Source: Minisyncoccota bacterium (GTDB lineage Bacteria > Patescibacteriota > Minisyncoccia > Phycocordibacterales > UBA2100). From it: a stretch of DNA of 64,000 nt. The notes under the pieces were generated by a model. The model had not been told where the DNA came from. It did not search any database and saw nothing but the letters and a program-made list of their open reading frames with translations. Location: contig OZ253947.1 of the NCBI GenBank assembly GCA_965267345.1, positions 138,814 through 202,813 on the forward strand. Reading direction: 5' to 3'. Made by a program: the position numbers and the translations under genes. This document shows positions 1 to 64,000 of the stretch, piece after piece (the stretch's first letter is position 1; each line of letters starts with the position of its first letter).

Positions 1-240
1 TCTCTGGTGGACGAGCATCTCACGTTTAATAAATCGTATATTGTAAAGCGTGCTCTGGAAAAAGAAGGGCTGACACTTGAGGGTTCAGTGGGCGTTGGAG
101 ATACAGAGAGCGATATCGCTTTTCTTGAATTGGTCGAAAAGCCAATATGTTTCAATCCAAACAGTCAGCTGTATCGTCATGCTAAACTACAGGGGTGGCA
201 CATTGTCGTAGAACGTAAAGATGTTATCTATGAACTTTAG
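1..240 (+). CDS. HAD-superfamily hydrolase, C-terminal fragment (runs off window start)
   Basis: ORF 7..240 is open to position 1. The GDTESDIAF motif resembles HAD motif IV; short C-terminal cap. Confidence 0.55.
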   Translation, partial: SLVDEHLTFNKSYIVKRALEKEGLTLEGSVGVGDTESDIAFLELVEKPICFNPNSQLYRHAKLQGWHIVVERKDVIYEL

Positions 241-967
241 CTTGGTCCTCTGGGGCATCCTTGCACTCATTGCCGTATACGGAGTGTATGAGTACGTGAA
301 CCTTGCCCGTGCAATCGGTATCGGTAACGAGTTAAGCGAAGCCGCGACAGCTTTTGAGCGTTCGGGCGACTATCCGCACACGATGCTCGTTGTTGGTGAC
401 AGTACAGCGGTGGGGGTTGGTGCACCTGCTGATGCGTCAGTACCGGCGCATATTGCCAAAGAAATTAAAGCGTCAGTTGAAAACTATGCCGTGAGTGGTG
501 CGGTACTTGCTGACGTTGTGACCCAATTTGAGTCCGCACAACGCGAACAATACGATCTGGTGCTCATACAGGCAGGCGCGAACGACATTATACTCTTTAG
601 CGATGCGGCTACCGTGCGAGAAAACATCAGCGCGGTGCTTGAAAACGCGACACAGTACAGTGAGAGGGTTGTACTGCTTACTTCAGGAGATGTTGGCAAA
701 GCGCCAATGTGGCCGTATCCACTCAAGCGCCTCTATACGTATCGCACGCAAAATACTCGGTCAATTATTATGGAGGCCGCACGCGCCTACAGCTCAGTTG
801 CGTACGTTGATCTGTACACAAAACACTTCCCAACGGGAGATGACGCAACGGCGTACTATGCTGCTGACGGCCTACACCTCTCGGGCGCCGGATACGGCGT
901 GTGGGCAGAGCATGTCCGCGACGTCATCGCCGACGCATGGCCTGCACTGTTGAATACGGGCAGGTAG
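221..967 (+). CDS. SGNH/GDSL-family hydrolase with N-terminal membrane anchor
   Basis: 248 aa. N-terminal hydrophobic helix, VVGDSTAVG (GDS block I) and a C-terminal DGLHLS (DxxH block V). Confidence 0.65.
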   Translation: MLSMNFSLVLWGILALIAVYGVYEYVNLARAIGIGNELSEAATAFERSGDYPHTMLVVGDSTAVGVGAPADASVPAHIAKEIKASVENYAVSGAVLADVVTQFESAQREQYDLVLIQAGANDIILFSDAATVRENISAVLENATQYSERVVLLTSGDVGKAPMWPYPLKRLYTYRTQNTRSIIMEAARAYSSVAYVDLYTKHFPTGDDATAYYAADGLHLSGAGYGVWAEHVRDVIADAWPALLNTGR

Positions 968-985
968 ATGCGGTAGTATGTACGT

Positions 986-1237
986 ATGAAAACATTATAT
1001 CGAACCGAAGGGTCTGAGCGGATGATCGCAGGTGTCTTGGGCGGTCTCGGTGTGTATTTTAATGTCGACGCAACCGTACTGCGCCTCGTCTATTTGGCAA
1101 TAACCATTTTCTCAGGTGTGCTCCCGGGCATTATTGTGTACCTCTTCGCCATTGTCATTATGCCGACGCAGTCGCGCGTATCCCGCCCGACAGTAACGGT
1201 AGCTGATGATGACACGTCAAAAGAGAGCACGCGCTAA
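986..1237 (+). CDS. PspC-domain membrane protein
   Basis: 83 aa. RMIAGVLGGLGVYFNVDATVLRLVYL followed by a TM helix is the PspC-domain pattern. Confidence 0.65.
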   Translation: MKTLYRTEGSERMIAGVLGGLGVYFNVDATVLRLVYLAITIFSGVLPGIIVYLFAIVIMPTQSRVSRPTVTVADDDTSKESTR

Positions 1238-2060
1238 AGCGCTGACACCACAACAGGTGCGTGCATTCCGCCATCGTGTATGGCGCTTTTATCGTGAGCA
1301 TGGGCGTCACACGTTACCGTGGCGAAAGACGACGCATCCGTACCGTGTCTTGGTCTCTGAAGTGATGCTGCAGCAAACGCAGGTTGATCGCGTCATCCCC
1401 AAGTACCGTGCCTTTATACGTGCATTTCCAACTGTCGCAGCGCTGGCACGAGCGCCGCTCGCTGATGTGTTGCGGCTCTGGAGTGGTCTTGGCTACAATC
1501 GACGGGCACGTATGTTACACCGTGCAGCACAGGTGGTGTGCCGTGACTATGCGGGGCGCATACCTAAGGACTATGAAGGCCTCCTGCAGTTACCGGGCGT
1601 GGGGTCGTATACCGCAGCGGCGGTCTGCGTGTTTGCCTACAATGCACCGATGACTATGATCGAGACGAACATTCGCAGTGTCTTTTTACACGAGTTTTTC
1701 GCCAAAGCCAGTGCAATTGCCGATCATGATATCGCCCCGCTCATTGCACAAACGCTTCCGCAACGGCGGGCACGAGAGTGGTACGCAGCGCTCATGGACT
1801 ACGGTACGTACATAAAAAAGCACACACCCAATCCAAGTCGCCGGAGTGCGCACCACACACGGCAGCGTCCGTTTCGCGGCTCGCGCCGCGAAGTACGCGG
1901 TGCAGTGGTCCGTGCGCTCCTGCAGGCATCACAGACAGCGAGGCAGCTCGTACGTGACACCGGTTTTCCCGCTGAACGTGTTACCGATGCACTTGCCGGT
2001 CTCGAGAAAGACGGTTTGGTGTATCGCAGCGGTACGCGATGGGCGCTCGTCGCTGATTAA
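1206..2060 (+). CDS. HhH-GPD DNA glycosylase (MutY/Nth-like) lacking the 4Fe-4S Cys cluster; C-terminal winged-helix-like region
   Basis: LPWR..PY..SEVMLQQTQV, the LPGVGSYTAAAV helix-hairpin-helix and an LMDYG catalytic Asp context. No C-x6-C-x2-C-x5-C cluster. The C-terminal 70 aa look wHTH-like. Confidence 0.65.
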   Translation: MMTRQKRARAKALTPQQVRAFRHRVWRFYREHGRHTLPWRKTTHPYRVLVSEVMLQQTQVDRVIPKYRAFIRAFPTVAALARAPLADVLRLWSGLGYNRRARMLHRAAQVVCRDYAGRIPKDYEGLLQLPGVGSYTAAAVCVFAYNAPMTMIETNIRSVFLHEFFAKASAIADHDIAPLIAQTLPQRRAREWYAALMDYGTYIKKHTPNPSRRSAHHTRQRPFRGSRREVRGAVVRALLQASQTARQLVRDTGFPAERVTDALAGLEKDGLVYRSGTRWALVAD

Positions 2061-3907
2061 ACACCGACGATAACGGGAATGACAATCGGATTCTTATGCG
2101 TTCGCTGTACGAGGAATTGCGAAACGACATCAGTGAGTTCATTTTTTACGGCGTCGATATCGGTACGACGTGATCCACGCATGCCATTCTCAACTGTTTT
2201 CTTGATGATTAGTCGCGTTTGTCCTAGCAGCTCTTGCGATTCGCGTAAGTAGATGAAGCCGCGTGAAATAATATCAGGTGATTTGCGCAGTTTGCCGGTG
2301 CGCAGATTTACCGTTGCAACAATGACAAAAATGCCGTCCTGTGCAAGTGTTTGACGATCTTTGATGACCGCTTCCTGCACATCGCGCACGTGCAGTCCTT
2401 CAACAACACGCATGGTCATCGGTGCTTTCTCAAGGAGACGCACCAAGGTTTCTCCCTTGTCGCGAATTTCAACGATCGTACCGTTGTCGGGAATGACGAT
2501 ATCTTCAGGTGCGAGTCCGCACGCTTCTTGTATGAGTGCGCCGTGTCCGCGAAGCATGTAGTGGTAGCCGTGCTGTGGAATAAAGAATTTTGGGCGAATT
2601 TGCTCGTGAATCCACTTTGCCTCTTCAGCATTTCCGTGACCTGAGGCGTGCACGTCACTTGTCTCGTACGTCAGAATATGTGGTCCTTGTCGTGCGATTT
2701 TGTCCTTCAGTGACTGCACTGCTCGTTCGTTGCCGGGAATCACCGATGATGAGAGCACAATGGTGTCTTGCGGTGTGAGCTTTACAAAGCGATGCATTTT
2801 GTTTGCCATGCGCATCAATGCGGCGTAGGCGTCACCTTGAGCGCCGGTGGCGAGAATGATGATTTTGCTTTCAGGATAGTCACTCATTTGTTCAGAAGTA
2901 ATCATCGTTCCTTTCTTTGGCTTGAGCAGTCCGAGCTCCATGGCGATATCGAGATTGTTCTTCATGCTGCGTCCTTCCACGACAACTTTTTTGCCGTTTT
3001 TCTCAGCAATCTCGATAATCTTGATAACGCGCTCTACCTGTGAGGCAAAGGTGCCGATAATCATGCGGTGTTTCGCTTCGGCAATAATTGTCTCAAAGGT
3101 CTCGAAGACGCGGTGTTCGGGGATAGACCATCCCGGACGACCCGTGTTAGTGGAGTCCATGAGCAAACAGAGGACTTTTTCGTCATTGAAGACACTAAAG
3201 TTCTCGATTTCATGCTTATGTACCGCGCCGTCGGTGTGATCGAGTTTGATGTCACCTGTGAATACAACGCTGCCGAATTTAGTGCGGATGATGACGCCCA
3301 TTGAGTCAGGAATGGTGTGGGTCACATTGAAGAAACCGAGCTCAAAACCGCCCACCTTTATTTTGTCACCAGGTTCGACGTCGCGCAGGTCAAGCGCAGG
3401 CAAGTGCGGGAACTCAGTCTGGCGTTTTTTCACCATTACTGACGTGAAGTTGTGTGTATAGATCGGCGGATTACCGATGCGGTCAATGATGTAGGGGATG
3501 CCACCGATGTGATCGAGGTGGCCGTGCGTGAGCACCATACCTTTAATTTTGTGCTTGCGCTCTTCAAGGTACTGCGTGTTCGGCAAGATGTAGTCAACAC
3601 CAGGTGTGTTTTCCTCTTGGAACATGAAACCACAGTCAACGACAATAATTTCATCGTTCAACTCAACGAGACTCATGTTGCGGCCGACCTCTTCCACACC
3701 GCCGAGCGGAATGATGCGGATTGTGTCCGGTGCGAGTTCCGGAATGACATCGTCCTTTTTGCGTGCATGCGGACGATCAAGTGTCAGTGGGCGACGGCGT
3801 ACACCGCGACCAGCGCGCTTACGTTTCGTACCGGCAGTTTTTCGTGCCGTGCCGTTTCGGGTGCCGCTGCGCCCAGCTGTGCGTTTTTTAGGTTGTTCTG
3901 AAGCCAT
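2057..3907 (-). CDS. rnj: Ribonuclease J (metallo-beta-lactamase/beta-CASP RNase) with basic N-terminal tail
   Basis: 616 aa. LTHGHLDHIGG HxHxDH motif and beta-CASP region. About 60 aa of K/R-rich N-terminal extension. Confidence 0.88.
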   Translation of the reverse strand: MASEQPKKRTAGRSGTRNGTARKTAGTKRKRAGRGVRRRPLTLDRPHARKKDDVIPELAPDTIRIIPLGGVEEVGRNMSLVELNDEIIVVDCGFMFQEENTPGVDYILPNTQYLEERKHKIKGMVLTHGHLDHIGGIPYIIDRIGNPPIYTHNFTSVMVKKRQTEFPHLPALDLRDVEPGDKIKVGGFELGFFNVTHTIPDSMGVIIRTKFGSVVFTGDIKLDHTDGAVHKHEIENFSVFNDEKVLCLLMDSTNTGRPGWSIPEHRVFETFETIIAEAKHRMIIGTFASQVERVIKIIEIAEKNGKKVVVEGRSMKNNLDIAMELGLLKPKKGTMITSEQMSDYPESKIIILATGAQGDAYAALMRMANKMHRFVKLTPQDTIVLSSSVIPGNERAVQSLKDKIARQGPHILTYETSDVHASGHGNAEEAKWIHEQIRPKFFIPQHGYHYMLRGHGALIQEACGLAPEDIVIPDNGTIVEIRDKGETLVRLLEKAPMTMRVVEGLHVRDVQEAVIKDRQTLAQDGIFVIVATVNLRTGKLRKSPDIISRGFIYLRESQELLGQTRLIIKKTVENGMRGSRRTDIDAVKNELTDVVSQFLVQRTHKNPIVIPVIVGV

Positions 3908-3950
3908 AATTTGTTACGTCGGTTAGTAATGTACTACTGCTAATAATGAA

Positions 3951-5717
3951 TTACTTAAAGAAGTGCCACACACGCTCGGTCTGTGTATGCCATGTATGCA
4001 CATCAGCGAAGCGTTCACTCGGTGTGGTGACGAGTCCGGCGTCAATGCCGTGCATGCGTGTGGGAACAAGGTACAAAAAGTCGGGTGAGTAGAGGAATAT
4101 CGCGGGAACGTCCGCACGGATCTCTTCTTCAAATGCGCGATACAGTTCGTCACGCTCATCGGTATCGGACAGCGTGCGCGCGTCTGCTAGAAGATCGTCA
4201 GCGGTGGTATTAGTATACAGTGCAATGTTAAGCCCCGGATCATCCCGCTGTGATGAGTGCCAGAAGGCAAACAGGTCCAGCTCGCGACCAATGACCTCAC
4301 CGAACAGCAGCGCCTCGTAGTCGCGTGGACGAATGATGCTCTGGTTCAGCTCACCTGTTTCAAAAATACTGACGCGCACCGGAATGCCGGCTTCACGCCA
4401 CATCTGTGTGGCGAGTTGTGCCGCCGCTTTCAGTTCAGGCGTGTTCGCGGTGGCAATTGAGAATGACAGAATCTGTTCGCCGTCAGTCCACTGGTTCAGG
4501 TCAGTATCAAACTCCCAACCGGCATCTTCAAGGATAGCGCGTGCCTGCGCTTGGCGTTCTTCTGTCGTACGCGTGTCTGTGGGCGCTTCATACTGTCCCT
4601 CAACTGTTTCGGGCGGGAGGGGTGAGTCAATCACCGTGCCGTAGCTGTTGAGTACCTCGTCAATGATTGCCTGCTTATCAATGAGCACAGTGAGTGCCTC
4701 ACGTACGGCACGGTCGGTAAAGATGTGGTTTTGGTTCTGATTGAAAAATACGGCAAAAATACGCGGGAAGGTTGCGCGTATCAGGCGACTATCATCGTCA
4801 ACGATGGTGTTCATTGATGCTGACGAGAGTGCGCTCAAGCTCTCGACGGCGCCCTGTGTGTAGGCGCGCACGAGGTCCTCCTCATTTGCATAGAAGTGAA
4901 TAAAGAGGGTATCGATATACGGCTGCCCGAGGGTGTACTGGCGATACGCAGATAGTTCGTATCGCGTTGGAATGCCTGCACCGTTGTAGGTGATGTCGTG
5001 GAGGGTAAACGGGCCCGCACCAATAGGTTGTGTGTTAAATGTGCTAAAGGGAAATTCCTGTGATGAGACGTTAATCCATATGTGGCGCGGCAAGATGCCC
5101 ATTGTCGTATTTTCGAGGAACGGCGCATAGGGTTGATCGAGCACGAAGCGTACGGTGCGATCGTCAACGCGTTCCACTGTGACGCCGTCCCAGTCGGCAC
5201 GACGAGGGCTCTTGAGCGCATTATCTTGTGCCGCTTCAACAGTAAAGATAATGTCGTCGGCAGTGACGGCAACACCATCGTGGAATCGGGCGTCATCGCG
5301 CAGTACGAAGGTATACTCGGTACCGTCTTCTGAGATGGTGTATCGTTCAGCCAGATCGGGTACTAACTCACCGCTCGCGGTTGGGCGCGTCAGTCCGGCA
5401 TAGATGAGTGCTGAAAGATCGCGGTCGGTATCTGAAATGGCAAGGAGCGGGTTAATGAAGCGCGGTGCACCGATGACGCCTTCGTGGAGTGTTCCGCCAC
5501 GTACCGGCACTTGTGTCGTCGCATACGTATTGAGCGATACAAATACCGCGAAGCTACTGACACTAACCGCTGCAACCAGCAGCCAAAACAGCACTTTCTC
5601 TGCAGGCGAGAGTGTAGCGACAATGCGATCGAGTACGTGCGCCTTTGGCAACATGCGCCACTGGCGTACACGAGCGAACAAACGCAGACCTGATTGTGGG
5701 TTCTCGTGATGAGTCAT
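3951..5717 (-). CDS. ABC transporter substrate-binding protein, family 5 (peptide/nickel-type), membrane-anchored
   Basis: Long ORF 3951..5777. N-terminal TM helix, then family-5 solute-binding-protein-like sequence. Start uncertain: GTG 5777, ATG 5732, ATG 5717 or ATG 5654. Confidence 0.7.
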   Translation of the reverse strand: MTHHENPQSGLRLFARVRQWRMLPKAHVLDRIVATLSPAEKVLFWLLVAAVSVSSFAVFVSLNTYATTQVPVRGGTLHEGVIGAPRFINPLLAISDTDRDLSALIYAGLTRPTASGELVPDLAERYTISEDGTEYTFVLRDDARFHDGVAVTADDIIFTVEAAQDNALKSPRRADWDGVTVERVDDRTVRFVLDQPYAPFLENTTMGILPRHIWINVSSQEFPFSTFNTQPIGAGPFTLHDITYNGAGIPTRYELSAYRQYTLGQPYIDTLFIHFYANEEDLVRAYTQGAVESLSALSSASMNTIVDDDSRLIRATFPRIFAVFFNQNQNHIFTDRAVREALTVLIDKQAIIDEVLNSYGTVIDSPLPPETVEGQYEAPTDTRTTEERQAQARAILEDAGWEFDTDLNQWTDGEQILSFSIATANTPELKAAAQLATQMWREAGIPVRVSIFETGELNQSIIRPRDYEALLFGEVIGRELDLFAFWHSSQRDDPGLNIALYTNTTADDLLADARTLSDTDERDELYRAFEEEIRADVPAIFLYSPDFLYLVPTRMHGIDAGLVTTPSERFADVHTWHTQTERVWHFFK

Positions 5718-5789
5718 ATGTACGGGGAGCATTAACGTACCGCGTGTGTGTACGCGTGCCGTACGCACGTCGCACACACGCCGGCAGCG

Positions 5790-6023
5790 TTACGATACAA
5801 GGAGATTGAGCAGTGCGGTGCCGGCGAAGAGTACACCGAGTACGATCGTCACATAAAAGAGCGTACGCTCCATGCCGCGACGTGTGTGAAAGCCCGAACT
5901 GAAGTTGTCCGCACCAAACGCTCCGCCAAGTCCCGAACCAGTCTGCTGAAGCAGAATAGTCACGATAAGCAGAATGGAGAGCGCAATCTGAATGTATGGC
6001 AATATGCCAACTAATGCTTCCAT
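5790..6023 (-). CDS. secG: Preprotein translocase subunit SecG
   Basis: About 77 aa from the internal ATG. Two TM helices with ILLQQTGSGLGGAFG, the SecG signature. Confidence 0.7.
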   Translation of the reverse strand: MEALVGILPYIQIALSILLIVTILLQQTGSGLGGAFGADNFSSGFHTRRGMERTLFYVTIVLGVLFAGTALLNLLVS

Positions 6024-6193
6024 GTGCAGCGAGTATACCAATGCTGCGCTAAATGACAAGCGCGCGACTGTGTTTTGTGAGATTTTGCATTGGGGTGTCT
6101 TTGGTTTTATACTAACCACACTTTGCGTGTGTGCTCGCTCTGCGCGTGTATGCACGCAGCATTTACGAGAATAGCCTAGACAAAAAAACAGCT

Positions 6194-6472
6194 ATGGCAA
6201 AAACGAATGTGAAGCCACTGGGGGACCGCGTGCTCGTCACGCCGATTCAGGAGGACATAACGTCGCCTGCGGGTATTATCATTCCTGATACGGCACAGCG
6301 CGAGAAGCCCAAACAGGGGAAAGTTGTTGCTGTCGGAGAGCTGAAAGAGGTGACGGACATTACGGTAGGCGACACAGTACTCTTCAGTGATTTTGGTTTT
6401 GATACCGTAAAGGTAGGTGATACGGAATACTACATTATTCGCAGCGAAAACCTGTTAGCAGTTGTTAAATAA
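6194..6472 (+). CDS. groES: Co-chaperonin GroES
   Basis: MAKTNVKPLGDRVLV..GIIIPDTAQEKP.QGKVVAVG. Start taken at the internal ATG of ORF 6131..6472. Confidence 0.95.
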   Translation: MAKTNVKPLGDRVLVTPIQEDITSPAGIIIPDTAQREKPKQGKVVAVGELKEVTDITVGDTVLFSDFGFDTVKVGDTEYYIIRSENLLAVVK

Positions 6473-6479
6473 GAAACGT

Positions 6480-8135
6480 ATGGCAGCAAAAAAAGTACTG
6501 TTCAATCACAAGGTGCGTGCGGCGCTGAAGCGCGGTGTTGACACGGTTGCCGATGCGGTACGCGTTACACTCGGCCCACGCGGACGTAATGTGGCACTTG
6601 CCAAAGGATTTGGCGGACCAACCATCACCAACGACGGTGTTTCGATCGCAAAAGAAATTGAGCTTGCTGACCCCTTTGAAAATATGGGGGCAGAGGTCAT
6701 CAAGGAAGTTGCCAGCAAAACGAATGACAAAGCAGGTGACGGTACCACCACCGCAATGGTACTCACCAGTGCAATCATCACCGAAGGCTTTAAACGAACG
6801 GCCATGGGCGCGAATGCAACCGTGGTGCGCCGCGGCATTGAAGCTGCAGCACGAGACGCCGTTGCTGAATTGCAGTCACTCGCCAAGCAGGTAAAGGGGA
6901 AAGAAGAGATTCGCAATGTGGCGAAAATTTCCGCCGAATCCGATCGTCTCGGTAAGGAAATTGCTGACACCATTGAAAAAGTCGGGAAAGACGGCGTGGT
7001 GACGGTTGAGGAATCGCAATCACTCGGTATTGAATCAGAGGTAGTCGAAGGACTCGAATTCGACCGCGGCTACGTGTCACCGTATATGGTGACCAACTCA
7101 GAGCGCATGGAGGCAGAGATGAAAGATGCAGCGATTCTGGTTACCGACAAAAAGATCTCAAGCGTGCAGGAGATTCTGCCGCTGCTTGAGAAACTGGCGC
7201 AAACCGGCAAGAAAGAGCTCACCATCATTGCTGATGATGTGGAAGGCGAGGCACTCGCGACATTTGTCGTGAACAAATTGCGCGGGGCGTTTACCGTACT
7301 GGCAGTGAAAGCCCCCGGGTACGGTGACCGCAAGAAAGAAATACTTGCCGACATCGCAACGGTTGTTGGCGCCGATGTCGTGTCGGAAGATCTTGGACGA
7401 AAGCTCGAAGAAGTCGACATGGCGGTACTGGGACGCGCGAGTCGCGTTGTGGCACGAAAAGACACAACCGTGATCGTTGGCGGTAAGGGCAAAAAGGCAG
7501 ATGTGCAGTCGCGCGTTGCGCAAATGCGTGCACAGCTTGCCAACACCGACTCGAAATACGATCGTGAAAAAATTGAGGAGCGCATTGCCAAGCTCAGCGG
7601 TGGTGTGGCAGTCATTCGCGTTGGTGCAGCAACGGAGACAGAAATGAAGTACCTCAAGGACAAGATTGAGGATGCCGTGAATGCAACCAAGGCAGCCATC
7701 GAAGAGGGTATCGTACCCGGTGGTGGTACCGCGCTGGTCAAGGTTGCCGCAAAACTCAGCAAGAGTAAGCACATGAACACACACGACGAGTTTTCAATCG
7801 GCTACCGCATTGTGGTTGACGCACTGCGCGCGCCGCTGACGCAGATTGTGACCAACGCCGGTCGCGATGACGCACAGGTCATTTTGCGTGAGATCGTAAG
7901 CAAGGGCGGCAACTACGGCTTTGATGCGTCCAGTGAAGACCACGAGGCACGCATCATTGACATGCTCGCCGAAGGCATTATTGATCCGGTGAAAGTGACC
8001 CGTAGTGGTATTGAAAATGCAGCGAGCGCGGCGGCTGTACTCCTCACGACTGAAGCAGCTGTGGCTGAAGATCCTGACGAAAAGGAGGAGCCACCTGCAA
8101 TGCCAGCCGGCGGCGGCATGCCCGGCATGATGTAG
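6480..8135 (+). CDS. groEL: Chaperonin GroEL
   Basis: MAAKKVLFN..AVKAPGYGDRKK..GGG, ending in a GGM-type tail (PAGGGMPGMM). Start at the ATG 9 nt after the groES stop. Confidence 0.97.
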   Translation: MAAKKVLFNHKVRAALKRGVDTVADAVRVTLGPRGRNVALAKGFGGPTITNDGVSIAKEIELADPFENMGAEVIKEVASKTNDKAGDGTTTAMVLTSAIITEGFKRTAMGANATVVRRGIEAAARDAVAELQSLAKQVKGKEEIRNVAKISAESDRLGKEIADTIEKVGKDGVVTVEESQSLGIESEVVEGLEFDRGYVSPYMVTNSERMEAEMKDAAILVTDKKISSVQEILPLLEKLAQTGKKELTIIADDVEGEALATFVVNKLRGAFTVLAVKAPGYGDRKKEILADIATVVGADVVSEDLGRKLEEVDMAVLGRASRVVARKDTTVIVGGKGKKADVQSRVAQMRAQLANTDSKYDREKIEERIAKLSGGVAVIRVGAATETEMKYLKDKIEDAVNATKAAIEEGIVPGGGTALVKVAAKLSKSKHMNTHDEFSIGYRIVVDALRAPLTQIVTNAGRDDAQVILREIVSKGGNYGFDASSEDHEARIIDMLAEGIIDPVKVTRSGIENAASAAAVLLTTEAAVAEDPDEKEEPPAMPAGGGMPGMM

Positions 8136-8171
8136 TAGCACTGGCTACTCGATTCGCAAACGTCGCTCACT

Positions 8172-8205
8172 CCCGAGCGACTTTTGCATTTTCGGGGCGG
8201 TTTGC
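8172..8205 (+). terminator. Rho-independent terminator after groEL
   Basis: Stem gtcgctc/gagcgac with loop actccc, followed by ttttgcatttt. Confidence 0.6.
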
Positions 8206-8221
8206 TATAGTGCTGCGCATT

Positions 8222-8866
8222 ATGGCAGTACAACTGAATGTAGCACCGCGCGATCCGAAGGTGAGCGCCCAAAAACTCCGCGATGAGGGGAAACTCGTTG
8301 GTGTCTTTTACGGTCCTAAGGAGGAGGCAACACCGGTGACAATTGACATGCCTGAATTCCTCCGTGTCTGGAATGATGCCGGCGGTTCGACTATTGTTGA
8401 CTTGGTTGGCATTGGTGACGACAAAGAAGTATTGATCCACGAAGTAGATGTCCACCCCGTGACTGAAAAACCGCAGCATGTCGACTTCTACTGCATCGAG
8501 CGCGGTAAAAAGCTCACGGTCTCAGTACCGTTGGTCTTTACCGGCACGGCACCTGCAGAAAAGCAGGGTGGTATTGTGGTCAAAGCACTGCACGAACTTG
8601 AGATTGAGGTACGCCCACGCGACATCCCACACGAAATTGAGGTTGACTTGAGCACTTTGACTGAACTCGACAGCAGCATCACAGTCGGTGATCTGCGCCT
8701 TGGTGAAGGTGTTGAGCCAACTGCCGAGGCTGAGGAAACGGTTGCCTCAATTACCGAAGCGAAGGACGAACCTGAAGAGGAAGAAGAGCGCGACATCTCC
8801 GACGTCGAAATTGAAGGCGAGAAACCCGACGAAGACACAAACGAGGAATCTACAGAAGATGAGTAA
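8222..8866 (+). CDS. rplY: Ribosomal protein L25 / general stress protein Ctc with acidic C-terminal tail
   Basis: MAVQLNVAPRD..KLRDEGKLVGVFYG..VDFYCIERGKKLTV; acidic E/D-rich C-terminal 40 aa. Confidence 0.88.
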   Translation: MAVQLNVAPRDPKVSAQKLRDEGKLVGVFYGPKEEATPVTIDMPEFLRVWNDAGGSTIVDLVGIGDDKEVLIHEVDVHPVTEKPQHVDFYCIERGKKLTVSVPLVFTGTAPAEKQGGIVVKALHELEIEVRPRDIPHEIEVDLSTLTELDSSITVGDLRLGEGVEPTAEAEETVASITEAKDEPEEEEERDISDVEIEGEKPDEDTNEESTEDE

Positions 8867-8870
8867 GAAG

Positions 8871-8893
8871 ACGCCCCACGGGGCGTCTTTTGC
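8871..8893 (+). terminator. Rho-independent terminator after rplY
   Basis: Stem agacgcccc/ggggcgtct with loop acg, followed by tttt. Confidence 0.65.
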
Positions 8894-8900
8894 TATACTA
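8891..8900 (+). promoter_or_regulatory. Extended -10 element TGCTATACT, 9 nt upstream of the ATG of the coiled-coil hydrolase gene (leaderless start)
   Basis: The same TGnTATAcT element recurs before the cupin gene (about 13968), dnaG (about 50633), malic enzyme (about 55711), smc (about 35926), gyrB (about 19190), rpmE (about 10322) and rpsP (about 41062). Confidence 0.5.
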
Positions 8901-8908
8901 GTACGCAC

Positions 8909-10255
8909 ATGATTCGTCTTCGCGACACAGTGTTCATTTTTGTCTGTGCCATTGCGCTCTGCGCCGGTGGGGTGAGTATGGCCCATGCCGAAACTGACGT
9001 TGAGCGCCGTGCGCGGCTGCAGGCGCAGCTCGACCAGCTCGACAAAGAAATTGCCGGCCTTGAGGTTGTGAAAGGAGAGGTCGCAAAAGAACGACAGACG
9101 CTCGAGCGCGATATCTCACTCCTTGATGCTGAAATTGAAAAAGCGCAGCTGGCGATTCGGCGTCGTGATCTCACCATTGAGCAGATTATCGACAACATCC
9201 ACGATCGCGAAGAGGCTATGCAGGCACTCGACGAAAAACTGCGTCGCGAAAAAGCATCACTGGCGCAGCTCTTGCGACGCACGAACGAAATTGACGACAT
9301 GAGCTTTGCCGAGATGGTACTGGGAGGAGATGATCTCTCTGATGTATTTGAAGACATTGATGCATTTGAGTCGGTGAAGTTGTCACTGACAAATTCATTC
9401 GAGCACATTGCCGAGACACGCGTCTCAATTCGTCGCCAGCGCGATGCACTTGAAAAAGAGCACATTGAAGAAGAGCAACTGCGCAAGCTCCAAGAGCTCG
9501 AGAAGCAGAAGGTGGAAGAGCGCAAGGGCGAGAAGAACACTATTCTTGAAGTAACCAAGGGCGAAGAAGAAACGTATCAGGCACTCATTAGTGAAAAACG
9601 TCAGACCGCAGCCGAAATTCGCTCAGCACTCTTTGCCTTGCGTGACACAGCTGCTATTCCGTTTGGTGACGCCTATGACTTTGCAAAAGAAGCAAGTGCA
9701 AAAACGGGTGTTCGTCCGGCCTTGATCCTCGCGATTTTGAAACAAGAAACGAACCTTGGTGAAAATGTGGGGCAGTGTCTGCTCACCAACTCACCAAACA
9801 AAGGTGATGGTAAAGGGGCAAACACGGGACGCTTTTTCTCACAGGTCATGAAGGGGTCTCGCGACGTCGATCCGTTCATCGCCATTACTGCAGAACTTGG
9901 GCTTGACCCATACAGTCAGGTGGTGTCGTGTCCGCCAGGATACGGTTATGGTGGCGCGATGGGGCCCGCACAATTTATTCCGTCGACGTGGGTACTGTAC
10001 AAAGATCGCCTCGGAAAGGTTACGGGACAGAATCCGCCGAACCCATGGGAGCCACGGACGGCGATCTTTGCCACGGCACTGCTCATGGAAGACAACGGCG
10101 CTGATGGCGGTACGTATGCGTCTGAAAAACTCGCGGCGCTTCGCTACTTTGCAGGATGGGCAAACGCACGCGATCCTGACTATGACTTCTACGGTAGGAG
10201 TGTTATGGAGCTTGCAGACGATTTCCAACGCCAGATTGACATTTTGGAAGGCTAA
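8909..10255 (+). CDS. Secreted coiled-coil protein with C-terminal lysozyme-like (lytic transglycosylase-like) domain
   Basis: Signal peptide and about 250 aa of heptad coiled coil. C-terminal ALILAILKQETNLGENVGQC (E-S/T motif of SLT-like folds). Architecture resembles PcsB/EnvC-type cell-wall hydrolase regulators. Confidence 0.5.
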   Translation: MIRLRDTVFIFVCAIALCAGGVSMAHAETDVERRARLQAQLDQLDKEIAGLEVVKGEVAKERQTLERDISLLDAEIEKAQLAIRRRDLTIEQIIDNIHDREEAMQALDEKLRREKASLAQLLRRTNEIDDMSFAEMVLGGDDLSDVFEDIDAFESVKLSLTNSFEHIAETRVSIRRQRDALEKEHIEEEQLRKLQELEKQKVEERKGEKNTILEVTKGEEETYQALISEKRQTAAEIRSALFALRDTAAIPFGDAYDFAKEASAKTGVRPALILAILKQETNLGENVGQCLLTNSPNKGDGKGANTGRFFSQVMKGSRDVDPFIAITAELGLDPYSQVVSCPPGYGYGGAMGPAQFIPSTWVLYKDRLGKVTGQNPPNPWEPRTAIFATALLMEDNGADGGTYASEKLAALRYFAGWANARDPDYDFYGRSVMELADDFQRQIDILEG

Positions 10256-10256
10256 G

Positions 10257-10310
10257 AAACCGCTATTTTGACGTCAAAATAGCGGTTTACCGCTTGCAGT
10301 CATTGCTTTT
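10257..10310 (+). terminator. Terminator-like 13 bp perfect hairpin (palindrome around GACGTC) with distal T-run
   Basis: aaccgctattttgacgtcaaaatagcggtt ... gcttttttaacc. Confidence 0.45.
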
Positions 10311-10338
10311 TTAACCGTCTAAGGTATACTCGGCACCC

Positions 10339-10599
10339 ATGAAAAAGGATATTCATCCAGACAATTACCGACCCGTACTCTTCGTCGACAATGCGTCAGG
10401 AGAGGAGTTTTTGCTGTGGTCAACCGTTGCCACCGACGAAACAGGAACCTTTGACGGAAAGGAGTATCCACTCTATCGCGTTGAGATCTCAAGTGCGTCA
10501 CACCCATTTTACACCGGTGTTAAGACGACTATCGACACCGCAGGACGTGTTGAGAAGTTCAAGGCACGCCGTCAGGCAGCTCAAAAAGACGCTCAGTAA
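10339..10599 (+). CDS. rpmE: Ribosomal protein L31
   Basis: [14 protein letters not shown] is the classic L31 N- and C-terminal signature. Confidence 0.9.
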
Positions 10600-10673
10600 C
10601 CGATGTATAGCTACGACGCCCGCTGTTCTTGCAGAGCGGGCGTCGTGTCTGCATGCTAAGCTACTACAAGCCT

Positions 10674-11663
10674 ATGACGAACGCTGAGGAACATCGACAC
10701 CCACTCATTGACGAGTACGCGAACGACCCACGCGTGGCTTTTTTGGTGCAGGAGTATGAGCGTCTCGAGGGTGAAGCGTACGAAGCACGCCAGCTTGGTA
10801 CTGCCGACGCGGAAATGATGGCACTGGCACGCGAGGACATTCAGCGCATTGAAGAAGCACAGCAGCAGCTCGTTGCACAGATTGAAACTATTGTAAAAAG
10901 CGACGAAGAAGAGCAGCAATTTCCGAATGAGGCAGTGCTTGAGGTGCGCGCCGGTGCCGGTGGCGAAGAAGCGGCACTTTTTTCAGAAGAATTGGCGCTG
11001 ATGTACCTGAAGTATGCTGAATCGCAACGATGGCAGACCCGTGTGCTCGATGAGTCGCGTGCCGCAATGGGTGGCTACAAGGAAGCATCATTTGAAATAA
11101 AGGGACAGGGGTGCTATAAGCGTCTGCGATTTGAAACCGGTGTGCATCGTGTCCAGCGTATTCCGGCAACAGAGAAACAGGGGCGCATCCACACATCAAC
11201 GGCGAGTATTGCCATGCTGCCGGTGTATAAGCGCACGACCGTTGAGATTAACCCAGCTGACCTAGAAATTGAGTTTTCACGGGCCGGCGGTAAAGGGGGA
11301 CAAAACGTCAACAAAGTTGAAACGGCGGTACGACTGACGCACAAACCAACCGGACTGACGGTGCGCTGTACCGCTGAGCGTAGTCAGCAAAAAAACCGTG
11401 AAAAAGCCTATTCCATTATTGCCTCACGCTTGCAGCAGATTCACGATGAAGAGCTTGAGCGAAAGCGCTCGACGCAACGCGCGGCGCAAGTGGGTAGTGC
11501 CGATCGCTCTGAGAAAATCAGAACCTACAATTTCCCGCAGGATCGCATTACCGACCACCGCATCAAGGAATCGTGGTCGGGCATCGAGAAAGTGATGGGC
11601 GGTGCACTAGACAGCATCCTCGATGCGGTGAGTGAGGGTCTTGACGCAGAAGACGAGCGCTAA
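10674..11663 (+). CDS. prfA: Peptide chain release factor 1
   Basis: GGQ motif ([18 protein letters not shown]) and a PAT tripeptide ([13 protein letters not shown]), which indicates RF1 rather than RF2. Start uncertain: ORF opens at 10629, internal ATG 10674 chosen. Confidence 0.88.
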
Positions 11664-11737
11664 AGCGCCTATTGCGATTCTGGAGGCAATCTGGTACTAT
11701 CGCGCTACCCGCAACGGCGGGGATTTGTAATACGATT

Positions 11738-12454
11738 ATGGCCACAGACAATAAAACAATGATTCAAGAGCTTTTTAGTGCAGGAACGCACTTTGGCTAC
11801 ACACGTACACGCCGCAATCCAAGTGTGGTTCCGTTTCTTTTCGGGCAAAAGAACCGAAACGACATTTTTGATCTCGAGCAGACCGTACAGAAGCTCGAGG
11901 AGGCACAGGGTGCCGTTGCTGACACTATTGCTGCAGGCAAGGAAGTGCTTTTTGTTGCGGGGAAAAATGAGGCGTTCCGCATCGTGCGCGCCGCTGCCGA
12001 CAAAGCAGGACAGCCGTACGTATGCGGTCGCTGGATTGGCGGTACACTCACGAACTTTAAAGAAATTAGCAAGCGCACCAAGCGTCTTGATACACTCCGT
12101 ACTGACAAACAGAAAGGAAACCTCGATAAGTACACGAAGAAAGAGCGCCTCTTGATTGATCGCGAAATTGAAGATCTCGAGGAGACATTTGGTGGTATTG
12201 CTGACATGAAGGAGCTTCCCGCAGCACTGTTTATTGTTGACCCGCGTCACGAAGACATTGCCGTACGCGAAGCACAGACACTCGGTATTCCGATTATTGC
12301 ATTGGCAAACTCTGACTGTGATCTCTCACGCATTGCATTCCCAATCCCGGGAAATGATGCTTCGACGAAGAGTATTCAGTACGTCGCTGACGCGATCGTA
12401 CAGGCTGTTGCGGACGGCAAAAAGCGTCGTCAGAGCACAGCAGCACAGAAGTAA
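11738..12454 (+). CDS. rpsB: Ribosomal protein S2
   Basis: FSAGTHFGYTRTRRNP..FGQKNRNDIFDLEQT is the S2 signature. Confidence 0.95.
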   Translation: MATDNKTMIQELFSAGTHFGYTRTRRNPSVVPFLFGQKNRNDIFDLEQTVQKLEEAQGAVADTIAAGKEVLFVAGKNEAFRIVRAAADKAGQPYVCGRWIGGTLTNFKEISKRTKRLDTLRTDKQKGNLDKYTKKERLLIDREIEDLEETFGGIADMKELPAALFIVDPRHEDIAVREAQTLGIPIIALANSDCDLSRIAFPIPGNDASTKSIQYVADAIVQAVADGKKRRQSTAAQK

Positions 12455-12529
12455 TTGCAGCAACGCACCACAAGCGGTGGAGAACCGCGGTGCCAACATA
12501 TTAATGGCGTAACACGACTACGTAGCACT

Positions 12530-13108
12530 ATGGTATCAACAGATGACATCAAGCAACTCCGAGACGAAACAGGGGTTTCTATTATGCAGTGTAAGAAGGC
12601 GCTTGAGGAAGCCGACGGCGACATTGAGAAGGCAAAGGTGAGCCTCCGCAAAATTAGCGCGCAGGTGGCAGCCAAGAAGTCAGATCGCGAACTCGGTAGT
12701 GGCGCAGTACAGGCGTACATCCACCAAGGAAACACCGTTGCGGGTGTTGTGGTACTTGCGTGCGAAACAGACTTCGTCGCAAAAAATGAGGAGTTTGTAC
12801 AGCTAGCCTACGACATTGCTATGCACGTTGCCGCGATTGCACCGGAATTTCTCTCAAAAGACGACGTGACTGAAGAAGCAACAAAGGCAGCGCGCGCGGT
12901 GTTTGAGGAGGAAGCTGCCGACAAGCCTGAGGACATGCGCGAGAAGATTGTAGCAGGGAAGTTGGATGCATTCCTCAAAGAAAAGGTGCTGCTCGACCAG
13001 CCATTTGTGAAAAATGCCGACACGACAGTGCGTCAGTTGCTCGATGAGGCAACACAGAAGTTCGGCGAGCGTGTTGAAATTGCCGAGTTCTCTCGCTACG
13101 CTGTGTAG
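12530..13108 (+). CDS. tsf: Elongation factor Ts (short form)
   Basis: IKQLRDETGVSIMQCKKALEEADGDIEKA (UBA-like N-terminus) and ..LACETDFVAKNEEF. Lies directly downstream of rpsB. Confidence 0.88.
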   Translation: MVSTDDIKQLRDETGVSIMQCKKALEEADGDIEKAKVSLRKISAQVAAKKSDRELGSGAVQAYIHQGNTVAGVVVLACETDFVAKNEEFVQLAYDIAMHVAAIAPEFLSKDDVTEEATKAARAVFEEEAADKPEDMREKIVAGKLDAFLKEKVLLDQPFVKNADTTVRQLLDEATQKFGERVEIAEFSRYAV

Positions 13109-13124
13109 GTACTACCGGCGGTCT

Positions 13125-13550
13125 ATGAGTACCATTATTACATTTGCCATAGCGCTTGGCGCTCTCGTACTCTTTTTTGCATACAAAGTACTTGAGCGAT
13201 CACGCTCATTTCCGCGCTATCAGCGGATACGTTCACGTGCAGATGCACTCGTTGTTCGTTGGGGTACAGCGGTTGAAGCACGCATCCGCTACGTTGAGGA
13301 TAAGGTGTCGCTGCATGGCGTCGTGCGCGACTTGGCACATACCGGTGCACATGGCGTTGCGTATGCTGCACGCACGGTTGAGCAGCGCGCATTGGCCGCA
13401 ACGCGGCGCTTATCGCGCAACGGCCATCGACAGGGTACCGAGAGTCGCTCACCTTTTTTGCATGAGGTGTCTTCTCACAAAAGTAGCCTTGACACTGACC
13501 GCGTAAAACGAGAGACTAGCTTGGCCGACGCTGATACAGCATCGGAATAG
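13125..13550 (+). CDS. Hypothetical small membrane protein
   Basis: ATG inside ORF 13014..13550. N-terminal TM helix (IITFAIALGALVLFFAY). No recognisable domain. Confidence 0.35.
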   Translation: MSTIITFAIALGALVLFFAYKVLERSRSFPRYQRIRSRADALVVRWGTAVEARIRYVEDKVSLHGVVRDLAHTGAHGVAYAARTVEQRALAATRRLSRNGHRQGTESRSPFLHEVSSHKSSLDTDRVKRETSLADADTASE

Positions 13551-13636
13551 CCCGCGTGCCAGAGTAAGAGAAATCTTCTTCTGTCTGCGTTCGCGGGGAA
13601 TACGAATGTGGTACACTCGTATTCCGCCACTCACTT

Positions 13637-13712
13637 GCCAGAGTAGCTCAGTTGGTAGAGCAACCGCCTTGTAAGCGGTAGGTCAGCGGTTCGAATCCGC
13701 TCTCTGGCTCCA
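13637..13712 (+). tRNA. tRNA-Thr (anticodon UGU)
   Basis: 76 nt cloverleaf folded by hand. Acceptor GCCAGAG/CTCTGGC, D-arm GCTC..GAGC, anticodon stem ACCGC/GCGGT with loop CTTGTAA (anticodon TGT), T-arm AGCGG TTCGAAT CCGCT, encoded CCA. Confidence 0.85.
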
Positions 13713-13725
13713 GAAATGACACACT
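13692..13725 (+). repeat. Direct repeat copy 1 (34 bp: last 21 nt of tRNA-Thr plus 13 nt downstream)
   Basis: cgaatccgctctctggctccagaaatgacacact is identical to copy 2 at 13880..13913. Confidence 0.9.
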
Positions 13726-13727
13726 CC

Positions 13728-13760
13728 CAAGCTGAAAGGTTGGGAGTTTTGTATTTCTTG
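13728..13760 (+). terminator. Terminator hairpin downstream of tRNA-Thr
   Basis: Stem ctcccaa/ttgggag with loop gctgaaagg, followed by ttttgtattt. Confidence 0.5.
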
Positions 13761-13879
13761 CCAGATACTGATTCGAAAGACGGAGCCGGTATACAAGACG
13801 AAGCGCAGCGAAGTGCTTGTCGGCGAGTCCGGGCAGGAGCCACTTATCCTGAGCGCACGAAGGATTAGTGAGCTGACGC

Positions 13880-13913
13880 CGAATCCGCTCTCTGGCTCCA
13901 GAAATGACACACT
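13880..13913 (+). repeat. Direct repeat copy 2 (duplicated tRNA-Thr 3' end; att-like scar)
   Basis: Perfect 34/34 match to 13692..13725. The upstream sequence does not reconstitute a tRNA. Confidence 0.9.
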
Positions 13914-13986
13914 ACTCAAAGTAGGGTGCAAAACTCTTGAATTAACTCTAGAGCTGCCTCCAGAGTTTTTGCTATACTGAGTATCT

Positions 13987-14376
13987 ATGAAAGGATTTAT
14001 CACCAATATCGAAAACGATACGCTCGGTAATGAGCACTATCGTCGCGTGCTCTACACTGCACGCTACAGCCAGTTAGTAGTTATGAACCTTCGTCCAGGT
14101 GAAGAAATTGGGGAAGAGGTACATGGCCTCGATCAGTTTATTCGCATTGAGCAGGGGCAGGGTAGTGTAGTCCTTGATGGAGTTACTTCTGAGGTGCAGG
14201 CCGAGTGGGCCATTGTGATTCCTGCCGGCACACGACACAATGTCATCAACACGTCCGAGGTCACTGATTTGAAGCTCTACACCATCTACTCACCACCCGA
14301 GCACAAAGACGGGGTGCAGCAGGCAACAAAAGCCGACGAGTACGAGGAACACTTTGACGGTACGACAACTGAATAA
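13987..14376 (+). CDS. Cupin-domain protein
   Basis: 129 aa. ..HYRRVLYTARYSQLVVMNLRPGEEIGEEVH..DQFIRIEQGQG..PAGTRHNVIN is a conserved small cupin barrel pattern. Confidence 0.65.
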   Translation: MKGFITNIENDTLGNEHYRRVLYTARYSQLVVMNLRPGEEIGEEVHGLDQFIRIEQGQGSVVLDGVTSEVQAEWAIVIPAGTRHNVINTSEVTDLKLYTIYSPPEHKDGVQQATKADEYEEHFDGTTTE

Positions 14377-14404
14377 AAACGCCCCAAGTGGGGCGTTTTT
14401 ATTG
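14377..14404. terminator. Bidirectional terminator between the cupin gene and the convergent membrane protein gene
   Basis: A-run, stem cgcccca/tggggcg with loop ag, then a T-run. Confidence 0.65.
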
Positions 14405-15100
14405 ACTGTCCTCGTCGCCGAGCGCATCAGTACTGGTGGCAATTGTTGCCAGCTCGGGCAGAATTGCCTCAATGTCAGCAACGCTCTGAAAGCCTGAGTA
14501 AGCAGTATCGTTAATCACCAGTGCGGGAAGCTCATTCGGGATGTCACGCACTGAAATGAGCGTCTGCAGTGCAGCTAAATCAAGGTTGTAGTCGAATGAG
14601 TAGATGCGCAGTGTCGGGTAGGTGCGAGTCAGCTCAGTGAGGACGTAGCCTTGGCGCTCACAATCTTCACAGCTGCCGTCATTTGCGTAGAAGTAGAGGA
14701 GAAAGATCGGCTCAAGATCACACTTTTCAGCAACCTTTTCCATAAGGAGTAGGTCTTTGATTTCAAGCAGTGAGTAGTGGCGCTTGAGACGGCGCACCTC
14801 TTCATTGTTGACGCCAAGCTGTGATTCCGCGAATGAGAGTTTACGCGCGAGCGACTCAAGTTCACTGGAGAGCACCGAGTTTTCGGAAATGGTTTTGCAC
14901 GACTGCTCCTCGAGTAGTTGGAATTGTGTCTCGAGCGAAAGAATGTCAATAGAAATACCTTCTTCAATGGCGCGCAGCTGCTCAACACGCTTCTCATTAA
15001 AAAACGTGTTCACGGCAATGGCGGTGATAAAGATGAGTGTCGCAATGACGAATGCAAGCAAGTATTTTGTCCACGGAGTTGAGCGCATAGGTGAGTTCAC
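14399..15100 (-). CDS. Membrane-anchored coiled-coil protein with C-terminal CxxC thioredoxin-like region
   Basis: N-terminal TM helix, central heptad region, and C-terminal YFYANDGSCEDCERQGYVL (CxxC). Lies downstream of, and co-oriented with, the GT2 gene. Confidence 0.4.
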   Translation of the reverse strand: MNSPMRSTPWTKYLLAFVIATLIFITAIAVNTFFNEKRVEQLRAIEEGISIDILSLETQFQLLEEQSCKTISENSVLSSELESLARKLSFAESQLGVNNEEVRRLKRHYSLLEIKDLLLMEKVAEKCDLEPIFLLYFYANDGSCEDCERQGYVLTELTRTYPTLRIYSFDYNLDLAALQTLISVRDIPNELPALVINDTAYSGFQSVADIEAILPELATIATSTDALGDEDSQ

Positions 15101-15143
15101 TAATTACTGTGCGCGAAACTGTAGCACGAGCACGTACGGGGCG

Positions 15144-16376
15144 CTAGCGCCACCGTACGCCGCTGCTTGCAACAGCTTTGTAGAGCGCTGCGGTAAGCCA
15201 TAGTGGTGCAATAAAACCGTAGAGAGCGATGTAGACAGGAATATCGGCTGAAAATGACGGATCCTGAGCGAGGCGCTTCCCGATACCCATCAGCACGACG
15301 GTGAGTGCCACCACCACGATGGTCATGCTCAGCACTACATCGGTACTAATGTAGAAGAGTTCGATATCAGCGTGCGGCAGCGAAACGCCGACGGTCTGCA
15401 TGCGCGTCAACTCTTGCGCAATGAGTACCAGTACATTCCAGAGTACCGACATGAATAAGAAAATTGCTCCGAGTAGTGAGAAGAGGGTGATGGGAAGCAC
15501 CAGCAGACCGAGCGTGCCGTAGTGTGGATTGAGGAACATAAAGCGGTAATCGACCGCATTTTTCAAGAAGCCGTAGGTCCAGCGTACGCGCTGGCGCACG
15601 AGCTGCGCAAACGATTCAGGTGTTTTGGTGTATACGCGCGCCCGTGGCTCATTGACAATTCGTTTGTGGAATCGTTGCAGGCGAAGTCCCATCTCAAGGT
15701 CCTCAGTGCTGTGTGCGTGCTTCCACGGTCCCACTTCTTCGATAACGCTGCGACGGAAAAACGAAAACGGTCCAGGGGTGATGAATACTGCGTCGGCAAG
15801 TGCAAACGTTTTACGTATAAAAATAGAAAGGCCGTACTCCGCCTTTTGCACCACCTGTAGGAGACTGCGAGCACCGGCGACCTTGATGCTCGGTGTGATT
15901 GCCGCTACCTGCTCGTTGGCGACAAAGTGCGGTACCAAGTATAGGAGCGCATCAGCGTCCACGTACGAGTCGGCGTCGAGGCAGCCAATGAGGTCGGCGG
16001 TGGTGTGGGCGAGTGCCGCATTCATGGCACTGTGCTTGCCGCCGTTTTTCTTGTCGATAATGTGCACTGACGGATACTGCGCAAATGCAGAGAGGGTCTG
16101 CAGGGTCGCATCAGTTGAACCGTCATTGACCGCAATAATTTCAAGTTTGTCTTTCGGGTACGTGAGTGCAAGCAGTGATTCGATGGTACGTCCCACGGTC
16201 GCCTCTTCATTGAAGCACGGCACGATCACTGCCACACGCGGAAGTGTCGCATCGTCAGGTGACGCCGGTGCGCTGTGCTCTACGCCGAGGTGCTCAAGAA
16301 AGGTGATGAGCAGAAAAATCTCAAAATAGAGTGACACAAACAACACCGCGTGCATGAGTATACTCGCAATGTCCAT
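15144..16376 (-). CDS. Family-2 glycosyltransferase, processive type (QxxRW), integral membrane
   Basis: VIVPCFNEE, DGSTD, LDADS (DxD) and QRVRW. N-terminal TM and C-terminal multi-TM region, like PgaC/cellulose-synthase-type GT2. Confidence 0.85.
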   Translation of the reverse strand: MDIASILMHAVLFVSLYFEIFLLITFLEHLGVEHSAPASPDDATLPRVAVIVPCFNEEATVGRTIESLLALTYPKDKLEIIAVNDGSTDATLQTLSAFAQYPSVHIIDKKNGGKHSAMNAALAHTTADLIGCLDADSYVDADALLYLVPHFVANEQVAAITPSIKVAGARSLLQVVQKAEYGLSIFIRKTFALADAVFITPGPFSFFRRSVIEEVGPWKHAHSTEDLEMGLRLQRFHKRIVNEPRARVYTKTPESFAQLVRQRVRWTYGFLKNAVDYRFMFLNPHYGTLGLLVLPITLFSLLGAIFLFMSVLWNVLVLIAQELTRMQTVGVSLPHADIELFYISTDVVLSMTIVVVALTVVLMGIGKRLAQDPSFSADIPVYIALYGFIAPLWLTAALYKAVASSGVRWR

Positions 16377-16481
16377 GGGTCGATTCTAGCACGTGTGCGC
16401 AAAAAATGGCAGCAGTACTGCTGTTTTGAGGATAGTGACGTGTTTGGTCCGCAGTGTTTCTTGATGCTATACTCACAGGTA

Positions 16482-17210
16482 ATGGCGCACGAAGATTCGC
16501 ACTACATACACCCCATTACTGACGCGATTCGGCACATCACTGCTATTTTTTCTGATCTCGGATTTGAAGTTGCGTCAGGACCTGAGCGGGAGACGGAGCA
16601 CTATAACTTTGATGCTCTTAATGTTGCTAAAGATCACCCTGCACGCGATATGCAGGACACCTTCTGGGTTGACGACGACCACGTGCTGCGCACACACGAC
16701 ACGGCGGTGACGGCGCGTAAGCTCGAAGAGCACGACGGAGCGATGCGCTTTGTCTCATGTGGTAAAGCGTATCGCAATGAGGCAACTGACATGACGCACG
16801 AGGCGCAATTCTTTCAGGTAGATGCATTTGCGCTCGGCGAAGATGTTTCACTTGCGCACCTGAAGGGCACACTCGAGACATTCTTTACCCGCTTTCTTGG
16901 GAGTGCTGTCGACATACGATTCCGACCGGGATACTTTCCGTTTGTTGAACCGGGTGTTGAGGTAGACATGCGCCTCAAGGGTGCGTCAGTACCCGAGCGC
17001 CTCAAGGGCAAGTGGATTGAGATTCTCGGCGCCGGTATGCTCCATCCGAACGTACTGCGCGCCGGTGGTATTGATCCGGAAACCTATCAGGGGTGGGCAT
17101 TTGGCGGTGGTATTGAGCGCTTGTGCATGCTCAAGTGGGGGATCGACGACATTAGGGCATTTCATGCAGGAGATCTGCGCGTTATTCAGCAATTTCACGC
17201 AAACGTATGA
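16482..17210 (+). CDS. pheS: Phenylalanyl-tRNA synthetase alpha subunit (short, catalytic core only)
   Basis: FRPGYFPFVEPGVEVD class II motif. Stop overlaps the pheT start (ATGA). Start chosen at ATG 16482 (AGGT 5 nt upstream); ORF opens at 16350. Confidence 0.88.
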   Translation: MAHEDSHYIHPITDAIRHITAIFSDLGFEVASGPERETEHYNFDALNVAKDHPARDMQDTFWVDDDHVLRTHDTAVTARKLEEHDGAMRFVSCGKAYRNEATDMTHEAQFFQVDAFALGEDVSLAHLKGTLETFFTRFLGSAVDIRFRPGYFPFVEPGVEVDMRLKGASVPERLKGKWIEILGAGMLHPNVLRAGGIDPETYQGWAFGGGIERLCMLKWGIDDIRAFHAGDLRVIQQFHANV

Positions 17211-19129
17211 AAGTAAGCTACGAATGGCTCCAGAGTTTTTTTGCTGAAAGCTCACTGCCACCGGCAGCAGCTGTTGCGGAAAAGCTTGTCTTTCACGCGT
17301 ATGAAATCGAGGATGTCGCAGACGTGAACGGCACCGCAGTACTGGATGTTGACGTGTTGCCCAATCGCTCATCCGACTCGCTTTCGCACCGCGGCATTGC
17401 CCGAGAGGTGTCGGCGCTGTTTGAAATACCAATGGCACGTGACCCGCTCCGCACGACTCCGGAGCTGCAACCACAGACTGATGCAGTGACGGTGCAGCTC
17501 GATCCCGACGCCTCGTGTTCGTACTACGTGGCAGCACACATACAGGGCGTGACGATTGGCGAATCACCTGCATGGTTAAAAGAGCGACTTGCTGCAATTG
17601 GACAAAAACCAATCAACAACGTCGTTGATGCGACAAATTATGTACTGTTTGAACTCGGTCAACCAACGCACGTATTTGATGCGCGCAAACTTTCGGGCGC
17701 ACCGGCACACATCGCGACGCGTCGCGCTCGCGACGGTGAGCACATAACACTCCTCGGAGAAGCGCTGGTGCAGTTGGATACGTCGATGACGGTTATCGTT
17801 GACGGCACGAACGACACGCCGCTTGCAGTTGCCGGCGTGAAAGGAGGGACTGCCGCAGAGGTGACGGACGACACTGTCGATATCATCGTCGAGTCAGCAC
17901 TGTTTGATCCGGTCGCAACGCGCAAAACGGCACAGGCACTCAAACTGCGCACTGATGCATCGACTCGTTTCGAGAATCGTGTGCCGGCACCACTGCCGGC
18001 GTATGGGGCACAGGCGCTCGCGGCGCTCATTGTCGATAGTGCAGGCGGCACCTGCACCGGATTTACTCGCGCCGGCGGCGCAACACACACACCCGCAACA
18101 ATTACCGTGACGACAGCACACATTGCACGTTTGCTCGGTGCATCAATTGATGCAGACACCGTTGCGGGCATTCTTGATCGACTGCAGTGCACGTACACAC
18201 ACGAAGCGGGCAGCTTTACGGTGACGCCGCCATTTGAACGCACCGATCTTGTGATTCCCGAAGACATTATTGAAGAAATTGGCCGCGTATACGGCTATAG
18301 CACTATCGAAAGTGCGCAGCTCGCAGTGCCACCTGAGCGGCCGCCACACCTGCATAAAAAGTATGCCTACGCTGAGCGTATCCGTGCGGCACTTGATGCT
18401 GTTGGGTGCACTGAAGTGTACTTGTACTCACTGCGTGATAGCGGCGACGTGGAATTGCGTAATGCACTTGCAAGCGACAAAGATCATCTCCGTGCGTGCC
18501 TCGCTGACGGTATTACCGAGACACTTGATGCAAACGAGCCGCGCATGCCGCTCCTTGGTCTGTATGATGCGGTGCGCGTGTATGAAATCGGCACTGTATT
18601 TGCGCCTGAGACAGAGGCAACGCACGTTGCCGTCGGTGTGCGGGTCGCCGGTACTAAGAAGCGCGCCGAGCGCACCGCAGCGGCATTCGCACCGATACGC
18701 GACGCACTGCAGGGCGTGCTCGGTGCCGATGCAGTTCCTGAGCCAGACGGCGAGGTGATCGAGATCAACCTCGATGCGCTTCTCGACACACTCCCCGATG
18801 TTGACGCATACCCCGAAGGGGCGCGAATCGACGAGGCGGTCAGCTATTGTGCGCCATCGAGCTACCCGTTCGTACTACGCGACATCGCGGTGTGGGTGCC
18901 CGACGCAACGGCTACCGACGAACTCACCGCCCTCATTACTACGCACGGCGGCACGCTTTTACAGCGCATCGATTTGTTTGATGTGTTCAGTAAGGACGGA
19001 CGCACGTCGTATGCATTTCACCTTGTGTTCCAGTCGCGCGAGAAAACACTAACCGATGCAGCAGTCGGCACGATTATGGACGCACTTGAGTCCGATATCA
19101 GCCGTCGGGACGGCTGGGAGGTTCGCTAG
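17207..19129 (+). CDS. pheT: Phenylalanyl-tRNA synthetase beta subunit (lacks N-terminal tRNA-binding domain)
   Basis: MKVSYEWLQSFF.. is the B3/B4 core start. 640 aa. Translationally coupled to pheS. Confidence 0.9.
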   Translation: MKVSYEWLQSFFAESSLPPAAAVAEKLVFHAYEIEDVADVNGTAVLDVDVLPNRSSDSLSHRGIAREVSALFEIPMARDPLRTTPELQPQTDAVTVQLDPDASCSYYVAAHIQGVTIGESPAWLKERLAAIGQKPINNVVDATNYVLFELGQPTHVFDARKLSGAPAHIATRRARDGEHITLLGEALVQLDTSMTVIVDGTNDTPLAVAGVKGGTAAEVTDDTVDIIVESALFDPVATRKTAQALKLRTDASTRFENRVPAPLPAYGAQALAALIVDSAGGTCTGFTRAGGATHTPATITVTTAHIARLLGASIDADTVAGILDRLQCTYTHEAGSFTVTPPFERTDLVIPEDIIEEIGRVYGYSTIESAQLAVPPERPPHLHKKYAYAERIRAALDAVGCTEVYLYSLRDSGDVELRNALASDKDHLRACLADGITETLDANEPRMPLLGLYDAVRVYEIGTVFAPETEATHVAVGVRVAGTKKRAERTAAAFAPIRDALQGVLGADAVPEPDGEVIEINLDALLDTLPDVDAYPEGARIDEAVSYCAPSSYPFVLRDIAVWVPDATATDELTALITTHGGTLLQRIDLFDVFSKDGRTSYAFHLVFQSREKTLTDAAVGTIMDALESDISRRDGWEVR

Positions 19130-19162
19130 GCGCACGAAGCTATCCACCGTGATTCGGGCGCG

Positions 19163-19192
19163 CTTTTCAGCGCGTTTTTTGGTATACTAGGG
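19163..19192 (+). terminator. Terminator after pheT
   Basis: Stem gcgcgc/gcgcg with loop ttttca, followed by tttttt. Confidence 0.5.
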
Positions 19193-19232
19193 TGACGTTG
19201 AGGGCGCCTCACAGCGCTCTCTTTGTAAGAAT

Positions 19233-21278
19233 ATGGCAGCAAAAAAAGCAGTAAAAAAATCCTCATACGGCGCATCCGATATTACCGTCTTGGAAGGTCT
19301 TGAAGCCGTGCGTCGCCGTCCGGGCATGTACATCGGTACCACGGGCATTGACGGTCTCCACCACCTTATCTGGGAAGTGTTCGACAACTCACGTGACGAG
19401 GCGATGGGTGGACATGCAAATGATATTGAAGTGGCGCTCCTGCCGAACAATCGTGTACGCGTCGTTGATAACGGTCGCGGTATTCCCGTTGATAAACATA
19501 GCAAAACAAAAGTCTCTGCCTTGGAGACGATTATGACCACCCTGCACGCCGGCGGTAAATTTGGCGGCGAAGGCTACAAGTACTCGGGCGGATTGCACGG
19601 TGTTGGTATTTCAGTGGTGAACGCGCTCTCAAGCTGGGCGCGCGCTGAGGTGCACCGCGATGGCGGGAAGCACGTACAAGAGTACAAAAGCGGCGGCAAA
19701 CGAGTTGCAGCCGTCAAAAAGGAAGGGGCATCAGATCGTACGGGCACCATTATTACCTTTGAGGCAGACACCGAGATTTTCCCTGACGTGACATTTAACT
19801 GGAAGACGATTGTTGAGCACTTGCGTCAGCAGGCGTACTTGGTGCGCGGTATGCGCATTACCATTATTGACGCTCGTGACTACGCAGGCACCGTGAACGA
19901 CACGAGTGTCTTCTACCTGCGCGAACTCGGCCTCGACGTGCCGTCGATGACGTTCTATTTTGAGGGTGGTCTCTCGAGTCTGGTCGCATTTCAAAATCGC
20001 CACCAGAAAGAGCTGCATAAGAGCATTTTCTATGTTGAACGCGAACAGGACGATGTGCAGGTTGAGATTGCACTGCAGTACGTCGATGATATCTCAGCCC
20101 GCTTAAGTGCATTTGCAAACAATATCTACAACCTTGAAGGCGGCACACATATTACGGGGTTCAAGACTGCACTGACACGTACCCTGAATAACTACGTTAA
20201 GAAAGCGAACCTCAAAGGCGTTGAGGCGGGATTTACGGGTGACGACGTACTTGAAGGGCTCACGGCAGTGGTATCCGTAAAAATGCAGGAAATTCAGTTT
20301 GAAGGGCAAACGAAAGCAAAACTCGGTAGTGTTGAGGCGCGTGGCGCTGTTGACGCTGTGTTTGCTGCATCGTTTACCGATTTCCTCGAAGAAAATCCAA
20401 ATGATGCCAAGGCAATCATCGGCAAAGCGGTATTGGCAATGAAAGCGCGTAAAGCCGCAAAAGCCGCAAAAGATTCGGTGTTGCGCAAAGGGGCACTTGA
20501 AGGGCTCACGCTGCCGGGTAAACTGGCCGACTGTCAGGTCCGCAGTGCGGAAGAAGGAGAGCTGTTTATTGTCGAGGGTGATTCGGCAGGTGGTTCATCA
20601 AAGCAGGGACGCGATCGTCGCACGCAGGCTATTTTGCCGCTCCGCGGTAAGATTTTGAACGTTGAGCGTGCGCGCCTCGACAAAATGCTCGCGAACAACG
20701 AGATTAAAGCACTGGTGGTCGCACTCGGTACTGCCATTGGTGATACATTCGATGTTTCGAAACTCCGCTACCACAAGATCATTATTGCCACTGACGCCGA
20801 TGTTGACGGTGCACACATCCGTACATTGTTGTTGACGCTGTTTTATCGCTACTTCAAGCCAATCGTGGAGGGCGGATACCTCTACATTGCACAGCCGCCG
20901 CTGTATAAAATCAAGAAAGGGCGCGATGTGCAGTACGCATACACTGAGGAGGAAAAGGTGGTACTGGCCGGTGAGATTCCCGAAGACGCTGAAGAAGCGA
21001 CGGATGATGACGAGGGCGATGAGGCTGCCGAAGAAACCACCAAAGTTGATGCGAAGGGGAATAAGATCAGCGTACAGCGATACAAAGGTCTTGGTGAGAT
21101 GAACCCTGATGAACTCTGGGAGACCACTATGGATCCCGAGCGCCGCCTGCTCAAGCAGGTAACCATTGAAGACGCCCGCGAAGCAGACAAGGTCTTTGAT
21201 ACGCTGATGGGGACGGATGTTGCTTCGCGCAAGTCATTCATTCAGTCGCACGCCAAAGAAGCAACGCTGGACATTTAA
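19233..21278 (+). CDS. gyrB: DNA gyrase subunit B (type IIA topoisomerase ATPase/TOPRIM subunit)
   Basis: GLHHLIWEVFDNSRDEAM, GGKFGG and EGDSAGGS (TOPRIM). 681 aa. gyrB versus parE cannot be resolved from sequence alone. Confidence 0.88.
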   Translation: MAAKKAVKKSSYGASDITVLEGLEAVRRRPGMYIGTTGIDGLHHLIWEVFDNSRDEAMGGHANDIEVALLPNNRVRVVDNGRGIPVDKHSKTKVSALETIMTTLHAGGKFGGEGYKYSGGLHGVGISVVNALSSWARAEVHRDGGKHVQEYKSGGKRVAAVKKEGASDRTGTIITFEADTEIFPDVTFNWKTIVEHLRQQAYLVRGMRITIIDARDYAGTVNDTSVFYLRELGLDVPSMTFYFEGGLSSLVAFQNRHQKELHKSIFYVEREQDDVQVEIALQYVDDISARLSAFANNIYNLEGGTHITGFKTALTRTLNNYVKKANLKGVEAGFTGDDVLEGLTAVVSVKMQEIQFEGQTKAKLGSVEARGAVDAVFAASFTDFLEENPNDAKAIIGKAVLAMKARKAAKAAKDSVLRKGALEGLTLPGKLADCQVRSAEEGELFIVEGDSAGGSSKQGRDRRTQAILPLRGKILNVERARLDKMLANNEIKALVVALGTAIGDTFDVSKLRYHKIIIATDADVDGAHIRTLLLTLFYRYFKPIVEGGYLYIAQPPLYKIKKGRDVQYAYTEEEKVVLAGEIPEDAEEATDDDEGDEAAEETTKVDAKGNKISVQRYKGLGEMNPDELWETTMDPERRLLKQVTIEDAREADKVFDTLMGTDVASRKSFIQSHAKEATLDI

Positions 21279-21282
21279 CGTA

Positions 21283-21330
21283 CACCCATACGAAAAAACG
21301 CCGCAATTGCGGCGTTTTTTCGTATGGGTG
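21283..21330. terminator. Bidirectional terminator: 22 bp perfect inverted repeat between the convergent gyrB and CARDB-protein genes
   Basis: Arms cacccatacgaaaaaacgccgc and gcggcgttttttcgtatgggtg around loop aatt. A-runs and T-runs are built into both arms. Confidence 0.7.
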
Positions 21331-21337
21331 TCGGTAA

Positions 21338-22393
21338 TTAGTAGGCGTGCCCGCCAACGGTAAACGCGCCGGTTACCGTGTTGTTGTATTCACTTTGCTC
21401 GCGAATGAAGTTGCGTGGATCGGCGACAACCGAGAAGTACTGTGTACCAGCACGAATTTGATCAAAGGCGATACGGATTTCAACACGAGCACCGGGGAGT
21501 AGCGACGTCTGTGCTTCTGAGAAGAGTGGGTAGCCCCCTTGAATCGGGAGTTGCGCGTTGAAGTACCATGGGCCGGTTGCCTTCGTCCCGCGGTTGGTTA
21601 CTGCAAAGACAAACGCACCGCGCTGATTTGGCTGGACGGTTGTTGCGGGACGGTAGATACCGTAGCCGTCGACAAACCCAACAGAAACGAGTGATACTGC
21701 CAAGTCGGGCGTGCCGTTTGGATCAGAGTAACCCGTGTACTGCGCAGTGTACGATTGCTGTGTGCTATTCGTGGTGTTTTGTGTCGCGTTCTGGCGTGAT
21801 GGAGTGATCGTGAGACCGTCAGGTGTGCTGGTGGTACCTGTGGTGGCATCGTCAGTGCTGCTGTCCGTAGTGGTGGTCGGTGCGGTGTTATCGGTGGCAA
21901 CGCTACCGGCTGCTGCTGCCTGTACGGTAATGGTGTGGGTGTCACGAATGCTCTCACCTGCGTCGTCGGTGAGTGTAATGGCAAACGGCACCGTAAGCGT
22001 TTCGCTGCCGGCGTCAACGAGCACTGGGGTGACCTGCAACTCAGTCGCATCTTCGGCAAGTGTATGCGCGAGATTACACGGCACCGGCTCGCCGGCAATT
22101 TCAAAGTAGAAGCCGTCCTGACATGCGTATGAAAATGACAACACACCTTCTGAGGTAGTGCGCTCCCACGTCACCGCAAGCGGTTCACCTGAGGTGGCAG
22201 TATCCGCTGCAGTAGCCACAACAATCGTTTCTGCCGCTGCGTTACCGCCTTGCGGCGTATCGGCATCACTAAAGAGTCGTGGAATGTATGAAATGACCTG
22301 AATGGCGCTCCAGACACCGATAATGAGGAGGATAATAAAACCGCCGATGGCGATAATGTTTTTAAACGATACGTCAGTTTTTCCGTTTGTCAT
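21338..22393 (-). CDS. Membrane-anchored surface protein with Thr/Ser-rich linker and C-terminal CARDB-like domain
   Basis: N-terminal TM helix, about 60 aa T/S/D-rich low-complexity linker, and C-terminal DLAVSLVS..FVFAVTNRGTKATGPWYFNA..PGARVEIRIAFD (CARDB-like beta-sandwich). ATG at 22393 preferred over TTG at 22405. Confidence 0.5.
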   Translation of the reverse strand: MTNGKTDVSFKNIIAIGGFIILLIIGVWSAIQVISYIPRLFSDADTPQGGNAAAETIVVATAADTATSGEPLAVTWERTTSEGVLSFSYACQDGFYFEIAGEPVPCNLAHTLAEDATELQVTPVLVDAGSETLTVPFAITLTDDAGESIRDTHTITVQAAAAGSVATDNTAPTTTTDSSTDDATTGTTSTPDGLTITPSRQNATQNTTNSTQQSYTAQYTGYSDPNGTPDLAVSLVSVGFVDGYGIYRPATTVQPNQRGAFVFAVTNRGTKATGPWYFNAQLPIQGGYPLFSEAQTSLLPGARVEIRIAFDQIRAGTQYFSVVADPRNFIREQSEYNNTVTGAFTVGGHAY

Positions 22394-22500
22394 ATGGGGT
22401 AACAAAGTAAGTAAAGTCGATCAATGTGCCACTAGTATGGCACAGTACCGTGGGCGACACACCACCGGTACGCTCCGTAAACGGTACCATAGCATACAGC

Positions 22501-22529
22501 TTGACACATTGCAATATAGTACGTATAGT
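22501..22529 (+). promoter_or_regulatory. Consensus sigma70-type promoter upstream of the sortase gene
   Basis: TTGACA, a 17 nt spacer, then TATAGT. The -10 ends about 9 nt before ATG 22539, so a leaderless or near-leaderless transcript is likely. Confidence 0.6.
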
Positions 22530-22538
22530 ATTAATTCT

Positions 22539-23237
22539 ATGACGCAACAGAAGCGTATTTCAATTGCGCACATTGCTGAATCAGTATTCCAGACCGAAGT
22601 GCTTGTCGGGCTCTTTCTTGCGTGGTTCATCCTCGTGGGGACTGGGGCAAGTATTGCCATTGTCATGACCAAGTACACCGAGCATGTGTACGCTGAGCAA
22701 CTTGCACAGCTGCCTGAAGACGAGCAACTCCCTGAGGCAACAAATGTTGCTGAAAGTGCGCAGCGGGACACCGGCGCAGCTGAGAGTGCTGTACCCATGG
22801 CATTTCCAGAACGCCTCGTTATCGACACACTCGACATCAGCTTGCCGGTGAGCAACCCGACAACACGCGACATTGCGGCGCTCGACGAAGAGCTCAAAAA
22901 GGCTGCCGTGCGTTATCCTGACTCGGGTATTCTTGGCGAAGACAATGCAAATACCCTTATTTTCGGCCATAGTAGCCGTCTACCATTGGTGCGCAACCAG
23001 CTCTACAAAGCTTTTAACGATATTGAAACCCTAAATGTGGGTGTACGTATTGAGGTTGTTGCAACAAATGGCTCTGTATACGTCTACCACGTATCTCGTG
23101 TGTACCGCGCCAGCGCTGAAGATGACAGCATTGCCATCACTACAGACGGCCACATGCTCACATTGCTCACGTGTGACTCATTTGGACAGCGCACAGATCG
23201 TTGGGTTGTCGAAGCTCGGTTTGTCGGCATTGAATAG
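22539..23237 (+). CDS. Sortase-family transpeptidase
   Basis: N-terminal TM anchor, TLIFGHSS (catalytic His) and LTLLTCD (TLxTC catalytic Cys motif), followed by a conserved Arg region. Confidence 0.7.
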   Translation: MTQQKRISIAHIAESVFQTEVLVGLFLAWFILVGTGASIAIVMTKYTEHVYAEQLAQLPEDEQLPEATNVAESAQRDTGAAESAVPMAFPERLVIDTLDISLPVSNPTTRDIAALDEELKKAAVRYPDSGILGEDNANTLIFGHSSRLPLVRNQLYKAFNDIETLNVGVRIEVVATNGSVYVYHVSRVYRASAEDDSIAITTDGHMLTLLTCDSFGQRTDRWVVEARFVGIE

Positions 23238-23302
23238 GGAATTGACCGCGGAACCACGCCGTGCTTTGCTACAGCTGGACAGTTCTGCTGGAGGAGCAAA
23301 TT

Positions 23303-23476
23303 ATGCGGACACTTGTCGTCGTGTGTGCGGCTCTGGCCCTCGCCGGTTGCACACTATCTGGATTCGGTGGAAGTTCACTGCGAACGGAGGCAGTGCAAAA
23401 GGTATTTCCGTCGGCGCATGAGTGCATGCACCGTGGGGAACCACATCTGTGCGTCAGTGACAATCAGCGAATTTAG
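23303..23476 (+). CDS. Small putative lipoprotein with CxH..HxC motif
   Basis: MRTLVVVCAALALAGC lipobox. Mature peptide about 40 aa with HECMHRGEPHLC. Strong SD (GGAGGAG) 8 nt upstream. Terminator hairpin follows. Confidence 0.45.
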   Translation: MRTLVVVCAALALAGCTLSGFGGSSLRTEAVQKVFPSAHECMHRGEPHLCVSDNQRI

Positions 23477-23595
23477 CGAAAAACGGCTCAACACAGCAAA
23501 AACAGGGCGCTTCGGCGCCCTGTTATGCTATTGACATATTGTATAAAAATGGTATTCTTCCGTCCAGATCAACGTGAACGAAAGGAGGAAATCCA

Positions 23596-23850
23596 ATGTT
23601 CACAGTGGTTCGTACGGCCTGCGTACTTGGTGCGCTTGTGGTCGCGGGTTGCGCGGCGCAGGGACGCCATGTGAGTGGGTCGCCAGTGCCGCCGTCGCCG
23701 AGCGACCTCTTACGGCATTGCGGGGACGTGGAGGTTGTCGTTGACAACCGAGTACCACGACGTCCGCGTGGTCCGTGGTTGCGTCTCGTGCAGGGAACAC
23801 GAGTGTATCCTGACTTCTGCCGCGTGGAAAAGAGCTACGTGTGGCGATGA
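23596..23850 (+). CDS. Small putative lipoprotein, Pro/Arg-rich with 2 mature Cys
   Basis: LGALVVAGC lipobox. AAAGGAGG SD 7 nt upstream. Own terminator. Confidence 0.5.
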   Translation: MFTVVRTACVLGALVVAGCAAQGRHVSGSPVPPSPSDLLRHCGDVEVVVDNRVPRRPRGPWLRLVQGTRVYPDFCRVEKSYVWR

Positions 23851-24144
23851 GGAAAGCACACAAGCAAGACAAAAAGCGGGGCGCCCACACGGTGCCCCGC
23901 TTAGTTTTTGGTACAGGATAGTACTTGACACAATAAGTTATATATGCCACTATATCGCCACGACGCGTTCTCTCTTTGATGCCAAACATACGCTGTTTTT
24001 ACGGCGTATGTTTGGCTTCGTAGAGGCCGCAGAAGCTCATTGTGTTCATTGAAACGCTCCTCATTGTGGGGAGCTGGTGGTCGGCGCCATGGCACACATC
24101 ACCAGCTCCCCGTGATGGAGGGAGTACAAAAGGGAGATTCAAAG

Positions 24145-24522
24145 ATGTCTGAAAAGACCAAAGGTGTTTTCTGGGGTTTCATCGTATGTGCAGCACTCGT
24201 TTTCGTGCTGGGGGGCTTCTGGTTTTCCTTCACGAACGACAAGGGTGTGCGCGATGGGGTGCGCCAGGAGGTATCGCTTGAAGGCGATCGGCATTCGGCA
24301 CCCACTTCCTCAGATCAGAACTCTGTTCGTTCGGAATCGGACGATCCGGTATCCAACGCGGATGTTCTTGCGGCATGGGAGAGGGCGATCAACGATACGC
24401 CTCCTCCCGCAGGAGCTGATGGCTGGAAACGGATCAAGCCGAGGGCAACGGGCGAGAAGGGCTGCACGCCTGGGGAAACGCGGGTCAACCCGAATACCGG
24501 CAGACTTCAGGGCTGCTTGTAG
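24145..24522 (+). CDS. Small membrane-anchored secreted protein with C-terminal Cys-x18-Cys loop
   Basis: N-terminal signal anchor (GVFWGFIVCAALVFVLGGFWF). GCTPGETRVNPNTGRLQGCL at the C-terminus. GGGAG SD. Strong terminator (13 bp stem plus T9) at about 24527-24583. Confidence 0.45.
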   Translation: MSEKTKGVFWGFIVCAALVFVLGGFWFSFTNDKGVRDGVRQEVSLEGDRHSAPTSSDQNSVRSESDDPVSNADVLAAWERAINDTPPPAGADGWKRIKPRATGEKGCTPGETRVNPNTGRLQGCL

Positions 24523-24526
24523 ACAT

Positions 24527-24583
24527 CGTAGCGGAATGTGTTTGATACACATTCCGCTACCCCCCTTTTTTTAAAATTTGAGC
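24527..24583 (+). terminator. Strong rho-independent terminator after the small Cys-loop protein gene
   Basis: 13 bp stem (tagcggaatgtgt/acacattccgcta), followed by ccccccttttttttt. Confidence 0.7.
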
Positions 24584-24678
24584 TTAAAGAGATTGTGGAG
24601 AGCTCCAGCAGCGTAATCTTTGTTATTTTGTTGCAGGTCTTCACAAGAGACCTCATGTCAACAACGAAAGGAGGTGAC

Positions 24679-25191
24679 ATGAAGACGTTCTTTGTAGTAG
24701 CAGTCTTGGCGGTTGCATGTACGTTGTTTTTCTACGATGACGCACATGCAGGATATCGCTGCGACGGCGGCACCCGCTGCCTCGAACATCTGAAGGATGA
24801 TGGTCCCCGCGCCTACAGCGGGCCGCTTACGTGCATTGATTTCCGGCAACGGGGCACGGAGCGTGAGGTCTACCTTCGGTTTTTCGATCGCGACGGGCGT
24901 GTGTTGTTCGCCAGCGGTGACCCGCAAGGTGCAACCACGAATCTGGTGAGGGGAACGAGCTTGGAAGGAGTTGGTTTCGAAACCTACTCTGAGGGGCGCA
25001 TCGTGTGGGATCCGAAGAAACGGAAATACCCGCGCATTTGTACCGGACCGTGGCGTTGGAAAATGGCCTATTCCTTTGAACTCTGCAACGATGTGCAGAC
25101 GTACAAAGGTCGCCGCCTTCCTGGCAGGAGCCTATATCAACGTCTGGTGTCCGGTGACTTCCCGCAGCCAGTACTTCTGTGGAAGCACTGA
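24679..25191 (+). CDS. Secreted cysteine-rich protein (6 Cys in mature chain)
   Basis: Signal peptide MKTFFVVAVLAVA..AHA. Cys in YRCDGGTRC, LTCIDF, RICTGP and ELCNDV. AAAGGAGG SD 7 nt upstream. Terminator hairpin downstream. Confidence 0.5.
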   Translation: MKTFFVVAVLAVACTLFFYDDAHAGYRCDGGTRCLEHLKDDGPRAYSGPLTCIDFRQRGTEREVYLRFFDRDGRVLFASGDPQGATTNLVRGTSLEGVGFETYSEGRIVWDPKKRKYPRICTGPWRWKMAYSFELCNDVQTYKGRRLPGRSLYQRLVSGDFPQPVLLWKH

Positions 25192-25249
25192 AGAATCGTC
25201 AAGGCCCAAGTTCCCGACAGAGCATTCTTCAAAACGAATAGCTCTGTCG

Positions 25250-25279
25250 GGCACTTGACTACTTTTAATATATATTGTA
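25250..25279 (+). promoter_or_regulatory. Sigma70-type promoter upstream of the tandem-repeat surface protein
   Basis: TTGACT, a 17 nt spacer, then TATATT. Confidence 0.5.
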
Positions 25280-25349
25280 TATTCTCATTGAGTCATTTAC
25301 TCTTGCTGCGGCAGTGGTAGGTGAACAAAAGCAACATAATGTAATTATC

Positions 25350-26600
25350 ATGGAAAACGTGATTTCAAAAATAACTTTCATATCATTGGCCGTACTATTC
25401 GGTGTGGTGTTTGGGCTTGGAAGTCAATTGGTTTCTCCGCATCTCGCGCAGGCGTATAATACCGGCGAATGGTACGACATCGCGGAACCTGCATACGGCT
25501 ACGATGATGGCTGGGGGTATACTAACGAAGGATGCTGCGATACTAACGAATGGTACGACATCGCGGAACCAACTTTCGACACAAGCGAATGGTACGACAT
25601 CGCGGAGCCCGCATACGAATATAATACCGGCGAATGGTACGACATCGCGGAACCAACTTTCGACACAAGCGAATGGTACGATATCGCAGAGCCAATACAC
25701 GATGTGTATTCATACGACTATGGCTACGATGTATACGACTACGACGTATATGACACCTACTCATACGACTACTACACCGCACCGTCACGTCACTACGTGT
25801 CACCGACGGTACATTACGGTGTGACATCAAGTTACGCAGCAGCGCCACGATACGAGGCGCGCAGCAACACACAGATCAGTAACACCAACACAACGGTAGA
25901 CAACAGCGTGGTGCAGATCGATAACAGTGTTGTCGACAACAGTGTCGTTGATAACAGCATCAACAACTCATTTAACTCAGGTGGCTACATCGGTGTTGCA
26001 AATCCGCAGCCGATCGTTGTACAGCCGTACTACTACCCAACGTACTACCCTGAGACACTGACGTGTTCACTGACACTGACGCAGAACAGCTACGGAAACG
26101 CCGTGCTGCACTGGACGACACAGGGCGCAACCCGCGCAACCATCAACAATGGTGTTGGTAGTGTGTCTGTCGGTTCAGGTTCACGTGCTGTCGGGCCGGC
26201 ATACACGCCATACACCATGACAGTGTGGGGTACACGCGGTAACACCACGACGTGTGCCGCATCAGCAAACTACACGCCGCACCGACCAAACGTCACGGTT
26301 GATATTGCACACGTGCCATACACTGGTGTTGATCCACTTCCATACACACTCGGGCTTATTGCCACCGCTCTTGCCGCCGGTGCTGCACTCTTTGTCTTCC
26401 GCCGTCGTCTTACCCCTGTCTTTGGTGCATTTGCTCCCGCATTTGCCGGATTTACGCAGCATCAGGACGAAGTGGCTGCTGACACGTATCAGTTTGACGG
26501 TGACGAGGACGACGCAGATAGCGACGATCGCGAGGCAGTTGATACGCTTGTTGTTGAAAAGGGTGAGGGAGGACCACAATTCTCGTTCATTCGTCGCTAA
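25350..26600 (+). CDS. Tandem-repeat surface protein (EWYDIAEP repeats, Tyr/Asp-rich) with sorting-signal-like C-terminal region
   Basis: Signal peptide, then 5 or more EWYDIAEP(A/T)(Y/F) repeats, YDY low complexity and DNSVV repeats. C-terminus has VPYTG..PLPYTLG, a hydrophobic helix, RRR, and a 60 aa acidic tail. Confidence 0.55.
   Translation: MENVISKITFISLAVLFGVVFGLGSQLVSPHLAQAYNTGEWYDIAEPAYGYDDGWGYTNEGCCDTNEWYDIAEPTFDTSEWYDIAEPAYEYNTGEWYDIAEPTFDTSEWYDIAEPIHDVYSYDYGYDVYDYDVYDTYSYDYYTAPSRHYVSPTVHYGVTSSYAAAPRYEARSNTQISNTNTTVDNSVVQIDNSVVDNSVVDNSINNSFNSGGYIGVANPQPIVVQPYYYPTYYPETLTCSLTLTQNSYGNAVLHWTTQGATRATINNGVGSVSVGSGSRAVGPAYTPYTMTVWGTRGNTTTCAASANYTPHRPNVTVDIAHVPYTGVDPLPYTLGLIATALAAGAALFVFRRRLTPVFGAFAPAFAGFTQHQDEVAADTYQFDGDEDDADSDDREAVDTLVVEKGEGGPQFSFIRR
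25455..25700 (+). repeat. Imperfect tandem DNA repeats (units about 39-45 bp nested in an 83 bp higher-order unit) encoding EWYDIAEP repeats
   Basis: gaatggtacgacatcgcggaacc recurs at about 25467, 25548, 25587, 25632 and 25671. tataataccggcgaatggtacgacatcgcggaacc is duplicated at about 25454 and 25618. Confidence 0.85.
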
Positions 26601-26688
26601 CGCAGCGACCGCTGTACAATTGCGTGCCGCTATTGCCTAATTTCTGCACGCGTTGACAACCCGTCTGCGAAGCGCATTATTGAGAGAT

Positions 26689-27150
26689 ATGACGTACACA
26701 AACACATTGCGTTGGAGTATCGCCGCACTGTTCATCGGTGGCGCTGCTCTGTTCGCGTTTCCGTACAGCGCCCACGCACTCTCATACATTGATTGGAATT
26801 ACCCGTATACACGGTCATCGAACCAGTACGTCGTGACGTCGGCAACGTACGGCAATCAGTACAACAACTGGAACGCCAATCCGAATTGGAACTGGACGCA
26901 CCGGAACTGGAACCGCAACACAGCAAACGGCTACACCGTGACATTTCCGCAATCAACGCACCATAACTACACACCGGCAACGTATACGTACTACGATTAC
27001 TACCAGCCGCAATGGTACTACACGACGCCCGTAACGTACCGCTATGATGATTGGTACTATCCAACAAATACGTGCTGGAACTGCACATCATGGCCGTACA
27101 ACAATGGGTGGGGTATTAACGTCGGTGGCTACTACTCAAATTCGTGGTAG
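26689..27150 (+). CDS. Secreted Trp/Tyr/Asn-rich low-complexity protein
   Basis: Signal peptide (..AALFAFPYSAHA). Mature chain is dominated by W, Y, N and T (NWNANPNWNWTHRNWNRN, YYDYYQPQWYY). Confidence 0.45.
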   Translation: MTYTNTLRWSIAALFIGGAALFAFPYSAHALSYIDWNYPYTRSSNQYVVTSATYGNQYNNWNANPNWNWTHRNWNRNTANGYTVTFPQSTHHNYTPATYTYYDYYQPQWYYTTPVTYRYDDWYYPTNTCWNCTSWPYNNGWGINVGGYYSNSW

Positions 27151-27218
27151 GTGCGCCTTACGCGGACCCCTTCCGTAGGACTTGACACTATAGCATAAAT
27201 ATGCTACAGTATACCCCT

Positions 27219-27659
27219 ATGAACGTACAGAGTACGGGTATAGCGCGATTTACCGCAACGGCATTTGTTGTCGTCATTGCAGTGGTAGGTTTCGCGATAC
27301 CAAAAAGTGCAGACGCCGCTTATCAATATGGCATCGGGGCGTCGATTTGTGGGAATGATCCTTTCATGTATTGTGGCAACCTTGGATACAAGGAGCGCAG
27401 CAATGGTCAGTGGCAAGTAACCGCCGGCGGAACAGTTGGGTTCGGAAACACATACAGCACGTACCGCCCAGCATCACGTCCGACGTACTACACGACCAGT
27501 CATCGCAGTGCACCGAGTGTGTACACGGTCGGGAGCGCATACTCACGCCAGAAGCGTCCCGTATACGTTGGTTCGCGTACGCAGTCAACGTACGTTGTCA
27601 CATCAAACAATGCTCGTGCACCGCGCACGTCATACCCAAACTGGTTGGTCATGTACTAA
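27219..27659 (+). CDS. Secreted Tyr/Thr/Ser-rich protein
   Basis: Signal peptide (..FAIPKSADA). Mature chain rich in Y, T, S and R with short repeats (STYRPASRPTYYT..). Confidence 0.45.
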   Translation: MNVQSTGIARFTATAFVVVIAVVGFAIPKSADAAYQYGIGASICGNDPFMYCGNLGYKERSNGQWQVTAGGTVGFGNTYSTYRPASRPTYYTTSHRSAPSVYTVGSAYSRQKRPVYVGSRTQSTYVVTSNNARAPRTSYPNWLVMY

Positions 27660-27671
27660 CCCGCATACTAC

Positions 27672-27702
27672 AAAACGCTCGGCTACACGCCGAGCGTTTT
27701 GT
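27672..27702. terminator. Bidirectional terminator between the Y/T/S-rich protein gene and thrS
   Basis: Stem aaaacgctcggc/gccgagcgtttt with loop tacac. Confidence 0.65.
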
Positions 27703-27703
27703 G

Positions 27704-29458
27704 TTAGATCGCGGTTTCTTCTGCGAGTCGCTTGAGAAATTCCTCCAGTGTCAGTGCGCCTACCTTTTCATCGCGATGCTCAACCATAAGCGTCTGCGCC
27801 GATACTTCTGTGTCGCCTACGACGAGAATGTAGGGGACTTTCGCTACCTTTGCGTTACGTATGCGCTTACCGAGTGTCTCTGCTGATGTGTCACATGAAG
27901 CGCGATATCCTGCACCGGTGAGTTGTGTTGTAACATCATGTGCGTACGGAGCATGCGTGTCGGCAACGGGGATCACCCGTACCTGTTCCGGTGCCAACCA
28001 CGTCGGGAATGCACCCGCAAAGTGCTCAATGATGACCGACAAGAAGCGTTCAAGCGAGCCGGCGACGGCACGGTGGATCATAACGGGACGCTCTTTCTCA
28101 CCTGATTCGTTTACGTACTCGAGTTCAAAGCGTTCAGGCATGACAAAGTCGAGTTGAATGGTGGCGAGCTGCCACTCACGACCGATGGCGTCCTTAAACA
28201 TAAAGTCGACTTTGGGACCGTAGAACGCCGCTTCGCCTTCAACGCGGGTGTAGGGGAGCGACTCGCTCTGCACGACCTCTTCGAGAATCGTTTCAGCTTC
28301 ACGCCATGCGTCGTCACTGCCAAGGTATTTCTCAGGCTCTTCCGGATCGCGTACTGAAACTGAGACCCAGTAGTTACCTTCATCAAACATGCCCAGCGAG
28401 GTGTAGAACGTGCGGATAACCGACGCAATATTGCTGATCTCCTCGCGGATCTGATCGGGGCGGGCAAAGACGTGCCCGTCGTCTTGGGTGATACTGCGCA
28501 CGCGTGACAGCCCCAACAACTCACCTGCCTGTTCGTCACGGTAGACCATCGTGGTTTCCGAGTAGCGAATGGGAAGGTCTTTGTAGCTACGCTGTTTGCC
28601 TGCGTAGATCTGCGTGTGGTGCGGGCAGTTCATCGGCTTCATCACGAATTCCGCCGCGCTCTGGCCGGTGACCTTGAACAGCTCGTCGCCAAATTTCTCC
28701 CAGTGTCCCGATGTTTCGTAGAGTTCTTTTTTGGTGATGTGCGGAATGGTGACGGGCTCAAACCCGAAGCGCTGCTGAATTGTCTGAATACGCTGTGTAA
28801 TGAGGTCGCGCAGGAGCGTGCCGCGCGGTGTCCAGAGCGGCAGTCCGGGTCCCACGAGATCAGAAAAGGTAAAGAGGTCCATTTCCTTACCGATCTTACG
28901 GTGGTCTCGTTTACGCGCTTCTTCAAGCAAGGTGAGGTGCTCTTGCAGTGCGTCAGGCGTATCAAACGCGAGTCCGTAGATGCGCGTGAGCATCTGGTTT
29001 TTCTCGTCACCGCGCCAGTAGGCGCCGGCAATACTCGTGAGCATAAATGCCTTGGGGTCAATGGTCTCGGCAGGATTTTCAGCATGTCCGCCGCGGCACA
29101 AATCGGTGAATTCACCGCAGGTGTAGAGCGTTATCTCAGCGTCACCTTTTTCCAGCTCATCAATCAACTCCTGCTTATACGGATTCTCGGCAAAACGCTC
29201 GCGGGCGTCATCAGGGGTGACGACCGCTCGTTCCCACGCAGTCCAGCGTGAGAGATTTTTACGCATGGCCGTCTGGAGTGCTTTGAGGTCACCTTCACTC
29301 GGCGTGTCACCACCGGAAAAGTCGAAGTCGTAGTAGAAGCCCGTACTCGTCGCCGGTCCGATGGTTGGTTTCGCGTGCGGGTACGCGTTGCACACTGCCT
29401 GCGCGAGGAGGTGCGCCAGTGTGTGGCGCATGTGCATCAGTTGTTCATCGGGTTCCAT
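27704..29458 (-). CDS. thrS: Threonyl-tRNA synthetase (lacks N-terminal TGS domain)
   Basis: Class II motifs and the HMRHTLAHLLAQA zinc-site region. 584 aa. Confidence 0.92.
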   Translation of the reverse strand: MEPDEQLMHMRHTLAHLLAQAVCNAYPHAKPTIGPATSTGFYYDFDFSGGDTPSEGDLKALQTAMRKNLSRWTAWERAVVTPDDARERFAENPYKQELIDELEKGDAEITLYTCGEFTDLCRGGHAENPAETIDPKAFMLTSIAGAYWRGDEKNQMLTRIYGLAFDTPDALQEHLTLLEEARKRDHRKIGKEMDLFTFSDLVGPGLPLWTPRGTLLRDLITQRIQTIQQRFGFEPVTIPHITKKELYETSGHWEKFGDELFKVTGQSAAEFVMKPMNCPHHTQIYAGKQRSYKDLPIRYSETTMVYRDEQAGELLGLSRVRSITQDDGHVFARPDQIREEISNIASVIRTFYTSLGMFDEGNYWVSVSVRDPEEPEKYLGSDDAWREAETILEEVVQSESLPYTRVEGEAAFYGPKVDFMFKDAIGREWQLATIQLDFVMPERFELEYVNESGEKERPVMIHRAVAGSLERFLSVIIEHFAGAFPTWLAPEQVRVIPVADTHAPYAHDVTTQLTGAGYRASCDTSAETLGKRIRNAKVAKVPYILVVGDTEVSAQTLMVEHRDEKVGALTLEEFLKRLAEETAI

Positions 29459-29488
29459 TGCAGAGAATATAGCATAGATACAGCGATC

Positions 29489-32400
29489 CTACAGCGCTTT
29501 TACTGCCTCAATGACAAAACTGCTCTCGTCATTTCGCATGGAAATACGCCCTTTGAGCAGAATACAGCGATCGCCTTCAAGCAGTTCTGCGTACTCTTTC
29601 AGCACACGCGGAAAGGCCACGGCTTCAATTGAGTCGTTAAAGTCAGCGACACGCAAAAAAGCCATTTTGTCACCGTTTTTTGTCAGAATCGTTTTATATT
29701 CAGCGATGATACCTGCAATAACCGTTGCCGTGCCGTGGCGATGCTTTACCTTAACGTTCGCGATGTCAGGTTTTCCTTTGAGTTTGTCGGTATGGGCATC
29801 AAGCGGGTGGCCGGAAACGTAGAGCCCGAGCAGTTCTTTTTCCCATCGCAGGCGCTGCTCCATACTCACGTCTTCGGCCTCGTCGAGCTGCAGGGCAGTA
29901 GTTGTTTCAAGCGCACCAAATAGCGAGTCCTGTCCCTCGGGTCGCTTGGCAATTTCGCGTTGAAACTCTAAGAGCGTTTCAATGTTTGCCAGCAGTACGC
30001 CGCGTGAGCCAAAACGGTCGAGTGCGCCGCTTTGGATCAGCGACTCCAATCCGCGGCGGTTCATGTTGGCGCCACGTACACGCTCAAGGAAGTCTTCAAT
30101 ACTTTGGTAGTGGCCACGCGCTTTTCGTTCCGCAACAATGGCGTGTGCGGTGTTGCGCCCGAAGTTTTTTATCGAGTTTAGACCAAAGCGAATTTGTGGT
30201 GCTCCCGCCACCACGGCGAATTCTTCGTAACTCTCGTTGACGTCCGGCGGCAGAATTTCAATATCCATCGCGCGACACTCTTCAATAATTTCGGCAATTT
30301 TATCAACGTCACCCGAGTCGGCAGTAAGGAGTGCCGACATAAATTCGAGCGGATAGTTTGCTTTCATGTAGGCGGTTTTGTAGGCCAAGTTTCCGTAACT
30401 GGCAGCGTGTGCTTTGTTGAACCCGTATGCCGCAAACGTTTCAATCTGCTCCCAGAGTGCTTTCACCTGTGCGTCGGTCATGCCGTATTCCAAACAGCCC
30501 GCAATGAAGCGCTCTTTCTGCGCCGCCATTTCCTCAGGAATCTTTTTTCCGATGGCCTTGCGGAATTTGTCGGCCTCGAGCCATGAGTAGTTCGCGAACT
30601 TAATGGCAATCATCAACACGTCGTCTTGATAGGTAATAATGCCAAACGATTTATTCAAAATCGGCTCCATGTCGGGATGCAGGTAGCTCACTCGTGATGG
30701 ATCGTGTTTGCGTTCGATGTACGCGGGAATGAACTCCATCGGGCCGGGGCGATAGAGCGCGACCATGGCGTTAATGTCGTGAATGGTGGTGGGCTTCAGC
30801 TCAACAAGGTAGCGCGTCATGCCGGCGCCTGCCATTTGAAAGACACCCATGGTACGTCCGGCCGAGAGCATCGCAAATGTTTTTTCATCGTCGAGGGGAA
30901 TGTCATCGACATCAATCGCAATATCGTGAATTTTCTGCACCCGCTTAATGGAATCACCCAGCACGGCGAGGTTCTTGAGTCCGAGAAAGTCGAATTTGAG
31001 CAAGCCGGCATCTTCCACGGCGTGCATGTCGTACTGCGTTACGAGTTTGCCGCCCTTCGGATCGTATTGGATCGGGGTGAACTCAACGACAGGGCGCGGC
31101 GCAATTACGACACCGGCGGCGTGCACACCCATGTGACGCGCATTTCCTTCAATTTTCTTTGCTAAGTCAATGATCTCGCGTGTATCAGCGTCGTTTGTGT
31201 ACGCCTCTTTGAGTTCGGGCTCCATGCTCAGCGCACGATCAATGGTCATGGGGAATCCCTGTGCCCCCATCGGAATGAGCTTGGCGATGCGGTCACCTAC
31301 ATTGTACGAGTGTCCAAGAGCGCGTGCGACATCGCGTACCACAGCACGTGCCATCATTGTCCCGAAGGTGCCAATTTGTGCAACGTGATCAGTACCGTAT
31401 TTTTGTCGCGCGTACTCAATGAGATCGTCGCGGCGGTTGTCGGCGAGGTCCATATCAATATCAGGCGGTGACGGTCGCTCAGGGTTGAGGAAACGCTCAA
31501 AGGGAAGGTCGTAGGCAAGCGGGTCGACGGTCGTGATGCCCGTCAGATATGACACGAGTGAACCGGCGGCCGAGCCTCGCGTGTTCGTCAAAATACCGAC
31601 GCTGGTTGCGTGCTGGAGCAGGTCTGACACGACGAGAAAGTAGGGCGAGTAGCCTTTCTTCTGAATAATACCCAGTTCATATTCAATACGCTCTTTCACC
31701 GCATCCGTGAGCTCCATGTCGCGCTCCTTCAGACCGGCATACGCCGCGTCGCGCAGCATGGCGTCGTAGTCTTTGCCGTCGGTCTTTGGGTAGTCGGGGA
31801 AGACCCACTCGCCCAAGGTGAGCTCAACCGTACACGCATCGGCAATGCGCTGTGTGTTCTCAAGCGCTTCAGGATATTTCTTGAAAAAGGTAGCCGCCTG
31901 CTTTTTGGTGATAAACGAAAAGTCGTCCGTGTGGTCCGCCTCATCACCAAGTAGCGGGGTGCCGCTTTGGATTTTGCGTACGAGCTCGCGAGCGATGTTG
32001 TCGCTCTTGTTGAGGTAGTACACATCGTGTGCCGCAACGAGCGGCACGTCGTGTTCGCGCGCAAGTGCCACAATGCGTTCCTGTAGTTCACTGTGTCCCG
32101 CAATTTCAGGATGATGGGTGAGTTCGAGGTAGAGATTGTCACCGAATACGTCGCGATACCACGTCAGCACTTCGGCAGCTTTTTCAGTGTCATTGTCTTT
32201 GAGTGCTTTTGCAGTCGGCGCGGCAAATGACGGGAGGATCGCGATGAGATCGGCGCTATACTCCTGAATGAGTTCGGCATCAATGCGTGGACGGTAGTAA
32301 AAGCCCTCAAGGTAGGCGATACTCACGAGCTTCATGAGATTGTCGTAGCCGTTTTTATTTTTCGCCAGTAGTACAAGACGCGATGTATAGTTGTCGATAC

Positions 32401-32644
32401 GGTGCTCTTTATCGTGACGGGTGCGTGGTGCGACAAAAAAATCAACGCCAATAATTGGCTTGATGTCAGCTTTCTTGCATGCGGTATAGAATTCAATGGC
32501 GCCGTAGAGGTTGCCGTCGTCAGTGAGCGCTAGTGCGCGCTGTCCATCATTGGCAGCAGCAGCAACCAGATCAGGAATTTTCGGGATCGCATTCAGTAGA
32601 GAAAAGTGGCTGTGCGTGTGAAGATGGACGAAGTCGGCACTCAT
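29489..32644 (-). CDS. dnaE: DNA polymerase III alpha subunit
   Basis: PHP domain (HLHTHSHFSLL), palm and fingers. 1051 aa. Confidence 0.95.
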   Translation of the reverse strand: MSADFVHLHTHSHFSLLNAIPKIPDLVAAAANDGQRALALTDDGNLYGAIEFYTACKKADIKPIIGVDFFVAPRTRHDKEHRIDNYTSRLVLLAKNKNGYDNLMKLVSIAYLEGFYYRPRIDAELIQEYSADLIAILPSFAAPTAKALKDNDTEKAAEVLTWYRDVFGDNLYLELTHHPEIAGHSELQERIVALAREHDVPLVAAHDVYYLNKSDNIARELVRKIQSGTPLLGDEADHTDDFSFITKKQAATFFKKYPEALENTQRIADACTVELTLGEWVFPDYPKTDGKDYDAMLRDAAYAGLKERDMELTDAVKERIEYELGIIQKKGYSPYFLVVSDLLQHATSVGILTNTRGSAAGSLVSYLTGITTVDPLAYDLPFERFLNPERPSPPDIDMDLADNRRDDLIEYARQKYGTDHVAQIGTFGTMMARAVVRDVARALGHSYNVGDRIAKLIPMGAQGFPMTIDRALSMEPELKEAYTNDADTREIIDLAKKIEGNARHMGVHAAGVVIAPRPVVEFTPIQYDPKGGKLVTQYDMHAVEDAGLLKFDFLGLKNLAVLGDSIKRVQKIHDIAIDVDDIPLDDEKTFAMLSAGRTMGVFQMAGAGMTRYLVELKPTTIHDINAMVALYRPGPMEFIPAYIERKHDPSRVSYLHPDMEPILNKSFGIITYQDDVLMIAIKFANYSWLEADKFRKAIGKKIPEEMAAQKERFIAGCLEYGMTDAQVKALWEQIETFAAYGFNKAHAASYGNLAYKTAYMKANYPLEFMSALLTADSGDVDKIAEIIEECRAMDIEILPPDVNESYEEFAVVAGAPQIRFGLNSIKNFGRNTAHAIVAERKARGHYQSIEDFLERVRGANMNRRGLESLIQSGALDRFGSRGVLLANIETLLEFQREIAKRPEGQDSLFGALETTTALQLDEAEDVSMEQRLRWEKELLGLYVSGHPLDAHTDKLKGKPDIANVKVKHRHGTATVIAGIIAEYKTILTKNGDKMAFLRVADFNDSIEAVAFPRVLKEYAELLEGDRCILLKGRISMRNDESSFVIEAVKAL

Positions 32645-32702
32645 AGCACTCTCAGTATAGCAGAGACCACTGCGGCAACCGCATCGAGAAAATAGTTCAC
32701 AG

Positions 32703-33344
32703 ATGTGTCAATTTGACTACTCAGTGCGGTGGTATACTAAGAGTGTGAAAGTGCGCTATATTGTCGGCATTGACGAGGCAGGGCGAGGGCCGCTCGCCGG
32801 ACCGCTGGCAGTTGGCGCCGTCTGCGCCCCCGCCGCATTTACCGTCGACCACGCGTTTTTTGAGAAAGGGATTCGCGACTCCAAAAAACTCACGATGGGG
32901 AAGCGCGAAGAGCTCTTCGGCTGGATCCGACACCACGACGAGCTGCGCCACGTTGTGTCGATGGTTGGTCCGCGCGTTGTTGATCGCGACGGCATCACCG
33001 CGGCAACGAATATCGCTATCATGCGCGCATTGCGTCGCGTGCTCCCTGAGGGGGTTACCGAGCGCGAGGTGCTCATTCTGCTTGACGGCGGCCTGCGGGC
33101 ACCACGCGCCTACCCGCAACAAGCAACGATCATTAAAGGTGATGAGCAGGAACCCCTCATCGCACTGGCATCTGTGGTGGCAAAGGTTTCTCGTGATGCA
33201 AAAATGCGCGCGCTTGCAGCACAATTTCCTGACTACGGGTTCGACGGCCACAAGGGCTATGGCACCAAGGAGCACATTAAGGCCATCAAAGCCTTTGGTA
33301 TGTGTAACTCCCACCGCCGCAGTTTTTTGACACGCTTTGCATAA
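32703..33344 (+). CDS. rnhB: Ribonuclease HII
   Basis: IVGIDEAGRGPLAGPL is the canonical RNase HII start motif. The ATG at 32703 adds a 14 aa leader; a later GTG start is possible. Confidence 0.85.
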   Translation: MCQFDYSVRWYTKSVKVRYIVGIDEAGRGPLAGPLAVGAVCAPAAFTVDHAFFEKGIRDSKKLTMGKREELFGWIRHHDELRHVVSMVGPRVVDRDGITAATNIAIMRALRRVLPEGVTEREVLILLDGGLRAPRAYPQQATIIKGDEQEPLIALASVVAKVSRDAKMRALAAQFPDYGFDGHKGYGTKEHIKAIKAFGMCNSHRRSFLTRFA

Positions 33345-33390
33345 CGTTGTACAGTGCAGCTACGCCAATTTCAGAGGCCAAGGAGGAATC

Positions 33391-33645
33391 GTGGCTGATA
33401 AAGGAAATGACGCAGAAACCGTTCTTACGGCTGAACGCCTTCGCAAGGTGCTAGACCGCGGCGTTCCTGAGCTGATTGCGAGTCAGTGCGTATGTTGCCC
33501 TTTTTGCCGCCATAAATCGGCGGGTCAGGTATGCAACATGTGCGAGGAGGATGATCATTTCGAGCCTCTTTCGGGACTTGATCCCGACAGCGATGAGTTC
33601 AAGAATCGCATGGATGCACACCTCAAAAAGGTGCATAGCCAATAA
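33391..33645 (+). CDS. Small Cys-cluster (zinc-ribbon-like) protein upstream of rpmF
   Basis: GTG start 5 nt after AAGGAGG. CVCCPFC..x9..CNMC. The position upstream of L32 is where DUF177/YceD-type Cys4 proteins usually sit. Confidence 0.4.
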   Translation: MADKGNDAETVLTAERLRKVLDRGVPELIASQCVCCPFCRHKSAGQVCNMCEEDDHFEPLSGLDPDSDEFKNRMDAHLKKVHSQ

Positions 33646-33760
33646 GACAATCTCTGCGACTAACATGGCGTACGGGCGCATTGCTGCAAAGCGATGCGCC
33701 CGTAGTTATATCTGCAAAAAACCATTGCTATTTACCAAATTTTACGTATAATCTCACACC

Positions 33761-34048
33761 ATGTCAGTACGAATGCGCGTCACGCGCTCACATACCGGCA
33801 ATCGCCGTAGCCACCACGCGCTCAAGGAGCCGCGTCTTTCAAAGTGCGCCAACTGCAGCGCTGAGCACTTGCGCCACCGCATGTGCCCTGAGTGTGGCCA
33901 CTACCGCGGCAAGCAGGTTGTTGACGTTGTTGCACAGCGCGAGAAGCGCATGCAGCGTCGCGAAGAGCGACTCAAAGAAAGTGGCGCCGCAGCAACTGAA
34001 GACGAAGCAGAAGCTGAAGCACAAGAAGAAGAGGATGCAAAAAAGTAA
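33761..34048 (+). CDS. rpmF: Ribosomal protein L32 with acidic C-terminal extension
   Basis: MSVRMRVTRSHTGNRRSHH..CANCS..CPECG; C-terminal AEAEAQEEEDAKK. Confidence 0.85.
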   Translation: MSVRMRVTRSHTGNRRSHHALKEPRLSKCANCSAEHLRHRMCPECGHYRGKQVVDVVAQREKRMQRREERLKESGAAATEDEAEAEAQEEEDAKK

Positions 34049-34137
34049 CCACAAACGTACGTAGCGCAAGACGCCGGAAATACACAGTATGCACTTCCGG
34101 CGTATTTTAATGTGCTACAGTATAGTCACGTTGTACC

Positions 34138-35043
34138 ATGTCAAATCGGCACACCGCACGTTCGATTGTTCTTCAGACACTCTTCGAGCTTGACTCGGAG
34201 GGTGGCGATGTTTCTCGTGCCGATGACACACTCGTAGCCAATGCGCAGGAGTTTGCGCCAAATGCACAATCACTGTTTCCGTTCATGAAGCAGCTGATGG
34301 AGACGGCGCTGGCAAAGCGTGGCGAAATCGACACGATTATCACCAAGGCCGCTCCTGAGTGGCCGCTTGAGCGTATTGCGGTCATGGATCGTAATATTCT
34401 GCGTATTGGTCTCACCGAGCTCCTTTTTGGTGACCGCGAGCAGGTACCGCCTAAGGTTGCCATTAACGAGGCGATTGAGTTGGCAAAAGAGTTCGGTGGT
34501 GAATCAAGCGGACGCTTCGTCAACGGCGTACTCGGTGCCGTCTACAAGGAAATCGGTGAGCCGGGAAAAGAAGAGACAGGAAAGAAAAAACTTCTTGAAG
34601 ATGAGACGCTGGCAACCGAAGAGGTCATTGGCGCCGTTGTCTATGCAGAGGAAGACGGCGAACTCTACGTTGCCCTCGTGCACGATGTATTTGGCCACTG
34701 GACGCTACCGAAAGGTAAGCTCAAAGACAGTGAAGACCCACACGACGGGGTGGTGCGGAAAATTAAAGAAGAGATCGGCCTTGCGGTCACCGTTGAGCAT
34801 GAGTTGGGCGAGAATACCTACATTGCCAGTAATCCTGACGAGGGGCGCAAAAAACGCCACGGACGCTATTACCTCGCGAAAGCGCCATTTAATGAGCTAC
34901 AACTCAAAGGCGAGGGCGGACTTGATGACGCACAGTGGTTTAAATTAGCTAACATTGTCGAACTCAACTTCTACGACGATATTTTGCCCGTCATTACGCG
35001 AGCAGTTAACGTACTCGCGCAACCACGCACACCACAGGAGTAA
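34138..35043 (+). CDS. nusB: NusB-like antitermination domain fused to a C-terminal NUDIX hydrolase domain
   Basis: Residues 1 to about 140 are NusB-like (ARSIVLQTLFELD.., RIAVMDRNILRIGLTELLF, INEAIELAKEFGGE). Residues from about 160 carry a NUDIX box (GKLKDSEDPHDGVVRKIKEEIGL). Confidence 0.7.
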   Translation: MSNRHTARSIVLQTLFELDSEGGDVSRADDTLVANAQEFAPNAQSLFPFMKQLMETALAKRGEIDTIITKAAPEWPLERIAVMDRNILRIGLTELLFGDREQVPPKVAINEAIELAKEFGGESSGRFVNGVLGAVYKEIGEPGKEETGKKKLLEDETLATEEVIGAVVYAEEDGELYVALVHDVFGHWTLPKGKLKDSEDPHDGVVRKIKEEIGLAVTVEHELGENTYIASNPDEGRKKRHGRYYLAKAPFNELQLKGEGGLDDAQWFKLANIVELNFYDDILPVITRAVNVLAQPRTPQE

Positions 35044-35083
35044 TTATTCGTGTATACCAACACACGACACGACAACGAAACCT

Positions 35084-35773
35084 ATGATTGACTTTACCCC
35101 ATTTGAAACACGCATTGGCGTGACGTTTCAGGACAAGACGCTGTTACAGACAGCGTTTACGCACCGTTCATACGTCAACGAAAATCGTGCAACAGTGAAG
35201 GAGCACAACGAGCGCCTTGAGTTTCTCGGTGACGCAGTGCTCGAGCTGGTCATTACTGACTTTCTCTATAAGAAATACCCCGAGCGCCCCGAGGGTGAAC
35301 TCACGGCGTTCCGTGCCGCGCTGGTAAATACCCAGAGTATTTCTGAAGCGGCGAGCGAGCTGGGTATGAATGACTATCTGCTCCTCTCACGTGGTGAGGC
35401 AAAAGACACGGGACGCGCGCGGCAGTACATACTCGCAAATACATTTGAGGCACTGATCGGCGCGCTGTACTTAGATCAGGGTTACGATGCTGCACACGCA
35501 TTCATTCGCAGCACGCTGTTTGATAAAATCGAGACTATTGTTGCCGAGCGACTCTGGCAAGATGCAAAAAGCTATTTTCAGGAAAAAGCGCAAGAAACGT
35601 ATTCCGCAACTCCGTCGTACGAACTCGTGGATGAAGTTGGGCCCGATCACGATAAGAAGTTCGTTGCCGCAGCGCTGATTAATGATGAACGCATCGCCAC
35701 CGGCGAAGGGCGCTCAAAACAAGAGGCTGAGCAAGAAGCGGCGCGTAAGGCACTCGAAGTTAAGGGGTGGTAG
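35084..35773 (+). CDS. rnc: Ribonuclease III
   Basis: HRSY..ERLEFLGDAVLELV signature and a C-terminal dsRBD. Confidence 0.9.
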   Translation: MIDFTPFETRIGVTFQDKTLLQTAFTHRSYVNENRATVKEHNERLEFLGDAVLELVITDFLYKKYPERPEGELTAFRAALVNTQSISEAASELGMNDYLLLSRGEAKDTGRARQYILANTFEALIGALYLDQGYDAAHAFIRSTLFDKIETIVAERLWQDAKSYFQEKAQETYSATPSYELVDEVGPDHDKKFVAAALINDERIATGEGRSKQEAEQEAARKALEVKGW

Positions 35774-35865
35774 CCAGTACTTGGGGCATCGGATGTCCTA
35801 AGTGTTCGCGGGCGATATTGAGTTTTAAATCACTCTTGTGACGTCATAAGCACGGCGCATACACC

Positions 35866-35889
35866 ACTACTATAGTTAACTATAGTAGT
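35866..35889. promoter_or_regulatory. 24 bp perfect palindrome (ACTACTATAGTT|AACTATAGTAGT), candidate operator upstream of smc
   Basis: Perfect dyad centred on GTTAAC, about 35 nt upstream of the TGGTATACT -10 element of the smc gene. Confidence 0.4.
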
Positions 35890-35944
35890 CGTTGTCCTGC
35901 AGTGTGCTACTACGACCACAGCGGGGGTTTGGTATACTTTGCAC

Positions 35945-38116
35945 ATGCATCTCAAGCGCATAGAGCTGTCAGGATTTAAGTCATTTGCGAAAAAAGGTGC
36001 GCTTGAATTTACGTCACCCATTGCCGCTATTGTGGGGCCGAACGGCTCAGGCAAGTCAAATACTGCAGAAGCATTTCGCTTCGTACTCGGTGAGCAGTCA
36101 ATGAAGGCCATGCGCGGCAAGCGCGGTCCCGATTTAATCTGGTCGGGGAATGAGCGCACGCCACGGGCAAACCGTGCGCGGGTGACGGTGGTGTTCAACA
36201 ATACCGACCGCTTTTTAGATATTGATTTCGAAGAAGTGGCGATTGAGCGTAGCGTGTATCGTGATGGTGCCAATGAGTACACGATCAACGGAAGCAAGGT
36301 TCGCTTGAAAGATGTTGCCGCACTCCTTGCCGGCGCAAATATCGGCGGCTCAGGGCATCACATTATTTCACAAGGAGAAGCTGACCGTATTCTCGGTGCC
36401 TCGCCGCGCGAACGCCGCGACATGATCGAAGACGCACTCGGCCTTAAAACGTATCAGTACAAAAAGGTCGAAAGCGAAAAGAAGCTTGAAAAAACGATTG
36501 AAAACGTCAAAGACGCCAAGGGGCTGCGACGGGAGATTGCGCCGCACCTTGCCTTTTTGCAACGACAAATGGAAAAGCGCGAACGGGCGCAACAGCTTAC
36601 TCACGAACTTGCCGAACACTACGCTGTGTACTGCGCTACTGAGGCCGCGCGTCTTGATGCTGAGGAGCAGCGCATACGCGAAGCACGCACGCAGCCGACC
36701 GATGCACTTGCGGCCATTGAGCGTGCGCTCAAACAGCTCCAGACGCAGCACACCACAGCAACACAGGCAGAGCAGACGAAACCCCTAAAAGACATTGAGA
36801 CACGCCGCCACCAACTGATGGAGGAAACTGCGTCACTGGAACGTGCACGCGGGCGCATTGAAGGACAGATTGCGCTCGTTGAAAAGAATACGCGCGCGGC
36901 GTCAGGCGAGTCGCATGTGGCGTTTGGTACAGTACGCACGGAATTGGATCACATCAAACAGACGCTCACCCGCGTTGCAGAAACCGGCAATACCGATGAA
37001 CTCAATGCGGTTATCACCCGCATCGACGCATTTTTGCAGACACATGCTGACGATACGACTGGCGCCGCACACGACACTGAGGCACTGGCGCAGGAACTGC
37101 GCGACGAACGACACGCAATTGAAGCCTCATTGCAGAAAGTGGCTGAACAGAGTGCGACGCTCGAGAATGAGTACACGGCACTCATGCAGACGATTGAGCA
37201 GGAGCGTGCGCAAGAGCGCGAAGCGCAGAAAGAACTCTATGAGTATCGTGAACAAAAACGTGAACGTGAACGCGAACTCGAAGCACTTGACCGCGAACAC
37301 GCGCAACTCACCCAAGAGCGCAATGAGTTGGCGGCGGTACTTGAAGACGCGCGCCGCGTGTGCGATGAGAGCTCGCTCGCCGGCGCACCTGCACACGAGG
37401 CGGCAACGCGGACGCAGCAGCGTGAGCGTTTGCGCGAGATCGAACGTATTACAGTGCGCCTTGATGAGGCAGGTGTGGTTGATGAAGATACAGTGAAAGA
37501 GTTTGATGAAACACAAAAGCGTGATGCCTTTCTTGAGCGTGAAATTGCCGATCTGGAACAGTCGCGACAGCAGCTCCTCGATATCATTGCGCAACTCGAG
37601 AGTGAGATTGCGACACGATTCACTCATGGTCTCGAAAAAATTAATGGCGAATTTCAGACGTTCTTTGCGATGCTCTTTGATGGCGGCAAGGCAAAGCTGC
37701 ACATAGTCAAGAAAGAGCGTGCAACTGACGAGGAGGGTGACGATGATGCCGACGAGGGGAAAGAGGGTATTGATATTCAGGTGCAGTTGCCGCGTAAGAA
37801 AATCACCACACTTGATGTCCTTTCAGGTGGTGAGCGCGCACTAACGTCAATTGCACTGATTTTTGCGATGTCACAGGTTAATCCACCGCCATTTATCATT
37901 CTCGACGAAACAGATGCAGCGCTCGATGAGGCGAACTCGCGTAAGTACGCCGATATGGTGCGGACTCTCTCGAAGCACAGTCAGCTCATTTTAATTACGC
38001 ACAACCGCCAAACCATGGAAGCTGCCGGTGAACTCTACGGGGTCACCATGGGGAGCGACGGGATCTCAAAACTGCTCTCAGTAAAATTTGACGAAGCAGT
38101 CCAAGTGGCTAAGTAG
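35945..38116 (+). CDS. smc: SMC-family chromosome segregation ATPase (short)
   Basis: Walker A (GPNGSGKSN), long coiled coils, ABC signature (LSGGERALTSIAL) and Walker B (FIILDETDAALD). About 723 aa. Confidence 0.72.
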   Translation: MHLKRIELSGFKSFAKKGALEFTSPIAAIVGPNGSGKSNTAEAFRFVLGEQSMKAMRGKRGPDLIWSGNERTPRANRARVTVVFNNTDRFLDIDFEEVAIERSVYRDGANEYTINGSKVRLKDVAALLAGANIGGSGHHIISQGEADRILGASPRERRDMIEDALGLKTYQYKKVESEKKLEKTIENVKDAKGLRREIAPHLAFLQRQMEKRERAQQLTHELAEHYAVYCATEAARLDAEEQRIREARTQPTDALAAIERALKQLQTQHTTATQAEQTKPLKDIETRRHQLMEETASLERARGRIEGQIALVEKNTRAASGESHVAFGTVRTELDHIKQTLTRVAETGNTDELNAVITRIDAFLQTHADDTTGAAHDTEALAQELRDERHAIEASLQKVAEQSATLENEYTALMQTIEQERAQEREAQKELYEYREQKRERERELEALDREHAQLTQERNELAAVLEDARRVCDESSLAGAPAHEAATRTQQRERLREIERITVRLDEAGVVDEDTVKEFDETQKRDAFLEREIADLEQSRQQLLDIIAQLESEIATRFTHGLEKINGEFQTFFAMLFDGGKAKLHIVKKERATDEEGDDDADEGKEGIDIQVQLPRKKITTLDVLSGGERALTSIALIFAMSQVNPPPFIILDETDAALDEANSRKYADMVRTLSKHSQLILITHNRQTMEAAGELYGVTMGSDGISKLLSVKFDEAVQVAK

Positions 38117-38693
38117 TAGGCGCTTGTTTTTTCAGAAGGCGTACTTCTTTCCCTTTGAAGTCACGAAGCATATCTTCTAGCGAAGAGACCATGATCTCTC
38201 CTGCACGACCGTATACGGATATAAAGAGATTTTTCCCAACGGAGACGGCAGCGTGGTGGAAGTGCGTGTATTTCTCCTCGGGCGTAATAATTACAATCAC
38301 ATCTCCCTGATGTAAATGTTTTGGTAGAGGCAGTATTTCAAAGTGCTTGTTCAAATCATTTTGCGAATAGAAAGGTTCGCCCATCACCATACAGGCGAAA
38401 CTGAAACAATCCTTATCCAGGTGTTTCCCTTGTGCAACCATCCTCAAGTACCCACTTATTGCGTGTGCGACAAAATCAGGTATATCTAGTCGCTTTTTGC
38501 GCCAAGTTTTTTCCAAATATAACTCGATGTCATGAGCGTTCTCAAGATTTTTGAGCGATGAGAGTTCAATGACAGGGTCTTTTGCATGTCGGTGCACGCC
38601 AACTTTGTGCACGTCCATAATATAGCCGTCCTCCGTTTGTACGGATCCTTTTTCCTTGCCAATGACGAGTTTAGTTGCAGGTCTTTCTCGCAT
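38109..38693 (-). CDS. Hypothetical protein in an AT-rich islet
   Basis: 194 aa. No confident family match. Local GC is clearly below the flanks. Conserved-looking Cys and His (CFSFACMVMG .. THFHHAAV). Confidence 0.35.
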   Translation of the reverse strand: MRERPATKLVIGKEKGSVQTEDGYIMDVHKVGVHRHAKDPVIELSSLKNLENAHDIELYLEKTWRKKRLDIPDFVAHAISGYLRMVAQGKHLDKDCFSFACMVMGEPFYSQNDLNKHFEILPLPKHLHQGDVIVIITPEEKYTHFHHAAVSVGKNLFISVYGRAGEIMVSSLEDMLRDFKGKEVRLLKKQAPTT

Positions 38694-38849
38694 GTGGACA
38701 TTGTACCACTCTCGACGTTATCAGGTAGCAGTCTTTGATTTCTCTGCAAATGATGGAAATGTAAATCCTTCCACACCACTGTGGTACTACACCTTTACCC
38801 TAGCACACGACTCGTGCACGTGCCGAAGGTGCGTGGCGTGATAGGGGGA

Positions 38850-40799
38850 TTAGGACGCGGCGATCGTCCAGTCGAGTTGCCGTGCATCGGTATCAACGTT
38901 CGTGAGCGTGATTCGCACGGTGTCGCCAATACGAAATGTCTTGCCGGTTTTGGTGCCGACGACCGCGTAGTTTTTTTCATCGAGCTCGTACCAATCATTG
39001 GGCATATCGCTCAGGCGCACCATGCCTTCAGCGCGGCTCTTTTCCTCAGCAACAAAAATGCCGTTTTTGCCGACACCCGTAATGGTACCGGTGAACGTTT
39101 CACCTACGTGTCCTTCCATGTACTCAATTTGTTTGAGCTTAACGGATGCACGCTCAGCGTCGACGGCTTCAACTTCACGCTGGCTCGAGCGAATTGCCTG
39201 ATCGTGGTAGAGCGCCAACTCTTTTGGTGAAAACGATGAGCCGTTGAGGTGTGCGGCGAGCAAGCGGTGTACCATCATGTCAGGGTAGCGGCGAATTGGC
39301 GACGTGAAGTGTGTGTAGTCGCTAAAGCCGAGCGAAAAGTGTCCGATGTTCTTGTCGCTGTACACTGCTTTCGCCATCGTACGCAGTGTTGCCATTTGAA
39401 TGACCGCTTCTTCGGGTGATCCCTTAATCGCACGGAGGAGCTTTGCAATATCACGTGCCTCAATACGTGTCGGATCTTTGTCGAGTTGGTCGTACCCGAG
39501 TGCTTTCACAAAGACGTTGAGTGTTTGAATCTTTTCCGGATCAGGTGCGTCGTGTACGCGATACACACGTGGCGACGCCCCCTTGGTGTGTTCGGTCAGG
39601 TGTTTCGCGACGGTGCGGTTTGCCAGTAGCATAAACTCCTCGATGAGCTTCATGGTGTCGAGGCGCTCTTTAACGTACACGTCTATCGGGCGTCCTGCCG
39701 CGTCGAGCTCAAACTGAATTTCCTCACTGTCAAAGTCGAGTGCGCCGGCGGCGAAACGCTTAGCACGCAGAGTTTGTGCAAGCTTCCACAGCGCACCGAG
39801 TTCGTGTGCGTAGTCGCCACGACCGCTATCAATCGCATCTTGTGCGGTGCGGTAGGTGAAGCGCTTATCTGAGGAGATCAGCGTTTTGGCAAAGTGATAA
39901 TCGACAACGGTGCCATCGTCAGCGAGTGTGAAAATAACAGAAAAAGCCCGCTTTTCCTCATTCGGATTCAGACTACATAAGTCATTTGAAAGTACTTCGG
40001 GGAGCATCGGGATGGTGCGGTCAACAAGATACACCGAGGTCGCCCGCTTTTTCGCCTCCTTGTCGAGTTCTGAGTGCGGCTGCACGTAGTGGGTCGCGTC
40101 GGCAATGTGCACGCCTACTTGCAGCGTGCCGTCCTCAAGTGTTTGCACGGAAAGGGCGTCGTCAAAGTCTTTTGCATCAACGGGGTCAATGGTGAATGTC
40201 GGCGCTGTGCGGAAATCCTCCCGCGCGGCAACGTCCGACTCGGTAATGGCACGCTCGTCAAGAAGTGCCTGCGCTTCTTGTTCAACAGCAGCGGGGAAGC
40301 CGCTCTGGAATCCACGCTCGAGCAGAATGGCTTTCATTTCTACTTCGTGATCACCGGCAGGGCCAAGAACCGTAACGAGACGTGCACGTGGCGCATGTGC
40401 ATCCGATGCCCACTCGCGCATTTCGATAAGCACTTTGTGACCCGATTCAAGCGTGCGCGATGGCTCTTCGAGTACAAACGGCATGCGGACTCGCTGGTTA
40501 TCGGGCTTCACGATCCATACATCTTCAGTGCCCTTGTCGCGCGTGCGCTGATTCTTCTCAAGAGTACCGACGAACTGATGTTGCGCTCGTTCGATAATGC
40601 GCGTGACGATACCTTCAGCTCGGTGCCCATTCTTATGTGGAAGTAGCTGTACCGCAACGGTATCGCCGTGGAATGCGGTGCCGAGGTTATCACGCGAAAT
40701 TAAAATGTCTTCGCCCTGATGGGCAATAGGAAAAAAGCCCAAACCGCTGCGAATGATGGTGATTGGTCCGGTGTATGTTTTGGTATCTTTCGTTTTCAT
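38850..40799 (-). CDS. rnr: Ribonuclease R (RNB-family 3'-5' exoribonuclease with C-terminal S1 domain)
   Basis: RNB catalytic region and a C-terminal S1-like region. ATG at 40799 chosen; ORF opens at 40823. Confidence 0.88.
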   Translation of the reverse strand: MKTKDTKTYTGPITIIRSGLGFFPIAHQGEDILISRDNLGTAFHGDTVAVQLLPHKNGHRAEGIVTRIIERAQHQFVGTLEKNQRTRDKGTEDVWIVKPDNQRVRMPFVLEEPSRTLESGHKVLIEMREWASDAHAPRARLVTVLGPAGDHEVEMKAILLERGFQSGFPAAVEQEAQALLDERAITESDVAAREDFRTAPTFTIDPVDAKDFDDALSVQTLEDGTLQVGVHIADATHYVQPHSELDKEAKKRATSVYLVDRTIPMLPEVLSNDLCSLNPNEEKRAFSVIFTLADDGTVVDYHFAKTLISSDKRFTYRTAQDAIDSGRGDYAHELGALWKLAQTLRAKRFAAGALDFDSEEIQFELDAAGRPIDVYVKERLDTMKLIEEFMLLANRTVAKHLTEHTKGASPRVYRVHDAPDPEKIQTLNVFVKALGYDQLDKDPTRIEARDIAKLLRAIKGSPEEAVIQMATLRTMAKAVYSDKNIGHFSLGFSDYTHFTSPIRRYPDMMVHRLLAAHLNGSSFSPKELALYHDQAIRSSQREVEAVDAERASVKLKQIEYMEGHVGETFTGTITGVGKNGIFVAEEKSRAEGMVRLSDMPNDWYELDEKNYAVVGTKTGKTFRIGDTVRITLTNVDTDARQLDWTIAAS

Positions 40800-41082
40800 A
40801 CGTATCTTGTAGCACCTTTGCACAGAAATCGTAGGCGCAACTTATCAACAACTAGTCGCGGTGTGTGTCTGTGCTAGAATAGCGAACAGGTGTTCGTTCG
40901 CTCTCTCTAACAGGAGGGCGCGGCCGCACGCCTCAATTTTGGAGGGGTGCGGTATTTTTTACCTGACCGGTAGATTAGAACGCACAAACCGATCAGTGTC
41001 AATCACGCCGAGAATGACGGAGCAGCAGAAAAGGCAGAAACTATAGACATTGGATATTATTTTGCTATAGTTGCGCGCACAT

Positions 41083-41574
41083 ATGTTGAAAATTCGATTA
41101 CAACGAGCCGGACGACGCAACGACCCAACATTTCGTGTTGTGGTGACCGAGCACACACACGGCCCAAAGAGCCAGAAACACGCAGACCGTGTTGGTTTCT
41201 ACAACCCAAAAACAAAAGAGAAAGAGCTTGATGCAGAGCGCATCACCTACTGGATTAACAATGGTGCACAGCCGAGCCCGACGGTACACAACATGCTCGT
41301 GAAGGCAGGTATCATCAAAGGTGAGACAATTAACGTATTGCCACAGAAGTCGCCGGTGGTGAGCGAGGAAGAGCAGCAGGAAGCTGAGGAGGTTGCAGCC
41401 GCAGAAAGCGAGGCCGCACCTGCAGCAGAGGGCAGCGATACGAGCGAGGAGCCGGCAGCGGAACAAACGGAAGAGGAGCAACCGGCAGCTGAAGAAACCC
41501 CCAAGGCAACAGAAGAGGAACCAGCAGAAGCTCCAGCCGAAGAAGCGGCTGAAGAGGAGAAGAAAGAGGGTTAA
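41083..41574 (+). CDS. rpsP: Ribosomal protein S16 with Glu/Ala-rich C-terminal extension
   Basis: MLKIRLQRAGRRNDPTFRVVV..; C-terminal 70 aa of E/A/P-rich low complexity. Confidence 0.9.
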   Translation: MLKIRLQRAGRRNDPTFRVVVTEHTHGPKSQKHADRVGFYNPKTKEKELDAERITYWINNGAQPSPTVHNMLVKAGIIKGETINVLPQKSPVVSEEEQQEAEEVAAAESEAAPAAEGSDTSEEPAAEQTEEEQPAAEETPKATEEEPAEAPAEEAAEEEKKEG

Positions 41575-41663
41575 GACGCGTTGACGCGCGTAAGCCCAGC
41601 GTGCGATAATGAGCACGCTGTCACGCTGATGCGTGACGTTACTAAGTAACTGACAGAGTTTTC

Positions 41664-42083
41664 ATGGAACAAGATCAGGAATTTCTGGAATTCGTTGTGA
41701 AGGCGTTGGTAGACAACCCGAACGACGTGAAGATTAACCGTACGGTAGATGAGATGGGCGTTCTGCTCACCCTCGATGTGAATAAAGACGATATGGGTAA
41801 GGTTATTGGTCGCGCAGGTAACACTGCTAAGGCCATTCGTACCCTGTTGCGCGTTGTTGGCATGAAGCACGACGCACGTGTCAATCTCAAAATTAACGAG
41901 CCGGAAGGCGGTATGCCAACAGCAGCAGCTGCCGGCGCTGCAGCTATGGAAGCCGCACCAATGGCAGCCGAGGCTGCAACTCCTGAGCCAGCTGAGCAAC
42001 CACAGGAGGAAGAAATGAGCGACGAAGAGCGCAGTGCAGCATCAAAATCAGTTGACGAGGCAATGAAAGACCTTGGGCTTTAG
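41664..42083 (+). CDS. KH-domain RNA-binding protein (YlqC/UPF0109-like) with Ala/Glu-rich tail
   Basis: LLTLDVNKDDMGKVIGRAGNTAKAIRTLL (KH GxxG loop). Conserved position between rpsP and trmD. Confidence 0.75.
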   Translation: MEQDQEFLEFVVKALVDNPNDVKINRTVDEMGVLLTLDVNKDDMGKVIGRAGNTAKAIRTLLRVVGMKHDARVNLKINEPEGGMPTAAAAGAAAMEAAPMAAEAATPEPAEQPQEEEMSDEERSAASKSVDEAMKDLGL

Positions 42084-42189
42084 AAAGCGCAAAGCTTCTG
42101 GCTCTCAGCTGAAAGCTAGCAAAACACCGCTCGGACGAGCGGTGTTTTGCATTGCCCGCACAGAGGAAGCGCGGTAGAGTACAGACGCC

Positions 42190-42834
42190 ATGATTCACTT
42201 TCATATCATTACACTCTTTCCCGAGTCAATCGAGTGCTATTTCAACGCCTCCATGCTCAAGCGCGCTCAGGCGGACAAAAAAATACGCGTGTCATTCTAC
42301 AATCCACGTGACTACACGACTGACAAACATCGCCGCGTTGATTACCGACCGTACGGCGGCGGCCCGGGGATGGTGCTGGAAGCCGAGAGCGTCTTGCGAG
42401 CTGCTGAAGCAGCAATTGGCCGTAAAAAGGATGTGGAGGTGATCTTTTTCTCGCCAAGCGCCAAGCAGTTTGAACAAAAAGACGCAGTGCGCATTGCAAA
42501 AAAAGCAAAGCACGTTGTCTTTCTCTGCGGGCACTACGAAGGCATTGATGCTCGTGCTGTTAAGATTTTAAAGGCGAAGCCACTTTCAATTGGTCCGTAT
42601 GTGCTCACTGGTGGGGAGTTGCCGGCGGCACTTGTTGCCGATGCGGTTGCGCGTAATGTTGAAGGAGTGCTTGGTAACGCCGAGTCACTTGAAGACTCAC
42701 GTGTTGCTAGCCCAGAAGTGTACACGCGCCCCGAGGTATTTGAATGGAAGAAAAAGAAGTACCGTGTGCCAAAGGTGCTCGTCTCCGGACATCACAAAAA
42801 AATAGAAGAGTGGAAAGCAAAAAAGAAAAAGTAG
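42190..42834 (+). CDS. trmD: tRNA (guanine37-N1)-methyltransferase
   Basis: MIHFHIITLFPE .. YGGGPGMVL is the SPOUT/TrmD signature. Confidence 0.92.
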   Translation: MIHFHIITLFPESIECYFNASMLKRAQADKKIRVSFYNPRDYTTDKHRRVDYRPYGGGPGMVLEAESVLRAAEAAIGRKKDVEVIFFSPSAKQFEQKDAVRIAKKAKHVVFLCGHYEGIDARAVKILKAKPLSIGPYVLTGGELPAALVADAVARNVEGVLGNAESLEDSRVASPEVYTRPEVFEWKKKKYRVPKVLVSGHHKKIEEWKAKKKK

Positions 42835-43085
42835 CCCGCTACCCAACAGTACTACGCAATAAGTTATAGCTCTCCTTCTATAGGAACTGACGCTCTTACC
42901 ACCCCATGCACCAGATCCCGCACGAGGACCGCCCTCACGCAAACAAGGTCGGTCCTTGTTGCAACGGAAAACCGGCGGGGTTGGGGAACCCGCCGGCATT
43001 GGTGGTGTTTAGCTTGGCCCTACAAATACTTTTGCGAAAATCAAAAGGCAATTTAGGTGAGTACAATGTGTGATAATGTAGTCGT

Positions 43086-43547
43086 ATGACAGAAGGAAAA
43101 GATTCAGACTATGAGAAGTTTCTTAGGGCAGCAGGTACTGACTTAGACGAAACCACAATAATTCTACGTTCACATCTTTTGGCGGAGTACTATCTTGACC
43201 ACTTTTTGCTTGAAAGTTTAGCGCGTGGTGATTTGATAACTGATAGCAGAATCACATTCTCCACTAAACTCCAAGTGGTAGAGGCTCTAGATATTCTCCC
43301 CCGAGCTTTTGTTGATTCGGTCAGAAATTTAAATGTAGTGCGCAACAGGTGTGCTCACAGTCTAGATTACAAAGTAACCGAATCTGACATAGATAAAATT
43401 GGACGACCTTTTGGAAAAGACTATCGAGAGATGAAAAGGGAGCACGAGCACAATAACAAAGAACTTTTGCATTGGACCATGGGAATGATCTTCGCAAAAA
43501 CAAGCGGGAGGTTGAGAGGTATCACTAGTGCCGCGAGTGAAGAATAA
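43086..43547 (+). CDS. HEPN-like protein (RNxxAH motif; Abi/DUF4145-like) in an AT-rich islet
   Basis: 153 aa, all-alpha composition. VVRNRCAHS matches the Rx4-6H HEPN signature as found in AbiD/AbiF and DUF4145 families. The local AT-rich stretch contrasts with the flanking GC content. Confidence 0.5.
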   Translation: MTEGKDSDYEKFLRAAGTDLDETTIILRSHLLAEYYLDHFLLESLARGDLITDSRITFSTKLQVVEALDILPRAFVDSVRNLNVVRNRCAHSLDYKVTESDIDKIGRPFGKDYREMKREHEHNNKELLHWTMGMIFAKTSGRLRGITSAASEE

Positions 43548-43590
43548 AACTGCCTTGGCAGATTTAATCTCGGGAGACGTTTGACACCCT

Positions 43591-43619
43591 TGCGCCTATA
43601 GGCTAGAATACCGCCATCT
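43591..43619 (+). promoter_or_regulatory. Sigma70-type promoter upstream of rpoB (leader of about 140 nt)
   Basis: TTGACA, a 17 nt spacer, then TAGAAT. Confidence 0.5.
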
Positions 43620-43766
43620 TTTTGACGATTGTGTCACGGGTGCAATAAAAAGAGTTTTAATACAAGTGTGTTGTGCGGCTAACCAATGTGCCGCGTAACT
43701 CTTTTACTAGGTGTGTGTAATTAGAAAACGAGAACGCTCGGTGGAGCGATTCTTGTGCTGTGTGTT

Positions 43767-46700
43767 ATGAGCAAAACCACGCTTCCTAAGAAGTACTTCG
43801 GTCAGTTTACCGAAAACATGACCGAGACGCCAAACCTTGTGCGTGAACAACTCGATTCGTACGAGTGGCTCATCGAAGAAGGAGTCAAATCTGTCTTCGA
43901 CGAGTTCTCGCCGATTGCCGACTACTCCGGCAAAAAGTTCGACCTGAGCATTTCCAAGTTCAGTTTCGGCAAGCCTGAGTACGACGAGCACTACGCAAAA
44001 CTCAAGCGACTTACCTACAAAATCCCGCTGCGCATTGATGCGAAGCTGGTGAATAAGACAACAGGAGAAACCAAGAGCCAAGAAATCTTCATGGCCGACT
44101 TCCCGTACATGACCGATCACGGTACGTTCATCATCAACGGTGTTGAGCGTGTGATCGTGCCGCAGCTTGCGCGTTCCTACGGCGTATTCTTCCTGAAGAA
44201 TCTGCTTAAGGGTGCCGAGTACTTCGGTGCGAAAATTATCCCCGCACGTGGCGCATGGGTGGAGATCGAAAGCGAACCGGATGGTGCCATTTACGTCAAG
44301 ATTGACCGCAAGCGCAAATTCTCCGTTACCATTTTGCTCAAAGTCTTCGGACTCGAAACACCTGAGAAAATGCAGAAAGCATTTAAGGGCGTGAAAGGCG
44401 CTGAGGATGTTCTGAAGGCATCACTCGACCACGATGCAACCGAAACACTCGACGACGCTTACATCGAAATCTACAAGCGCCTTCGCGACGGCGACTTGGC
44501 GACACCGGAAAATGCTCGCGAGTTTGTCAACAGCATCTTCAGCGAAGATCGCTACGACCTGTCACGCGTTGGTCGCTACCAGTTCAACCACCGCTTCGGC
44601 CTTGAAACAAAGGAGAAAGCACTCGGCGACCAGATTCTCTCACAGGACGACATAGTACGCATCGTCAGCAACATTATTGAGCTCAACAACACACCACACG
44701 CACAAGAGGACGACATCGACCACCTTGGCTTTCGTCGCGTGCGCTACGTTGGTGAAATGATGCAGCACCAAGTACGCATTGGTATGAGCCGCATGAAGCG
44801 CAACATCCAAGACCGCATGTCTACCGTTGATGTTGAGACGAGTTTGCCGATTCAGTTCATCAACCCACGTCCGTTCCAAGCGGCGATTATGGAGTTCTTC
44901 TCAACGAACCAATTGTCGCAGTTTATGGATCAGAACAACATCCTCGGTGAGCTGGAGCACTTGCGTACACTCTCGGCACTCGGTCCCGGAGGACTCACAC
45001 GTGAGCGTGCGGGCTTTGACGTTCGCGACGTGCACACCAGTCACTACGGACGCCTCTGCCCAATTCAGACACCGGAAGGTCAGAACATCGGTCTGATTCT
45101 TCGCTTGGCCGTCCACGCGCGCCTCAACGACTTTGGTATTATCGAAACACCATACGCGCGGGTCAAAAACGGCAAGGTGACAGACGAAATTGTCTACCTC
45201 AACGCACTTGAAGAAGAAGAGCACCTTATCGTGCACGCAGCAACAAAGCGCGACAAGAGCGGTAAGATTCTTGCCGACCTTGTTGAAGCGCGCCGCCACG
45301 GTGAGCCGGAATTCGTCTCACCAAATGACGTTGCCTTCATTGAAGTGGCAACGAACCAAGCTTTCTCGGTGGCAACAACCATGATTCCATTCCTTGAGCA
45401 CGACGACGCAAACCGTGCGCTCATGGGTTCGAACATGCAGAAGCAGGCAACACCATGCGTGGTGCCCGAGGTGCCGTTCGTCGCCACCGGTATTGAAGAG
45501 AATGCTGCGCGCGACTCAGGGCGCCTCATTATTGCCGACGAAGCGGGTACCATCACCTACGCAGATTCACGCAAGATTGTCCTGAAAGACACCAAAGGTA
45601 AAGAGCATGAGTACTCACTCGTAAACTTCTCGCGCACCAACAACATGTCGGTACTGCACCAGCGTGTGTCGGTGGCGGTCGGCGACAAGGTCAAGCGCGG
45701 CGACGTCTTGGCCGACAACTCATCGAGTGTTGACGGACAAATTGCCATCGGGCAAAACGTGCGTGTCGCATTTATGTCATGGGCCGGCGCAAACTACGAG
45801 GACGCGATTGTCATCTCAGAGCGTCTGGTGAAGCAGAGTAAATTCACGACGATTCACGTAGAAGAGTTCGTTGCGTACGTACGCGACACCAAGCTCGGCC
45901 CTGAAGTGACCACACACGACATTCCAAACGTAAGCGAGATGAAGCTTCGCAACCTCGACGAAGAGGGCGTGGTACGCATCGGTGCGGAGGTACGCCCCGG
46001 TGATATTCTGGTTGGTAAAGTCACCCCAAAGGGTGAGACACAGCTGACACCGGAAGAGCGCCTGCTACGTTCTATCTTCGGTGAAAAGGCAAAAGACGTG
46101 AAAGACACGTCACTGCGCATGGAAGCAGGGAAGCGCGGCCGCATTGTTGGCGTGCGTGTATTCTCACGCGAAAATGGCGACCAGCTCGAGAGCGGCATCA
46201 TCAAGCGTATTCACATTGAAGTTGCACAGCTCCGTAACGTGTCAGTCGGTGACAAGCTCGCCGGTCGTCACGGTAACAAGGGTGTGATCTCTCGTGTCCT
46301 TCCTGAGGAAGACATGCCGTACACGAAAGACGGTGAGCCAATTGACATCATTCTGACACCGCTGGGCGTGCCAAGTCGTATGAACTTGGGACAGATTCTT
46401 GAAATGCACCTCGGGCTCGCTGCCGGTGAGCTCGGCTATCAGGCTATCGTGCCGCCATTCTCAGGCACCACAGAAGACGAAATCGTTGCCGAACTCAAGG
46501 CGGCGGGATTCCCTGAGAGCGGAAAAATGACACTCAAAGACGGTCGCACGGGCGAAGCATTCGATCAGGACATTGCGGTCGGCAATATGTACATCTTGAA
46601 GCTGCACCACATGGTGGAAGACAAAATCCACATGCGCTCGGTTGGACCATACTCAATCACGACGCAGCAGCCACTCGGTGGTAAGGCCCAGAACGGTGGT

Positions 46701-46940
46701 CAGCGAATCGGAGAGATGGAAGTGTGGGCATTCCTCGGCTACGGTGCGGCGTACGCACTGCGGGAAGTGCTCACCATCAAATCTGACGACATTCTGGGAC
46801 GTTCAGCAGCCTTTGACGCCATTGTGAAGGGCGAGCGTATCCGCCAGCCAAACGTGCCGGCGACCTTCAACGTGTTGATTCGTCACCTGCGTGGTTTGGC
46901 ACTGGACATCAATTTAGAAAAAGATAGCGAGACTAAGTAG
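43767..46940 (+). CDS. rpoB: DNA-directed RNA polymerase beta subunit (compact form)
   Basis: Full set of rpoB conserved blocks, including the rifampicin-region-like segment. 1058 aa from ATG 43767. Confidence 0.97.
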   Translation: MSKTTLPKKYFGQFTENMTETPNLVREQLDSYEWLIEEGVKSVFDEFSPIADYSGKKFDLSISKFSFGKPEYDEHYAKLKRLTYKIPLRIDAKLVNKTTGETKSQEIFMADFPYMTDHGTFIINGVERVIVPQLARSYGVFFLKNLLKGAEYFGAKIIPARGAWVEIESEPDGAIYVKIDRKRKFSVTILLKVFGLETPEKMQKAFKGVKGAEDVLKASLDHDATETLDDAYIEIYKRLRDGDLATPENAREFVNSIFSEDRYDLSRVGRYQFNHRFGLETKEKALGDQILSQDDIVRIVSNIIELNNTPHAQEDDIDHLGFRRVRYVGEMMQHQVRIGMSRMKRNIQDRMSTVDVETSLPIQFINPRPFQAAIMEFFSTNQLSQFMDQNNILGELEHLRTLSALGPGGLTRERAGFDVRDVHTSHYGRLCPIQTPEGQNIGLILRLAVHARLNDFGIIETPYARVKNGKVTDEIVYLNALEEEEHLIVHAATKRDKSGKILADLVEARRHGEPEFVSPNDVAFIEVATNQAFSVATTMIPFLEHDDANRALMGSNMQKQATPCVVPEVPFVATGIEENAARDSGRLIIADEAGTITYADSRKIVLKDTKGKEHEYSLVNFSRTNNMSVLHQRVSVAVGDKVKRGDVLADNSSSVDGQIAIGQNVRVAFMSWAGANYEDAIVISERLVKQSKFTTIHVEEFVAYVRDTKLGPEVTTHDIPNVSEMKLRNLDEEGVVRIGAEVRPGDILVGKVTPKGETQLTPEERLLRSIFGEKAKDVKDTSLRMEAGKRGRIVGVRVFSRENGDQLESGIIKRIHIEVAQLRNVSVGDKLAGRHGNKGVISRVLPEEDMPYTKDGEPIDIILTPLGVPSRMNLGQILEMHLGLAAGELGYQAIVPPFSGTTEDEIVAELKAAGFPESGKMTLKDGRTGEAFDQDIAVGNMYILKLHHMVEDKIHMRSVGPYSITTQQPLGGKAQNGGQRIGEMEVWAFLGYGAAYALREVLTIKSDDILGRSAAFDAIVKGERIRQPNVPATFNVLIRHLRGLALDINLEKDSETK

Positions 46941-46945
46941 CGCCT

Positions 46946-49900
46946 ATGAAGACAAACAAAGAAACACTCATCAACGACTTCGATCAGGTGACGCTTAAGC
47001 TCGCCAGTCCGGAGCGCATCGAAGAATGGTCACGCGGCGAAGTAACCAAGCCCGAGACCATTAACTACCGCACGCAGCGACCGGAGAAGAACGGTTTGTT
47101 CGACGAAAAGATTTTCGGTCCGGAAAAAGACTTCGAATGTTACTGTGGGAAGTACCGCGGCATTCGCTTTAAGGGCATTGTGTGTGAAAAGTGTGGTGTT
47201 GAAGTCACCCGCAGCGTCGTGCGTCGTGAGCGCATGGGGCACATTGAATTGGCGACACCTGTTGCCCATATCTGGTTCCTGCGCGGCATTCCGTCACGCA
47301 TCGCACTGATGCTCGGCATTTCAGCGTCTGACGTTGAAAAGGTGGTCTACTTTGCCGGCTACATCATTACGAAGGTGATCGACGAAGAGAAGGCACGCTT
47401 GCTGAAGGATCTGGAAAACGAATTTAAAGCAAAGGCGAAAGACCTCAAAGACGAAAACGCCAAAAAGAAACTCAAAGACATGGCAAGTGCTGCCAAGAAG
47501 GAAATTGAGAGTATTAAGGAAGGTATCGTGCTCGACGAGGCCGACTACCACAAGTTTGCCCTCAAGTACTCAGCATGTTTTGAGGCACGCATTGGTGCGG
47601 AAGCACTGTACGACATCTTCAAAAATGTCGACCTTAAAACGTTCAAAGACGAGCTGCTTACCCAGTACGAAAAAGCAGGTGCTGCTGATCGCGCGAAACT
47701 GCAGAAGCGCATTGCACTCGTCAGCAACATGATTGAGGCCAACATCCGCCCTGAGTGGATGTTTATGACGCGACTCCCTGTTATTCCGCCGGCGCTGCGT
47801 CCGATGGTGGCACTGGAAGGTGGTCGCCACGCCAGCTCCGACATCAACGACCTCTACCGTCGTGTCATCAACCGAAACAATCGACTCAAAAAACTGAAAG
47901 ACATTTACGCACCCGACGTTATTTTGCGTAACGAAAAGCGCATCTTGCAGGAAGCGGTTGACGCGCTGCTCGATAACTCAGTACGTCGCGGCAACACGGC
48001 CTACTCGGTCGGTGGGCAACGCACCCGTCCGCTGAAGTCACTCGCTGATTACCTGAAGGGTAAGCAGGGGTACTTCCGTCAGAACTTGCTCGGTAAGCGT
48101 GTCGACTACTCAGGTCGCTCGGTGATTGTGATCGGTCCGACACTCGCACTCGACCAGTGTGGTCTGCCAAAGATGATGGCACTTGAGCTGTTCCGTCCGT
48201 TTGTGATTGCGGGACTGCTCGAGCGAGAAATTGCCTACAACATTCGCGGCGCCGGTCGCCTCATTGAAGAGGGTATTCCGGAAGTGTGGGCGATCCTCGA
48301 AGAGGTGATTAAAGACAAATTCGTATTGCTCAACCGCGCACCAACACTGCACCGTCAGAGTATGCAGGCATTTCGTCCGGTGCTCATCGAAGGTTCGGCA
48401 ATTCAGCTGCATCCGCTCGTCTGTGAAGCATTCAACGCCGACTTCGACGGTGACCAGATGGCCGTGCACGTACCGCTGTCAGCGGAAGCACAGCTTGAGG
48501 CACGCGAAATCATGTCGGCACACAAAAATATTCTCAAGCCCGGATCCGGTGACGTGACGACCAACGCGCGTCAGGACATGATTCTCGGTATCTACTGGAT
48601 GACCAAAGAGGTAGCGGGCGCCAAAGGCGAGGGCCGCACCTTCGAGAGCACCAACCGCGCTATCGGTGCGTACGACTACGACATCGTTGACTTCCGCGCA
48701 AAAATTCAGGTGCTCCCAAGTGATTCACCAAAGTACGCACAGTTTGAGGGCAAACTCTTCGAGACAACCGTTGGCCGTCTGCTCTTTAACTCAGTGCTGC
48801 CGACCGACTTCCCGTACATTAACGAGACCATTGACCGTCGCAAGATGAGCGCCATCGTGGATGATCTCATCGCACAGTACGGACTCGAAGGCATGCCAAG
48901 CATCCTCGACAAGATCAAAGACTTCGGCTTCAAGTACGCAACACACGCCGGTATTACGTGGGGACTCTCAGACTTGGCAACACCGGTGAAGAAAGACGAC
49001 ATTATCGAAGAGAGTACGAAGGCCGTCCTCGAACTGCGCGAGCAGTACAATGAAGGACTCCTCTCTGACGCAGAGCGTCGCCGTATGACCATTGAAATCT
49101 GGCACAAGGCGAAAACGGCAATTGAGGAATCGGTTATGGAGGCTGTTGATCCAAACGGATCAGTGCACGACATGATTACCTCAGGTGCGCGTGGTTCTGT
49201 CGGACAGCTCACCCACATGACGGGTATGAAGGGACTCATCCAGAACCCGAACGGTGACATTATTGAGACTCCCGTTATTGCCTCATACAAAGAGGGTATG
49301 ACGCCAATTGAGTACTTCATTACCACACACGGTTCGCGTAAGGGTCTGGCCGACACGGCACTCAAGACCGCACAGGCGGGATACCTGACCCGTCGTCTGT
49401 TCGACGTGGCACAGGACATTGTGGTGACCGAAGACGACTGTGGTACGCGTGACGGTATTACCATTTACCGTGTGAACGCACTTGGCATGGAAATTCCGTT
49501 CGATCACTCACTCAAAGGTCGCGTGCTCGCTGAAGAGCTGAAGGTTGGAGACGATACCTTCAAGAAGGGACACTTGGTGACCACACTCGAGGCAATCGCC
49601 ATTCAGGCATCTGACATTCAGGAAGCAGTGGTGCGCTCGCCAATGACCTGTAAGACACAGCGTGGCGTCTGCCAGAAGTGTTACGGTTTCGACATGACCA
49701 CAAATGAACTGGTACGCATCGGTGAAGCCGTTGGTACCGTTGCTGCGCAGTCACTGGGTGAGCCATCAACACAGCTGACCATGAACACGAAGCACGCCGG
49801 TGGTGCCGCCTCAGTTGGTGGTGACATTACCCAAGGTTTGCCGCGTGTTGAAGAAGTGTTCGACCGCCGTTCACCAAAGAACCCGACTGCCATTGCACAC

Positions 49901-50623
49901 ATTGATGGTGTGGTGTCAGACCTGATCAAAGACGGTGACGACACAATCATCACACTGCTCCCTGAGGGTAGCAGCAAGAACGCGCGTAAGCGTGATATCG
50001 AGTACCGCGTGCCGGCCATTCGCCAAATTCTCGTGAAGAAGGGCGAGGCAGTCACCAAGGGACAATTCATGACTGATGGTTCTGCCGACCTTGAGGATCT
50101 CTTCCGCTACGGTGGCAAGGAGGCGACGCAGGAGTACATCATTTCTGAAATCAATAAGATTTACGAGCTGCAGGGTATTACGGTATCGCGCAAGCACCTC
50201 GAAGTCGTCATCAAACAGATGTTCTCACGTCGCAAAATTAAGACAGCGGGTGATACGAAATTCACTGCCGGTCAGGTGGTTGAAGATGTTGAACTCGAGC
50301 GCGAAAACGAGCGCGTAAAGGGCGAAGGTGGCACTGCTGCCGTTGGTGAACAGCTCGTCAGTGGTATTACCGAAACTGCACTGACACGTGACAGCTTCCT
50401 GTCAGCGTCATCATTCCAGAACACGACCCGCAAGCTCTCTGAAGCAGCGGTACGTGGTGCGGTTGATAAACTCGAAGGACTGAAAGAAAACGTTATCGTT
50501 GGACGCCTCATTCCGGCCGGTAGTGGCTTTGAGGGCAGCGAAAAGTATGCAGCAGTACACGAACTCAAGAACGAACTCGATCGTCTCGATCGCGAGGCGA
50601 TGGCAGCAGCAGACGACGAGTAG
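46946..50623 (+). CDS. rpoC: DNA-directed RNA polymerase beta' subunit
   Basis: Zinc-binding CxxC..CxxC N-terminus and NADFDGD catalytic motif. 1225 aa. Confidence 0.97.
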   Translation: MKTNKETLINDFDQVTLKLASPERIEEWSRGEVTKPETINYRTQRPEKNGLFDEKIFGPEKDFECYCGKYRGIRFKGIVCEKCGVEVTRSVVRRERMGHIELATPVAHIWFLRGIPSRIALMLGISASDVEKVVYFAGYIITKVIDEEKARLLKDLENEFKAKAKDLKDENAKKKLKDMASAAKKEIESIKEGIVLDEADYHKFALKYSACFEARIGAEALYDIFKNVDLKTFKDELLTQYEKAGAADRAKLQKRIALVSNMIEANIRPEWMFMTRLPVIPPALRPMVALEGGRHASSDINDLYRRVINRNNRLKKLKDIYAPDVILRNEKRILQEAVDALLDNSVRRGNTAYSVGGQRTRPLKSLADYLKGKQGYFRQNLLGKRVDYSGRSVIVIGPTLALDQCGLPKMMALELFRPFVIAGLLEREIAYNIRGAGRLIEEGIPEVWAILEEVIKDKFVLLNRAPTLHRQSMQAFRPVLIEGSAIQLHPLVCEAFNADFDGDQMAVHVPLSAEAQLEAREIMSAHKNILKPGSGDVTTNARQDMILGIYWMTKEVAGAKGEGRTFESTNRAIGAYDYDIVDFRAKIQVLPSDSPKYAQFEGKLFETTVGRLLFNSVLPTDFPYINETIDRRKMSAIVDDLIAQYGLEGMPSILDKIKDFGFKYATHAGITWGLSDLATPVKKDDIIEESTKAVLELREQYNEGLLSDAERRRMTIEIWHKAKTAIEESVMEAVDPNGSVHDMITSGARGSVGQLTHMTGMKGLIQNPNGDIIETPVIASYKEGMTPIEYFITTHGSRKGLADTALKTAQAGYLTRRLFDVAQDIVVTEDDCGTRDGITIYRVNALGMEIPFDHSLKGRVLAEELKVGDDTFKKGHLVTTLEAIAIQASDIQEAVVRSPMTCKTQRGVCQKCYGFDMTTNELVRIGEAVGTVAAQSLGEPSTQLTMNTKHAGGAASVGGDITQGLPRVEEVFDRRSPKNPTAIAHIDGVVSDLIKDGDDTIITLLPEGSSKNARKRDIEYRVPAIRQILVKKGEAVTKGQFMTDGSADLEDLFRYGGKEATQEYIISEINKIYELQGITVSRKHLEVVIKQMFSRRKIKTAGDTKFTAGQVVEDVELERENERVKGEGGTAAVGEQLVSGITETALTRDSFLSASSFQNTTRKLSEAAVRGAVDKLEGLKENVIVGRLIPAGSGFEGSEKYAAVHELKNELDRLDREAMAAADDE

Positions 50624-50685
50624 AGCGCGCGGTGCGCTATACTGTGAGTCACGGGCAGACCAGCCCGCGCACCAATACGCGTATG

Positions 50686-52419
50686 AGTACTGTTGACCAA
50701 ATCAAAGGACGTCTGTCTATTGAGGATGTTGTTGCGCAGTACGTAAAACTGACACCTGCCGGCGCAAACATGAAGGCGCGCTGTCCCTTTCACAATGAGC
50801 GTACGCCGTCATTCATGATTTCACCGGCGCGGCAGACGTACCACTGCTTCGGGTGCGGTGTCGGTGGCGATATGTTCACCTTCATTCAGGAAATCGAAGG
50901 GCTCGATTTCAAAGGTGCACTCAAGCTTCTTGCCGACAAGGCGGGTGTGGAGATCACCTACGAACCGCGCGAGGATCGCGACGAGAAGGACGAGCTGTAC
51001 GCGCTCATGGAAGCAGCGACAGTGTTCTTTGAGAAGCAGTTTGCCGACCACACAGCGGCACAGAAGTACATGGACGAGCGCGGGGTTACGCAGAAAACGC
51101 GCACGGCGTTTCGTATCGGATTTGCACCCGACGCATGGGATGCACTACTCACACATCTCAGGGCGCAGGGCTTTAGCGACGCGCGTATTGAAGCGGCCGG
51201 ACTCAGTAAGCGTGGCGAGCGTGCCAATCGATACTACGATCGATTTCGCTCGCGCATCATGTTCCCGATTGCCGACAGCGCCGGACGCGTCGTTGCGTTT
51301 TCGGGGCGAATTTTCTCGTCTGAACAGCAAAAAAGCACAAAAGGGGAGGGCGAGGTCGCTAAGTACATTAACTCGCCGGAGACACCGCTCTATCACAAAT
51401 CGCGTTTGTTGTACGGCTACGATCGCGCACGGCAGAGCATCCGAAAACTCGACTTTGCTATTTTGGTTGAAGGGCAGATGGATCTGCTTGCCACGCATCA
51501 GGCAGGGTACACAAATACAGTGGCACTTTCCGGCACGGCACTCACACCCGAGCACATTACGCTGTTGAGTCGCATGTCGCACAATCTCGTCATCGCGCTT
51601 GACGCTGATGACGCGGGTGTCGCCAGTGCAGGGAAGAGTGCGCGCGCAGCGCTCCGTGCCGGTTTTGACGTGAAGATTGCCGAACTCCCCGAAGGAAGCG
51701 ACCCCGCCGACATTCTTGCCGCGGGCGACGCTGACGTATGGCGCGACGTCATTAAAAATGCGGGGCACGTTATTGAGTTTCTACTTGCACGGTACCGTCG
51801 CCGCGCAGCCGACGAACGTGCATTCAAGCGAGCTGTCGAAAAGCACGTGCTGCCGTTTCTTGCCGACATTACGAGTGAAATAGATAAAACGCACTTCATA
51901 CAACTCGTCGCAGCGCGCTTGAAGGTAAGTGAAGAAGTGGTACGGACTGCACTTGCCGATGTTGCGCGGAACGAAGATTCGTTTGTTACATCTGCCGCTG
52001 ATAGCGCACACAAGCGAACAACTGCGCCTGATGCACAGGAAACACTTATACAGCTCCTCAAGTGGCAGAAACAATTACCGAAACCCGCGGTTGACGTTGC
52101 GAACGTGGAAGCGCAGCTCGAGGAACTCCTCACTCCAGTCGGCGTGTCGGCGCTACAGGAGAAGCTCAAAGACGACACGCACGCTGCGTTTCGCTTCGAA
52201 GCACTGTTTGGTGATGCTGAGAGCGTGCAGCATGCAACAGAAGAGCTCCTCATTCGTCTCAAGAAAGAGCTGCTCACGGCAGCACTGCAGCAGGCGATTG
52301 AGCAACTGCGACAGGCAGAGAGTGAAGGGGATACCGCGCGCGTCGCGCAGTACCAGAAGGACTGTCAGGATTTACATACCCAATTACGTGATTTGCAAGA
52401 TGCAGGTGTTGAAAATTAG
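50686..52419 (+). CDS. dnaG: DNA primase
   Basis: CPFHNERTPSF..YHCFGCGVGGD zinc ribbon and TOPRIM. ATG 50686 chosen; the ORF's GTG at 50632 overlaps the -10 element. Confidence 0.9.
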   Translation, partial: STVDQIKGRLSIEDVVAQYVKLTPAGANMKARCPFHNERTPSFMISPARQTYHCFGCGVGGDMFTFIQEIEGLDFKGALKLLADKAGVEITYEPREDRDEKDELYALMEAATVFFEKQFADHTAAQKYMDERGVTQKTRTAFRIGFAPDAWDALLTHLRAQGFSDARIEAAGLSKRGERANRYYDRFRSRIMFPIADSAGRVVAFSGRIFSSEQQKSTKGEGEVAKYINSPETPLYHKSRLLYGYDRARQSIRKLDFAILVEGQMDLLATHQAGYTNTVALSGTALTPEHITLLSRMSHNLVIALDADDAGVASAGKSARAALRAGFDVKIAELPEGSDPADILAAGDADVWRDVIKNAGHVIEFLLARYRRRAADERAFKRAVEKHVLPFLADITSEIDKTHFIQLVAARLKVSEEVVRTALADVARNEDSFVTSAADSAHKRTTAPDAQETLIQLLKWQKQLPKPAVDVANVEAQLEELLTPVGVSALQEKLKDDTHAAFRFEALFGDAESVQHATEELLIRLKKELLTAALQQAIEQLRQAESEGDTARVAQYQKDCQDLHTQLRDLQDAGVEN

Positions 52420-52446
52420 CAAAAACAATATAGAGTAGTAAGAATT

Positions 52447-53718
52447 ATGGCTCAAAAGAAGGCGGCGAAAAAAGCTGCTCGCACGAAAGGCGCTGCTGCC
52501 AAAAAAGCGGCAACACCAAAAAAGCGCGCAGTAAAAAAGAAGACCACATCACGCAGCACACGCACTGCGGCGAAAAAGGCTACAGGCCGCAAAACGCCGG
52601 TACGTAGGACAGCAGCGAAAGCGGCGAAAAGCACGAAGAGTACGCCAGATAGCCGCGAAAAGCACGCAAAGTTGCTGATGAAGCAGGGGCATGAGCGTGG
52701 CTACGTGACGTACGACGAAATACTCAAGGAGGTGCCGACTATTGAGCAAGATATTGATTTTCTCGAGGAAATGTACGAGCGGTTTGCCGCTGCTGGCATT
52801 GATGTGATTGAAGGCGGCGGTATGCTCGAGGACAACACTGCCGAGTTGCTGGACAATCGCAAGTTTGGTTCCGGAAGCGAGGGCGCCCGCGATTCAGTGC
52901 AAATGTATTTGCGCGAAATCGGGCAGTACCCGCTTTTGAATGCCGAACAGGAGAAAGAGCTGGCAAAACGCATTGAAGCGGGTGATGACGAAGCGCGTGG
53001 TATCTTGGCGCGTTCAAACTTGCGCTTGGTGGTATCTATCGCCAAAAAGTACGTTGGCCGCTCGAGCGACCTCACGCTGCTTGATCTGATTCAAGAAGGT
53101 AACATCGGCCTCTTTAAGGCAGTTGATAAATTTGATTACACAAAGGGCTACAAGTTTTCAACGTATGCGACCTGGTGGATTCGTCAGGCAATCACCCGCG
53201 CACTTGCTGATCAGTCGCGCACCATTCGTATCCCCGTGCATATGGTGGAAACCATTGCCAAGTATAAGCAGCGCGTGCGCGAGCTTTCACAGCACCTCGG
53301 CCGCGACCCGATGCCCGAAGAAATTGCCGTTGAGATGGGGCTCGACGTTGATAAGGTGCATCACATTCAAAAGATTAGCCAAGCGACGGTGTCACTGGAG
53401 TCACCTGTGGGTGACGAAGGAGAAGACAAGTCGACACTCGGAAACTTCATTGCTGACGATAAAATTGAGTCACCTGATCAGGCGGCGAGTCGCCGCATTC
53501 TCTCTGAGCATATTATGGCGGTACTCGACGAGCTTTCCGATAAAGAGCGTAAGATTCTCGAGATGCGTAACGGTCTCAATGAGGAGGGCATTTGCTACAC
53601 ACTTGAGGAAGTGGGGCGCATGTTTGGTGTGACGCGTGAGCGTATTCGCCAGATTGAAGCAAAAGCACTTGAGAAAATTCGTTTCCACGAACGCGCTGAG
53701 CAACTCAAAAACTACTAG
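52447..53718 (+). CDS. rpoD: RNA polymerase sigma-70 factor with Lys/Ala-rich N-terminal tail
   Basis: Regions 1.2 to 4.2 are present ([42 protein letters not shown]). The first 80 aa or so form a histone-H1-like AKK-rich tail. Confidence 0.93.
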
Positions 53719-53774
53719 AATACAAAAACCCTGCCACTCTGGCGTGGTTTTTGTATTGTGTTTGGATTAAGTCG

Positions 53775-55076
53775 TTAGGATACGAAGCCGGTCGTGTGGA
53801 AGATAATGAGCGCGACGGTGGCTATCGACAGGCCGACGGCGGTCACGACTGCACCCGACTTGAGCCACTTGATGAAGGAGATTGGTTCATCAGTTTGTTC
53901 TGCTTTTGAAACAACGATAATACCGGCGGTTGAGCCAATTGGTGATCCATTACCACCAAAGCCAACACCAAAGACCAGTGCCCACCAGAGCAGGTCAACC
54001 GGTATGCCAGAGCTTTCAAGGTAGAGCACGATCGGAATCATTGCCACGGTCAGTGGGATGTTGTCGACGATAGCTGACGCAATAGCCGATACCCACAAAA
54101 TAATGATGGCGGTGAGTAGCAAGTTACTCTCGGCACTTGCCGTGATGAGATGCGCCAGCTGTTCAAGGACACCGGCGTGTTCGAGACCACCAACGGTGAT
54201 AAACAATGAGGCGAAGAAGAGCAGCACGGAGAGCTCAGTTCTTTGAATAATCGGCTGCGGGTCTTCAGTTGCCGTTACGAGAAGCAAAATGACTGATGCA
54301 CCCATGAGTGCAATGAGTGATGCCTCCAAGTGGAGCATGCCGTGCAAAAAGAAGAGTACAACAACACCGCCGAGTACGATAAGCGCTTTCTTGAGCGTGT
54401 GCGGATCGGTGATCGCCTCGCGCTCATTCATCTGCATCAGCTCGTCAATGTGCTGTGGTTCCTGCGCAATTTCCTTTTTGAAGAGAAAGCGGAACACAAG
54501 GAAGGTAATGGCGCCAACAACAATAGTCACCGGCAACGAGTGCAAGAGGAAGGTGTTAAAGGTAAAGTCAGCCGCCGAGCCGATCATGATGTTTGGCGGA
54601 TCACCAACCAGTGTGGCGGTACCACCGACGTTCGAGAGCATCGCCTCGACGAGCAAAATTGGCGTCGCACTAATGCCGAGCATACGCGCGATAATAATAG
54701 TGATTGGTACAATCAGAATGATCGTGGTGACGTTATCGAGAATCATCGACAGGAACGCCGTCAACGAACCTAGCGCCAGCATCAAGAGCCATGGTTTCCC
54801 GCCTGTTTTCTTTGCGGTGAGAATACCGAGGTACTGGAACACACCCGTGCGTTCGAGCACCACAACGAGCACCATCATACCGAATAAGAGGCCGAGTGTG
54901 TTGAAGTCAACGGCCATCAAAGCATCTTCGGGGTGGTAGAAATCAAATGCGATGCCGGCAACCACCATCAAGACGGCACCGGCCATGGCGACAACGGTGC
55001 GATGGACGCGCTCGGTGAGGATGAGTGCGAACGTGACACCGAAGATGAGACTACTGATTATTGCTGCAAGTGACAT
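53775..55076 (-). CDS. ArsB/NhaD-superfamily anion permease (CitMHS/DASS-like)
   Basis: About 12 TM segments, internal duplication, and conserved GG/Pro-rich hairpin motifs (GDPPNIMIG, GGNGSPIGSTAG). Confidence 0.65.
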   Translation of the reverse strand: MSLAAIISSLIFGVTFALILTERVHRTVVAMAGAVLMVVAGIAFDFYHPEDALMAVDFNTLGLLFGMMVLVVVLERTGVFQYLGILTAKKTGGKPWLLMLALGSLTAFLSMILDNVTTIILIVPITIIIARMLGISATPILLVEAMLSNVGGTATLVGDPPNIMIGSAADFTFNTFLLHSLPVTIVVGAITFLVFRFLFKKEIAQEPQHIDELMQMNEREAITDPHTLKKALIVLGGVVVLFFLHGMLHLEASLIALMGASVILLLVTATEDPQPIIQRTELSVLLFFASLFITVGGLEHAGVLEQLAHLITASAESNLLLTAIIILWVSAIASAIVDNIPLTVAMIPIVLYLESSGIPVDLLWWALVFGVGFGGNGSPIGSTAGIIVVSKAEQTDEPISFIKWLKSGAVVTAVGLSIATVALIIFHTTGFVS

Positions 55077-55134
55077 ACAAATGAAAGACGGTGCGCCCCG
55101 TATATGAGAGCGCACCAGTTACGTTACCCGTGAG

Positions 55135-55638
55135 TTATTTATCGTCTAAGTCAGTGAAGCAGTCGCCGCAGAGTCCGAGCGTCATACCGATAACCTGCTT
55201 CAGTTCGGTGCGCGTCAGAATGCCAAGCGGCTTTCGCGCATCATCGACAACCACAATGCGTCCGCGACCTGATTGCGCGGCAATGACTGCCGCTTCAATA
55301 ATGTTGCCGTCCGCCTGCATTGAGGGCACGTCGGTGTCCATGAATTCAGTGACGGGCGTATCTTTAACGCGCTCAGCGTCTTTTTTAAGGAGTGAGAGGT
55401 TTGCGAATCGCGCGGCCACTTCACTTTCCTCGAGGTAGTCGGGGAGTACGGCTTTGATGATATCAAGTGCCGTGACCATACCAACCAGCGCACCACTGTC
55501 ATCGACAACCGTGAGCGAATTGCGCTTCTCTTCGATCATTTTTTTGAGCGTTGAGAAAAGCGTCTCTGTATTAGGGATAAGAATAGATGGACGCATGATG
55601 GCGTCCGCATTTACGCGTGTGCTATGAATATCAATCAT
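55135..55638 (-). CDS. CBS-domain pair protein, probably a regulatory partner of the downstream permease
   Basis: Two CBS motifs (..LTVVDDSGALVGMVTALDII.., ..RIVVVDDARKPLGILTRTEL..). Co-oriented with the permease and 20 nt upstream of it. Confidence 0.7.
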   Translation of the reverse strand: MIDIHSTRVNADAIMRPSILIPNTETLFSTLKKMIEEKRNSLTVVDDSGALVGMVTALDIIKAVLPDYLEESEVAARFANLSLLKKDAERVKDTPVTEFMDTDVPSMQADGNIIEAAVIAAQSGRGRIVVVDDARKPLGILTRTELKQVIGMTLGLCGDCFTDLDDK

Positions 55639-55728
55639 AAACGGCGCAAATATACACCCGTCACCACACGGGTGCAAGGGGTGCTGTGCACAGAGCGCTG
55701 CAGCGGTGTGTGCTATACTGCGCGAATT

Positions 55729-56883
55729 ATGGATTACGGCGCAGAGTCACTGAAACAGCATGCAGCAAAGAAGGGCAAGCTCAGTGTTGAGAGTACCTTT
55801 CCGCTGACCACTACCGATGAGCTCTCCATTGCCTACACTCCGGGCATTGCATCAGTGTCACAAGAGCTTGCAGCACATCCTGAGCGCGCTGCTGAGTTTG
55901 TCACGGCAAAGCGTACGGTGGCGGTAGTTACCGACGGCTCCGCCGTACTCGGGCTGGGCAATATCGGGCCTGTTGCCGCACTGCCTGTCATGGAGGGAAA
56001 GGCGGCACTCTTTAAGCGTTTTGCCGATATTGATGCATTTCCTATTGCTCTTAATACGCAAGACGTTGACGAAATCGTTGAAACCATTGTACGCATTACA
56101 CCGACGTTTGGCGGCATTAACCTCGAAGACATTGCTGCGCCGCGCTGTTTTGAAATTGAAGAGCGGCTCAAGCGCATCCTGCCGATTCCCGTATTTCATG
56201 ACGATCAGCACGGCACGGCGATTGTGGTACTTGCGGCACTACTCAATGCGCTCACGGTTACGAAGCGGGAGAAGGAAACCACAAAAATTGTTGTTGCCGG
56301 TTCAGGTGCTGCCGGCATTGCTATTGTGAGCCTCCTGAACAAGGCAGGATTTCCGCGTGTGTCGCTCGTTGATCGTGGTGGTATTGTCTCGGAGTGCCGA
56401 GATGACCTCAATCACGCACAACAGCGCATGCTCGAGTGCTGTGCGATTAGTGAAATATGTGGTGACCTCAAGGACGTTGTGGTAAATGCGGATGTGTTTA
56501 TCGGTGTTTCAGCCGCTAATATTCTCACGTCCGAAATGGTTGTCACGATGCAAAAGAATCCGATTATTTTTGCGCTCGCAAACCCGACGCCGGAAATTAC
56601 ACCTGAAGATGCGCACGCTGCGGGTGCCGCCGTTGTCGCAACGGGGCGGTCCGATTATCCGAATCAGGTAAACAACGTCCTCGCATTTCCAGGGATCTTT
56701 AAGGGCGCATTTGCGGCGGGTGTTAAACAAATTACTGATGATATGAAGCTACGCGCAGCGCATGTACTGGCTGCGCTGGTGCCGACGCCAACAGCGGAGT
56801 GTATTATTCCGAATCCATTTCTCGACGGTGTAGCTGATGCTGTTGCCGACGCCGTGTGCGCCGCAGCTGCATCAGATGAATAG
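55729..56883 (+). CDS. NAD(P)-dependent malic enzyme (short form)
   Basis: LSIAYTPGIA, VVTDGSAVLGLGNIGP, GINLEDIAAPRCFEIE, FHDDQHGTAIV and a GSGAAG Rossmann motif. Confidence 0.85.
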   Translation: MDYGAESLKQHAAKKGKLSVESTFPLTTTDELSIAYTPGIASVSQELAAHPERAAEFVTAKRTVAVVTDGSAVLGLGNIGPVAALPVMEGKAALFKRFADIDAFPIALNTQDVDEIVETIVRITPTFGGINLEDIAAPRCFEIEERLKRILPIPVFHDDQHGTAIVVLAALLNALTVTKREKETTKIVVAGSGAAGIAIVSLLNKAGFPRVSLVDRGGIVSECRDDLNHAQQRMLECCAISEICGDLKDVVVNADVFIGVSAANILTSEMVVTMQKNPIIFALANPTPEITPEDAHAAGAAVVATGRSDYPNQVNNVLAFPGIFKGAFAAGVKQITDDMKLRAAHVLAALVPTPTAECIIPNPFLDGVADAVADAVCAAAASDE

Positions 56884-57696
56884 CACTAAACTCAGCGCCA
56901 TAATGGCCATGCCCACGATAAGCCCATAGGTGGCGATATGGTGGCGTCGGTAGGCTTGTGCCGCGGGCAGTAGCTGATCGAGTGAGATGAACACCATGAC
57001 GCCGCCGACAGCAGCAAATACCAGACCAAATACCATATCGTTAAATACGTGCAGCAGCACAAAGTAGCCAAGCAGCGCGCCGAGTGGCTCTGACAGTCCG
57101 GAGGCAAATGAGTACCAGAATGCTTTGAGGCGACTCCCCGTCGCATGGTAAATCGGAATTGCTACGGCGATGCCCTCAGGGATGTTATGAATCGCGATGG
57201 CAACGGCAATCGCGCTACCCAGTGCCGGATCGCTGAGTGCCGAGAGAAACGTCGCCAGTCCTTCAGGGAAATTGTGAATCGTAATCGCCAGTGCCGTAAA
57301 CAGACCCATGCGGAGTAATTTATGGCGTTCTTGCAACTCCTCGTCATCCATTTCAGTTGGGTCGTGAATTTCATGCGCATTGCCGTGGTCGCGGTCGAGA
57401 AGGCGGTCGAGCATTGCAACGAGTGCGATACCAACGAAAAAGGCGATCGTGGTGAGGGTATAGGCGATCGGTTCACTTGTAGTGGTCATGAGTGCGTCGC
57501 GCGCTTTCGGAAAAATTTCAATAAACGATACGTAGAGCATCACACCTGCAGACACCCCGAGGATGAATGAGAAAAATGCTTTGTTTGTCGGTTTCGCGAG
57601 AAAGGCGATGAGGCTGCCGATACCGGTTGAGAGACCGGCAAGTGCGGTGAGCGCAAATGCAATAAAGAGTGGATCAAATGACATGGCCAGTATCAT
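56872..57696 (-). CDS. zupT: ZIP-family zinc transporter
   Basis: HNFPEGLA and HNIPEGIAVA ZIP signatures, with a His-rich loop. Confidence 0.85.
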   Translation of the reverse strand: MILAMSFDPLFIAFALTALAGLSTGIGSLIAFLAKPTNKAFFSFILGVSAGVMLYVSFIEIFPKARDALMTTTSEPIAYTLTTIAFFVGIALVAMLDRLLDRDHGNAHEIHDPTEMDDEELQERHKLLRMGLFTALAITIHNFPEGLATFLSALSDPALGSAIAVAIAIHNIPEGIAVAIPIYHATGSRLKAFWYSFASGLSEPLGALLGYFVLLHVFNDMVFGLVFAAVGGVMVFISLDQLLPAAQAYRRHHIATYGLIVGMAIMALSLVLFI

Positions 57697-57765
57697 ATCG
57701 TATACTGGGTAAAACCGAAAGGCCGCTGCATTATGCAGCGGCCTTTACTGTTTTCGAACGGTACG

Positions 57766-58068
57766 TCACCTGTTGAATTCCTTAAGGTCATCAATCGTGC
57801 AGCCGCCCGTTGCCCATAGCACGCCCTGCGCAAAGCAAAGCCACCGCATTCCTTTCTCCGTTTTCCCACGCTCTAGGTGTGTTTGTGCCACACGGTGCAT
57901 GGCTCGCGTGTGGGCCAAAGCGTCCCGCATACTTGCTCGTGAGCCCGTTTCAAGGACTACATTCGGCGGCACACGATAGATGAGTTCACCACCAAAGAGT
58001 CGTCCTTGGTGTGTCCCTACCAGTGAGCTTGTTTGGTCGAAGGCGATTACTACATGCTGAGCATCCAT
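57766..58068 (-). CDS. Hypothetical protein
   Basis: About 100 aa from the internal ATG of ORF 57766..58209. Divergent from the helicase gene. No recognisable domain. Confidence 0.3.
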   Translation of the reverse strand: MDAQHVVIAFDQTSSLVGTHQGRLFGGELIYRVPPNVVLETGSRASMRDALAHTRAMHRVAQTHLERGKTEKGMRWLCFAQGVLWATGGCTIDDLKEFNR

Positions 58069-58119
58069 TGGCCGTCCTCCTTTCTCGAGAAAAGGTAGCA
58101 CAGAGCACCACATGCTACA

Positions 58120-61100
58120 ATGCGCCCAATGTCCCGCGCACGACTGACCCCACAATTTAATGAAGCGCTCGCACGGCTGAATGCCGAGCAGCGCGCTGCC
58201 GTGACGCATATCGAGGGCCCCGTTATGGTCATTGCCGGTCCCGGAACCGGCAAGACGCAGATTTTAACGGTGCGTATTGCGAATATCCTCAAAGAGATCG
58301 ACGCTGAGCCATCCGCACTTCTTGCACTTACTTTTACTGAAGCCGGTGTGTCGGCGATGCGACGACGACTGGTAACGCTCATTGGTGCTGATGCCTATCG
58401 CGTCGGCATCTATACATTCCACGGATTTTGCAACGCGATGATCCAGCGATTCCCTGATGATTTCCCCCGTCTGATTAGCTCAGACGCGATTACCGATATC
58501 GATAAGGTGCTCCTCGTGCGCGACATTATTGCCGAGCGAGACACACTGGCACACTTACGCCCGTTCTACGACAACTTTGCATACGTCAAAGACATCATCG
58601 GCGCTATGAGCACGTTGAAACGCGAGTACGTGCACCCCGACACCTTTCAGCAGCGCATACGCGACGAGGAAGCTGCATTTACGGCGCGTGACGATCTGTA
58701 TCACGAGAAAGGTGCGCATAAGGGAAAAATGAAAACAGAGCACCAGCGCACGCTCAAGTTTATCGAACGCAACAAGGAATTGGCCGATATCTACGAGCAG
58801 TATGAGGCGGCATTGCGTGAGCGAAAACTTTACGACTACGAAGACATGATTGGTGTAGTGGTGCAGCGTCTTGAGGAAGATGCGGATGTACTGCATCGTC
58901 TGCAGGAAGAGTACCACTACATTCTCGCCGACGAGCATCAAGATGCGAACACGGCACAAAACCGGTTGCTTGAGTTGCTCGTCGACTACCACGACGACCC
59001 GAACCTTTTTATTGTCGGTGACGAGAAGCAGGCTATTTTTCGGTTTCAGGGCGCGTCGCTGGATAACTTTCTGTACTTTAAAGGAAAGTACCCGTCGGCA
59101 AAGGTCGTTGAGTTGACGCGGTCGTATCGCTCAGGGCAACCCATCCTTGATGCGGCGCACGGCGTAATCACCACCGATACACCGGAGGAGGTTGCACGGG
59201 TGCCACTTACTTCACACGCTGCGATTACCCACGCTCAGGTACAGGTGCGCAGTTTTACCGCCGACGAGATGGAACTGCACTGGGTTGCGCAGGATATTGC
59301 AGAGCGTATTACCGACGGCGTTGCCGCTGATGAAATTGCCGTGCTCTACCGCACGAACGGTGATGCGGCTGCCGTCGTGCGCGCCCTCGAGCGCCTACGT
59401 ATTCCACATACGGTTGAGTCTGATCGTAACGTGCTCGATGATCCTGCTATTGCCCAATTCGTGATGCTCCTGCGCGCCGTAGCTGACTACGGGAATGATG
59501 AGCTGCTCGCGCGTGTACTGCACGCCCGCTTTCTTAACCTCGACCCACTCGACGTATACAAGGTTATTAAGATGAGCGCCCGCGAACGCATACCACTTCA
59601 CGACTGCATTCGCAGTGAAAAGCGCATGGCCGAAAGTGGTGTCAGCGATCCGAAAGCACTCGCGGTATTTGCACGCCGCCTCACACAGTGGGCGCAGGCG
59701 GGTGAGAACGATCCCGTTCCTGATGTATTCAACCGTGTGCTTGAAGCATCGGGCTTTCTCACGTTTGCGCTGAATGCGACGCGATCGGTTGAAATGCTCG
59801 AGAAGGTGAGCGGCCTTGCTCGCGACACGGAGCAGCTCGCGTCGGGAAATCGCACATACAGTCTGCGCGATCTCATTCACCATTTCGATTTACTCGACGA
59901 GTATCGTCTCTCCATCACCAAGCAGAATCGCACCGACACTAAAGCGCACGGGGTGCGCTTGATGACAGCGCATCGATCAAAGGGGTTGGAGTTTGACTAC
60001 GTATACATCGTTGGCGCGTGGGATACGCACTGGGGAAATCGACGTCGCAGTGATACGTTCGCATTACCACTTGCCGGTGGTGACGAGGAGGAAAACGCCG
60101 ACGAGCGACGGCTTTTCTATGTGGCACTTACTCGAGCGCGTATTGGCGTGTCACTGAGCTACGGGCGCGTTGCCGCGAGTGGGCGTGAGCGCCTCCCCTG
60201 CCAGTTTATTGAAGAAATGCACGGCGCACACAAAGAGGTCATCGACATGAGCAGCTTTGAGGCCTCTATTGACCCTGACGCGCTACTGCGCGCCCCGCAA
60301 CAGGGCACCGCACCATCAGTTGCTGATCGCGAATACATCAGTGAGCTGTTTGCCGATCAGGGGCTGTCGGTCACGGCACTGAATAACTACCTAACGTGCC
60401 CATGGCAGTATTTTTATAGCAATCTCATCCGCATTCCTAAAATCCCGACAAAGTACATGGTGTTAGGTACCGCGGTGCACGTCGCACTGAAGCGGTTTTT
60501 TGATGCGCTTCGCGACACCACTGCCGACGAGGCAATACTACTTGAAGCATTTGATACGGCATTGACGCACACATCGCTCTCGGGTGCGGTGTACGATCAG
60601 GTCCACGACCGCGGCCGTGAAGCACTCGCGGGATGGTTCAAGACGTATGCGGGCACCTGGCACACCGATACCCGTAATGAGTATCGTGTTGACACGAGCA
60701 TTACGCTCAACAGCACCGAGGTGCCGCAGCTGCGCGTCCGTGGTGACCTCGACAAGCTCGAGGTACACAGTGATGGCGTAGTCGTTGTCGACTACAAAAC
60801 CGGCGCGCCAAAGACACGGAATCATATGCTCGGCAAAACAAAAGCTGTTGACGCCGGTGACTACTTCCGTCAATTGGTATTTTACAAAATGCTCCTCGAC
60901 GCCGAGGGGGTGTATCACATGCGCGAAGGTGTTATCGATTTTGTGCAACCAAAGACCGTGGGCACGCGCGAAGTGTATGTGAAAGAATCCTTCCGCATCA
61001 GCACTGACGACGTGGCACAGTTGATTGATGACATCACGCGCGTAGCGCAGGAGATTAGCACGCTCGCATTTTGGGACGAACGATGCGATCGCCACAAAAA

Positions 61101-61143
61101 AGGGGAGTGTGAATACTGTGCGCTGCGCGATACTATGCACTAA
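58120..61143 (+). CDS. UvrD/PcrA-like superfamily-1 helicase fused to a C-terminal PD-(D/E)XK (RecB-like) nuclease domain (AddA-like)
   Basis: AGPGTGKTQ Walker A, DEHQDAN, and helicase motifs through VI. The C-terminus has GDLDKLEV..VVVDYKTG..YFRQLVFYKML and terminal Cys (CDRHKKGECEYC), typical of RecB-family nucleases with an FeS or Zn staple. Confidence 0.8.
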   Translation: MRPMSRARLTPQFNEALARLNAEQRAAVTHIEGPVMVIAGPGTGKTQILTVRIANILKEIDAEPSALLALTFTEAGVSAMRRRLVTLIGADAYRVGIYTFHGFCNAMIQRFPDDFPRLISSDAITDIDKVLLVRDIIAERDTLAHLRPFYDNFAYVKDIIGAMSTLKREYVHPDTFQQRIRDEEAAFTARDDLYHEKGAHKGKMKTEHQRTLKFIERNKELADIYEQYEAALRERKLYDYEDMIGVVVQRLEEDADVLHRLQEEYHYILADEHQDANTAQNRLLELLVDYHDDPNLFIVGDEKQAIFRFQGASLDNFLYFKGKYPSAKVVELTRSYRSGQPILDAAHGVITTDTPEEVARVPLTSHAAITHAQVQVRSFTADEMELHWVAQDIAERITDGVAADEIAVLYRTNGDAAAVVRALERLRIPHTVESDRNVLDDPAIAQFVMLLRAVADYGNDELLARVLHARFLNLDPLDVYKVIKMSARERIPLHDCIRSEKRMAESGVSDPKALAVFARRLTQWAQAGENDPVPDVFNRVLEASGFLTFALNATRSVEMLEKVSGLARDTEQLASGNRTYSLRDLIHHFDLLDEYRLSITKQNRTDTKAHGVRLMTAHRSKGLEFDYVYIVGAWDTHWGNRRRSDTFALPLAGGDEEENADERRLFYVALTRARIGVSLSYGRVAASGRERLPCQFIEEMHGAHKEVIDMSSFEASIDPDALLRAPQQGTAPSVADREYISELFADQGLSVTALNNYLTCPWQYFYSNLIRIPKIPTKYMVLGTAVHVALKRFFDALRDTTADEAILLEAFDTALTHTSLSGAVYDQVHDRGREALAGWFKTYAGTWHTDTRNEYRVDTSITLNSTEVPQLRVRGDLDKLEVHSDGVVVVDYKTGAPKTRNHMLGKTKAVDAGDYFRQLVFYKMLLDAEGVYHMREGVIDFVQPKTVGTREVYVKESFRISTDDVAQLIDDITRVAQEISTLAFWDERCDRHKKGECEYCALRDTMH

Positions 61144-61176
61144 AAACGCCTGTCCTTGAGACAGGCGTTTTTATTT
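61144..61176. terminator. Bidirectional terminator between the helicase-nuclease gene and the dsbA-like gene
   Basis: Stem aaaaacgcctgtc/gacaggcgttttt with loop cttga. Confidence 0.65.
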
Positions 61177-61193
61177 GTGTATGGTGCGAAGAA

Positions 61194-61904
61194 TTACTCG
61201 CCACCAATTTCACCAGCAAGGAGCTGATCAACGATCTGGCGCATCGTCTCAATAGACTGGGCTCCCTCAAGTGTGTACTGCTCACCGTTGTAGAGAATGA
61301 TGTTGTGTGGAGTGCCACGGCCACCGGCAGCGACAACCTCATCGTAGTCTTCTTGTACCCGTGGTGCCATGTCACCGCTTTCAAGACAGGTGGTGAATGC
61401 GTCGACATCAAGACCGGCGAATTCGGCAATTTCAGGGAGCTGTGAATCAGCTAGGCCGTCGTTTGATGGCGTAATGTCGTAGAGGCGGTTGGTGTATGCC
61501 CAGAATCCGTCGTTGCCGCCAAGCTCAGCGGCACACTCAATTGCTTCTGCCTCACGCTGTGCTTTTGCGTGGAGCTGCGGGATGGGGAAGTGACGGTAGA
61601 CCCATGCCAGTTCGCTGTCGTCGTACTCAGTGATGAGCTGATTCATCGTTTCGTGGAAGTTCTTGCAGAACGGACACTCCGTATCTGAGAACTCAACGAT
61701 AACAACTTCGGCATCAGGGTTTCCCTGAATGTGGTCATCAGTTTGCACACCGCGGATGTCTTGTGCGGGTTCTTGTTGCACGTCGTTTGGAGTACCTGTA
61801 CCACCGGCACCGGTGCCGAGTGCAAAATATAATGCTGCCGCAATGAGTGCACCTGCTGCCACAATGGCAACGGCGATTGCAACATTTCCTTTGTGTTGTG
61901 TCAT
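61194..61904 (-). CDS. DsbA-family thiol:disulfide oxidoreductase, membrane-anchored
   Basis: N-terminal TM helix and a CPFC active site in a thioredoxin fold. Confidence 0.8.
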   Translation of the reverse strand: MTQHKGNVAIAVAIVAAGALIAAALYFALGTGAGGTGTPNDVQQEPAQDIRGVQTDDHIQGNPDAEVVIVEFSDTECPFCKNFHETMNQLITEYDDSELAWVYRHFPIPQLHAKAQREAEAIECAAELGGNDGFWAYTNRLYDITPSNDGLADSQLPEIAEFAGLDVDAFTTCLESGDMAPRVQEDYDEVVAAGGRGTPHNIILYNGEQYTLEGAQSIETMRQIVDQLLAGEIGGE

Positions 61905-62075
61905 AGCGTTAATATGCGTTTCGCGTTTGTTGTTAATACGGTAGGATTATAGCACACCCAGTATCAGTGTCTCTGGCACTGATGACGGTAGCTATGCAGC
62001 AACGTTTTACACATACTCAAGCGAACGCGACAATCAGCGGCAGCACCCGAAGAAGCTGCCGCATAATGAAAGTGT

Positions 62076-62909
62076 ATGTTTGAGCTCGCTAGTGTTACCA
62101 GCGCGCTCCTTGGTCTACTCCAAGGGCTCACCGAATTTCTCCCCGTTTCATCATCGGGGCATCTTGTGCTCGCGCATGCTTTGTTTGGCAGTAGTGGTGC
62201 TGACGACTTAGCCTTTGACGCCCTTTTGCATTTTGCAACTGCTGCGGCAATCGTAGTGTACTTTCGGCATGATTTTGTCGCACTCGTGCGCGCGATGCTC
62301 CAGTTGCCACAACGACTCCATGGAAACATGCCGCTCGAGACGCAGCACGTAACGGCACTCGCCCTTATCGTGGGCACGATTCCCGCAGTTGTGCTCGGAC
62401 TTGCACTTGAAGAGCTTCTCGCCACTGCATTTCGTAACCCGCTACTCGTTGCGGCCGCGCTCGTCGTCGGCTCAATGCTGATGGTTTACGCAGAACGCGT
62501 GCACGCGCGACAGCAGACGGTACACAGCGGTGTACGTTCCTGGCGTGACGGTTTAGTTGTCGGACTGTTTCAATCACTTGCGCTCATTCCGGGCATGAGT
62601 CGCTCGGGCATGGCGATTTCAGGTGCTATGTGTCTTGGATTGACGCGACAGGGCGCCGCTCGCTTTGCTTTTTTACTTGGGGCGCCGCTATTACTCGGCG
62701 CCGGTGCAAAAAAGGCACTTGATGTGTATATGAGCGGTGCATTCAGTGAGAGCACTATCAGCATCGCCACGGGCGTTGTGGTGGCATTCGTAAGCGCGCT
62801 CGTTGTCATTCACGTGCTGCTGCGCTTTTTGCGCCGTCATAGCCTCTACTGGTTTGTCGGCTACCGCCTTGCACTGGCGCTTGGTGTGGTCCTCGTCGTG
62901 CTGCTTTAG
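62076..62909 (+). CDS. uppP: Undecaprenyl-diphosphatase
   Basis: LQGLTEFLPVSSSGHL and PGMSRSG are BacA/UppP signatures. Confidence 0.9.
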   Translation: MFELASVTSALLGLLQGLTEFLPVSSSGHLVLAHALFGSSGADDLAFDALLHFATAAAIVVYFRHDFVALVRAMLQLPQRLHGNMPLETQHVTALALIVGTIPAVVLGLALEELLATAFRNPLLVAAALVVGSMLMVYAERVHARQQTVHSGVRSWRDGLVVGLFQSLALIPGMSRSGMAISGAMCLGLTRQGAARFAFLLGAPLLLGAGAKKALDVYMSGAFSESTISIATGVVVAFVSALVVIHVLLRFLRRHSLYWFVGYRLALALGVVLVVLL

Positions 62910-63481
62910 AAGGGGAGAGTGTGCGTGAACGCCGCGTCCTGCTTCTCTTCCCAGTGTGAGGTGTCAAAAGCTATATCGCGGACCTTGCCGAGATCTTTGT
63001 AGTGCACCTTATTGTGTGCACGGGCGTAGTCGTATACGCGTTTCGTCACTTTCACGTCTTGCGTGCAGTAGTTAACGACGCGCTGCACCTCGCCATTGCG
63101 CCACCACTCAATTGCTTGTAGGCCGTGACCACTTTTCTTTTCGCCCAGTGTCGCCTCGGCAATGGTGTCGAGCTTGATGCGTCGACCGAGCACGGCATAA
63201 ATCTCCTTCAAAAGATCGAGGCTTTTGATTCGTGACAGATCACCAGGGTAGTACTTGTTAAGCAGTGGAATATCGAAGTGGTCTGAGTTAAAGCCAATGA
63301 GCATGTCGGTGCGCTCGAGGATCGGCCACAATTCATACAGTGTCTCTTGGAAATAGTGTGAGTAGGTGTTGGTTTCTGAGTCGTGGATACACACGACCGC
63401 CAGATCAAGTGCGGCGGCATCGCTGGAACCAACATCGGAGAAGACGTTGCTGGTTTCAATATCAAACACGACCTTACGCAT
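62906..63481 (-). CDS. DEDD-family 3'-5' exonuclease
   Basis: VVFDIETS (Exo I), FNSDHFDIPLL (Exo II) and YCTQDVKVT (Exo III-like). Confidence 0.7.
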   Translation of the reverse strand: MRKVVFDIETSNVFSDVGSSDAAALDLAVVCIHDSETNTYSHYFQETLYELWPILERTDMLIGFNSDHFDIPLLNKYYPGDLSRIKSLDLLKEIYAVLGRRIKLDTIAEATLGEKKSGHGLQAIEWWRNGEVQRVVNYCTQDVKVTKRVYDYARAHNKVHYKDLGKVRDIAFDTSHWEEKQDAAFTHTLPF

Positions 63482-63538
63482 GTGCGTGAGAGTATAGCAG
63501 CTGGCACTGCGTGTGTGTAGGTGGAAAGCTCTAGGGCT

Positions 63539-64000
63539 CTAGAGTTCCTGCGTGAAGATGTGATCAGCGATAGCCGCTGCAGGCAGCGTGGTTTCCTCGC
63601 GGCTCGCAAGGTGCTTCACGGTGAATTGTTCCGTGGCGACTTCCTGTGCGCCGATACAAATGACGAACGGGATGCCCTTCTTGTCGGCAACCTTGATCTG
63701 ATCGCCTGCTTTTTTATATGAATAGTTGACCGCGACGCTGATATCCTGCTCGCGGAGTGTCTGCGCCAGATTCGTGGCGACGGTGGCTGCATCATCCTCG
63801 AGCACACAGAGCATGACGTCGGTGGCAGGTACGTAGGCAGGCAGTAAACTATGTGTTTCTAAAAAGTCGCGCATAGTGACATCGCCCATACCAAACCCAA
63901 CCGTTGGTGTCGCGGTGGAACCGAACACTTCCAGCAGATTGTCGTAGCGGCCACCGCCAAACAGCGCGCGACTATTTTCCGGTGCCGTATCGTACACCTC
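63539..64000 (-). CDS. hisS: Histidyl-tRNA synthetase, C-terminal part (N-terminus beyond window end)
   Basis: GGGRYDNL (class II motif 3) followed by the anticodon-binding domain. The ORF is open at the window edge. Confidence 0.85.
   Translation of the reverse strand, partial: EVYDTAPENSRALFGGGRYDNLLEVFGSTATPTVGFGMGDVTMRDFLETHSLLPAYVPATDVMLCVLEDDAATVATNLAQTLREQDISVAVNYSYKKAGDQIKVADKKGIPFVICIGAQEVATEQFTVKHLASREETTLPAAAIADHIFTQEL

Follow-up and report, generated by a model that had tools for sequence, protein, structure and literature searches.

A candidate sortase-substrate module with a [VI]PYTG signal between gyrB and thrS in Paceibacteria

Why do nine consecutive genes for predicted exported proteins lie between gyrB and thrS in a reduced-genome bacterium, and do they form a system? 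In the stretch of DNA analyzed here (the window, 64,000 nucleotides), the ORF listing places these genes, g1 to g9, at positions 21338-27659, with the gene content and coordinates that an earlier note on this sequence had given. That note also spoke of housekeeping surroundings and a reduced-genome lineage, and both descriptions are borne out. The interval is flanked by pheT-gyrB on one side and thrS-dnaE on the other; RNase J, GroEL, L25, RF, S2, EF-Ts and pheS/T are encoded on the gyrB side, and RNase HII, NusB, RNase III, SMC, RNase R and TrmD beyond thrS and dnaE. The organism belongs to the Patescibacteria/Paceibacteria. With start codons chosen by Shine-Dalgarno (SD) sequences or promoter geometry together with orthologues in the relative L081, all nine products have an N-terminal hydrophobic segment, compared with 8 of the 48 other ORFs in the window (maximum Kyte-Doolittle 15-mer of at least 2.16, a heuristic signal or anchor call from hydropathy alone), in agreement with the claim that every protein carries a signal or anchor. 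Pfam and NCBIfam recognize CARDB in g1 and Sortase in g2, the only two families that had been thought recognizable, and neither database has a family match for the other seven proteins (g3-g9).

The sortase gene, g2 (22539-23237, + strand), encodes 232 amino acids and matches Pfam Sortase (PF04203) at 65.3 bits (cutoff 26.6; E = 5.8e-18; residues 172-307 of the long ORF). The nearest solved structures are 4d70 (annotated as a sortase family protein) and 2ln7, and the GHS, TLLTC and DRWVV motifs of g2 align with the GH, TC and DR positions of 4d70. The catalytic His, Cys and Arg are each at least 90% conserved across 46 family members. Together with the N-terminal anchor, a hydrophobic segment VLVGLFLAWFILVGTGASIAIVM with a Kyte-Doolittle value of 2.49, the Pfam match and the triad lead us to predict an active sortase. 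It does not fall into the classical classes, scoring 12-32 bits against cutoffs of 140-166 and below every curated NCBIfam cutoff for classes A-F and GN: SrtD 31.9/140, C 31.9/160, D 29.1/165, E 27.5/160, F 21.0/166, GN 18.6/158 and B 12.6/154 (score/cutoff), with 26.4/39.35 for the generic model TIGR01076. In Meheust et al. 2019 (PMC6744442), the sortase family fam000526 is reported to be enriched in CPR bacteria, over half of whose genomes carry a sortase. The g2 family presumably belongs to this set; the passages of that paper that mention sortases describe neither a cognate signal nor the synteny or the substrate tail reported below.

The only protein in the 64-kb window with a PxTG site followed by a transmembrane (TM) helix is g7 (25350-26600, +), the predicted sortase substrate, with 416 amino acids from the ATG at 25350. 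Its N-terminus, MENVISKITFISLAVLFGVVFGLGSQLVSPHLAQA|Y, reads by hydropathy as a signal peptide and is modeled by AF2 as a helix (residues 2-24). Then follow five EWYDIAEP repeats, encoded by a tandem repeat of period 39 and 3.7 copies at 25547-25695, a low-complexity Y/N/T-rich region, an Ig-like sandwich (residues 238-303, pLDDT 84-94), the pentapeptide VPYTG (26313-26327, +), predicted to be cleaved between Thr and Gly, and the TM segment YTLGLIATALAAGAALFVF (26343-26399; AF2 helix 330-365), RRR (26400-26408) and a 63-residue acidic, putatively cytoplasmic tail ending in DTLVVEKGEGGPQFSFIRR at 26597; the remainder of the AF2 model is of low confidence. The repeats had been noticed before, but the VPYTG-TM-RRR signal and the conserved tail had been overlooked. 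The gene is annotated as encoding 441 amino acids from a TTG at 25275.

Classical Gram-positive sorting uses LPXTG, with class A, D and E sortases and the variants LPXTG, LPNTA and LAXTG. The pair g2-g7 resembles such systems: the enzyme is a Cys transpeptidase that is anchored in the membrane and has a His/Cys/Arg triad, and the substrate has a signal peptide at its N-terminus and, further on, an xPxTG pentapeptide with a TM helix and a basic cluster behind it. This layout of g7 fits the definition of a sorting signal (PMC3237569). Unlike classical signals, the family motif is [VI]PYTG with a fixed Tyr at position 3, followed by a conserved [LF][DE][LA]GP box. Across three family alignments, with 18, 22 and 30 members, only the columns P, Y, T and G are invariant, at a mean column identity of 21-43%. 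Also unlike the classical case, TM helix and tail show far more sequence conservation than hydrophobicity alone would require, and the tail past the basic cluster (63 residues in g7, 30-370 in relatives) removes the signal from the extreme C-terminus. We know of no classical sortase substrate with 30-370 residues in this position. The g7-type tail is conserved in L081, L002, L083, L084 and L085. One family member alone, P0001, ends canonically (...VPYTG-TM-KLRRRS); no sortase was found within 6 kb of it.

None of the curated anchor models (TIGR01167 LPXTG_anchor or its variants) is reached by g7 or by other family members, the weak sub-threshold matches of g7 at the signal being GVDTG_CTERM (18.6 versus 29) and Microco_LAVTG (15.5 versus 27). 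A profile of the signal matches 842 protein clusters, none of them annotated, at E<=1e-3; 89 of them reach E<=1e-30. The PYTG signal is covered by no Pfam or NCBIfam model, and in the literature searched neither the module nor a sorting motif VPYTG or IPYTG is mentioned. The suggestion of a sortase-dependent system that seems not to have been described before is supported, limited to g7. Its extension to the whole set of genes does not: a motif scan of the nine proteins found no sortase signal in g1-g6, g8 or g9, and since they lack one, the small Cys-containing and W/Y-rich proteins are not sortase-dependent.

We compared 80 loci (1.39 Mb) from 80 species-level Paceibacteria relatives. The locus had been called accessory as a whole, and a comparative test of its variability had been proposed. 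On comparison, g3-g6, g8 and g9 vary, but a core of g1 (-), the divergent sortase g2 and the PYTG protein g7 is syntenic in 45-50 of the 80 relatives, at class level and down to about 61% gyrB identity. The recurrent order, in relatives at 61-85% gyrB identity, is pheT-gyrB-g1(-)-sortase(+)-...-PYTG protein(+)-thrS(-)-dnaE(-). The earlier note had held that synteny of the entire block in distant relatives under housekeeping annotations would speak against it; what is syntenic at such distances is three genes wide and annotated as sortase, CARDB or hypothetical protein. A PYTG motif with a hydrophobic stretch occurs in 30 of the 80 loci, in every genuine case downstream of the sortase and on the same strand, and in none of the loci without a sortase. 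One extra PYTG match is an antisense ORF inside the PYTG gene of L028. Outside these loci, further PYTG proteins or sortases may exist. Fifteen sortase loci lack PYTG with a TM helix, and in 11 of them the sequence downstream is shorter than 3 kb; in eight relatives the module is absent and gyrB adjoins thrS.

We consider it probable that the locus is organized around a sortase and its own substrate, a dedicated module for surface display that uses a new variant of the signal and is accompanied by fast-evolving infill, and that this module is a conserved chromosomal feature of a large Paceibacteria clade (Patescibacteria of the Kaiser-, Adler-, Taylor- and Nomurabacteria-like kinds). Under this explanation, g7 would be exported by means of its N-terminal signal peptide and would stay membrane-bound through the TM helix after VPYTG; the neighboring, membrane-anchored Cys transpeptidase g2, with its His/Cys/Arg triad, would cleave it between Thr and Gly. 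The extracellular part, consisting of the aromatic and acidic repeats, the low-complexity spacer and the Ig-like domain, would be joined to an amine of the envelope, most likely on a peptidoglycan precursor, and a G-VDPLP-TM-RRR-tail fragment would be left in the membrane. Gene content, domain identities, the conservation of the catalytic residues, the invariance of PYTG, its exclusive placement with the sortase and the conservation pattern are shown here by comparison; where g7 is cut, what it is joined to, how its tail lies relative to the membrane and whether a host is contacted are inferred, and host attachment or surface remodeling as the role of the module is pure conjecture.

According to PMC3237569, a dedicated system is recognized by the adjacency of a sorting enzyme and one target; g2 and g7 match this pattern, g7 being the sole such protein in the 64-kb window. 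Like the one-enzyme/one-target systems described in the same paper, namely class GN sortases (TIGR03784) with an adjacent LPXTG target and rhombosortase with GlyGly-CTERM, they form a side-by-side, co-inherited pair. Unlike class GN, a Gram-negative group, the present pair is from Patescibacteria, and g2 reaches only 18.6 bits against the class GN cutoff of 158. It also differs from such systems in having a third conserved partner, g1, and unrelated secreted-protein genes between enzyme and target.

The association of sortase and PYTG protein need not strictly mean a substrate relationship, since the gene after the sortase in L046 and L051 encodes a TM-and-tail protein that has neither PYTG nor an ectodomain. 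Because the TM helix and tail have been kept beside the sortase without an extracellular part in these two lineages, the tail is suggested to have a function of its own. TM-and-tail modules are also found as separate ORFs in L053, L018, L021 and L030. From this persistence beside the sortase and in separate small genes, it is possible, though unlikely, that [VI]PYTG marks a joint, cleavable by the sortase, at which two autonomous modules meet: a variable ectodomain on the surface and a conserved cytoplasmic module, TM helix and tail, anchored in the membrane. If so, processing would convert or release a module facing the cytoplasm and thereby couple surface display to an intracellular function, for which localization, signaling and quality control are candidates. 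To our knowledge, no sortase-gated transmembrane device of this kind has been described. As an analogy, passages of PMC11326707 describe a two-component system of Streptococcus gordonii that senses the membrane-retained C-peptide of sortase substrates, likewise a TM fragment with its own biological role after cleavage. Unlike that C-peptide, as presented there, the retained g7 fragment would bear a conserved cytoplasmic domain, and the locus encodes no kinase or regulator.

Sequence conservation of the TM helix and tail leaves room for a different role of the PYTG box, and the g7 family might comprise uncleaved, receptor-like or anchor-like type I membrane proteins. In these, PYTG-LDLGP would act next to the membrane as a structural or interaction motif, TM helix and tail would form the functional core, and the sortase would be a partner or process other proteins. 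Tails of up to about 370 amino acids with conserved blocks fit such proteins, as do the TM-and-tail proteins that stand without ectodomain or PYTG beside the sortase or as separate ORFs. We nevertheless regard this as unlikely: P, T and G, the very residues that define the consensus of the sortase pentapeptide, are all invariant, the signal of P0001 is canonical and terminal, and the motif is co-located exclusively with a sortase whose catalytic triad is intact.

The third component of the module proposed here is g1 (21338-22393, - strand), so regarded because it is always encoded divergently next to the sortase. Its 351-residue product, identical to database protein P0035, is N-terminally membrane-anchored and matches CARDB (PF07705; 31.9 bits, cutoff 22.7, E = 1.6e-7). 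The AF2 model comprises a TM helix (8-35), an Ig-like beta-sandwich (57-158) with two invariant Cys, a disordered Thr-rich linker (163-220) and a C-terminal CARDB beta-sandwich (231-346) that superposes on the CARDB domain of 3idu with a TM-score of 0.74 (rmsd 2.8). We therefore describe g1 as a membrane-anchored stalk with two Ig-like domains. A homologue adjoins gyrB in about 47-50 of the 80 relatives. No sorting signal was found in g1, and its alignment contains no conserved Lys or pilin motif that would mark an acceptor.

These features of g1 bear on whether the locus assembles a pilus, with g2 as a class C-like polymerase, g7 subunits joined head-to-tail and g1 as base or accessory protein. 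As in sortase pilus islands, which pair class C enzymes with LPXTG pilins, usually several, the sortase is clustered with its substrate or substrates, and some long family members carry DUF11 repeats, PKD or an RrgB-type isopeptide fimbrial domain (in L033 an RrgB_K2N domain with 37.5 bits against a cutoff of 30, together with DUF11 repeats), surface-protein domains that also speak for the display module proposed above. Class C is among the best weak NCBIfam matches of g2, with 31.9 bits, and L004 and L048 have two PYTG genes in tandem. That class C score is nevertheless far under the cutoff of 160, and, unlike pilus islands, the locus has a single sortase, usually a single substrate, no pilin motif (the corresponding Lys is conserved neither in the g7 alignment nor in g1) and a g1 without a sorting signal. 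With g7 itself mostly low-complexity around one small Ig-like domain, a pilus appears decidedly improbable.

The remaining genes, g3-g6, g8 and g9, form a quickly changing infill between the sortase and the substrate gene and, for g8 and g9, beyond it; their products are small, belong to the envelope or are secreted, and probably contain disulfide bonds. Two, both lineage-specific, are predicted lipoproteins whose signal peptides end in a match to [LVI][ASTVI][GAS]C: g3 (23303-23476, +; 57 amino acids from an ATG preceded by an SD sequence), with lipobox LAGC and two more Cys, and g4 (23596-23850, +; 84 amino acids), with VAGC and two more Cys. No homologue of g3 was found in any of the 80 related loci; the corresponding position in L081 holds a small lipoprotein ORF that lacks annotation. 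The 125-residue, membrane-anchored g5 (24145-24522, +) has a C-terminal Cys-loop, GC..GETxVNPxTGRLQGC, and an orthologue only in L081 (38% identity); by homology search g3-g5 are absent from the 80 loci and conserved at species level at most. The other three are recognizable only at family level, in L081 and L083-L085, where they accompany g7 and have invariant Cys pairs. The first, g6 (24679-25191, +; 170 amino acids), is a secreted Cys protein with signal peptide ...AHA|G and positional orthologues in L081, L083 and L085 (four invariant Cys, 23-28% identity). Both of the last two genes had been called W/Y-rich, which suits g8 (26689-27150, +; 153 secreted residues with 12 W, 24 Y and 21 N, 23.5% W+Y), with positional counterparts of similar composition in L081, L083 and L085. 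In g9 (27219-27659, +; 146 amino acids, secreted) only Tyr is enriched; it has a conserved CG..[FY]..CG disulfide loop, two Cys invariant in five relatives, and 67% identity to L081 across the N-terminal 80 residues. Different secreted or lipoprotein genes fill the same gap in other lineages.

That there is no functional unit at all, and a housekeeping sortase came by historical accident to lie in a recombination-tolerant gyrB-thrS gap that collects unrelated secreted-protein genes, would fit the lineage-dependent infill, the eight relatives with gyrB beside thrS and the promoter and/or hairpin that each gene has of its own, but is very improbable given that g1, the sortase and the PYTG protein hold their order and orientation in dozens of species despite the turnover between them, and that PYTG with a TM helix occurs nowhere else in the 80 loci.

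Transcription signals include 12 promoter-like sites, compared with 6.0 +/- 2.4 in shuffled sequences, and 10 consensus terminators, which is not above shuffles (6.9 +/- 2.7). The consensus sigma70-type promoters reported before the sortase and the repeat protein are present, as TTGACA-N17-TATAGT at 22501-22529 (+; 11 of 12 consensus positions) and TTGACT-17-TATATT at 25255-25283 (+). The former ends 9 nucleotides 5' of the sortase ATG, so that its transcript may be leaderless or nearly so, and has identical geometry in L081. Further sites precede g4, g8 (26653-26680, +, 8 nucleotides 5' of the ATG) and g9 (TTGACA-17-TACAGT, 27182-27210, +). Hairpin terminators had been claimed for nearly every gene; strong hairpins follow six of the nine, with weak ones after g2, g7 and g8. 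Bidirectional hairpins are shared by gyrB (+) and g1 (-) at 21281-21330 (perfect stem of about 23 bp; -44.4 kcal/mol for an 80-nucleotide segment) and by g9 (+) and thrS (-) at 27669-27703 (15-bp stem). The others are at 23501-23524 after g3 (10-bp GC-rich stem), 23874-23902 (+) after g4 (intrinsic-terminator-like, with a T-run), 24528-24560 (+) after g5 (14 bp and a T-run) and 25207-25257 (+) after g6 (-30 kcal/mol, bordering on the g7 promoter). A long hairpin of about 30 bp in the 5' leader of g5 (24056-24125, +; MFE -45.9, z -4.5) ends about 12 nucleotides 5' of the g5 SD sequence and belongs to no Rfam family that we could find; its counterpart in L081 folds alike with another loop (MFE -46.6, z -4.6). 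The promoters of the sortase, g7 and g9 are also conserved in position in that relative.

Nine consecutive genes lie between gyrB (19233-21278, + strand) and thrS (27704-29458, - strand), and their start codons were re-set from Shine-Dalgarno (SD) sequences, promoter geometry and orthologues. These are g1, a CARDB protein (22393-21338, - strand), and eight genes on the + strand: g2, a sortase (22539-23237); g3 and g4, predicted lipoproteins with lipoboxes (23303-23476 and 23596-23850); g5, membrane-anchored (24145-24522); g6, a secreted Cys protein (24679-25191); g7, a repeat protein (25350-26600); g8, W/Y/N-rich (26689-27150); and g9, Tyr-rich and secreted (27219-27659). For two genes the longest ORF is too long, by 22302-22538 in the sortase and by 25275-25349 in g7. 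The longest sortase ORF, of 311 amino acids, overlaps g1 by about 90 nucleotides; the match of its first 27 codons to the relative L081 merely reflects their position antisense to the conserved N-terminus of g1. In the database, g7 (P0020, 441 amino acids) begins at TTG 25275; a start at ATG 25350 yields a normal signal peptide and is located downstream of the promoter at 25255-25283.

Judging signal peptides by hydropathy, we found a hydrophobic N-terminal segment (Kyte-Doolittle 15-mer of at least 2.16) in all nine products, versus 8 of the 48 other ORFs in the window, and the genes around the locus are purely housekeeping. The earlier note's description of a secreted or membrane-anchored gene set in a housekeeping context therefore holds, as does its statement that no known family other than sortase and CARDB is represented: Pfam and NCBIfam recognise CARDB in g1 and Sortase in g2 only. 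An Rfam search of the locus gave no match. Outside the locus, the window encodes two other exported proteins without a PxTG signal: one has a signal peptide and an SLT_2 transglycosylase match (8909-10255), and the other is an SBP_bac_5 solute-binding protein (3951-5777).

The candidate sorting signal is found in g7, where the stretch DIAHVPYTGVDPL spans VPYTG (nt 26313-26327), followed by 19 hydrophobic residues, RRR and 63 further residues. This is the only PxTG site with a transmembrane (TM) helix in the 64-kb window, and g3, g4, g5, g6, g8 and g9 have no PxTG signal. At this site NCBIfam gave sub-threshold matches only, to GVDTG_CTERM and Microco_LAVTG, two other non-canonical sortase signals. 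A single-sequence word search with the g7 C-terminus produced no matches, and the family was found by an alignment query: a profile of motif, TM helix and tail matched 842 clusters at E<=1e-3, 244 at 1e-10 and 89 at 1e-30 among 1.84 billion representatives. Family members among the matches listed are annotated as 'hypothetical' with no Pfam domains, and NCBIfam holds no model for them. Alignments of 18, 22 and 30 members, with a mean column identity of 21-43%, have no invariant columns except P, Y, T and G, which are set within a wider conserved box, PYV[ST]LS[QA]-[VI]PYTG-[LF][DE][LA]GP-x-GT-x-LYWxFLxLWCLxAAYLIxVK[KR]. One member, P0001, carries the classical signal at its C-terminus (VPYTG-TM-KLRRRS) with no sortase within its 6-kb contig, and thus supports the reading as a signal, not the adjacency to a sortase.

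The closest gyrB matches are Patescibacteria/Paceibacteria MAGs (at most 82% in GTDB representatives, 85% in metagenome contigs), labelled Kaiser-, Adler-, Taylor- or Nomurabacteria, Paceibacterota and others, so the reduced-genome lineage guessed earlier was right. We compared 80 gyrB loci of species representatives with 10-kb flanks (1.39 Mb in all, many MAG loci being truncated), along with four closer relatives, L081, L083, L084 and L085 (gyrB 82-85%, pheT 54-58%). A recurrent order emerged among the 80: pheT-gyrB, a g1-like gene on the - strand, a sortase on the + strand, a variable stretch, a PYTG protein on the + strand, then thrS-dnaE. Sortase is present in 45 of the 80 loci, a g1 homologue in about 47-50, and PYTG followed by a hydrophobic stretch in 30, the PYTG gene in every case sharing the strand of the sortase and lying downstream of it. 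No PYTG+TM site occurs in loci lacking a sortase or elsewhere in the 1.39 Mb; the sole other match is an antisense ORF overlapping the PYTG gene of L028. In 11 of the 15 sortase loci without PYTG+TM, the locus sequence ends too early. Eight relatives (L006, L027, L029, L034, L043, L058, L060 and L063) lack g1, sortase and PYTG gene alike, with thrS-dnaE within about 1 kb or less of gyrB, indicating a clean polymorphism in which the module is present or absent at one fixed position on the chromosome.

On these sequence patterns, we consider it probable that g2 processes g7: the sortase would cut between T and G of VPYTG, join the repeat/Ig ectodomain to the envelope, and leave the conserved TM helix and tail behind in the membrane. 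Both the tripartite sorting signal and the 'dedicated system', a sorting enzyme beside a single target, have been defined previously (PMC3237569). The present locus resembles the former in its invariant xPxTG box, TM helix and basic cluster, and the latter in having a sorting enzyme beside a single protein, jointly inherited. It departs from the canonical C-terminal layout in the tail that extends beyond the basic cluster. Sortases are known to be enriched in CPR (PMC6744442). Neither the searched literature nor the Pfam and NCBIfam model libraries yielded the [VI]PYTG signal or the PYTG-family tail, and the searched literature yielded no g1-sortase-substrate synteny. To our knowledge, the substrates and signals of CPR sortases had not been defined. 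The locus offers a predicted cognate pair, a sortase and a [VI]PYTG-[LF][DE][LA]GP-TM-tail protein, conserved across a large clade, which makes possible a curated model and with it the annotation of hundreds of 'hypothetical' surface proteins.

Patescibacteria (CPR) are ultrasmall bacteria, mostly host-dependent, and how they build their envelopes and contact hosts is, as far as we know, largely unknown. As the one predicted covalently displayed protein, g7, with its variable aromatic and acidic repeat ectodomain, is an obvious candidate for surface or host interaction. An AF2 model of g7, built from a shallow alignment of 30 sequences, gives in order a signal helix, about 190 low-confidence residues (five EWYDIAEP repeats, then Y/N/T-rich sequence), a small, confident Ig-like sandwich (residues 238-303, pLDDT 84-94), an extended VPYTG linker, a TM helix (330-365) and a disordered acidic tail; a fold search with this model returned generic Ig or PKD matches only. 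Throughout the family, the mature chain begins with a short tandem repeat that differs between lineages and is rich in D, Y, W, G and S; in the regions compared (window 25455-25700; family members P0008, P0014 and P0027; loci L065 and L083-L085), the units include EWYDIAEP, GGWTTDWYQDYSAP, SYDYFVPDYGG, YPNYSDSSYS and YTDYSFEDTYYPS. Although the unit varies, its composition does not, pointing to a binding property common to the repeats, for cations, a glycan or a partner surface.

The tails that follow the basic cluster span 30-370 residues and are of at least three types. The window type, conserved in L081, L002, L004, L009, L010 and L083-L085, ends in D[TS][LM]x[LV]xxxxxGxxP[KQR][LFI]x[FI]x[RQ][RN]; a common short type ends in IDPFIxSQIxR; and a long type of about 300 amino acids has conserved blocks including EDGW[IV][VL][LI] and LDxVY[KR]. 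The long tail has no Pfam or NCBIfam relative, and a PDB sequence profile search found nothing below E = 0.5. Homology between short and long tails was considered and is not supported, since the hhalign alignment (97% probability) covers just the motif and TM region and leaves out the tail ends. Directly after the sortase, L046 (9280-10266) and L051 (14542-15513) encode only a TM helix and long tail, with no signal peptide, ectodomain or PYTG; in L053 (17331-18167) the tail is a separate ORF, again without ectodomain or PYTG; and extra genes of 84-89 amino acids for a TM helix and short tail occur in L018 (17582-17842), L021 (16857-17126) and L030 (17141-17395). The tail thus appears to be an autonomous, selectable module, and this autonomy is the main observation that the classical sortase model leaves unexplained. 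It fits a reading of the g7 family as uncleaved type I membrane proteins whose PYTG box has some other purpose; given that every PYTG gene in the 80 loci follows a sortase, we regard that reading as unlikely. A riskier proposal sees the sortase site as a joint between two autonomous modules. The conserved tail, predicted to be cytoplasmic, and its persistence where there is no ectodomain raise the new question of what remains in the membrane after processing. That a retained fragment might matter has a precedent in Streptococcus gordonii, where a two-component system senses the remnant C-peptide, as summarised in PMC11326707. The tail C-termini compared (window 26541-26597 and P0002-P0033) end in IDPFIxSQIxR or, for the window type, P[QK][FL]SF[IV][RQ]R. 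The conserved FtsZ C-terminal peptide is D-I-P-x-F-L-R, which we take these ends to resemble loosely.

When the enzyme is aligned with the sortase-family structures 4d70 and 2ln7, which we take to be class D, its GHS, TLLTC and DRWVV motifs fall into register, and conservation of these residues across 46 family members is 90% or higher. Curated class models score g2 at 12-32 bits each, against cutoffs of 140-166, leaving it unclassified. By sequence criteria, then, the system would work like a sortase system, with an enzyme of the sortase superfamily that fits no defined class. Its neighbour g1 is coupled to the sortase no less tightly than the substrate is. An AF2 model of g1 (12 homologues, a shallow alignment, pLDDT 70.6) has a TM helix (8-35), a beta-sandwich with two invariant Cys (57-158), a disordered Thr-rich linker and a CARDB sandwich (231-346) that fits 3idu, the other matches being generic tandem Ig-like folds. 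Exceptional conservation of the g1 TM helix is true among close homologues; in the 50-member family it is 0.45, equal to the CARDB domain, and an argument for a membrane complex was dropped. A domain common to g1 and g7, suggested by single-linkage clustering, was rejected, as direct BLASTP found no similarity. In long members of the PYTG family the ectodomain, to which Pfam and NCBIfam matches are confined, contains DUF11 repeats, PKD and an RrgB-type isopeptide domain, and a sortase-assembled pilus may be envisaged; with neither a conserved Lys nor a pilin motif marking g1 as an acceptor in its alignments, we think a pilus very improbable.

For the remaining six genes, g3-g6, g8 and g9, no homologue could be detected in any of the 80 species-level loci. 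Among the closer relatives, g9 is recognisable in L081 (67% over 80 amino acids), weakly in L083 and L085, and in L084 only in alignment, with two Cys invariant throughout. Positional orthologues of g6 in L081, L083 and L085 share four invariant Cys at 23-28% identity, and counterparts of g8 have a similar W/Y/N-rich composition. An orthologue of g5 occurs only in L081, and g3 and g4 have no sequence match, although two small, unannotated ORFs for lipoproteins occupy that position in L081. In more distant lineages the interval between sortase and PYTG gene measures 0-5 kb and is occupied by different genes, encoding secreted or Cys-containing proteins or lipoproteins. Absent from the window is an opposite-strand gene adjoining the sortase in L083 (6930-8048) and L084 (6965-8056), encoding a membrane protein of 363-372 amino acids with a weak Band_7 match in L083. 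From this graded pattern of homologues, conservation is layered, with a class-level core of g1, g2 and g7, family-level g6, g8 and g9, and species-level infill g3-g5. The variability between related genomes raised in the earlier note is thus seen in g3-g6, g8 and g9, whereas g1, g2 and g7 recur widely in class-level synteny; that the locus is a mere hotspot of unrelated secreted genes, as its infill might suggest, is accordingly the least credible alternative.

Promoter-like sites are enriched in the locus (12 versus 6.0 +/- 2.4 in shuffles) and stand before g2, g4, g7, g8 and g9, confirming those proposed for the sortase and repeat protein. A relative whose sortase is only 63-67% identical has an exact copy of the sortase promoter, TTGACA-N17-TATAGT-N9-ATG, and the g7 and g9 promoters are positionally conserved in L081. 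A hairpin after nearly every gene was somewhat overstated: strong ones follow six of the nine, but a simple terminator scan gave a count not above shuffles. Before g2, g8 and g9 (22501-22541, 26653-26691 and 27182-27221), the -10 hexamer ends 6-9 nucleotides ahead of the ATG with no SD, implying leaderless or near-leaderless mRNAs; L081 keeps this geometry for g2 and g9 (6949-6989 and 11960-12001). Unlike these genes, g3-g6 are each preceded by a clear SD of the GGAGG type. On the minus strand, a promoter-like site, TTGAAA-18-TAGAAT (22534-22563), would drive g1 and interleaves with the sortase promoter (22501-22529, + strand); their predicted start sites are about 9 nucleotides apart, so the two might compete for RNA polymerase. 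The g5 leader forms a hairpin of about 30 bp (24056-24125; MFE -45.9 kcal/mol, z -4.5) that none of 200 shuffles equalled in stability, matches no Rfam family, and ends about 12 nucleotides ahead of the SD. The orthologous leader in L081 (8814-8892) adopts this fold too (z -4.6), its loop being different and some of its pairs changed, even though the g5 proteins are only 38% identical. The hairpin might stabilise the mRNA as a 5' stem-loop or regulate translation.

Follow-up and report, generated by a model that had tools for sequence, protein, structure and literature searches.

Small SD-led genes for predicted exported cysteine proteins in the variable part of a conserved sortase locus of Paceibacteria

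Four consecutive small genes (ORF1 to ORF4, of 57, 84, 125 and 170 aa, all on the + strand and with ATG starts) form the variable part of a sortase locus that is otherwise conserved among related Paceibacteria, and are preceded by strong Shine-Dalgarno (SD) sites in a genome where many core genes start directly behind a promoter. Their products are predicted to be exported and contain Cys, and those of the ORF3 and ORF4 types represent two new, narrowly distributed and lineage-restricted families fixed at this position. We favour, with moderate confidence, the view that the four are Sec-exported, disulfide-stabilised accessory proteins of the envelope that belong to a fast-evolving, sortase-linked surface locus.

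The sortase locus and its variable segment

The stretch of DNA analysed (64,000 nt, hereafter the window) was assigned to the Patescibacteria (Paceibacteria) from its gyrB, whose best matches are 70-82% identical. In related Paceibacteria the order gyrB, CARDB, sortase, small exported proteins, VPYTG repeat protein, Tyr-rich proteins and ThrRS is kept: gyrB, CARDB (- strand), sortase and then ThrRS (- strand) with a large ORF are syntenic, and the interval between sortase and ThrRS is variable. ORF1 to ORF4 lie in this interval and are no free-standing cassette, as a first, sequence-only reading had proposed, although the four ORFs and the lengths given there were confirmed, and BLASTP agrees with its statement that the four are unrelated to one another. 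The sortase gene anchoring the locus (22539-23237, + strand; Pfam Sortase, 5.8e-18) has a likely leaderless start at ATG 22539, behind TTGACA-17-TATAGT-9; its homologs are 229-244 aa long, and it reaches none of the NCBIfam sortase class cut-offs. The neighbouring gene at 25350-26600 (+ strand) encodes in translation a 416-aa surface protein with a signal peptide and WYDIAEP repeats; behind its VPYTG come a transmembrane segment, RRR and an acidic tail (~65 aa). It matches NCBIfam models of sortase sorting signals, in all cases below threshold, its homologs in two related loci (L081 and L087) carry QVPYTG, and it is the likely substrate of the sortase of the locus.

SD-led small ORFs with predicted export and at least two Cys reach a density of 0.21 per kb over the 3 kb behind the sortase and of 0.008 per kb elsewhere, with ~1.5 Mb of related loci as background, an enrichment of ~26-fold across relatives. 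ORF1 to ORF4 are the only ORFs of the window that combine these features, and exported Cys-containing small proteins with their own translation signals, part of what had been read from the sequence, are supported. Among the more distant relatives, roughly half lack small genes of this kind behind the sortase. None of the four products has a match in Pfam, NCBIfam, PHROGs or PADLOC. Their C-termini are hydrophilic and lack an LPXTG-like sorting signal, so that any link to the sortase is one of gene position.

Start signals and downstream hairpins

A -10 box, counted at a minimum of 5/6 matches, stands 5-11 nt before the 5' start codon of 21 of 56 ORFs in the window, compared with 1/123 among interior control windows (p = 2e-11). 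The earlier claim that most core genes lack an SD site and sit just behind a -10 box thus describes a real contrast, but 'most' is overstated, since numerous genes lie inside operons. Over all gene starts, SD-like motifs show no enrichment (7/56, against 13/123 in controls), so that four consecutive SD-led genes stand out. The canonical GGAGG at 7-8 nt ascribed to all four is present in ORF1 (GGAGGAG at 23290-23296, with 8 nt between GGAGG and ATG) and ORF2 (AAGGAGG at 23582-23588, 7 nt from ATG), but ORF3 has GGGAG (24132-24136, 8 nt from ATG, with GGAGGGAG 23 nt upstream), and in ORF4 the SD sequence AAGGAGGTGA (24668-24677) ends 1 nt before ATG, its GGAGG being spaced by 4 nt.

Strong SD sites precede six genes of the window, namely ORF1 to ORF4 and those at 33391-33645 and 58068-57766 (- strand), and all six are small, have no Pfam domain and are atypical in codon usage (scores from -0.24 to +0.04, compared to 0.45 ± 0.15 for core genes). 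Such a profile could be that of recently acquired foreign DNA, for instance a small genomic island or a phage remnant. This origin is highly improbable in our judgement: the GC content (53-55%) equals that of the surroundings, a tRNA, an integrase and a repeat boundary are all missing, viral contigs hold no relatives, and the ORF3 and ORF4 families are vertically conserved at one position in several genomes together with their SD sites and leader hairpins. Small exported genes in the post-sortase slots of relatives bear SD sites, and the relatives' genes for sortase, VPYTG protein and gyrB, as well as those related to the gene for a 146-aa protein (27219-27659), lie directly behind a -10 box. 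The leaderless core genes are thus clearly set apart from the surface genes, which are SD-led and have conserved structured leaders. In the leaderless 'group C' genomes, a Pribnow box likewise precedes many starts and a minority of genes are leadered and SD-led (GeneMarkS-2, PMC6028130). The window resembles these in both respects, and differs from them in that its SD-led set is concentrated in a single surface locus and that relatives conserve this concentration, along with the structured leaders.

Each small gene had also been credited with its own rho-independent hairpin. Strong stems do follow all four ORFs on the + strand (energies from -24 to -32 kcal/mol, z from -4.5 to -8.7), but the U-tract adjoins the stem behind ORF2 only, where a GC-rich stem of 12 bp and, next to it, UUAGUUUUU form a likely intrinsic terminator (23874-23909; z -4.5). 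Behind ORF3, a 14-bp stem (24528-24573; -24 kcal/mol, z -8.7) is followed by CCCCCC and then UUUUUUU; the hairpin CAGGGCGC-UUCG-GCGCCCUG behind ORF1 (23501-23524; -25.2 kcal/mol, z -6.3) has a weak U-tract and resembles a terminator when read on the - strand as well; and that behind ORF4 (25207-25257; -31.9 kcal/mol, z -6.6) lacks a U-tract and runs into the -35 box (TTGACT at 25255) of the promoter that comes next. Independent expression, as originally suggested for every gene, is plausible for ORF2 and ORF3, given a sigma-70-like promoter, a leader and a hairpin, but is not evident for ORF1 and ORF4. The ORF2 promoter is TTGACA-16-(TG)TATTCT with an extended -10 (23531-23558); that of ORF3 consists of TTGACA (23925-23930), a 17-nt spacer and CACTAT (23948-23953), and stands at the same position in relatives. 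ORF1 begins 65 nt behind the sortase gene with no promoter of its own in evidence and is therefore probably co-transcribed with it, and the sole promoter-like element upstream of ORF4 is a -10-like TAAAAT at 24573-24578.

The conserved ORF3 and ORF4 and the orphans ORF1 and ORF2

ORF3 (24145-24522, + strand) has homologs P0004, P0005 and L087:5521-5862, which, with their alignment (A1) and an AF2 model, place a transmembrane anchor at the N-terminus and, beyond a linker that varies, a conserved C-terminal domain (~55 aa) ending in a predicted disulfide loop, GCTPGETRVNPNTGRLQGC. Its Cys pair is C-x16-C, not the x18 first counted, and the signal anchor of the first reading was borne out here, as were the cleavable signal peptide (ORF4) and the two lipoboxes (ORF1 and ORF2). 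The homologs lie directly after the sortase or within the same interval in L081, L082 and L087-90; one more, in L083, is beside a gene of the YkuD (L,D-transpeptidase) type and a relative of the repeat protein, on a short contig that is cut upstream and shows no sortase. An N-terminal transmembrane helix joined to a C-terminal Cys-x16-Cys beta-hairpin is reminiscent of type IV pilins, but ORF3 has a long disordered linker and no adjacent pilus assembly genes, and we rejected this assignment since a prepilin motif (Gly-1 / Glu+5) is missing from ORF3, P0004 and L087:5521. The ORF3 sequence ATGE was likewise discarded as a sortase motif, no transmembrane segment following it and the motif being lost in L087.

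ORF4 (24679-25191, + strand; homologs P0006, P0007 and P0009, alignment A3, and synteny) begins, as read from the sequence, with an n-h-c signal peptide of MK, 17 hydrophobic residues and AHA|G; in P0006 and P0009, the hydrophobic segment at the N-terminus aligns with it. Six Cys had been counted, but one is in the signal peptide, and the mature part has an odd number, five, all conserved (C28, C34, C52, C121 and C136). Its AF2 model has a beta-rich predicted core (pLDDT 63) with no fold match in the PDB. In L084-L090 the same slot, immediately ahead of the VPYTG protein, is taken by these homologs, and in L002, L081 and L096 by a shorter family whose Cys pattern is the same; hhalign relates the ORF4 family to this shorter one (L002, L081, L096 and L009) with 95% probability (E = 1.7e-8).

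In both families more than half of the identical residues differ in codon (31 of 56 among ORF3 homologs) and synonymous sites are saturated, which indicates conservation at the protein level. The search of metagenomes for homologs, which the sequence-only reading had called for, recovered homologs of ORF3 and ORF4 solely in a few related metagenomic genomes, and nothing for ORF1 and ORF2. Against the PDB, the ORF3 and ORF4 family profiles gave nothing with E < 0.1, and the AF2 models are of low to moderate confidence and yielded no fold match.

Both genes are preceded by conserved structured leaders. The ORF3 promoter and leader region (23925-24144, + strand; leader of ~190 nt) folds at -91 kcal/mol (z -6.1) and contains a conserved helix (24068-24079 / 24100-24111) with 94% of cells paired, compensatory changes in six of its 12 pairs and none of 500 shuffles as good; matches to its model R1 are confined to this clade. 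Sequestration of the SD by this helix was rejected, as the minimum-free-energy fold leaves the SD unpaired. The ORF4 leader (24593-24677, + strand) consists of a conserved long hairpin (~24593-24647) followed by the SD; its 23 pairs, many of them G-U, are 92% paired, 17 show compensatory changes, and again none of 500 shuffles was as good. In Rfam 15, neither leader has a family match (the regions score far below gathering, E >= 0.78), and the sole Rfam match in the window is a tRNA. The stem-loops probably set mRNA stability or the level of translation. In Gram-positive bacteria, 5' mRNA stabilisers such as ompA/aprE-type hairpins and the cryIIIA STAB-SD protect against RNase J. The leaders are similar to these in having long stable hairpins near the 5' end, followed by strong SD or SD-like sequences, and dissimilar in sharing no sequence relationship or Rfam family with them. 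Translational control or RNase III processing would be equally possible, and genes for both RNase J and RNase III are encoded within the window.

ORF1 (23303-23476, + strand; unit 23290-23476, with the SD) and ORF2 (23596-23850, + strand; unit 23531-23850, with promoter and SD) are distinguished by their lipoboxes, LAGC with Cys16 and VAGC with Cys19. As in bacterial lipoproteins processed by Lgt and LspA (PROSITE PS51257-type), a basic n-region and an h-region lead to L/V-A-G-C, at residues 13-16 and 16-19 respectively, in line with a PROSITE-type rule ([LVI][ASTVI][GAS]C whose Cys falls at position 15-35, K/R in the first seven residues and an uncharged h-region); they differ in that their mature parts would have just 42 and 66 aa and are free of homologs. 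ORF1 carries the paired motif C-x-H-x4-H-x-C that had been described, and ORF2 has C42-x32-C75. On these features, ORF1 and ORF2 would be membrane-tethered lipoproteins; neither lgt nor lspA is among the ~44 of 57 ORFs of the window that were scanned with Pfam. SD-led, lipoprotein-like genes are also found behind the sortase in L040 and L041. The transmembrane-anchored two-Cys post-sortase proteins of relatives were considered as homologs of ORF2 and set aside, as they do not align convincingly among themselves.

It might be argued that only ORF3 and ORF4 are genes, and that ORF1, ORF2 or both are chance ORFs in the 3' UTR of the sortase or in an intergenic regulatory region. Neither has a homolog in 98 related loci or in a collection of 5.8 billion proteins (one of the searches having been run with both concatenated as a single query); ORF1 is unannotated in any form and missing from the public protein collection, and ORF2 is annotated in NCBI/ENA and forms a singleton cluster. 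Their codon scores (-0.24 and -0.21) are equalled by 31-33% of shadow ORFs, and ~0.5 starts combining an SD and a lipobox would be expected in the window by chance. Codon usage is, however, uninformative as a coding test here, since the verified ORF3 and ORF4 are atypical too, and at each site the score of ORF1 or ORF2 is the best of the six frames. Further, both have ideal SD-ATG spacing and a canonical lipobox behind a true h-region, both stop 25-30 nt short of a strong hairpin, and ORF2 has its own extended -10 promoter. Among 2,941 candidate starts in the window, SD and lipobox coincide at these two only, and the two are neighbours. Relatives without ORF1 and ORF2 show no comparable 260-nt gap after the sortase. 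We consequently regard chance ORFs as unlikely, while allowing them a place beside the reading of all four as genes.

A possible role at the cell envelope

The path from export, lipidation and disulfide formation to residence at the envelope, a functional link to the sortase and a role for the leaders, as we draw it from sequence, would be as follows. In contrast to the leaderless core genes, the four would have leadered mRNAs that bear strong SD sites, and those of the ORF3 and ORF4 types would carry the conserved long 5' stem-loop upstream of the SD. ORF1 and ORF2 would give lipid-anchored mini-proteins, ORF3 an N-terminally anchored protein with a small disulfide-closed C-terminal knob, and ORF4 a secreted, beta-rich five-Cys protein. 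Outside the cell, they might be oxidised by a membrane DsbA/MdbA-like enzyme, and they would remain at or on the envelope as partners of a surface structure that the sortase may build from the neighbouring VPYTG repeat protein. A candidate oxidase is encoded at 61194-61904 (- strand), where the sequence-only reading had correctly placed a membrane DsbA: the protein matches Pfam Thioredoxin_4 (4.5e-21; 76 bits, cut-off 23) and DSBA (8.7e-15; 55 bits, cut-off 25.6), and has a CPFC motif and an N-terminal hydrophobic/transmembrane segment as membrane anchor. In CPR bacteria, MdbA-like oxidoreductases and sortase have been reported to be enriched (PMC6744442).

The arrangement recalls the sortase-linked surface and pilus clusters of Gram-positive bacteria, in which disulfides depend on MdbA, for example in Actinomyces oris and Corynebacterium diphtheriae (cited in PMC6744442). 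In both, the sortase adjoins genes for Cys-containing surface proteins (here predicted to be Sec-exported), the same genome encodes a DsbA/MdbA-like enzyme, and a neighbouring protein has an LPXTG-like motif, here VPYTG, with a transmembrane segment and a basic stretch. The locus departs from these clusters in that ORF1 to ORF4 have neither a sorting signal nor a recognisable pilin domain, the sortase scores below every NCBIfam class cut-off, a long acidic tail extends from the putative substrate beyond its transmembrane segment, and the small genes turn over fast among relatives.

Effectors, bacteriocin-like factors and surface ligands had been the possibilities named first, and a rival reading would make the proteins diffusible weapons or signals aimed at a host or at competitors. 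Their being small, Cys-containing, exported by prediction and fast-evolving would suit such a function, as would the cleavable signal peptide of ORF4, which leaves no anchor, and the episymbiotic life of CPR bacteria (PMC6744442). Nevertheless, a double-glycine leader, as in class II bacteriocins, is absent, and the interval from sortase to ThrRS holds no gene for processing, export, a transporter, a peptidase or immunity; the databases searched, PDB included, gave no match. Three of the four products are predicted to be membrane-tethered, by a lipobox or a transmembrane anchor, and two putative lipoproteins and a signal-anchor protein would be residents of the envelope rather than diffusible effectors. 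The fixed place next to a surface repeat protein and to a sortase of housekeeping type also points to envelope assembly, and a role as weapon or signal is accordingly improbable. Envelope accessory proteins remain the reading we prefer.

CPR bacteria, or Patescibacteria, spend their lives attached to other cells, and most of their surface proteins are 'hypotheticals' that lack annotation. As a more speculative extension, which we put forward as rather doubtful, the clade might keep hypervariable small disulfide-containing envelope proteins beside its sortase as a layer of host or partner recognition. In a genome with otherwise leaderless translation, these would be expressed through a lineage-specific post-transcriptional system of long conserved leader hairpins with SD or SD-like boxes, an undescribed class of cis-regulatory RNAs, and new members such as ORF1 and ORF2 might be born de novo in this slot. 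On present evidence the four are uncharacterised exported proteins, and the immediate impact is modest. Altogether, the locus places fast-diversifying small Cys proteins, predicted to be exported, at a fixed position beside a sortase. Should the leaders prove regulatory, they would join the small number of cis-acting RNA elements known in the phylum, and should the small proteins act as partners of the repeat protein displayed by the sortase, they would be candidate components of host recognition.

Start signals and transcription units of the small genes

Four consecutive small ORFs are indeed present on the + strand between the sortase gene and that of the VPYTG repeat protein, all with ATG starts and no similarity to one another: ORF1 (23303-23476, 57 aa), ORF2 (23596-23850, 84 aa), ORF3 (24145-24522, 125 aa) and ORF4 (24679-25191, 170 aa). 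The sequence-only reading had ascribed to each a canonical GGAGG Shine-Dalgarno (SD); an SD is found at all four, but the sites differ, with GGAGG 8 nt before the ATG in ORF1, AAGGAGG 7 nt before it in ORF2, GGGAG 8 nt before it in ORF3 and AAGGAGGTGA ending only 1 nt before it in ORF4. Likewise, each gene was thought to have its own rho-independent terminator, and a strong stem-loop does lie 3' of every one (-24 to -32 kcal/mol, z -4.5 to -8.7), but that of ORF2 alone is a textbook intrinsic terminator: the ORF3 hairpin has six C between stem and U-run, and those of ORF1 and ORF4 lack a real U-tract. Promoters of the sigma-70 type precede ORF2 (TTGACA-16-TG-TATTCT) and ORF3 (TTGACA-17-CACTAT, at the same position in relatives), and ORF4 has upstream only a -10-like TAAAAT. 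ORF1 begins 65 nt past the sortase stop with no promoter and is therefore probably the second gene of the sortase transcript.

The contrast drawn between these SD-led genes and core genes sitting just behind a -10 box is real. Among ORFs of at least 90 aa, a -10 box (TAnnnT, at least 5 of 6 matches) lies 5-11 nt upstream of the 5' start codon in 21 of 56, compared to 1 of 123 control windows from gene interiors (p = 2e-11), whereas SD-like motifs are no commoner at gene starts (7/56) than in interiors (13/123). This is the leaderless organisation known as 'group C' (PMC6028130). Strong intergenic SDs in the window occur only at ORF1-ORF4, at two other small ORFs that lack a Pfam domain and have AAGGAGG and atypical codon usage (33391-33645, + strand, 84 aa; 58068-57766, - strand, 100 aa) and perhaps at L31, and the SD-led genes of this genome appear to be a class of small accessory genes. 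The rest of the window is housekeeping (RNase J, GroES/EL, RF, S2, EF-Ts, PheRS, gyrB, a ThrRS-type synthetase, RNase HII, NusB, RNase III, SMC, RNase R, TrmD, a UvrD-type helicase and others). The original observation holds for the most part, and what it describes is statistically unusual for this genome.

By its GyrB the window, part of a 644-kb contig, belongs to Patescibacteria/Paceibacteria; the best matches (70-82% identical) come from uncultured 'Patescibacteria group', Kaiser-, Adler- and Paceibacterota MAGs. Of the closest GyrB relatives, many (those of the related loci L001, L005 and L006, and others) were deposited as 'uncultured Candidatus Saccharibacteria', labels that look unreliable because these relatives group with Paceibacteria/Parcubacteria MAGs.

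A conserved sortase locus with a variable segment

Gene order around the four ORFs is kept in relatives: gyrB, a CARDB protein (- strand), sortase (+), ThrRS-type synthetase (-) and a large ORF (-), with a variable sortase-to-synthetase interval of 4-4.5 kb. ORF1-ORF4 are part of a conserved sortase locus, of which they form a variable small-protein segment, rather than an independent cassette of unrelated effectors. That they might instead be a foreign island is very improbable given this synteny, a uniform GC and the lack of any mobile-element gene.

The longest sortase ORF spans 22302-23237 (311 aa), but the homologs are 229-244 aa long and a perfect TTGACA-17-TATAGT-9-ATG is present, both of which favour a leaderless start at 22539; the resulting 232-aa product is absent from the public protein collection, and the deposited annotation hence probably uses another start. 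Adjoining ORF4, the VPYTG repeat protein (25350-26600, 416 aa) is secreted and has six-fold WYDIAEP repeats and Tyr/Asn-rich low-complexity sequence, followed by VPYTG, a transmembrane segment, RRR and an unusual, conserved acidic cytoplasmic tail of ~65 aa, at whose end stands FSFIRR; relatives keep the motif as QVPYTG ... KLSFVQR. This protein matches sortase sorting-signal models weakly, and is the likely sortase substrate, though its long tail is atypical. Two leaderless genes for secreted proteins complete the locus, one Tyr/Asn/Trp-rich (26689-27150, 153 aa) and the other of 146 aa (27219-27659). Relatives have at these positions Tyr/Gln-rich proteins and a well-conserved protein (MTLSKKGVPALIVTCAFAMF...), counterparts from which the window's two proteins are too diverged for detection by tblastn. 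Directly 3' of the sortase of a more distant relative, two small inserted ORFs (L095 724-1397; L096 6597-7204) look by eye like a nucleotidyltransferase/HEPN-type (MNT/HepT) toxin-antitoxin pair.

Small exported Cys-protein genes with an SD are a general pattern after this sortase. Counting SD-led ORFs of 40-220 aa with a hydrophobic N-terminal segment and two or more Cys beyond residue 25 in non-redundant relatives, we found 27 in the 3 kb following sortase (126 kb in all; 0.21 per kb) versus 12 in 1,474 kb elsewhere (0.008 per kb), a ~26-fold enrichment. Where sortase is at least 50% identical (the near clade), 2-4 such genes are almost always present; roughly half of the more distant relatives lack them altogether. 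Their SDs in relatives are of the AAGGAG or GGGAG type, and sortase, the VPYTG protein, gyrB and relatives of the 146-aa protein lie directly behind a -10 box.

Homolog searches for each peptide gave families at this same locus for ORF3 and ORF4, and no relatives for ORF1 and ORF2. ORF3 has three relatives among 5.8 billion proteins, plus L087:5521-5862; their alignment reveals an N-terminal transmembrane helix, a variable linker and a common C-terminal domain of ~55 aa (AAWxRA...TPPPAG...WK...ATGExGCTPGETRVNPxTGRLQGC). Homologs lie directly 3' of sortase in L081 and L082 and in the same interval in L087-90; that in L083, a short contig cut upstream with no sortase in view, adjoins a YkuD gene and a repeat-protein relative. 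For ORF4, a word-seeded search gave no relatives, and an exhaustive HMMER search gave three true ones (35-44% identity), all in the same slot immediately 5' of the VPYTG repeat protein; two further matches were rejected as repetitive junk. A shorter secreted protein with the ORF4 Cys pattern (C-x2-5-C ... LxC(I/V)xFxQ ... CxG-x12-CN) occupies this slot in L002, L081, L096 and L009, with a profile-profile probability of 95% (E = 1.7e-8) to which the signal peptides contribute. Each family has a saturated dS, and different codons encode over half of the identical residues; the proteins themselves are therefore what is conserved, and ORF3 and ORF4 are real genes.

Coding status of ORF1 and ORF2

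ORF1 and ORF2 have no relative in 98 related loci or, queried as one concatenated sequence, in the 5.8-billion-protein collection; in public annotation ORF2 is a singleton and ORF1 is absent, both as a 57-aa and as a 71-aa form. Codon usage does not help decide whether they code because their scores, although best in their own frame, are equalled by 31-33% of spurious shadow ORFs, and because ORF3 and ORF4, though verified, also score atypically. Among the window's 2,941 candidate starts, however, 27 satisfy the lipobox rule and 57 are SD-led; chance would give ~0.5 that combine the two, and the only ones observed are ORF1 and ORF2, adjacent, intergenic ATG starts whose genes are each followed by a hairpin. 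SD-led lipoprotein-like ORFs likewise lie 3' of sortase in the related loci L040 and L041. We consider ORF2 very probably a real gene and ORF1 a reasonably likely one; that one or both are not translated at all is rather unlikely and is the main residual doubt. The mature ORF1 peptide has two Cys, three His and one Met in 12 residues (HECMH-x4-HLC, residues 39-50; window 23341-23452), which could form a small metal (Zn/Cu) site instead of a disulfide.

Leader RNAs and predicted role

The ORF3 leader (~23960-24144) is highly structured (-91 kcal/mol, z -6.1), with a 12-bp core helix (24068-24079/24100-24111, GGGGAGCUGGUG/CACCAGCUCCCC) whose 5' arm is SD-like and 3' arm anti-SD-like. This helix also precedes the first small transmembrane-anchored post-sortase genes in five other genomes (element at window 24058-24147; L002 9333-9421; L081 1325-1412; L084 875-963; L086 2080-2186; L087 4723-4813 and 5428-5523), with 94% of cells paired, compensatory changes in 6 of 12 pairs and 0/500 shuffles as good, compared to 38-61% paired in slid controls. 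Upstream is a conserved motif, AGCUCUUUU(A)GYUCAUUG (the AGCUCUUUUAGCUCAUU motif). Rfam gave no match, and those of a covariance model are confined to this small clade, where all lie on the + strand ahead of an SD and ATG. A second, unrelated long hairpin is conserved in six genomes 25-35 nt upstream of the SD of ORF4-type genes (window ~24593-24647; L084 ~1535-1590; L086 ~2660-2700; equivalents in L087, L002 and L081), 92% paired over 23 pairs, 17 of them with compensatory changes (0/500 shuffles as good); its many G-U pairs favour a structure formed in RNA over one formed in DNA. Since the ORF3 SD is free in the minimum-free-energy fold, the leader seems no less likely to be a 5' structure that stabilises the mRNA, or an RNase III site, than a translational switch. 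The window encodes both RNase J (2057-3907, - strand) and RNase III (34955-35773, + strand), which bear on whether the long leader hairpins might shield against a 5' exonuclease or be processed as dsRNA. The most novel threads here are these conserved leader RNAs and the idea that ORF1 and ORF2 may have arisen de novo.

Whether sought among domains, profiles, phages, defence systems or structures, no match to ORF1-ORF4 was found. The AF2 model of ORF4 has a moderately confident β-rich core (pLDDT 70-90 over residues 50-80 and 105-170; mean 63), and that of ORF3, of low confidence, a transmembrane helix, a disordered linker, a short helix and a β-hairpin within the Cys107-Cys124 loop. Action as bacteriocins or effectors, as had been suggested, is improbable, with no gene or motif in support. 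The membrane DsbA put forward as their possible oxidant is indeed encoded in the window, as a DsbA/MdbA-like oxidoreductase that carries CPFC and a membrane anchor. Enrichment in CPR is reported for MdbA-like enzymes, VKOR and sortase, along with a link to the folding of secreted surface proteins (PMC6744442). We classify ORF1-ORF4 as sortase-associated exported proteins, a known kind, from which they differ in lacking sorting signals and in being SD-led in a leaderless genome, with conserved structured leaders. On balance, we lean towards disulfide-stabilised envelope residents, of which ORF1 and ORF2 would be lipid-anchored, ORF3 held by its transmembrane anchor and ORF4 secreted, a quickly diversifying set that would accompany the repeat protein displayed by sortase.

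Follow-up and report, generated by a model that had tools for sequence, protein, structure and literature searches.

A Patescibacteria surface protein with a PYTG motif and its probable dedicated sortase

In the window analysed here (a 64,000-nucleotide stretch of contig OZ253947.1 from a Minisyncoccota bacterium), a repeat-containing protein with a C-terminal VPYTG motif is probably a fast-evolving type I surface protein of a Paceibacteria/Kaiserbacteria-like organism, anchored by a dedicated sortase whose gene lies 2 kb upstream. By sequence comparison, it is classed as a diverged member of a widespread Patescibacteria family with a PYTG module, which was defined in the present analysis and for which Pfam and NCBIfam contain no model. 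The features of the locus are given in Table 1.

To our knowledge, the sortase substrates of CPR/Patescibacteria and their motifs have not so far been defined, and envelope building and host contact in these organisms are largely unknown. Sortases are common in the group (PMC6744442). The locus provides a concrete, testable enzyme-substrate pair with the motif L(S/T)Q[IV]PYTG, and defines a conserved genomic island consisting of a CARDB protein, a sortase and one or more PYTG proteins. A profile of the module would annotate several hundred clusters that have no Pfam or NCBIfam match (among the members tested) and no informative name (among those listed).

Table 1. Features of the PYTG locus in the window
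Feature	Position	Strand	Evidence
Divergently transcribed membrane protein, C-terminal CARDB domain	21338..22405	-	PF07705 E=1.6e-7; without C-terminal sorting signal
Promoter-like site of the sortase gene, TTGACA-17-TATAGT	22501..22529	+	promoter scan
Sortase, 232 aa, N-terminal TM anchor	22539..23237	+	PF04203 E=3.3e-18; His IFGHSS, Cys TLLTC, Arg DRWVVEA
17-nt inverted repeat CAAGTTCCCGACAGAGC / GCTCTGTCGGGCACTTG	25207..25257	.	gap between upstream gene and PYTG gene; overlaps -35 hexamer
Promoter-like site TTGACT-17-TATATT, 5' of ATG 25350	25255..25283	+	10/12 matches
PYTG-family surface protein gene (stop codon included)	25350..26600	+	ORF, 416 aa
Predicted signal peptide, aa 1-35, ...HLAQA|YNTGE	25350..25454	+	hydropathy peak aa 11-21; AF2 helix aa 2-27
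Five EWYDIAEP repeats, in-frame 84-bp (39+45) higher-order DNA repeat	25458..25700	+	TRF, repeat search, hydropathy/translation
Tyr/Asp-rich stretch VYSYDYGYDVYDYDVYDTYSYDYY	25704..25784	+	TRF period 15 x 3.3 at 25724-25772
DNSVV repeats, ending in family-conserved (I)DNSINNSFN	25894..25977	+	TRF period 15 x 2.7 at 25918-25957
Predicted Ig-like beta-sandwich domain, aa ~230-305, two bracketing Cys	26037..26264	+	AF2 pLDDT 81-96, seven strands
VPYTG pentapeptide, candidate sortase cleavage motif, aa 322-326	26313..26327	+	family consensus L(S/T)QIPYTG
Single TM helix LPYTLGLIATALAAGAALFVF, aa 330-350, then RRR, aa 351-353	26337..26408	+	hydropathy; AF2 helix aa 329-353, pLDDT ~85
Cytoplasmic tail, 66 aa, net charge -8	26400..26597	+	composition
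Conserved C-terminal beta-hairpin DTLVVEKGEGGPQFSFIR, aa 398-415	26541..26594	+	AF2 strands 398-405 and 408-415, pLDDT 83-88

Anatomy and topology of the window protein

The gene product is identical to the database protein P0001 and has only two hydrophobic segments at a Kyte-Doolittle threshold of >1.6, at aa ~8-30 and aa ~330-350. The first corresponds to the signal peptide that had been noted ahead of the repeats; according to its AXA motif, it would be cleaved at AQA|Y. The C-terminal part has the tripartite layout proposed in the preliminary description, with VPYTG, one TM helix and RRR in this order, and hydropathy and the AF2 model place VPYTG outside the membrane, given the N-terminal Sec signal, the lone TM helix and the positive charge that comes next. 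The sequence context is ...IAHVPYTGVDP... (window peptide IAHVPYTGVDPL; family consensus across the motif, LTQIPYTGFDFGP or SLTQIPYTGFDFGP). Since VPYTG fits [LIV]PxTG, the motif, previously called non-canonical, is only mildly so. The string PLPYTLG, which had been listed beside it, was rejected as a second sorting motif, being the beginning of the TM helix and not conserved in relatives.

As expected of an LPXTG-type substrate, an [LIV]PxTG-like pentapeptide is located outside the membrane just before a TM helix, and the positive cluster RRR comes right after it. In contrast, the signal is not at the extreme C-terminus, where such proteins end ~30-40 aa past the motif: the window protein has 90 residues after the Gly of VPYTG. 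None of the NCBIfam anchor models reached its cutoff with this protein (GVDTG_CTERM, 18.5 bits against 29; Microco_LAVTG, 15.5 against 27). The C-terminal tail had been described as an unusual acidic extension of 60 aa. It is acidic and slightly longer (Table 1), but it is not unusual, as a long tail is the rule in the family, where the median length after the Gly is 107 aa and 12 of 261 members have 45 aa or less.

About two thirds of the 290-aa ectodomain were predicted by AF2 to be disordered. In a fold search of the PDB, the AF2 model matched generic Ig/PKD/FnIII-like structures only, none of them at E<=0.001. The Ig-like domain is present in 1-5 copies in relatives.

The PYTG-module family

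The LTQIPYTGFDFGPxGNxxYW-TM module was found in at least 766 clusters (50% identity), its fuller consensus being L(S/T)QIPYTGFDFGPxGNxxYW...AGAYL.VYY. Family members share a signal peptide, short acidic/aromatic repeats, an NIDNS-type motif, one or more Ig-like domains, the PYTG-TM module, a tail ending in a PRIVI.R-type hairpin, and a position upstream of thrS. The window protein has this architecture, and its gene also lies 5' of thrS in syntenic position. Its sequence matched P0004 (E=7.5e-14) and P0005 (E=8e-4), phmmer matched it to PYTG ORFs in 31 loci, and the orthologs P0002 and P0003 occur in syntenic loci with the gene order kept.

Exactly one hydrophobic segment follows PYTG, succeeded by net positive charge, in 262 of 282 members; most of them carry a net charge of +1 to +3 in the ~20 aa past the helix. 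The helix positions G+7, G+10, N+11, YW+14/15 and AYL..YY are conserved at 65-95%, and of 261 non-redundant PYTG proteins, 195 carry the hairpin consensus D(S/A)M...G..PRIVI.R. Compared with this consensus module, the window protein keeps only xxHVPYTGVD and a generic TM helix, as G+7, G+10, N+11, YW and AYL..YY were lost in the lineage that it forms with P0002 and P0003.

Some paralogs (P0004, P0019, P0022 and L074) have short tails, ending 34-44 aa past the motif with a TM helix and RR, and from their sequences these ends are recognised as classical sorting signals. One of them, P0022, matched an LPXTG anchor model weakly (E=7.6e-5; LPXTG_double, 22.6 against a cutoff of 48). Scans of ten typical members with Pfam and NCBIfam detected no model for the module or the tail, and such members matched none of the curated anchor models. 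A 46-aa hairpin profile searched beyond PYTG proteins gave 0 matches at E<=1, a result that does not show the hairpin to be confined to the family. In the literature on PYTG-type motifs and on CPR/Patescibacteria/Parcubacteria sortases, a description of the motif or family was not found; the 'Pam pilus' of a 2026 preprint is a different, chaperone-usher-like system. Lysine makes up on average 0.33% of the ectodomains across the family, and its depletion was rejected as a family-specific trait, as other exported proteins of the organism are also Lys-poor.

The repeat region

The preliminary description counted at least five EWYDIAEP(A/T)(Y/F) repeats. Exactly five copies of EWYDIAEP were found (E at aa 40, 67, 80, 95 and 108), but the extension AY or TF follows four of them only, the fifth being followed by IH. 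Likewise, the DNA is built from 39- and 45-bp subunits as described, but the higher-order period is 84 bp and not 83 bp; this corresponds to 28 codons and is in frame, and the copies are 85-89% identical (TRF: period 39, 3.7 copies, score 174). This region was predicted to be disordered (AF2 pLDDT <50). The YSYDYGYDVYDYDVYD and DNSVV repeats reported downstream were both found in the window protein, and the motif NIDNSINDSFN is common to P0005, P0039 and P0042.

The sequence WYDIAEP is kept in P0002, P0003 and L087, and its core is present in six to nine copies in orthologs from independent metagenomes. Among species the repeats vary in sequence (WYDIAEP, WGIVDTYY, ADYWYAEP, YGTYDTWSD, GTYFDTATPQ). 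Variation in copy number, which had been anticipated, was observed in a close relative: two alleles, P0003 and P0006, differ in that the latter lacks exactly one 37-aa unit (111 bp), the flanks are 99.6-99.8% identical with SNPs present, and both alleles occur in several samples. As the repeat unit of the window gene is in frame, the length of the protein can change, but the phase variation suggested earlier is not to be expected in its frameshift form. A metagenome scan for further WYDIAEP orthologs yielded two loci, L086 and L087, both truncated inside the repeats and too few for copy-number statistics.

The breaks of these two JGI contigs within such repeats, and the short P0006 allele, which in principle could be a collapsed assembly, are what might be expected if the array, or even the entire ORF, arose from misassembly or were low-complexity DNA that codes for nothing. 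Such an origin is extremely improbable, given that the ORF is intact with a repeat period in frame, is preceded by a promoter-like site, contains a confidently predicted folded domain, has syntenic orthologs in independent assemblies and belongs to a family of the size given above. An artefact had been named at the outset as grounds for discarding the observation; because orthologs from independent metagenomes share the WYDIAEP repeats, these are neither chance nor an assembly oddity of this contig.

Evolution is much faster in the PYTG gene than in the genes around it. The window protein is 43% identical to its ortholog in L004, while the gyrB products of the same pair are 85% identical. A fast-evolving surface protein of variable repeat length is a natural candidate for contact with a host or particle.

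The sortase and the conserved genomic island

The assignment of the upstream gene as a sortase was borne out by PF04203, for which it scored 66.1 bits (gathering cutoff, 26.6). Its TM anchor was located by hydropathy at aa ~20-43, and the His, Cys and Arg motifs align with PDB entries 4d70 and 2ln7 and with 47-48 neighbour sortases. These two class-D-like entries were also the closest in the PDB (E~1e-4). None of the curated NCBIfam sortase classes A-F and GN was reached (SrtD, 32.9 bits; class C, 32.8 bits; cutoffs of 140-165). The sortase of the window lineage is diverged and has no GFVPYYIDG motif, which the other neighbour sortases carry. That module and sortase are both diverged in this lineage supports a dedicated pair.

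When 185,579 species genomes were scanned for QIPYTGFD, 124 stretches were obtained, and the 77 loci with Patescibacteria-type or unclassified-MAG titles were kept. The upstream sortase, previously named as the only recognisable partner, proved to be a conserved neighbour of PYTG genes: a homolog was present in 46 of these 77 other Patescibacteria loci, on the same strand as the PYTG gene and upstream of it in all but two. By a rough estimate, chance alone would place a single-copy gene in such a 20-kb window in 2-3% of cases, for a genome of ~0.6-1 Mb. A homolog of the CARDB protein adjoins the sortase in 42 loci, and thrS was found in 69 of the 77. All [LIVMA]PYTG ORFs but one were on the + strand, and PYTG ORFs lay between CARDB-sortase and thrS wherever both genes were in range. 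No + strand ORFs located from the sortase to thrS were widely conserved except those of the PYTG family, the next real cluster being present in 15 loci. The order of the conserved block is gyrB-CARDB-srt-...-PYTG-thrS-dnaE, so that vertical synteny, and not function, could account for part of the co-localisation.

In four loci (L049, L060, L075 and L080), a second PYTG protein of other architecture ends immediately 5' of the sortase ORF. These proteins contain multi-Ig arrays, SpaA/Cna-B-like domains or CPxGYTGTYPNC repeats, which makes the module portable from one ectodomain to another. Further candidate sortase substrates were found neither in the islands nor in the 64-kb window.

Several PYTG proteins with differing tails at some loci recall the major and minor pilins of pilus operons, and the combination of an Ig-like domain with a sortase motif, together with the SpaA/Cna-B-like domains in one relative, would suit a pilin polymerised by the sortase into a covalent pilus of the Gram-positive type. 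This is very improbable for the window protein and was rejected on the absence of the pilin-motif nucleophile, as there are 0 Lys in its 290-residue ectodomain. The low Lys content of the family, the extent of predicted disorder, and the presence of one sortase per locus instead of a pilin-specific and a housekeeping pair also stand against it.

Proposed processing and role of the C-terminal module

In the proposed pathway, the precursor would leave the cytoplasm through Sec and stay anchored in the membrane by its single C-terminal helix. The sortase would then cut VPYTG after Thr and pass the ectodomain to the cell wall as the presumed acceptor. The displayed part would consist of distal disordered acidic/aromatic repeats, a low-complexity stalk and the Ig-like domain. 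Its repeat region would evolve quickly by gain and loss of whole in-frame units, which fits a variable contact or adhesion surface. After cleavage, the conserved TM helix and the cytoplasmic beta-hairpin would remain in the membrane, possibly with a second role. The sortase step is supported by [IV]PYTG, which fits an LPXTG-type pentapeptide and is placed directly before the only TM helix, with basic residues next.

Against the sortase reading, the TM helix and hairpin are far more conserved than ordinary discarded sorting signals, no NCBIfam signal model or sortase class reached its cutoff, and the PYTG and sortase genes appear from their promoter-like sites to have separate promoters. The same conservation (key helix positions, and a hairpin that is widespread and confidently modelled by AF2) and the same subthreshold HMM scores, along with the housekeeping genes in the synteny block, could be explained by a permanently membrane-anchored type I protein. 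In that case, PYTG-TM would be a structural or oligomerisation element, the hairpin would deliver the function as a scaffold or signalling contact, and the sortase would serve other proteins or the short-tail paralogs only. We regard this as unlikely, though it deserves weight. The invariant [IV]PYTG is a sortase-type pentapeptide in the correct place, the short-tail paralogs bear textbook sorting signals, the module is also found on unrelated ectodomains adjoining the sortase ORF, and no alternative candidate substrate is present in the islands or the window.

If the protein is processed by the sortase, as preferred here, a conserved TM helix and hairpin behind the cleavage site are unexpected for a disposable signal and could reveal a second, sortase-coupled function. 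It is conceivable, but quite doubtful, that the cut at PYT|G has two jobs, attaching the ectodomain to the wall and acting as a site-1-like cut that leaves or releases a functional TM-helix/hairpin fragment. If so, the fragment might, for example, report successful surface display or dock a cytoplasmic partner. The bacteria would then possess a module for transmembrane signalling or scaffolding that is coupled to a sortase and conserved in a core-genome island across a large CPR lineage.

Comparison with known systems

The locus resembles LPXTG signals with their housekeeping sortases (TIGR01167-type anchors, SrtA) in having [LIV]PxTG, a TM helix, basic residues and a Sec signal peptide, and its enzyme resembles Gram-positive sortases in its membrane anchor and its His-Cys-Arg catalytic residues. 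Several features set it apart from LPXTG signals: position X is always Tyr, conservation extends to both flanks (LxQ upstream, FDFGPxGN..YW downstream) and to the TM helix, the long segment after the Gly ends in a hairpin, and all curated anchor models stay below cutoff.

Dedicated sortase-substrate pairs include SrtB with NPQTN/IsdC, class D with LPNTA, and the 'marine' GN sortase TIGR03784 with an adjacent target. Here as there, a single sortase has one or a few genomically linked substrates with a private motif variant. However, the present sortase is below every class cutoff (best SrtD and class C, ~33 bits), and the locus lies in a core housekeeping block instead of an iron-uptake, sporulation or pilus operon. 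The Ser-Asp-repeat MSCRAMMs are Gram-positive adhesins that combine a sortase-type anchor with in-frame tandem repeats, whose number varies among strains. A sortase-type anchor and length-variable in-frame repeats are likewise present here, but the repeats are distal (N-terminal), acidic/aromatic and variable among species, and a recognisable ligand-binding A domain is missing.

As one paper summarises, the TM-containing C-terminal fragment left after LPXTG cleavage can have its own function in Streptococcus gordonii (PMC11502775). This C-peptide is short in streptococci, where a histidine kinase senses it inside the membrane. The remnant predicted here would differ in carrying a cytoplasmic tail of 60-130 aa with the conserved hairpin. 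A function like that of the C-peptide would explain why the TM helix and tail are conserved.

The lineage-restricted PEP-CTERM/exosortase, GlyGly-CTERM/rhombosortase and MYXO-CTERM/myxosortase systems consist of a motif, a TM helix and a basic cluster with a dedicated enzyme (PMC3237569, PMC11980579). The signature motif, helix, basic cluster and paired processing enzyme are all found at the present locus, but the enzyme here is a classical sortase-fold transpeptidase, to which the polytopic intramembrane enzymes of those systems are unrelated.

The start codon and the upstream flank

A longer alternative ORF from a TTG codon (25275..26600, + strand) was present in the ORF listing. ATG 25350 is the likely start codon, as the promoter-like site lies within the TTG extension. 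The inverted repeat in the gap upstream of the PYTG gene could be a terminator or an operator; a similar palindrome occurs at the matching position in L004.

Anatomy of the PYTG protein

The PYTG protein of the window, which is an exact match of one database entry, was correctly described in the preliminary description apart from small corrections. A promoter-like site lies ahead of the gene, and ATG 25350 is therefore favoured as the start over TTG 25275. At least five EWYDIAEP(A/T)(Y/F) repeats had been reported after the signal peptide; exactly five copies of EWYDIAEP are present, but the fifth runs into IH. The underlying DNA forms an in-frame higher-order repeat of 84 bp (39+45 bp) rather than 83 bp, with copies 85-89% identical. 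These repeats are followed by a YD-rich stretch, DNSVV repeats, a Pro/Tyr linker and a two-Cys domain. PLPYTLG, formerly listed alongside VPYTG, only marks where the TM helix starts.

Features of the PYTG gene, its product and the surrounding part of the window
Feature	Position	Strand	Remarks
Sortase gene	22539..23237	+	PF04203 match, E=3e-18
Very small ORF	23303..23476	+	
Hairpin and T-run	23501-23524	-	terminator-like
Very small ORF	23596..23850	+	
Hairpin and T-run	23874-23902	+	terminator-like
Inverted repeat	25207..25257		17 nt, core CCCGACAGAGC/GCTCTGTCGGG
Promoter-like site	25255-25283		TTGACT-17-TATATT
PYTG gene	25350..26600	+	ORF, 416 aa
Signal peptide	N-terminus of PYTG protein		ends in AQA, before Y
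VPYTG	aa 322-326		window PYTG protein
Single hydrophobic helix	aa 330-350		followed by RRR
Tail of PYTG protein	66 aa after RRR		net charge -8
Small secreted protein gene	26653..27150	+	
Small secreted protein gene	27201..27659	+	

In an AlphaFold2 model built with a 20-sequence alignment, aa 28-218 are disordered (pLDDT <50), and the EWYDIAEP region is predicted to be so. An Ig-like sandwich spans aa ~230-305 (pLDDT 81-96), the TM helix has a pLDDT of ~85, and the chain ends in an 18-residue beta-hairpin (pLDDT 83-88). A fold search with this model returned only generic Ig/PKD/FnIII matches.

The inverted repeat separates the upstream gene from the PYTG gene, overlaps the -35 of the promoter-like site, and could act as terminator or operator. 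In the TARA ortholog locus, the equivalent position (L004 9911..9938) holds a similar palindrome (CCGACAGAGAGC/GCTCTCTGTCGG).

A family defined by the PYTG module

Searches with the whole protein found two orthologs, P0002 (43% identity) and P0003, and the more distant P0004 and P0005, whose N-terminal repeats differ while the C-terminal layout is the same. A C-terminal search gave the conserved module (P)YVSL(S/T)QIPYTGFDFGPxGNxxYWxxLxxFAxAGAYLxVYY. Searched against 1.84 billion representatives with a limit of E<=1e-3, its 60-column profile matched 766 representative clusters; a limit of E<=1e-10 left 349.

Full-length members share a signal peptide, acidic/aromatic repeats, Gly/Ser/Tyr low complexity, a conserved NIDNSINDSFN-like motif (into which the DNSVV repeats of the window protein run) and between one and five Ig-like domains; the PYTG-TM module follows, and a linker of variable sequence or length leads to a conserved end. 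The short tandem repeats are species-specific (ADYWYAEP, WGIVDTYY, YGTYDTWSD, NDFQPYA, GTYFDTATPQ, CWDCGFDVSPD). The acidic tail had been called unusual, but a long tail is the family norm, since 195 of 261 non-redundant sequences carry the end ...T.D(S/A)M.......G..PRIVI.R and a median of 107 residues follows the PYTG Gly. The end of the window protein (...DTLVVEKGEGGPQFSFIRR) is a diverged version of it.

Exactly one hydrophobic segment follows PYTG, and then net positive charge, in 262 of 282 members. Together with the Sec signal peptide, this places the motif outside the cytoplasm next to the membrane and the tail in the cytoplasm. The topology prediction thus agrees with the sorting-signal-like layout proposed earlier; VPYTG is not placed in the cytoplasm.

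The neighbouring sortase and the PYTG island

Judged by its sequence, the upstream gene is a real sortase, as had been claimed: besides the Pfam match, an anchor lies at its N-terminus, and the residues His (IFGHSS), Cys (TLLTC) and Arg (DRWVVEA) are present. Against curated sortase classes no class cutoff was reached, and the nearest solved structures are the class-D-like 4d70 and 2ln7 (E~1e-4). The gene has its own promoter-like site (near-consensus TTGACA-17-TATAGT).

The window's gene order (gyrB, CARDB(-), sortase, small secreted genes, repeat protein, small genes, thrS(-), dnaE(-)) recurs at the P0002 and P0003 loci. A QIPYTGFD scan of 185,579 species, each represented by a single genome, gave 124 stretches, from which 77 loci with Patescibacteria-type or unclassified-MAG titles were retained. 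A homolog of the window sortase was found in 46 of these, on the same strand and upstream in all except two; many loci lacking a match are truncated upstream or have longer insertions. ThrS lies directly downstream in 69 of the 77. Each locus has one to three [LIVMA]PYTG ORFs, all on the plus strand except for one minus-strand match, and located between sortase and thrS wherever both are in range.

When plus-strand ORFs of this interval were clustered, only the PYTG family was widely conserved (102 ORFs in 77 loci); apart from it, the interval holds small secreted proteins confined to particular lineages, and among these the largest real cluster covers 15 loci. The CARDB protein, sortase and PYTG protein(s) therefore form the conserved island core.

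Since housekeeping genes flank the island, co-localisation alone could be inherited synteny. Three features go further than this. First, four loci have an additional PYTG protein, very different in architecture, that ends right at the sortase ORF. Some PYTG paralogs end 34-44 residues past the motif with TM and RR, a textbook sorting signal. The window lineage has lost most consensus positions of the module and has the most diverged sortase, without GFVPYYIDG after the TM anchor.

A surface protein anchored by a dedicated sortase is the best-supported reading and is considered probable. The disordered, acidic, aromatic and variable tip would probably mediate host-cell or surface contact. The strong conservation of the TM helix and tail, the would-be discarded remnant, is unexpected for a sorting signal. 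An uncleaved type I membrane protein, with the conserved TM helix and hairpin as functional parts, is the main rival reading and is considered less likely. There is a precedent for a functional remnant in Streptococcus gordonii, where the C-peptide remaining after sortase cleavage is a membrane signal (as cited in PMC11502775); a comparable function coupled to cleavage would be possible for the PYTG remnant.

Sortases are frequent in CPR (PMC6744442), and one paper refers in a general way to "sortase motifs" on surface proteins of CPR (PMC5220378). No model for the module or tail was found in Pfam or NCBIfam, nor any paper naming the motif in such a context; searches of domain libraries and literature likewise did not find the defined module, its confinement to an island with its own sortase, or the cytoplasmic hairpin.

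Repeat variation

The PYTG protein, repeats included, diverges much faster than its neighbours (43% identity to the closest relative, vs 85% for gyrB). In the P0003 cluster, alleles of 294/295 aa lack exactly one higher-order unit of 37 aa (111 bp) relative to the 331-aa allele and are otherwise 100% identical to it in protein. Contig flanks of the two alleles are 99.6-99.8% identical, with SNPs, and both alleles were found repeatedly, in several samples and with several assemblers. This supports a real copy-number polymorphism, although the short alleles could also stem from collapse in short-read assembly. The variation in copy number suggested earlier is thus supported, in a relative, by alleles one unit apart, but frameshift phase variation is not expected, because the repeat unit is in frame and length changes leave the reading frame intact.

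Further observations

The 46 sortases adjoining consensus QIPYTGFD genes (ORFs in L005-L081, e.g. L061:1049-1738) carry LSAADS(I/V)GFVPYY(I/V)DG(S/T) right behind the membrane anchor; it is missing from the window sortase and from the closely related ones in L001 and L004. With a VPYY that resembles the (I/V)PYTG of the substrate, this motif may have a pseudo-substrate or lid-like role.

The PYTG-module proteins encoded immediately upstream of the sortase in other Patescibacteria (L049:86-2191, L060:3029-4879, L075:8729-10219, L080:5416-7557) are large and start with (GDGGGD)n-type repeats. They contain as many as six Ig-like domains, SpaA/Cna-B-like domains or extended arrays of CPxGYTGTYPNC repeats, with tails of 57-67 aa and no PRIVI.R hairpin. 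Where one locus holds several PYTG genes (e.g. L014, L023, L029, L041, L074), tail classes differ: long with a terminal PRIVI.R hairpin; ~60 aa with an amphipathic end (...RK.A.KID..RG or ...ARNQ..A.RS(L/I)); ~86-90 aa ending ...LQYKAF.NVA..AA.PI; or short classical. This suggests functionally distinct subunits.

The two very small ORFs between sortase and PYTG gene have lipoprotein-like signal peptide starts (…LALAGC…, …LVVAGC…). Each of the two secreted-protein genes directly downstream of the PYTG gene has a promoter-like TTGACA site; neither a Pfam match nor a sorting signal was found in their products, one of which is very Tyr/Asn/Trp-rich (NWNANPNWNWTHRNWNRN, 14.5% Tyr, 0 Lys).

A pilin role is unlikely for the PYTG protein, whose ectodomain has no lysine. 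Low lysine is, however, general in the exported proteins of this organism (0-1%, vs 5-8% in cytoplasmic proteins such as gyrB, GroEL and rpoBC): 1.0% in the SBP_bac_5 protein (3951..5777, minus strand), 0.8% in the CARDB protein (21338..22405, minus strand), 0.5% in the PYTG protein and 0% in the Tyr/Asn/Trp-rich protein (26653..27150, plus strand). PYTG-family ectodomains average 0.33% (189 members).

The window has 53% GC and is made up of genes with core housekeeping functions (RNase J, GroEL, RF, pheST, gyrB, thrS, dnaE, RNase HII, nusB, smc, RNase R, rpoBC, dnaG, rpoD, a UvrD-family helicase-nuclease). Compared with counterparts in Kaiserbacteria-, Paceibacterota- or Parcubacteria-labelled genomes, gyrB shows ~74% and dnaE ~61% identity. 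The window also encodes a protein with a match to the lytic transglycosylase domain SLT_2 (8909..10255, plus strand; E=6e-8) and a glycosyltransferase of family 2 that has chitin-synthase-like matches (15144..16376, minus strand); both may be relevant to the wall that would receive a sortase substrate.
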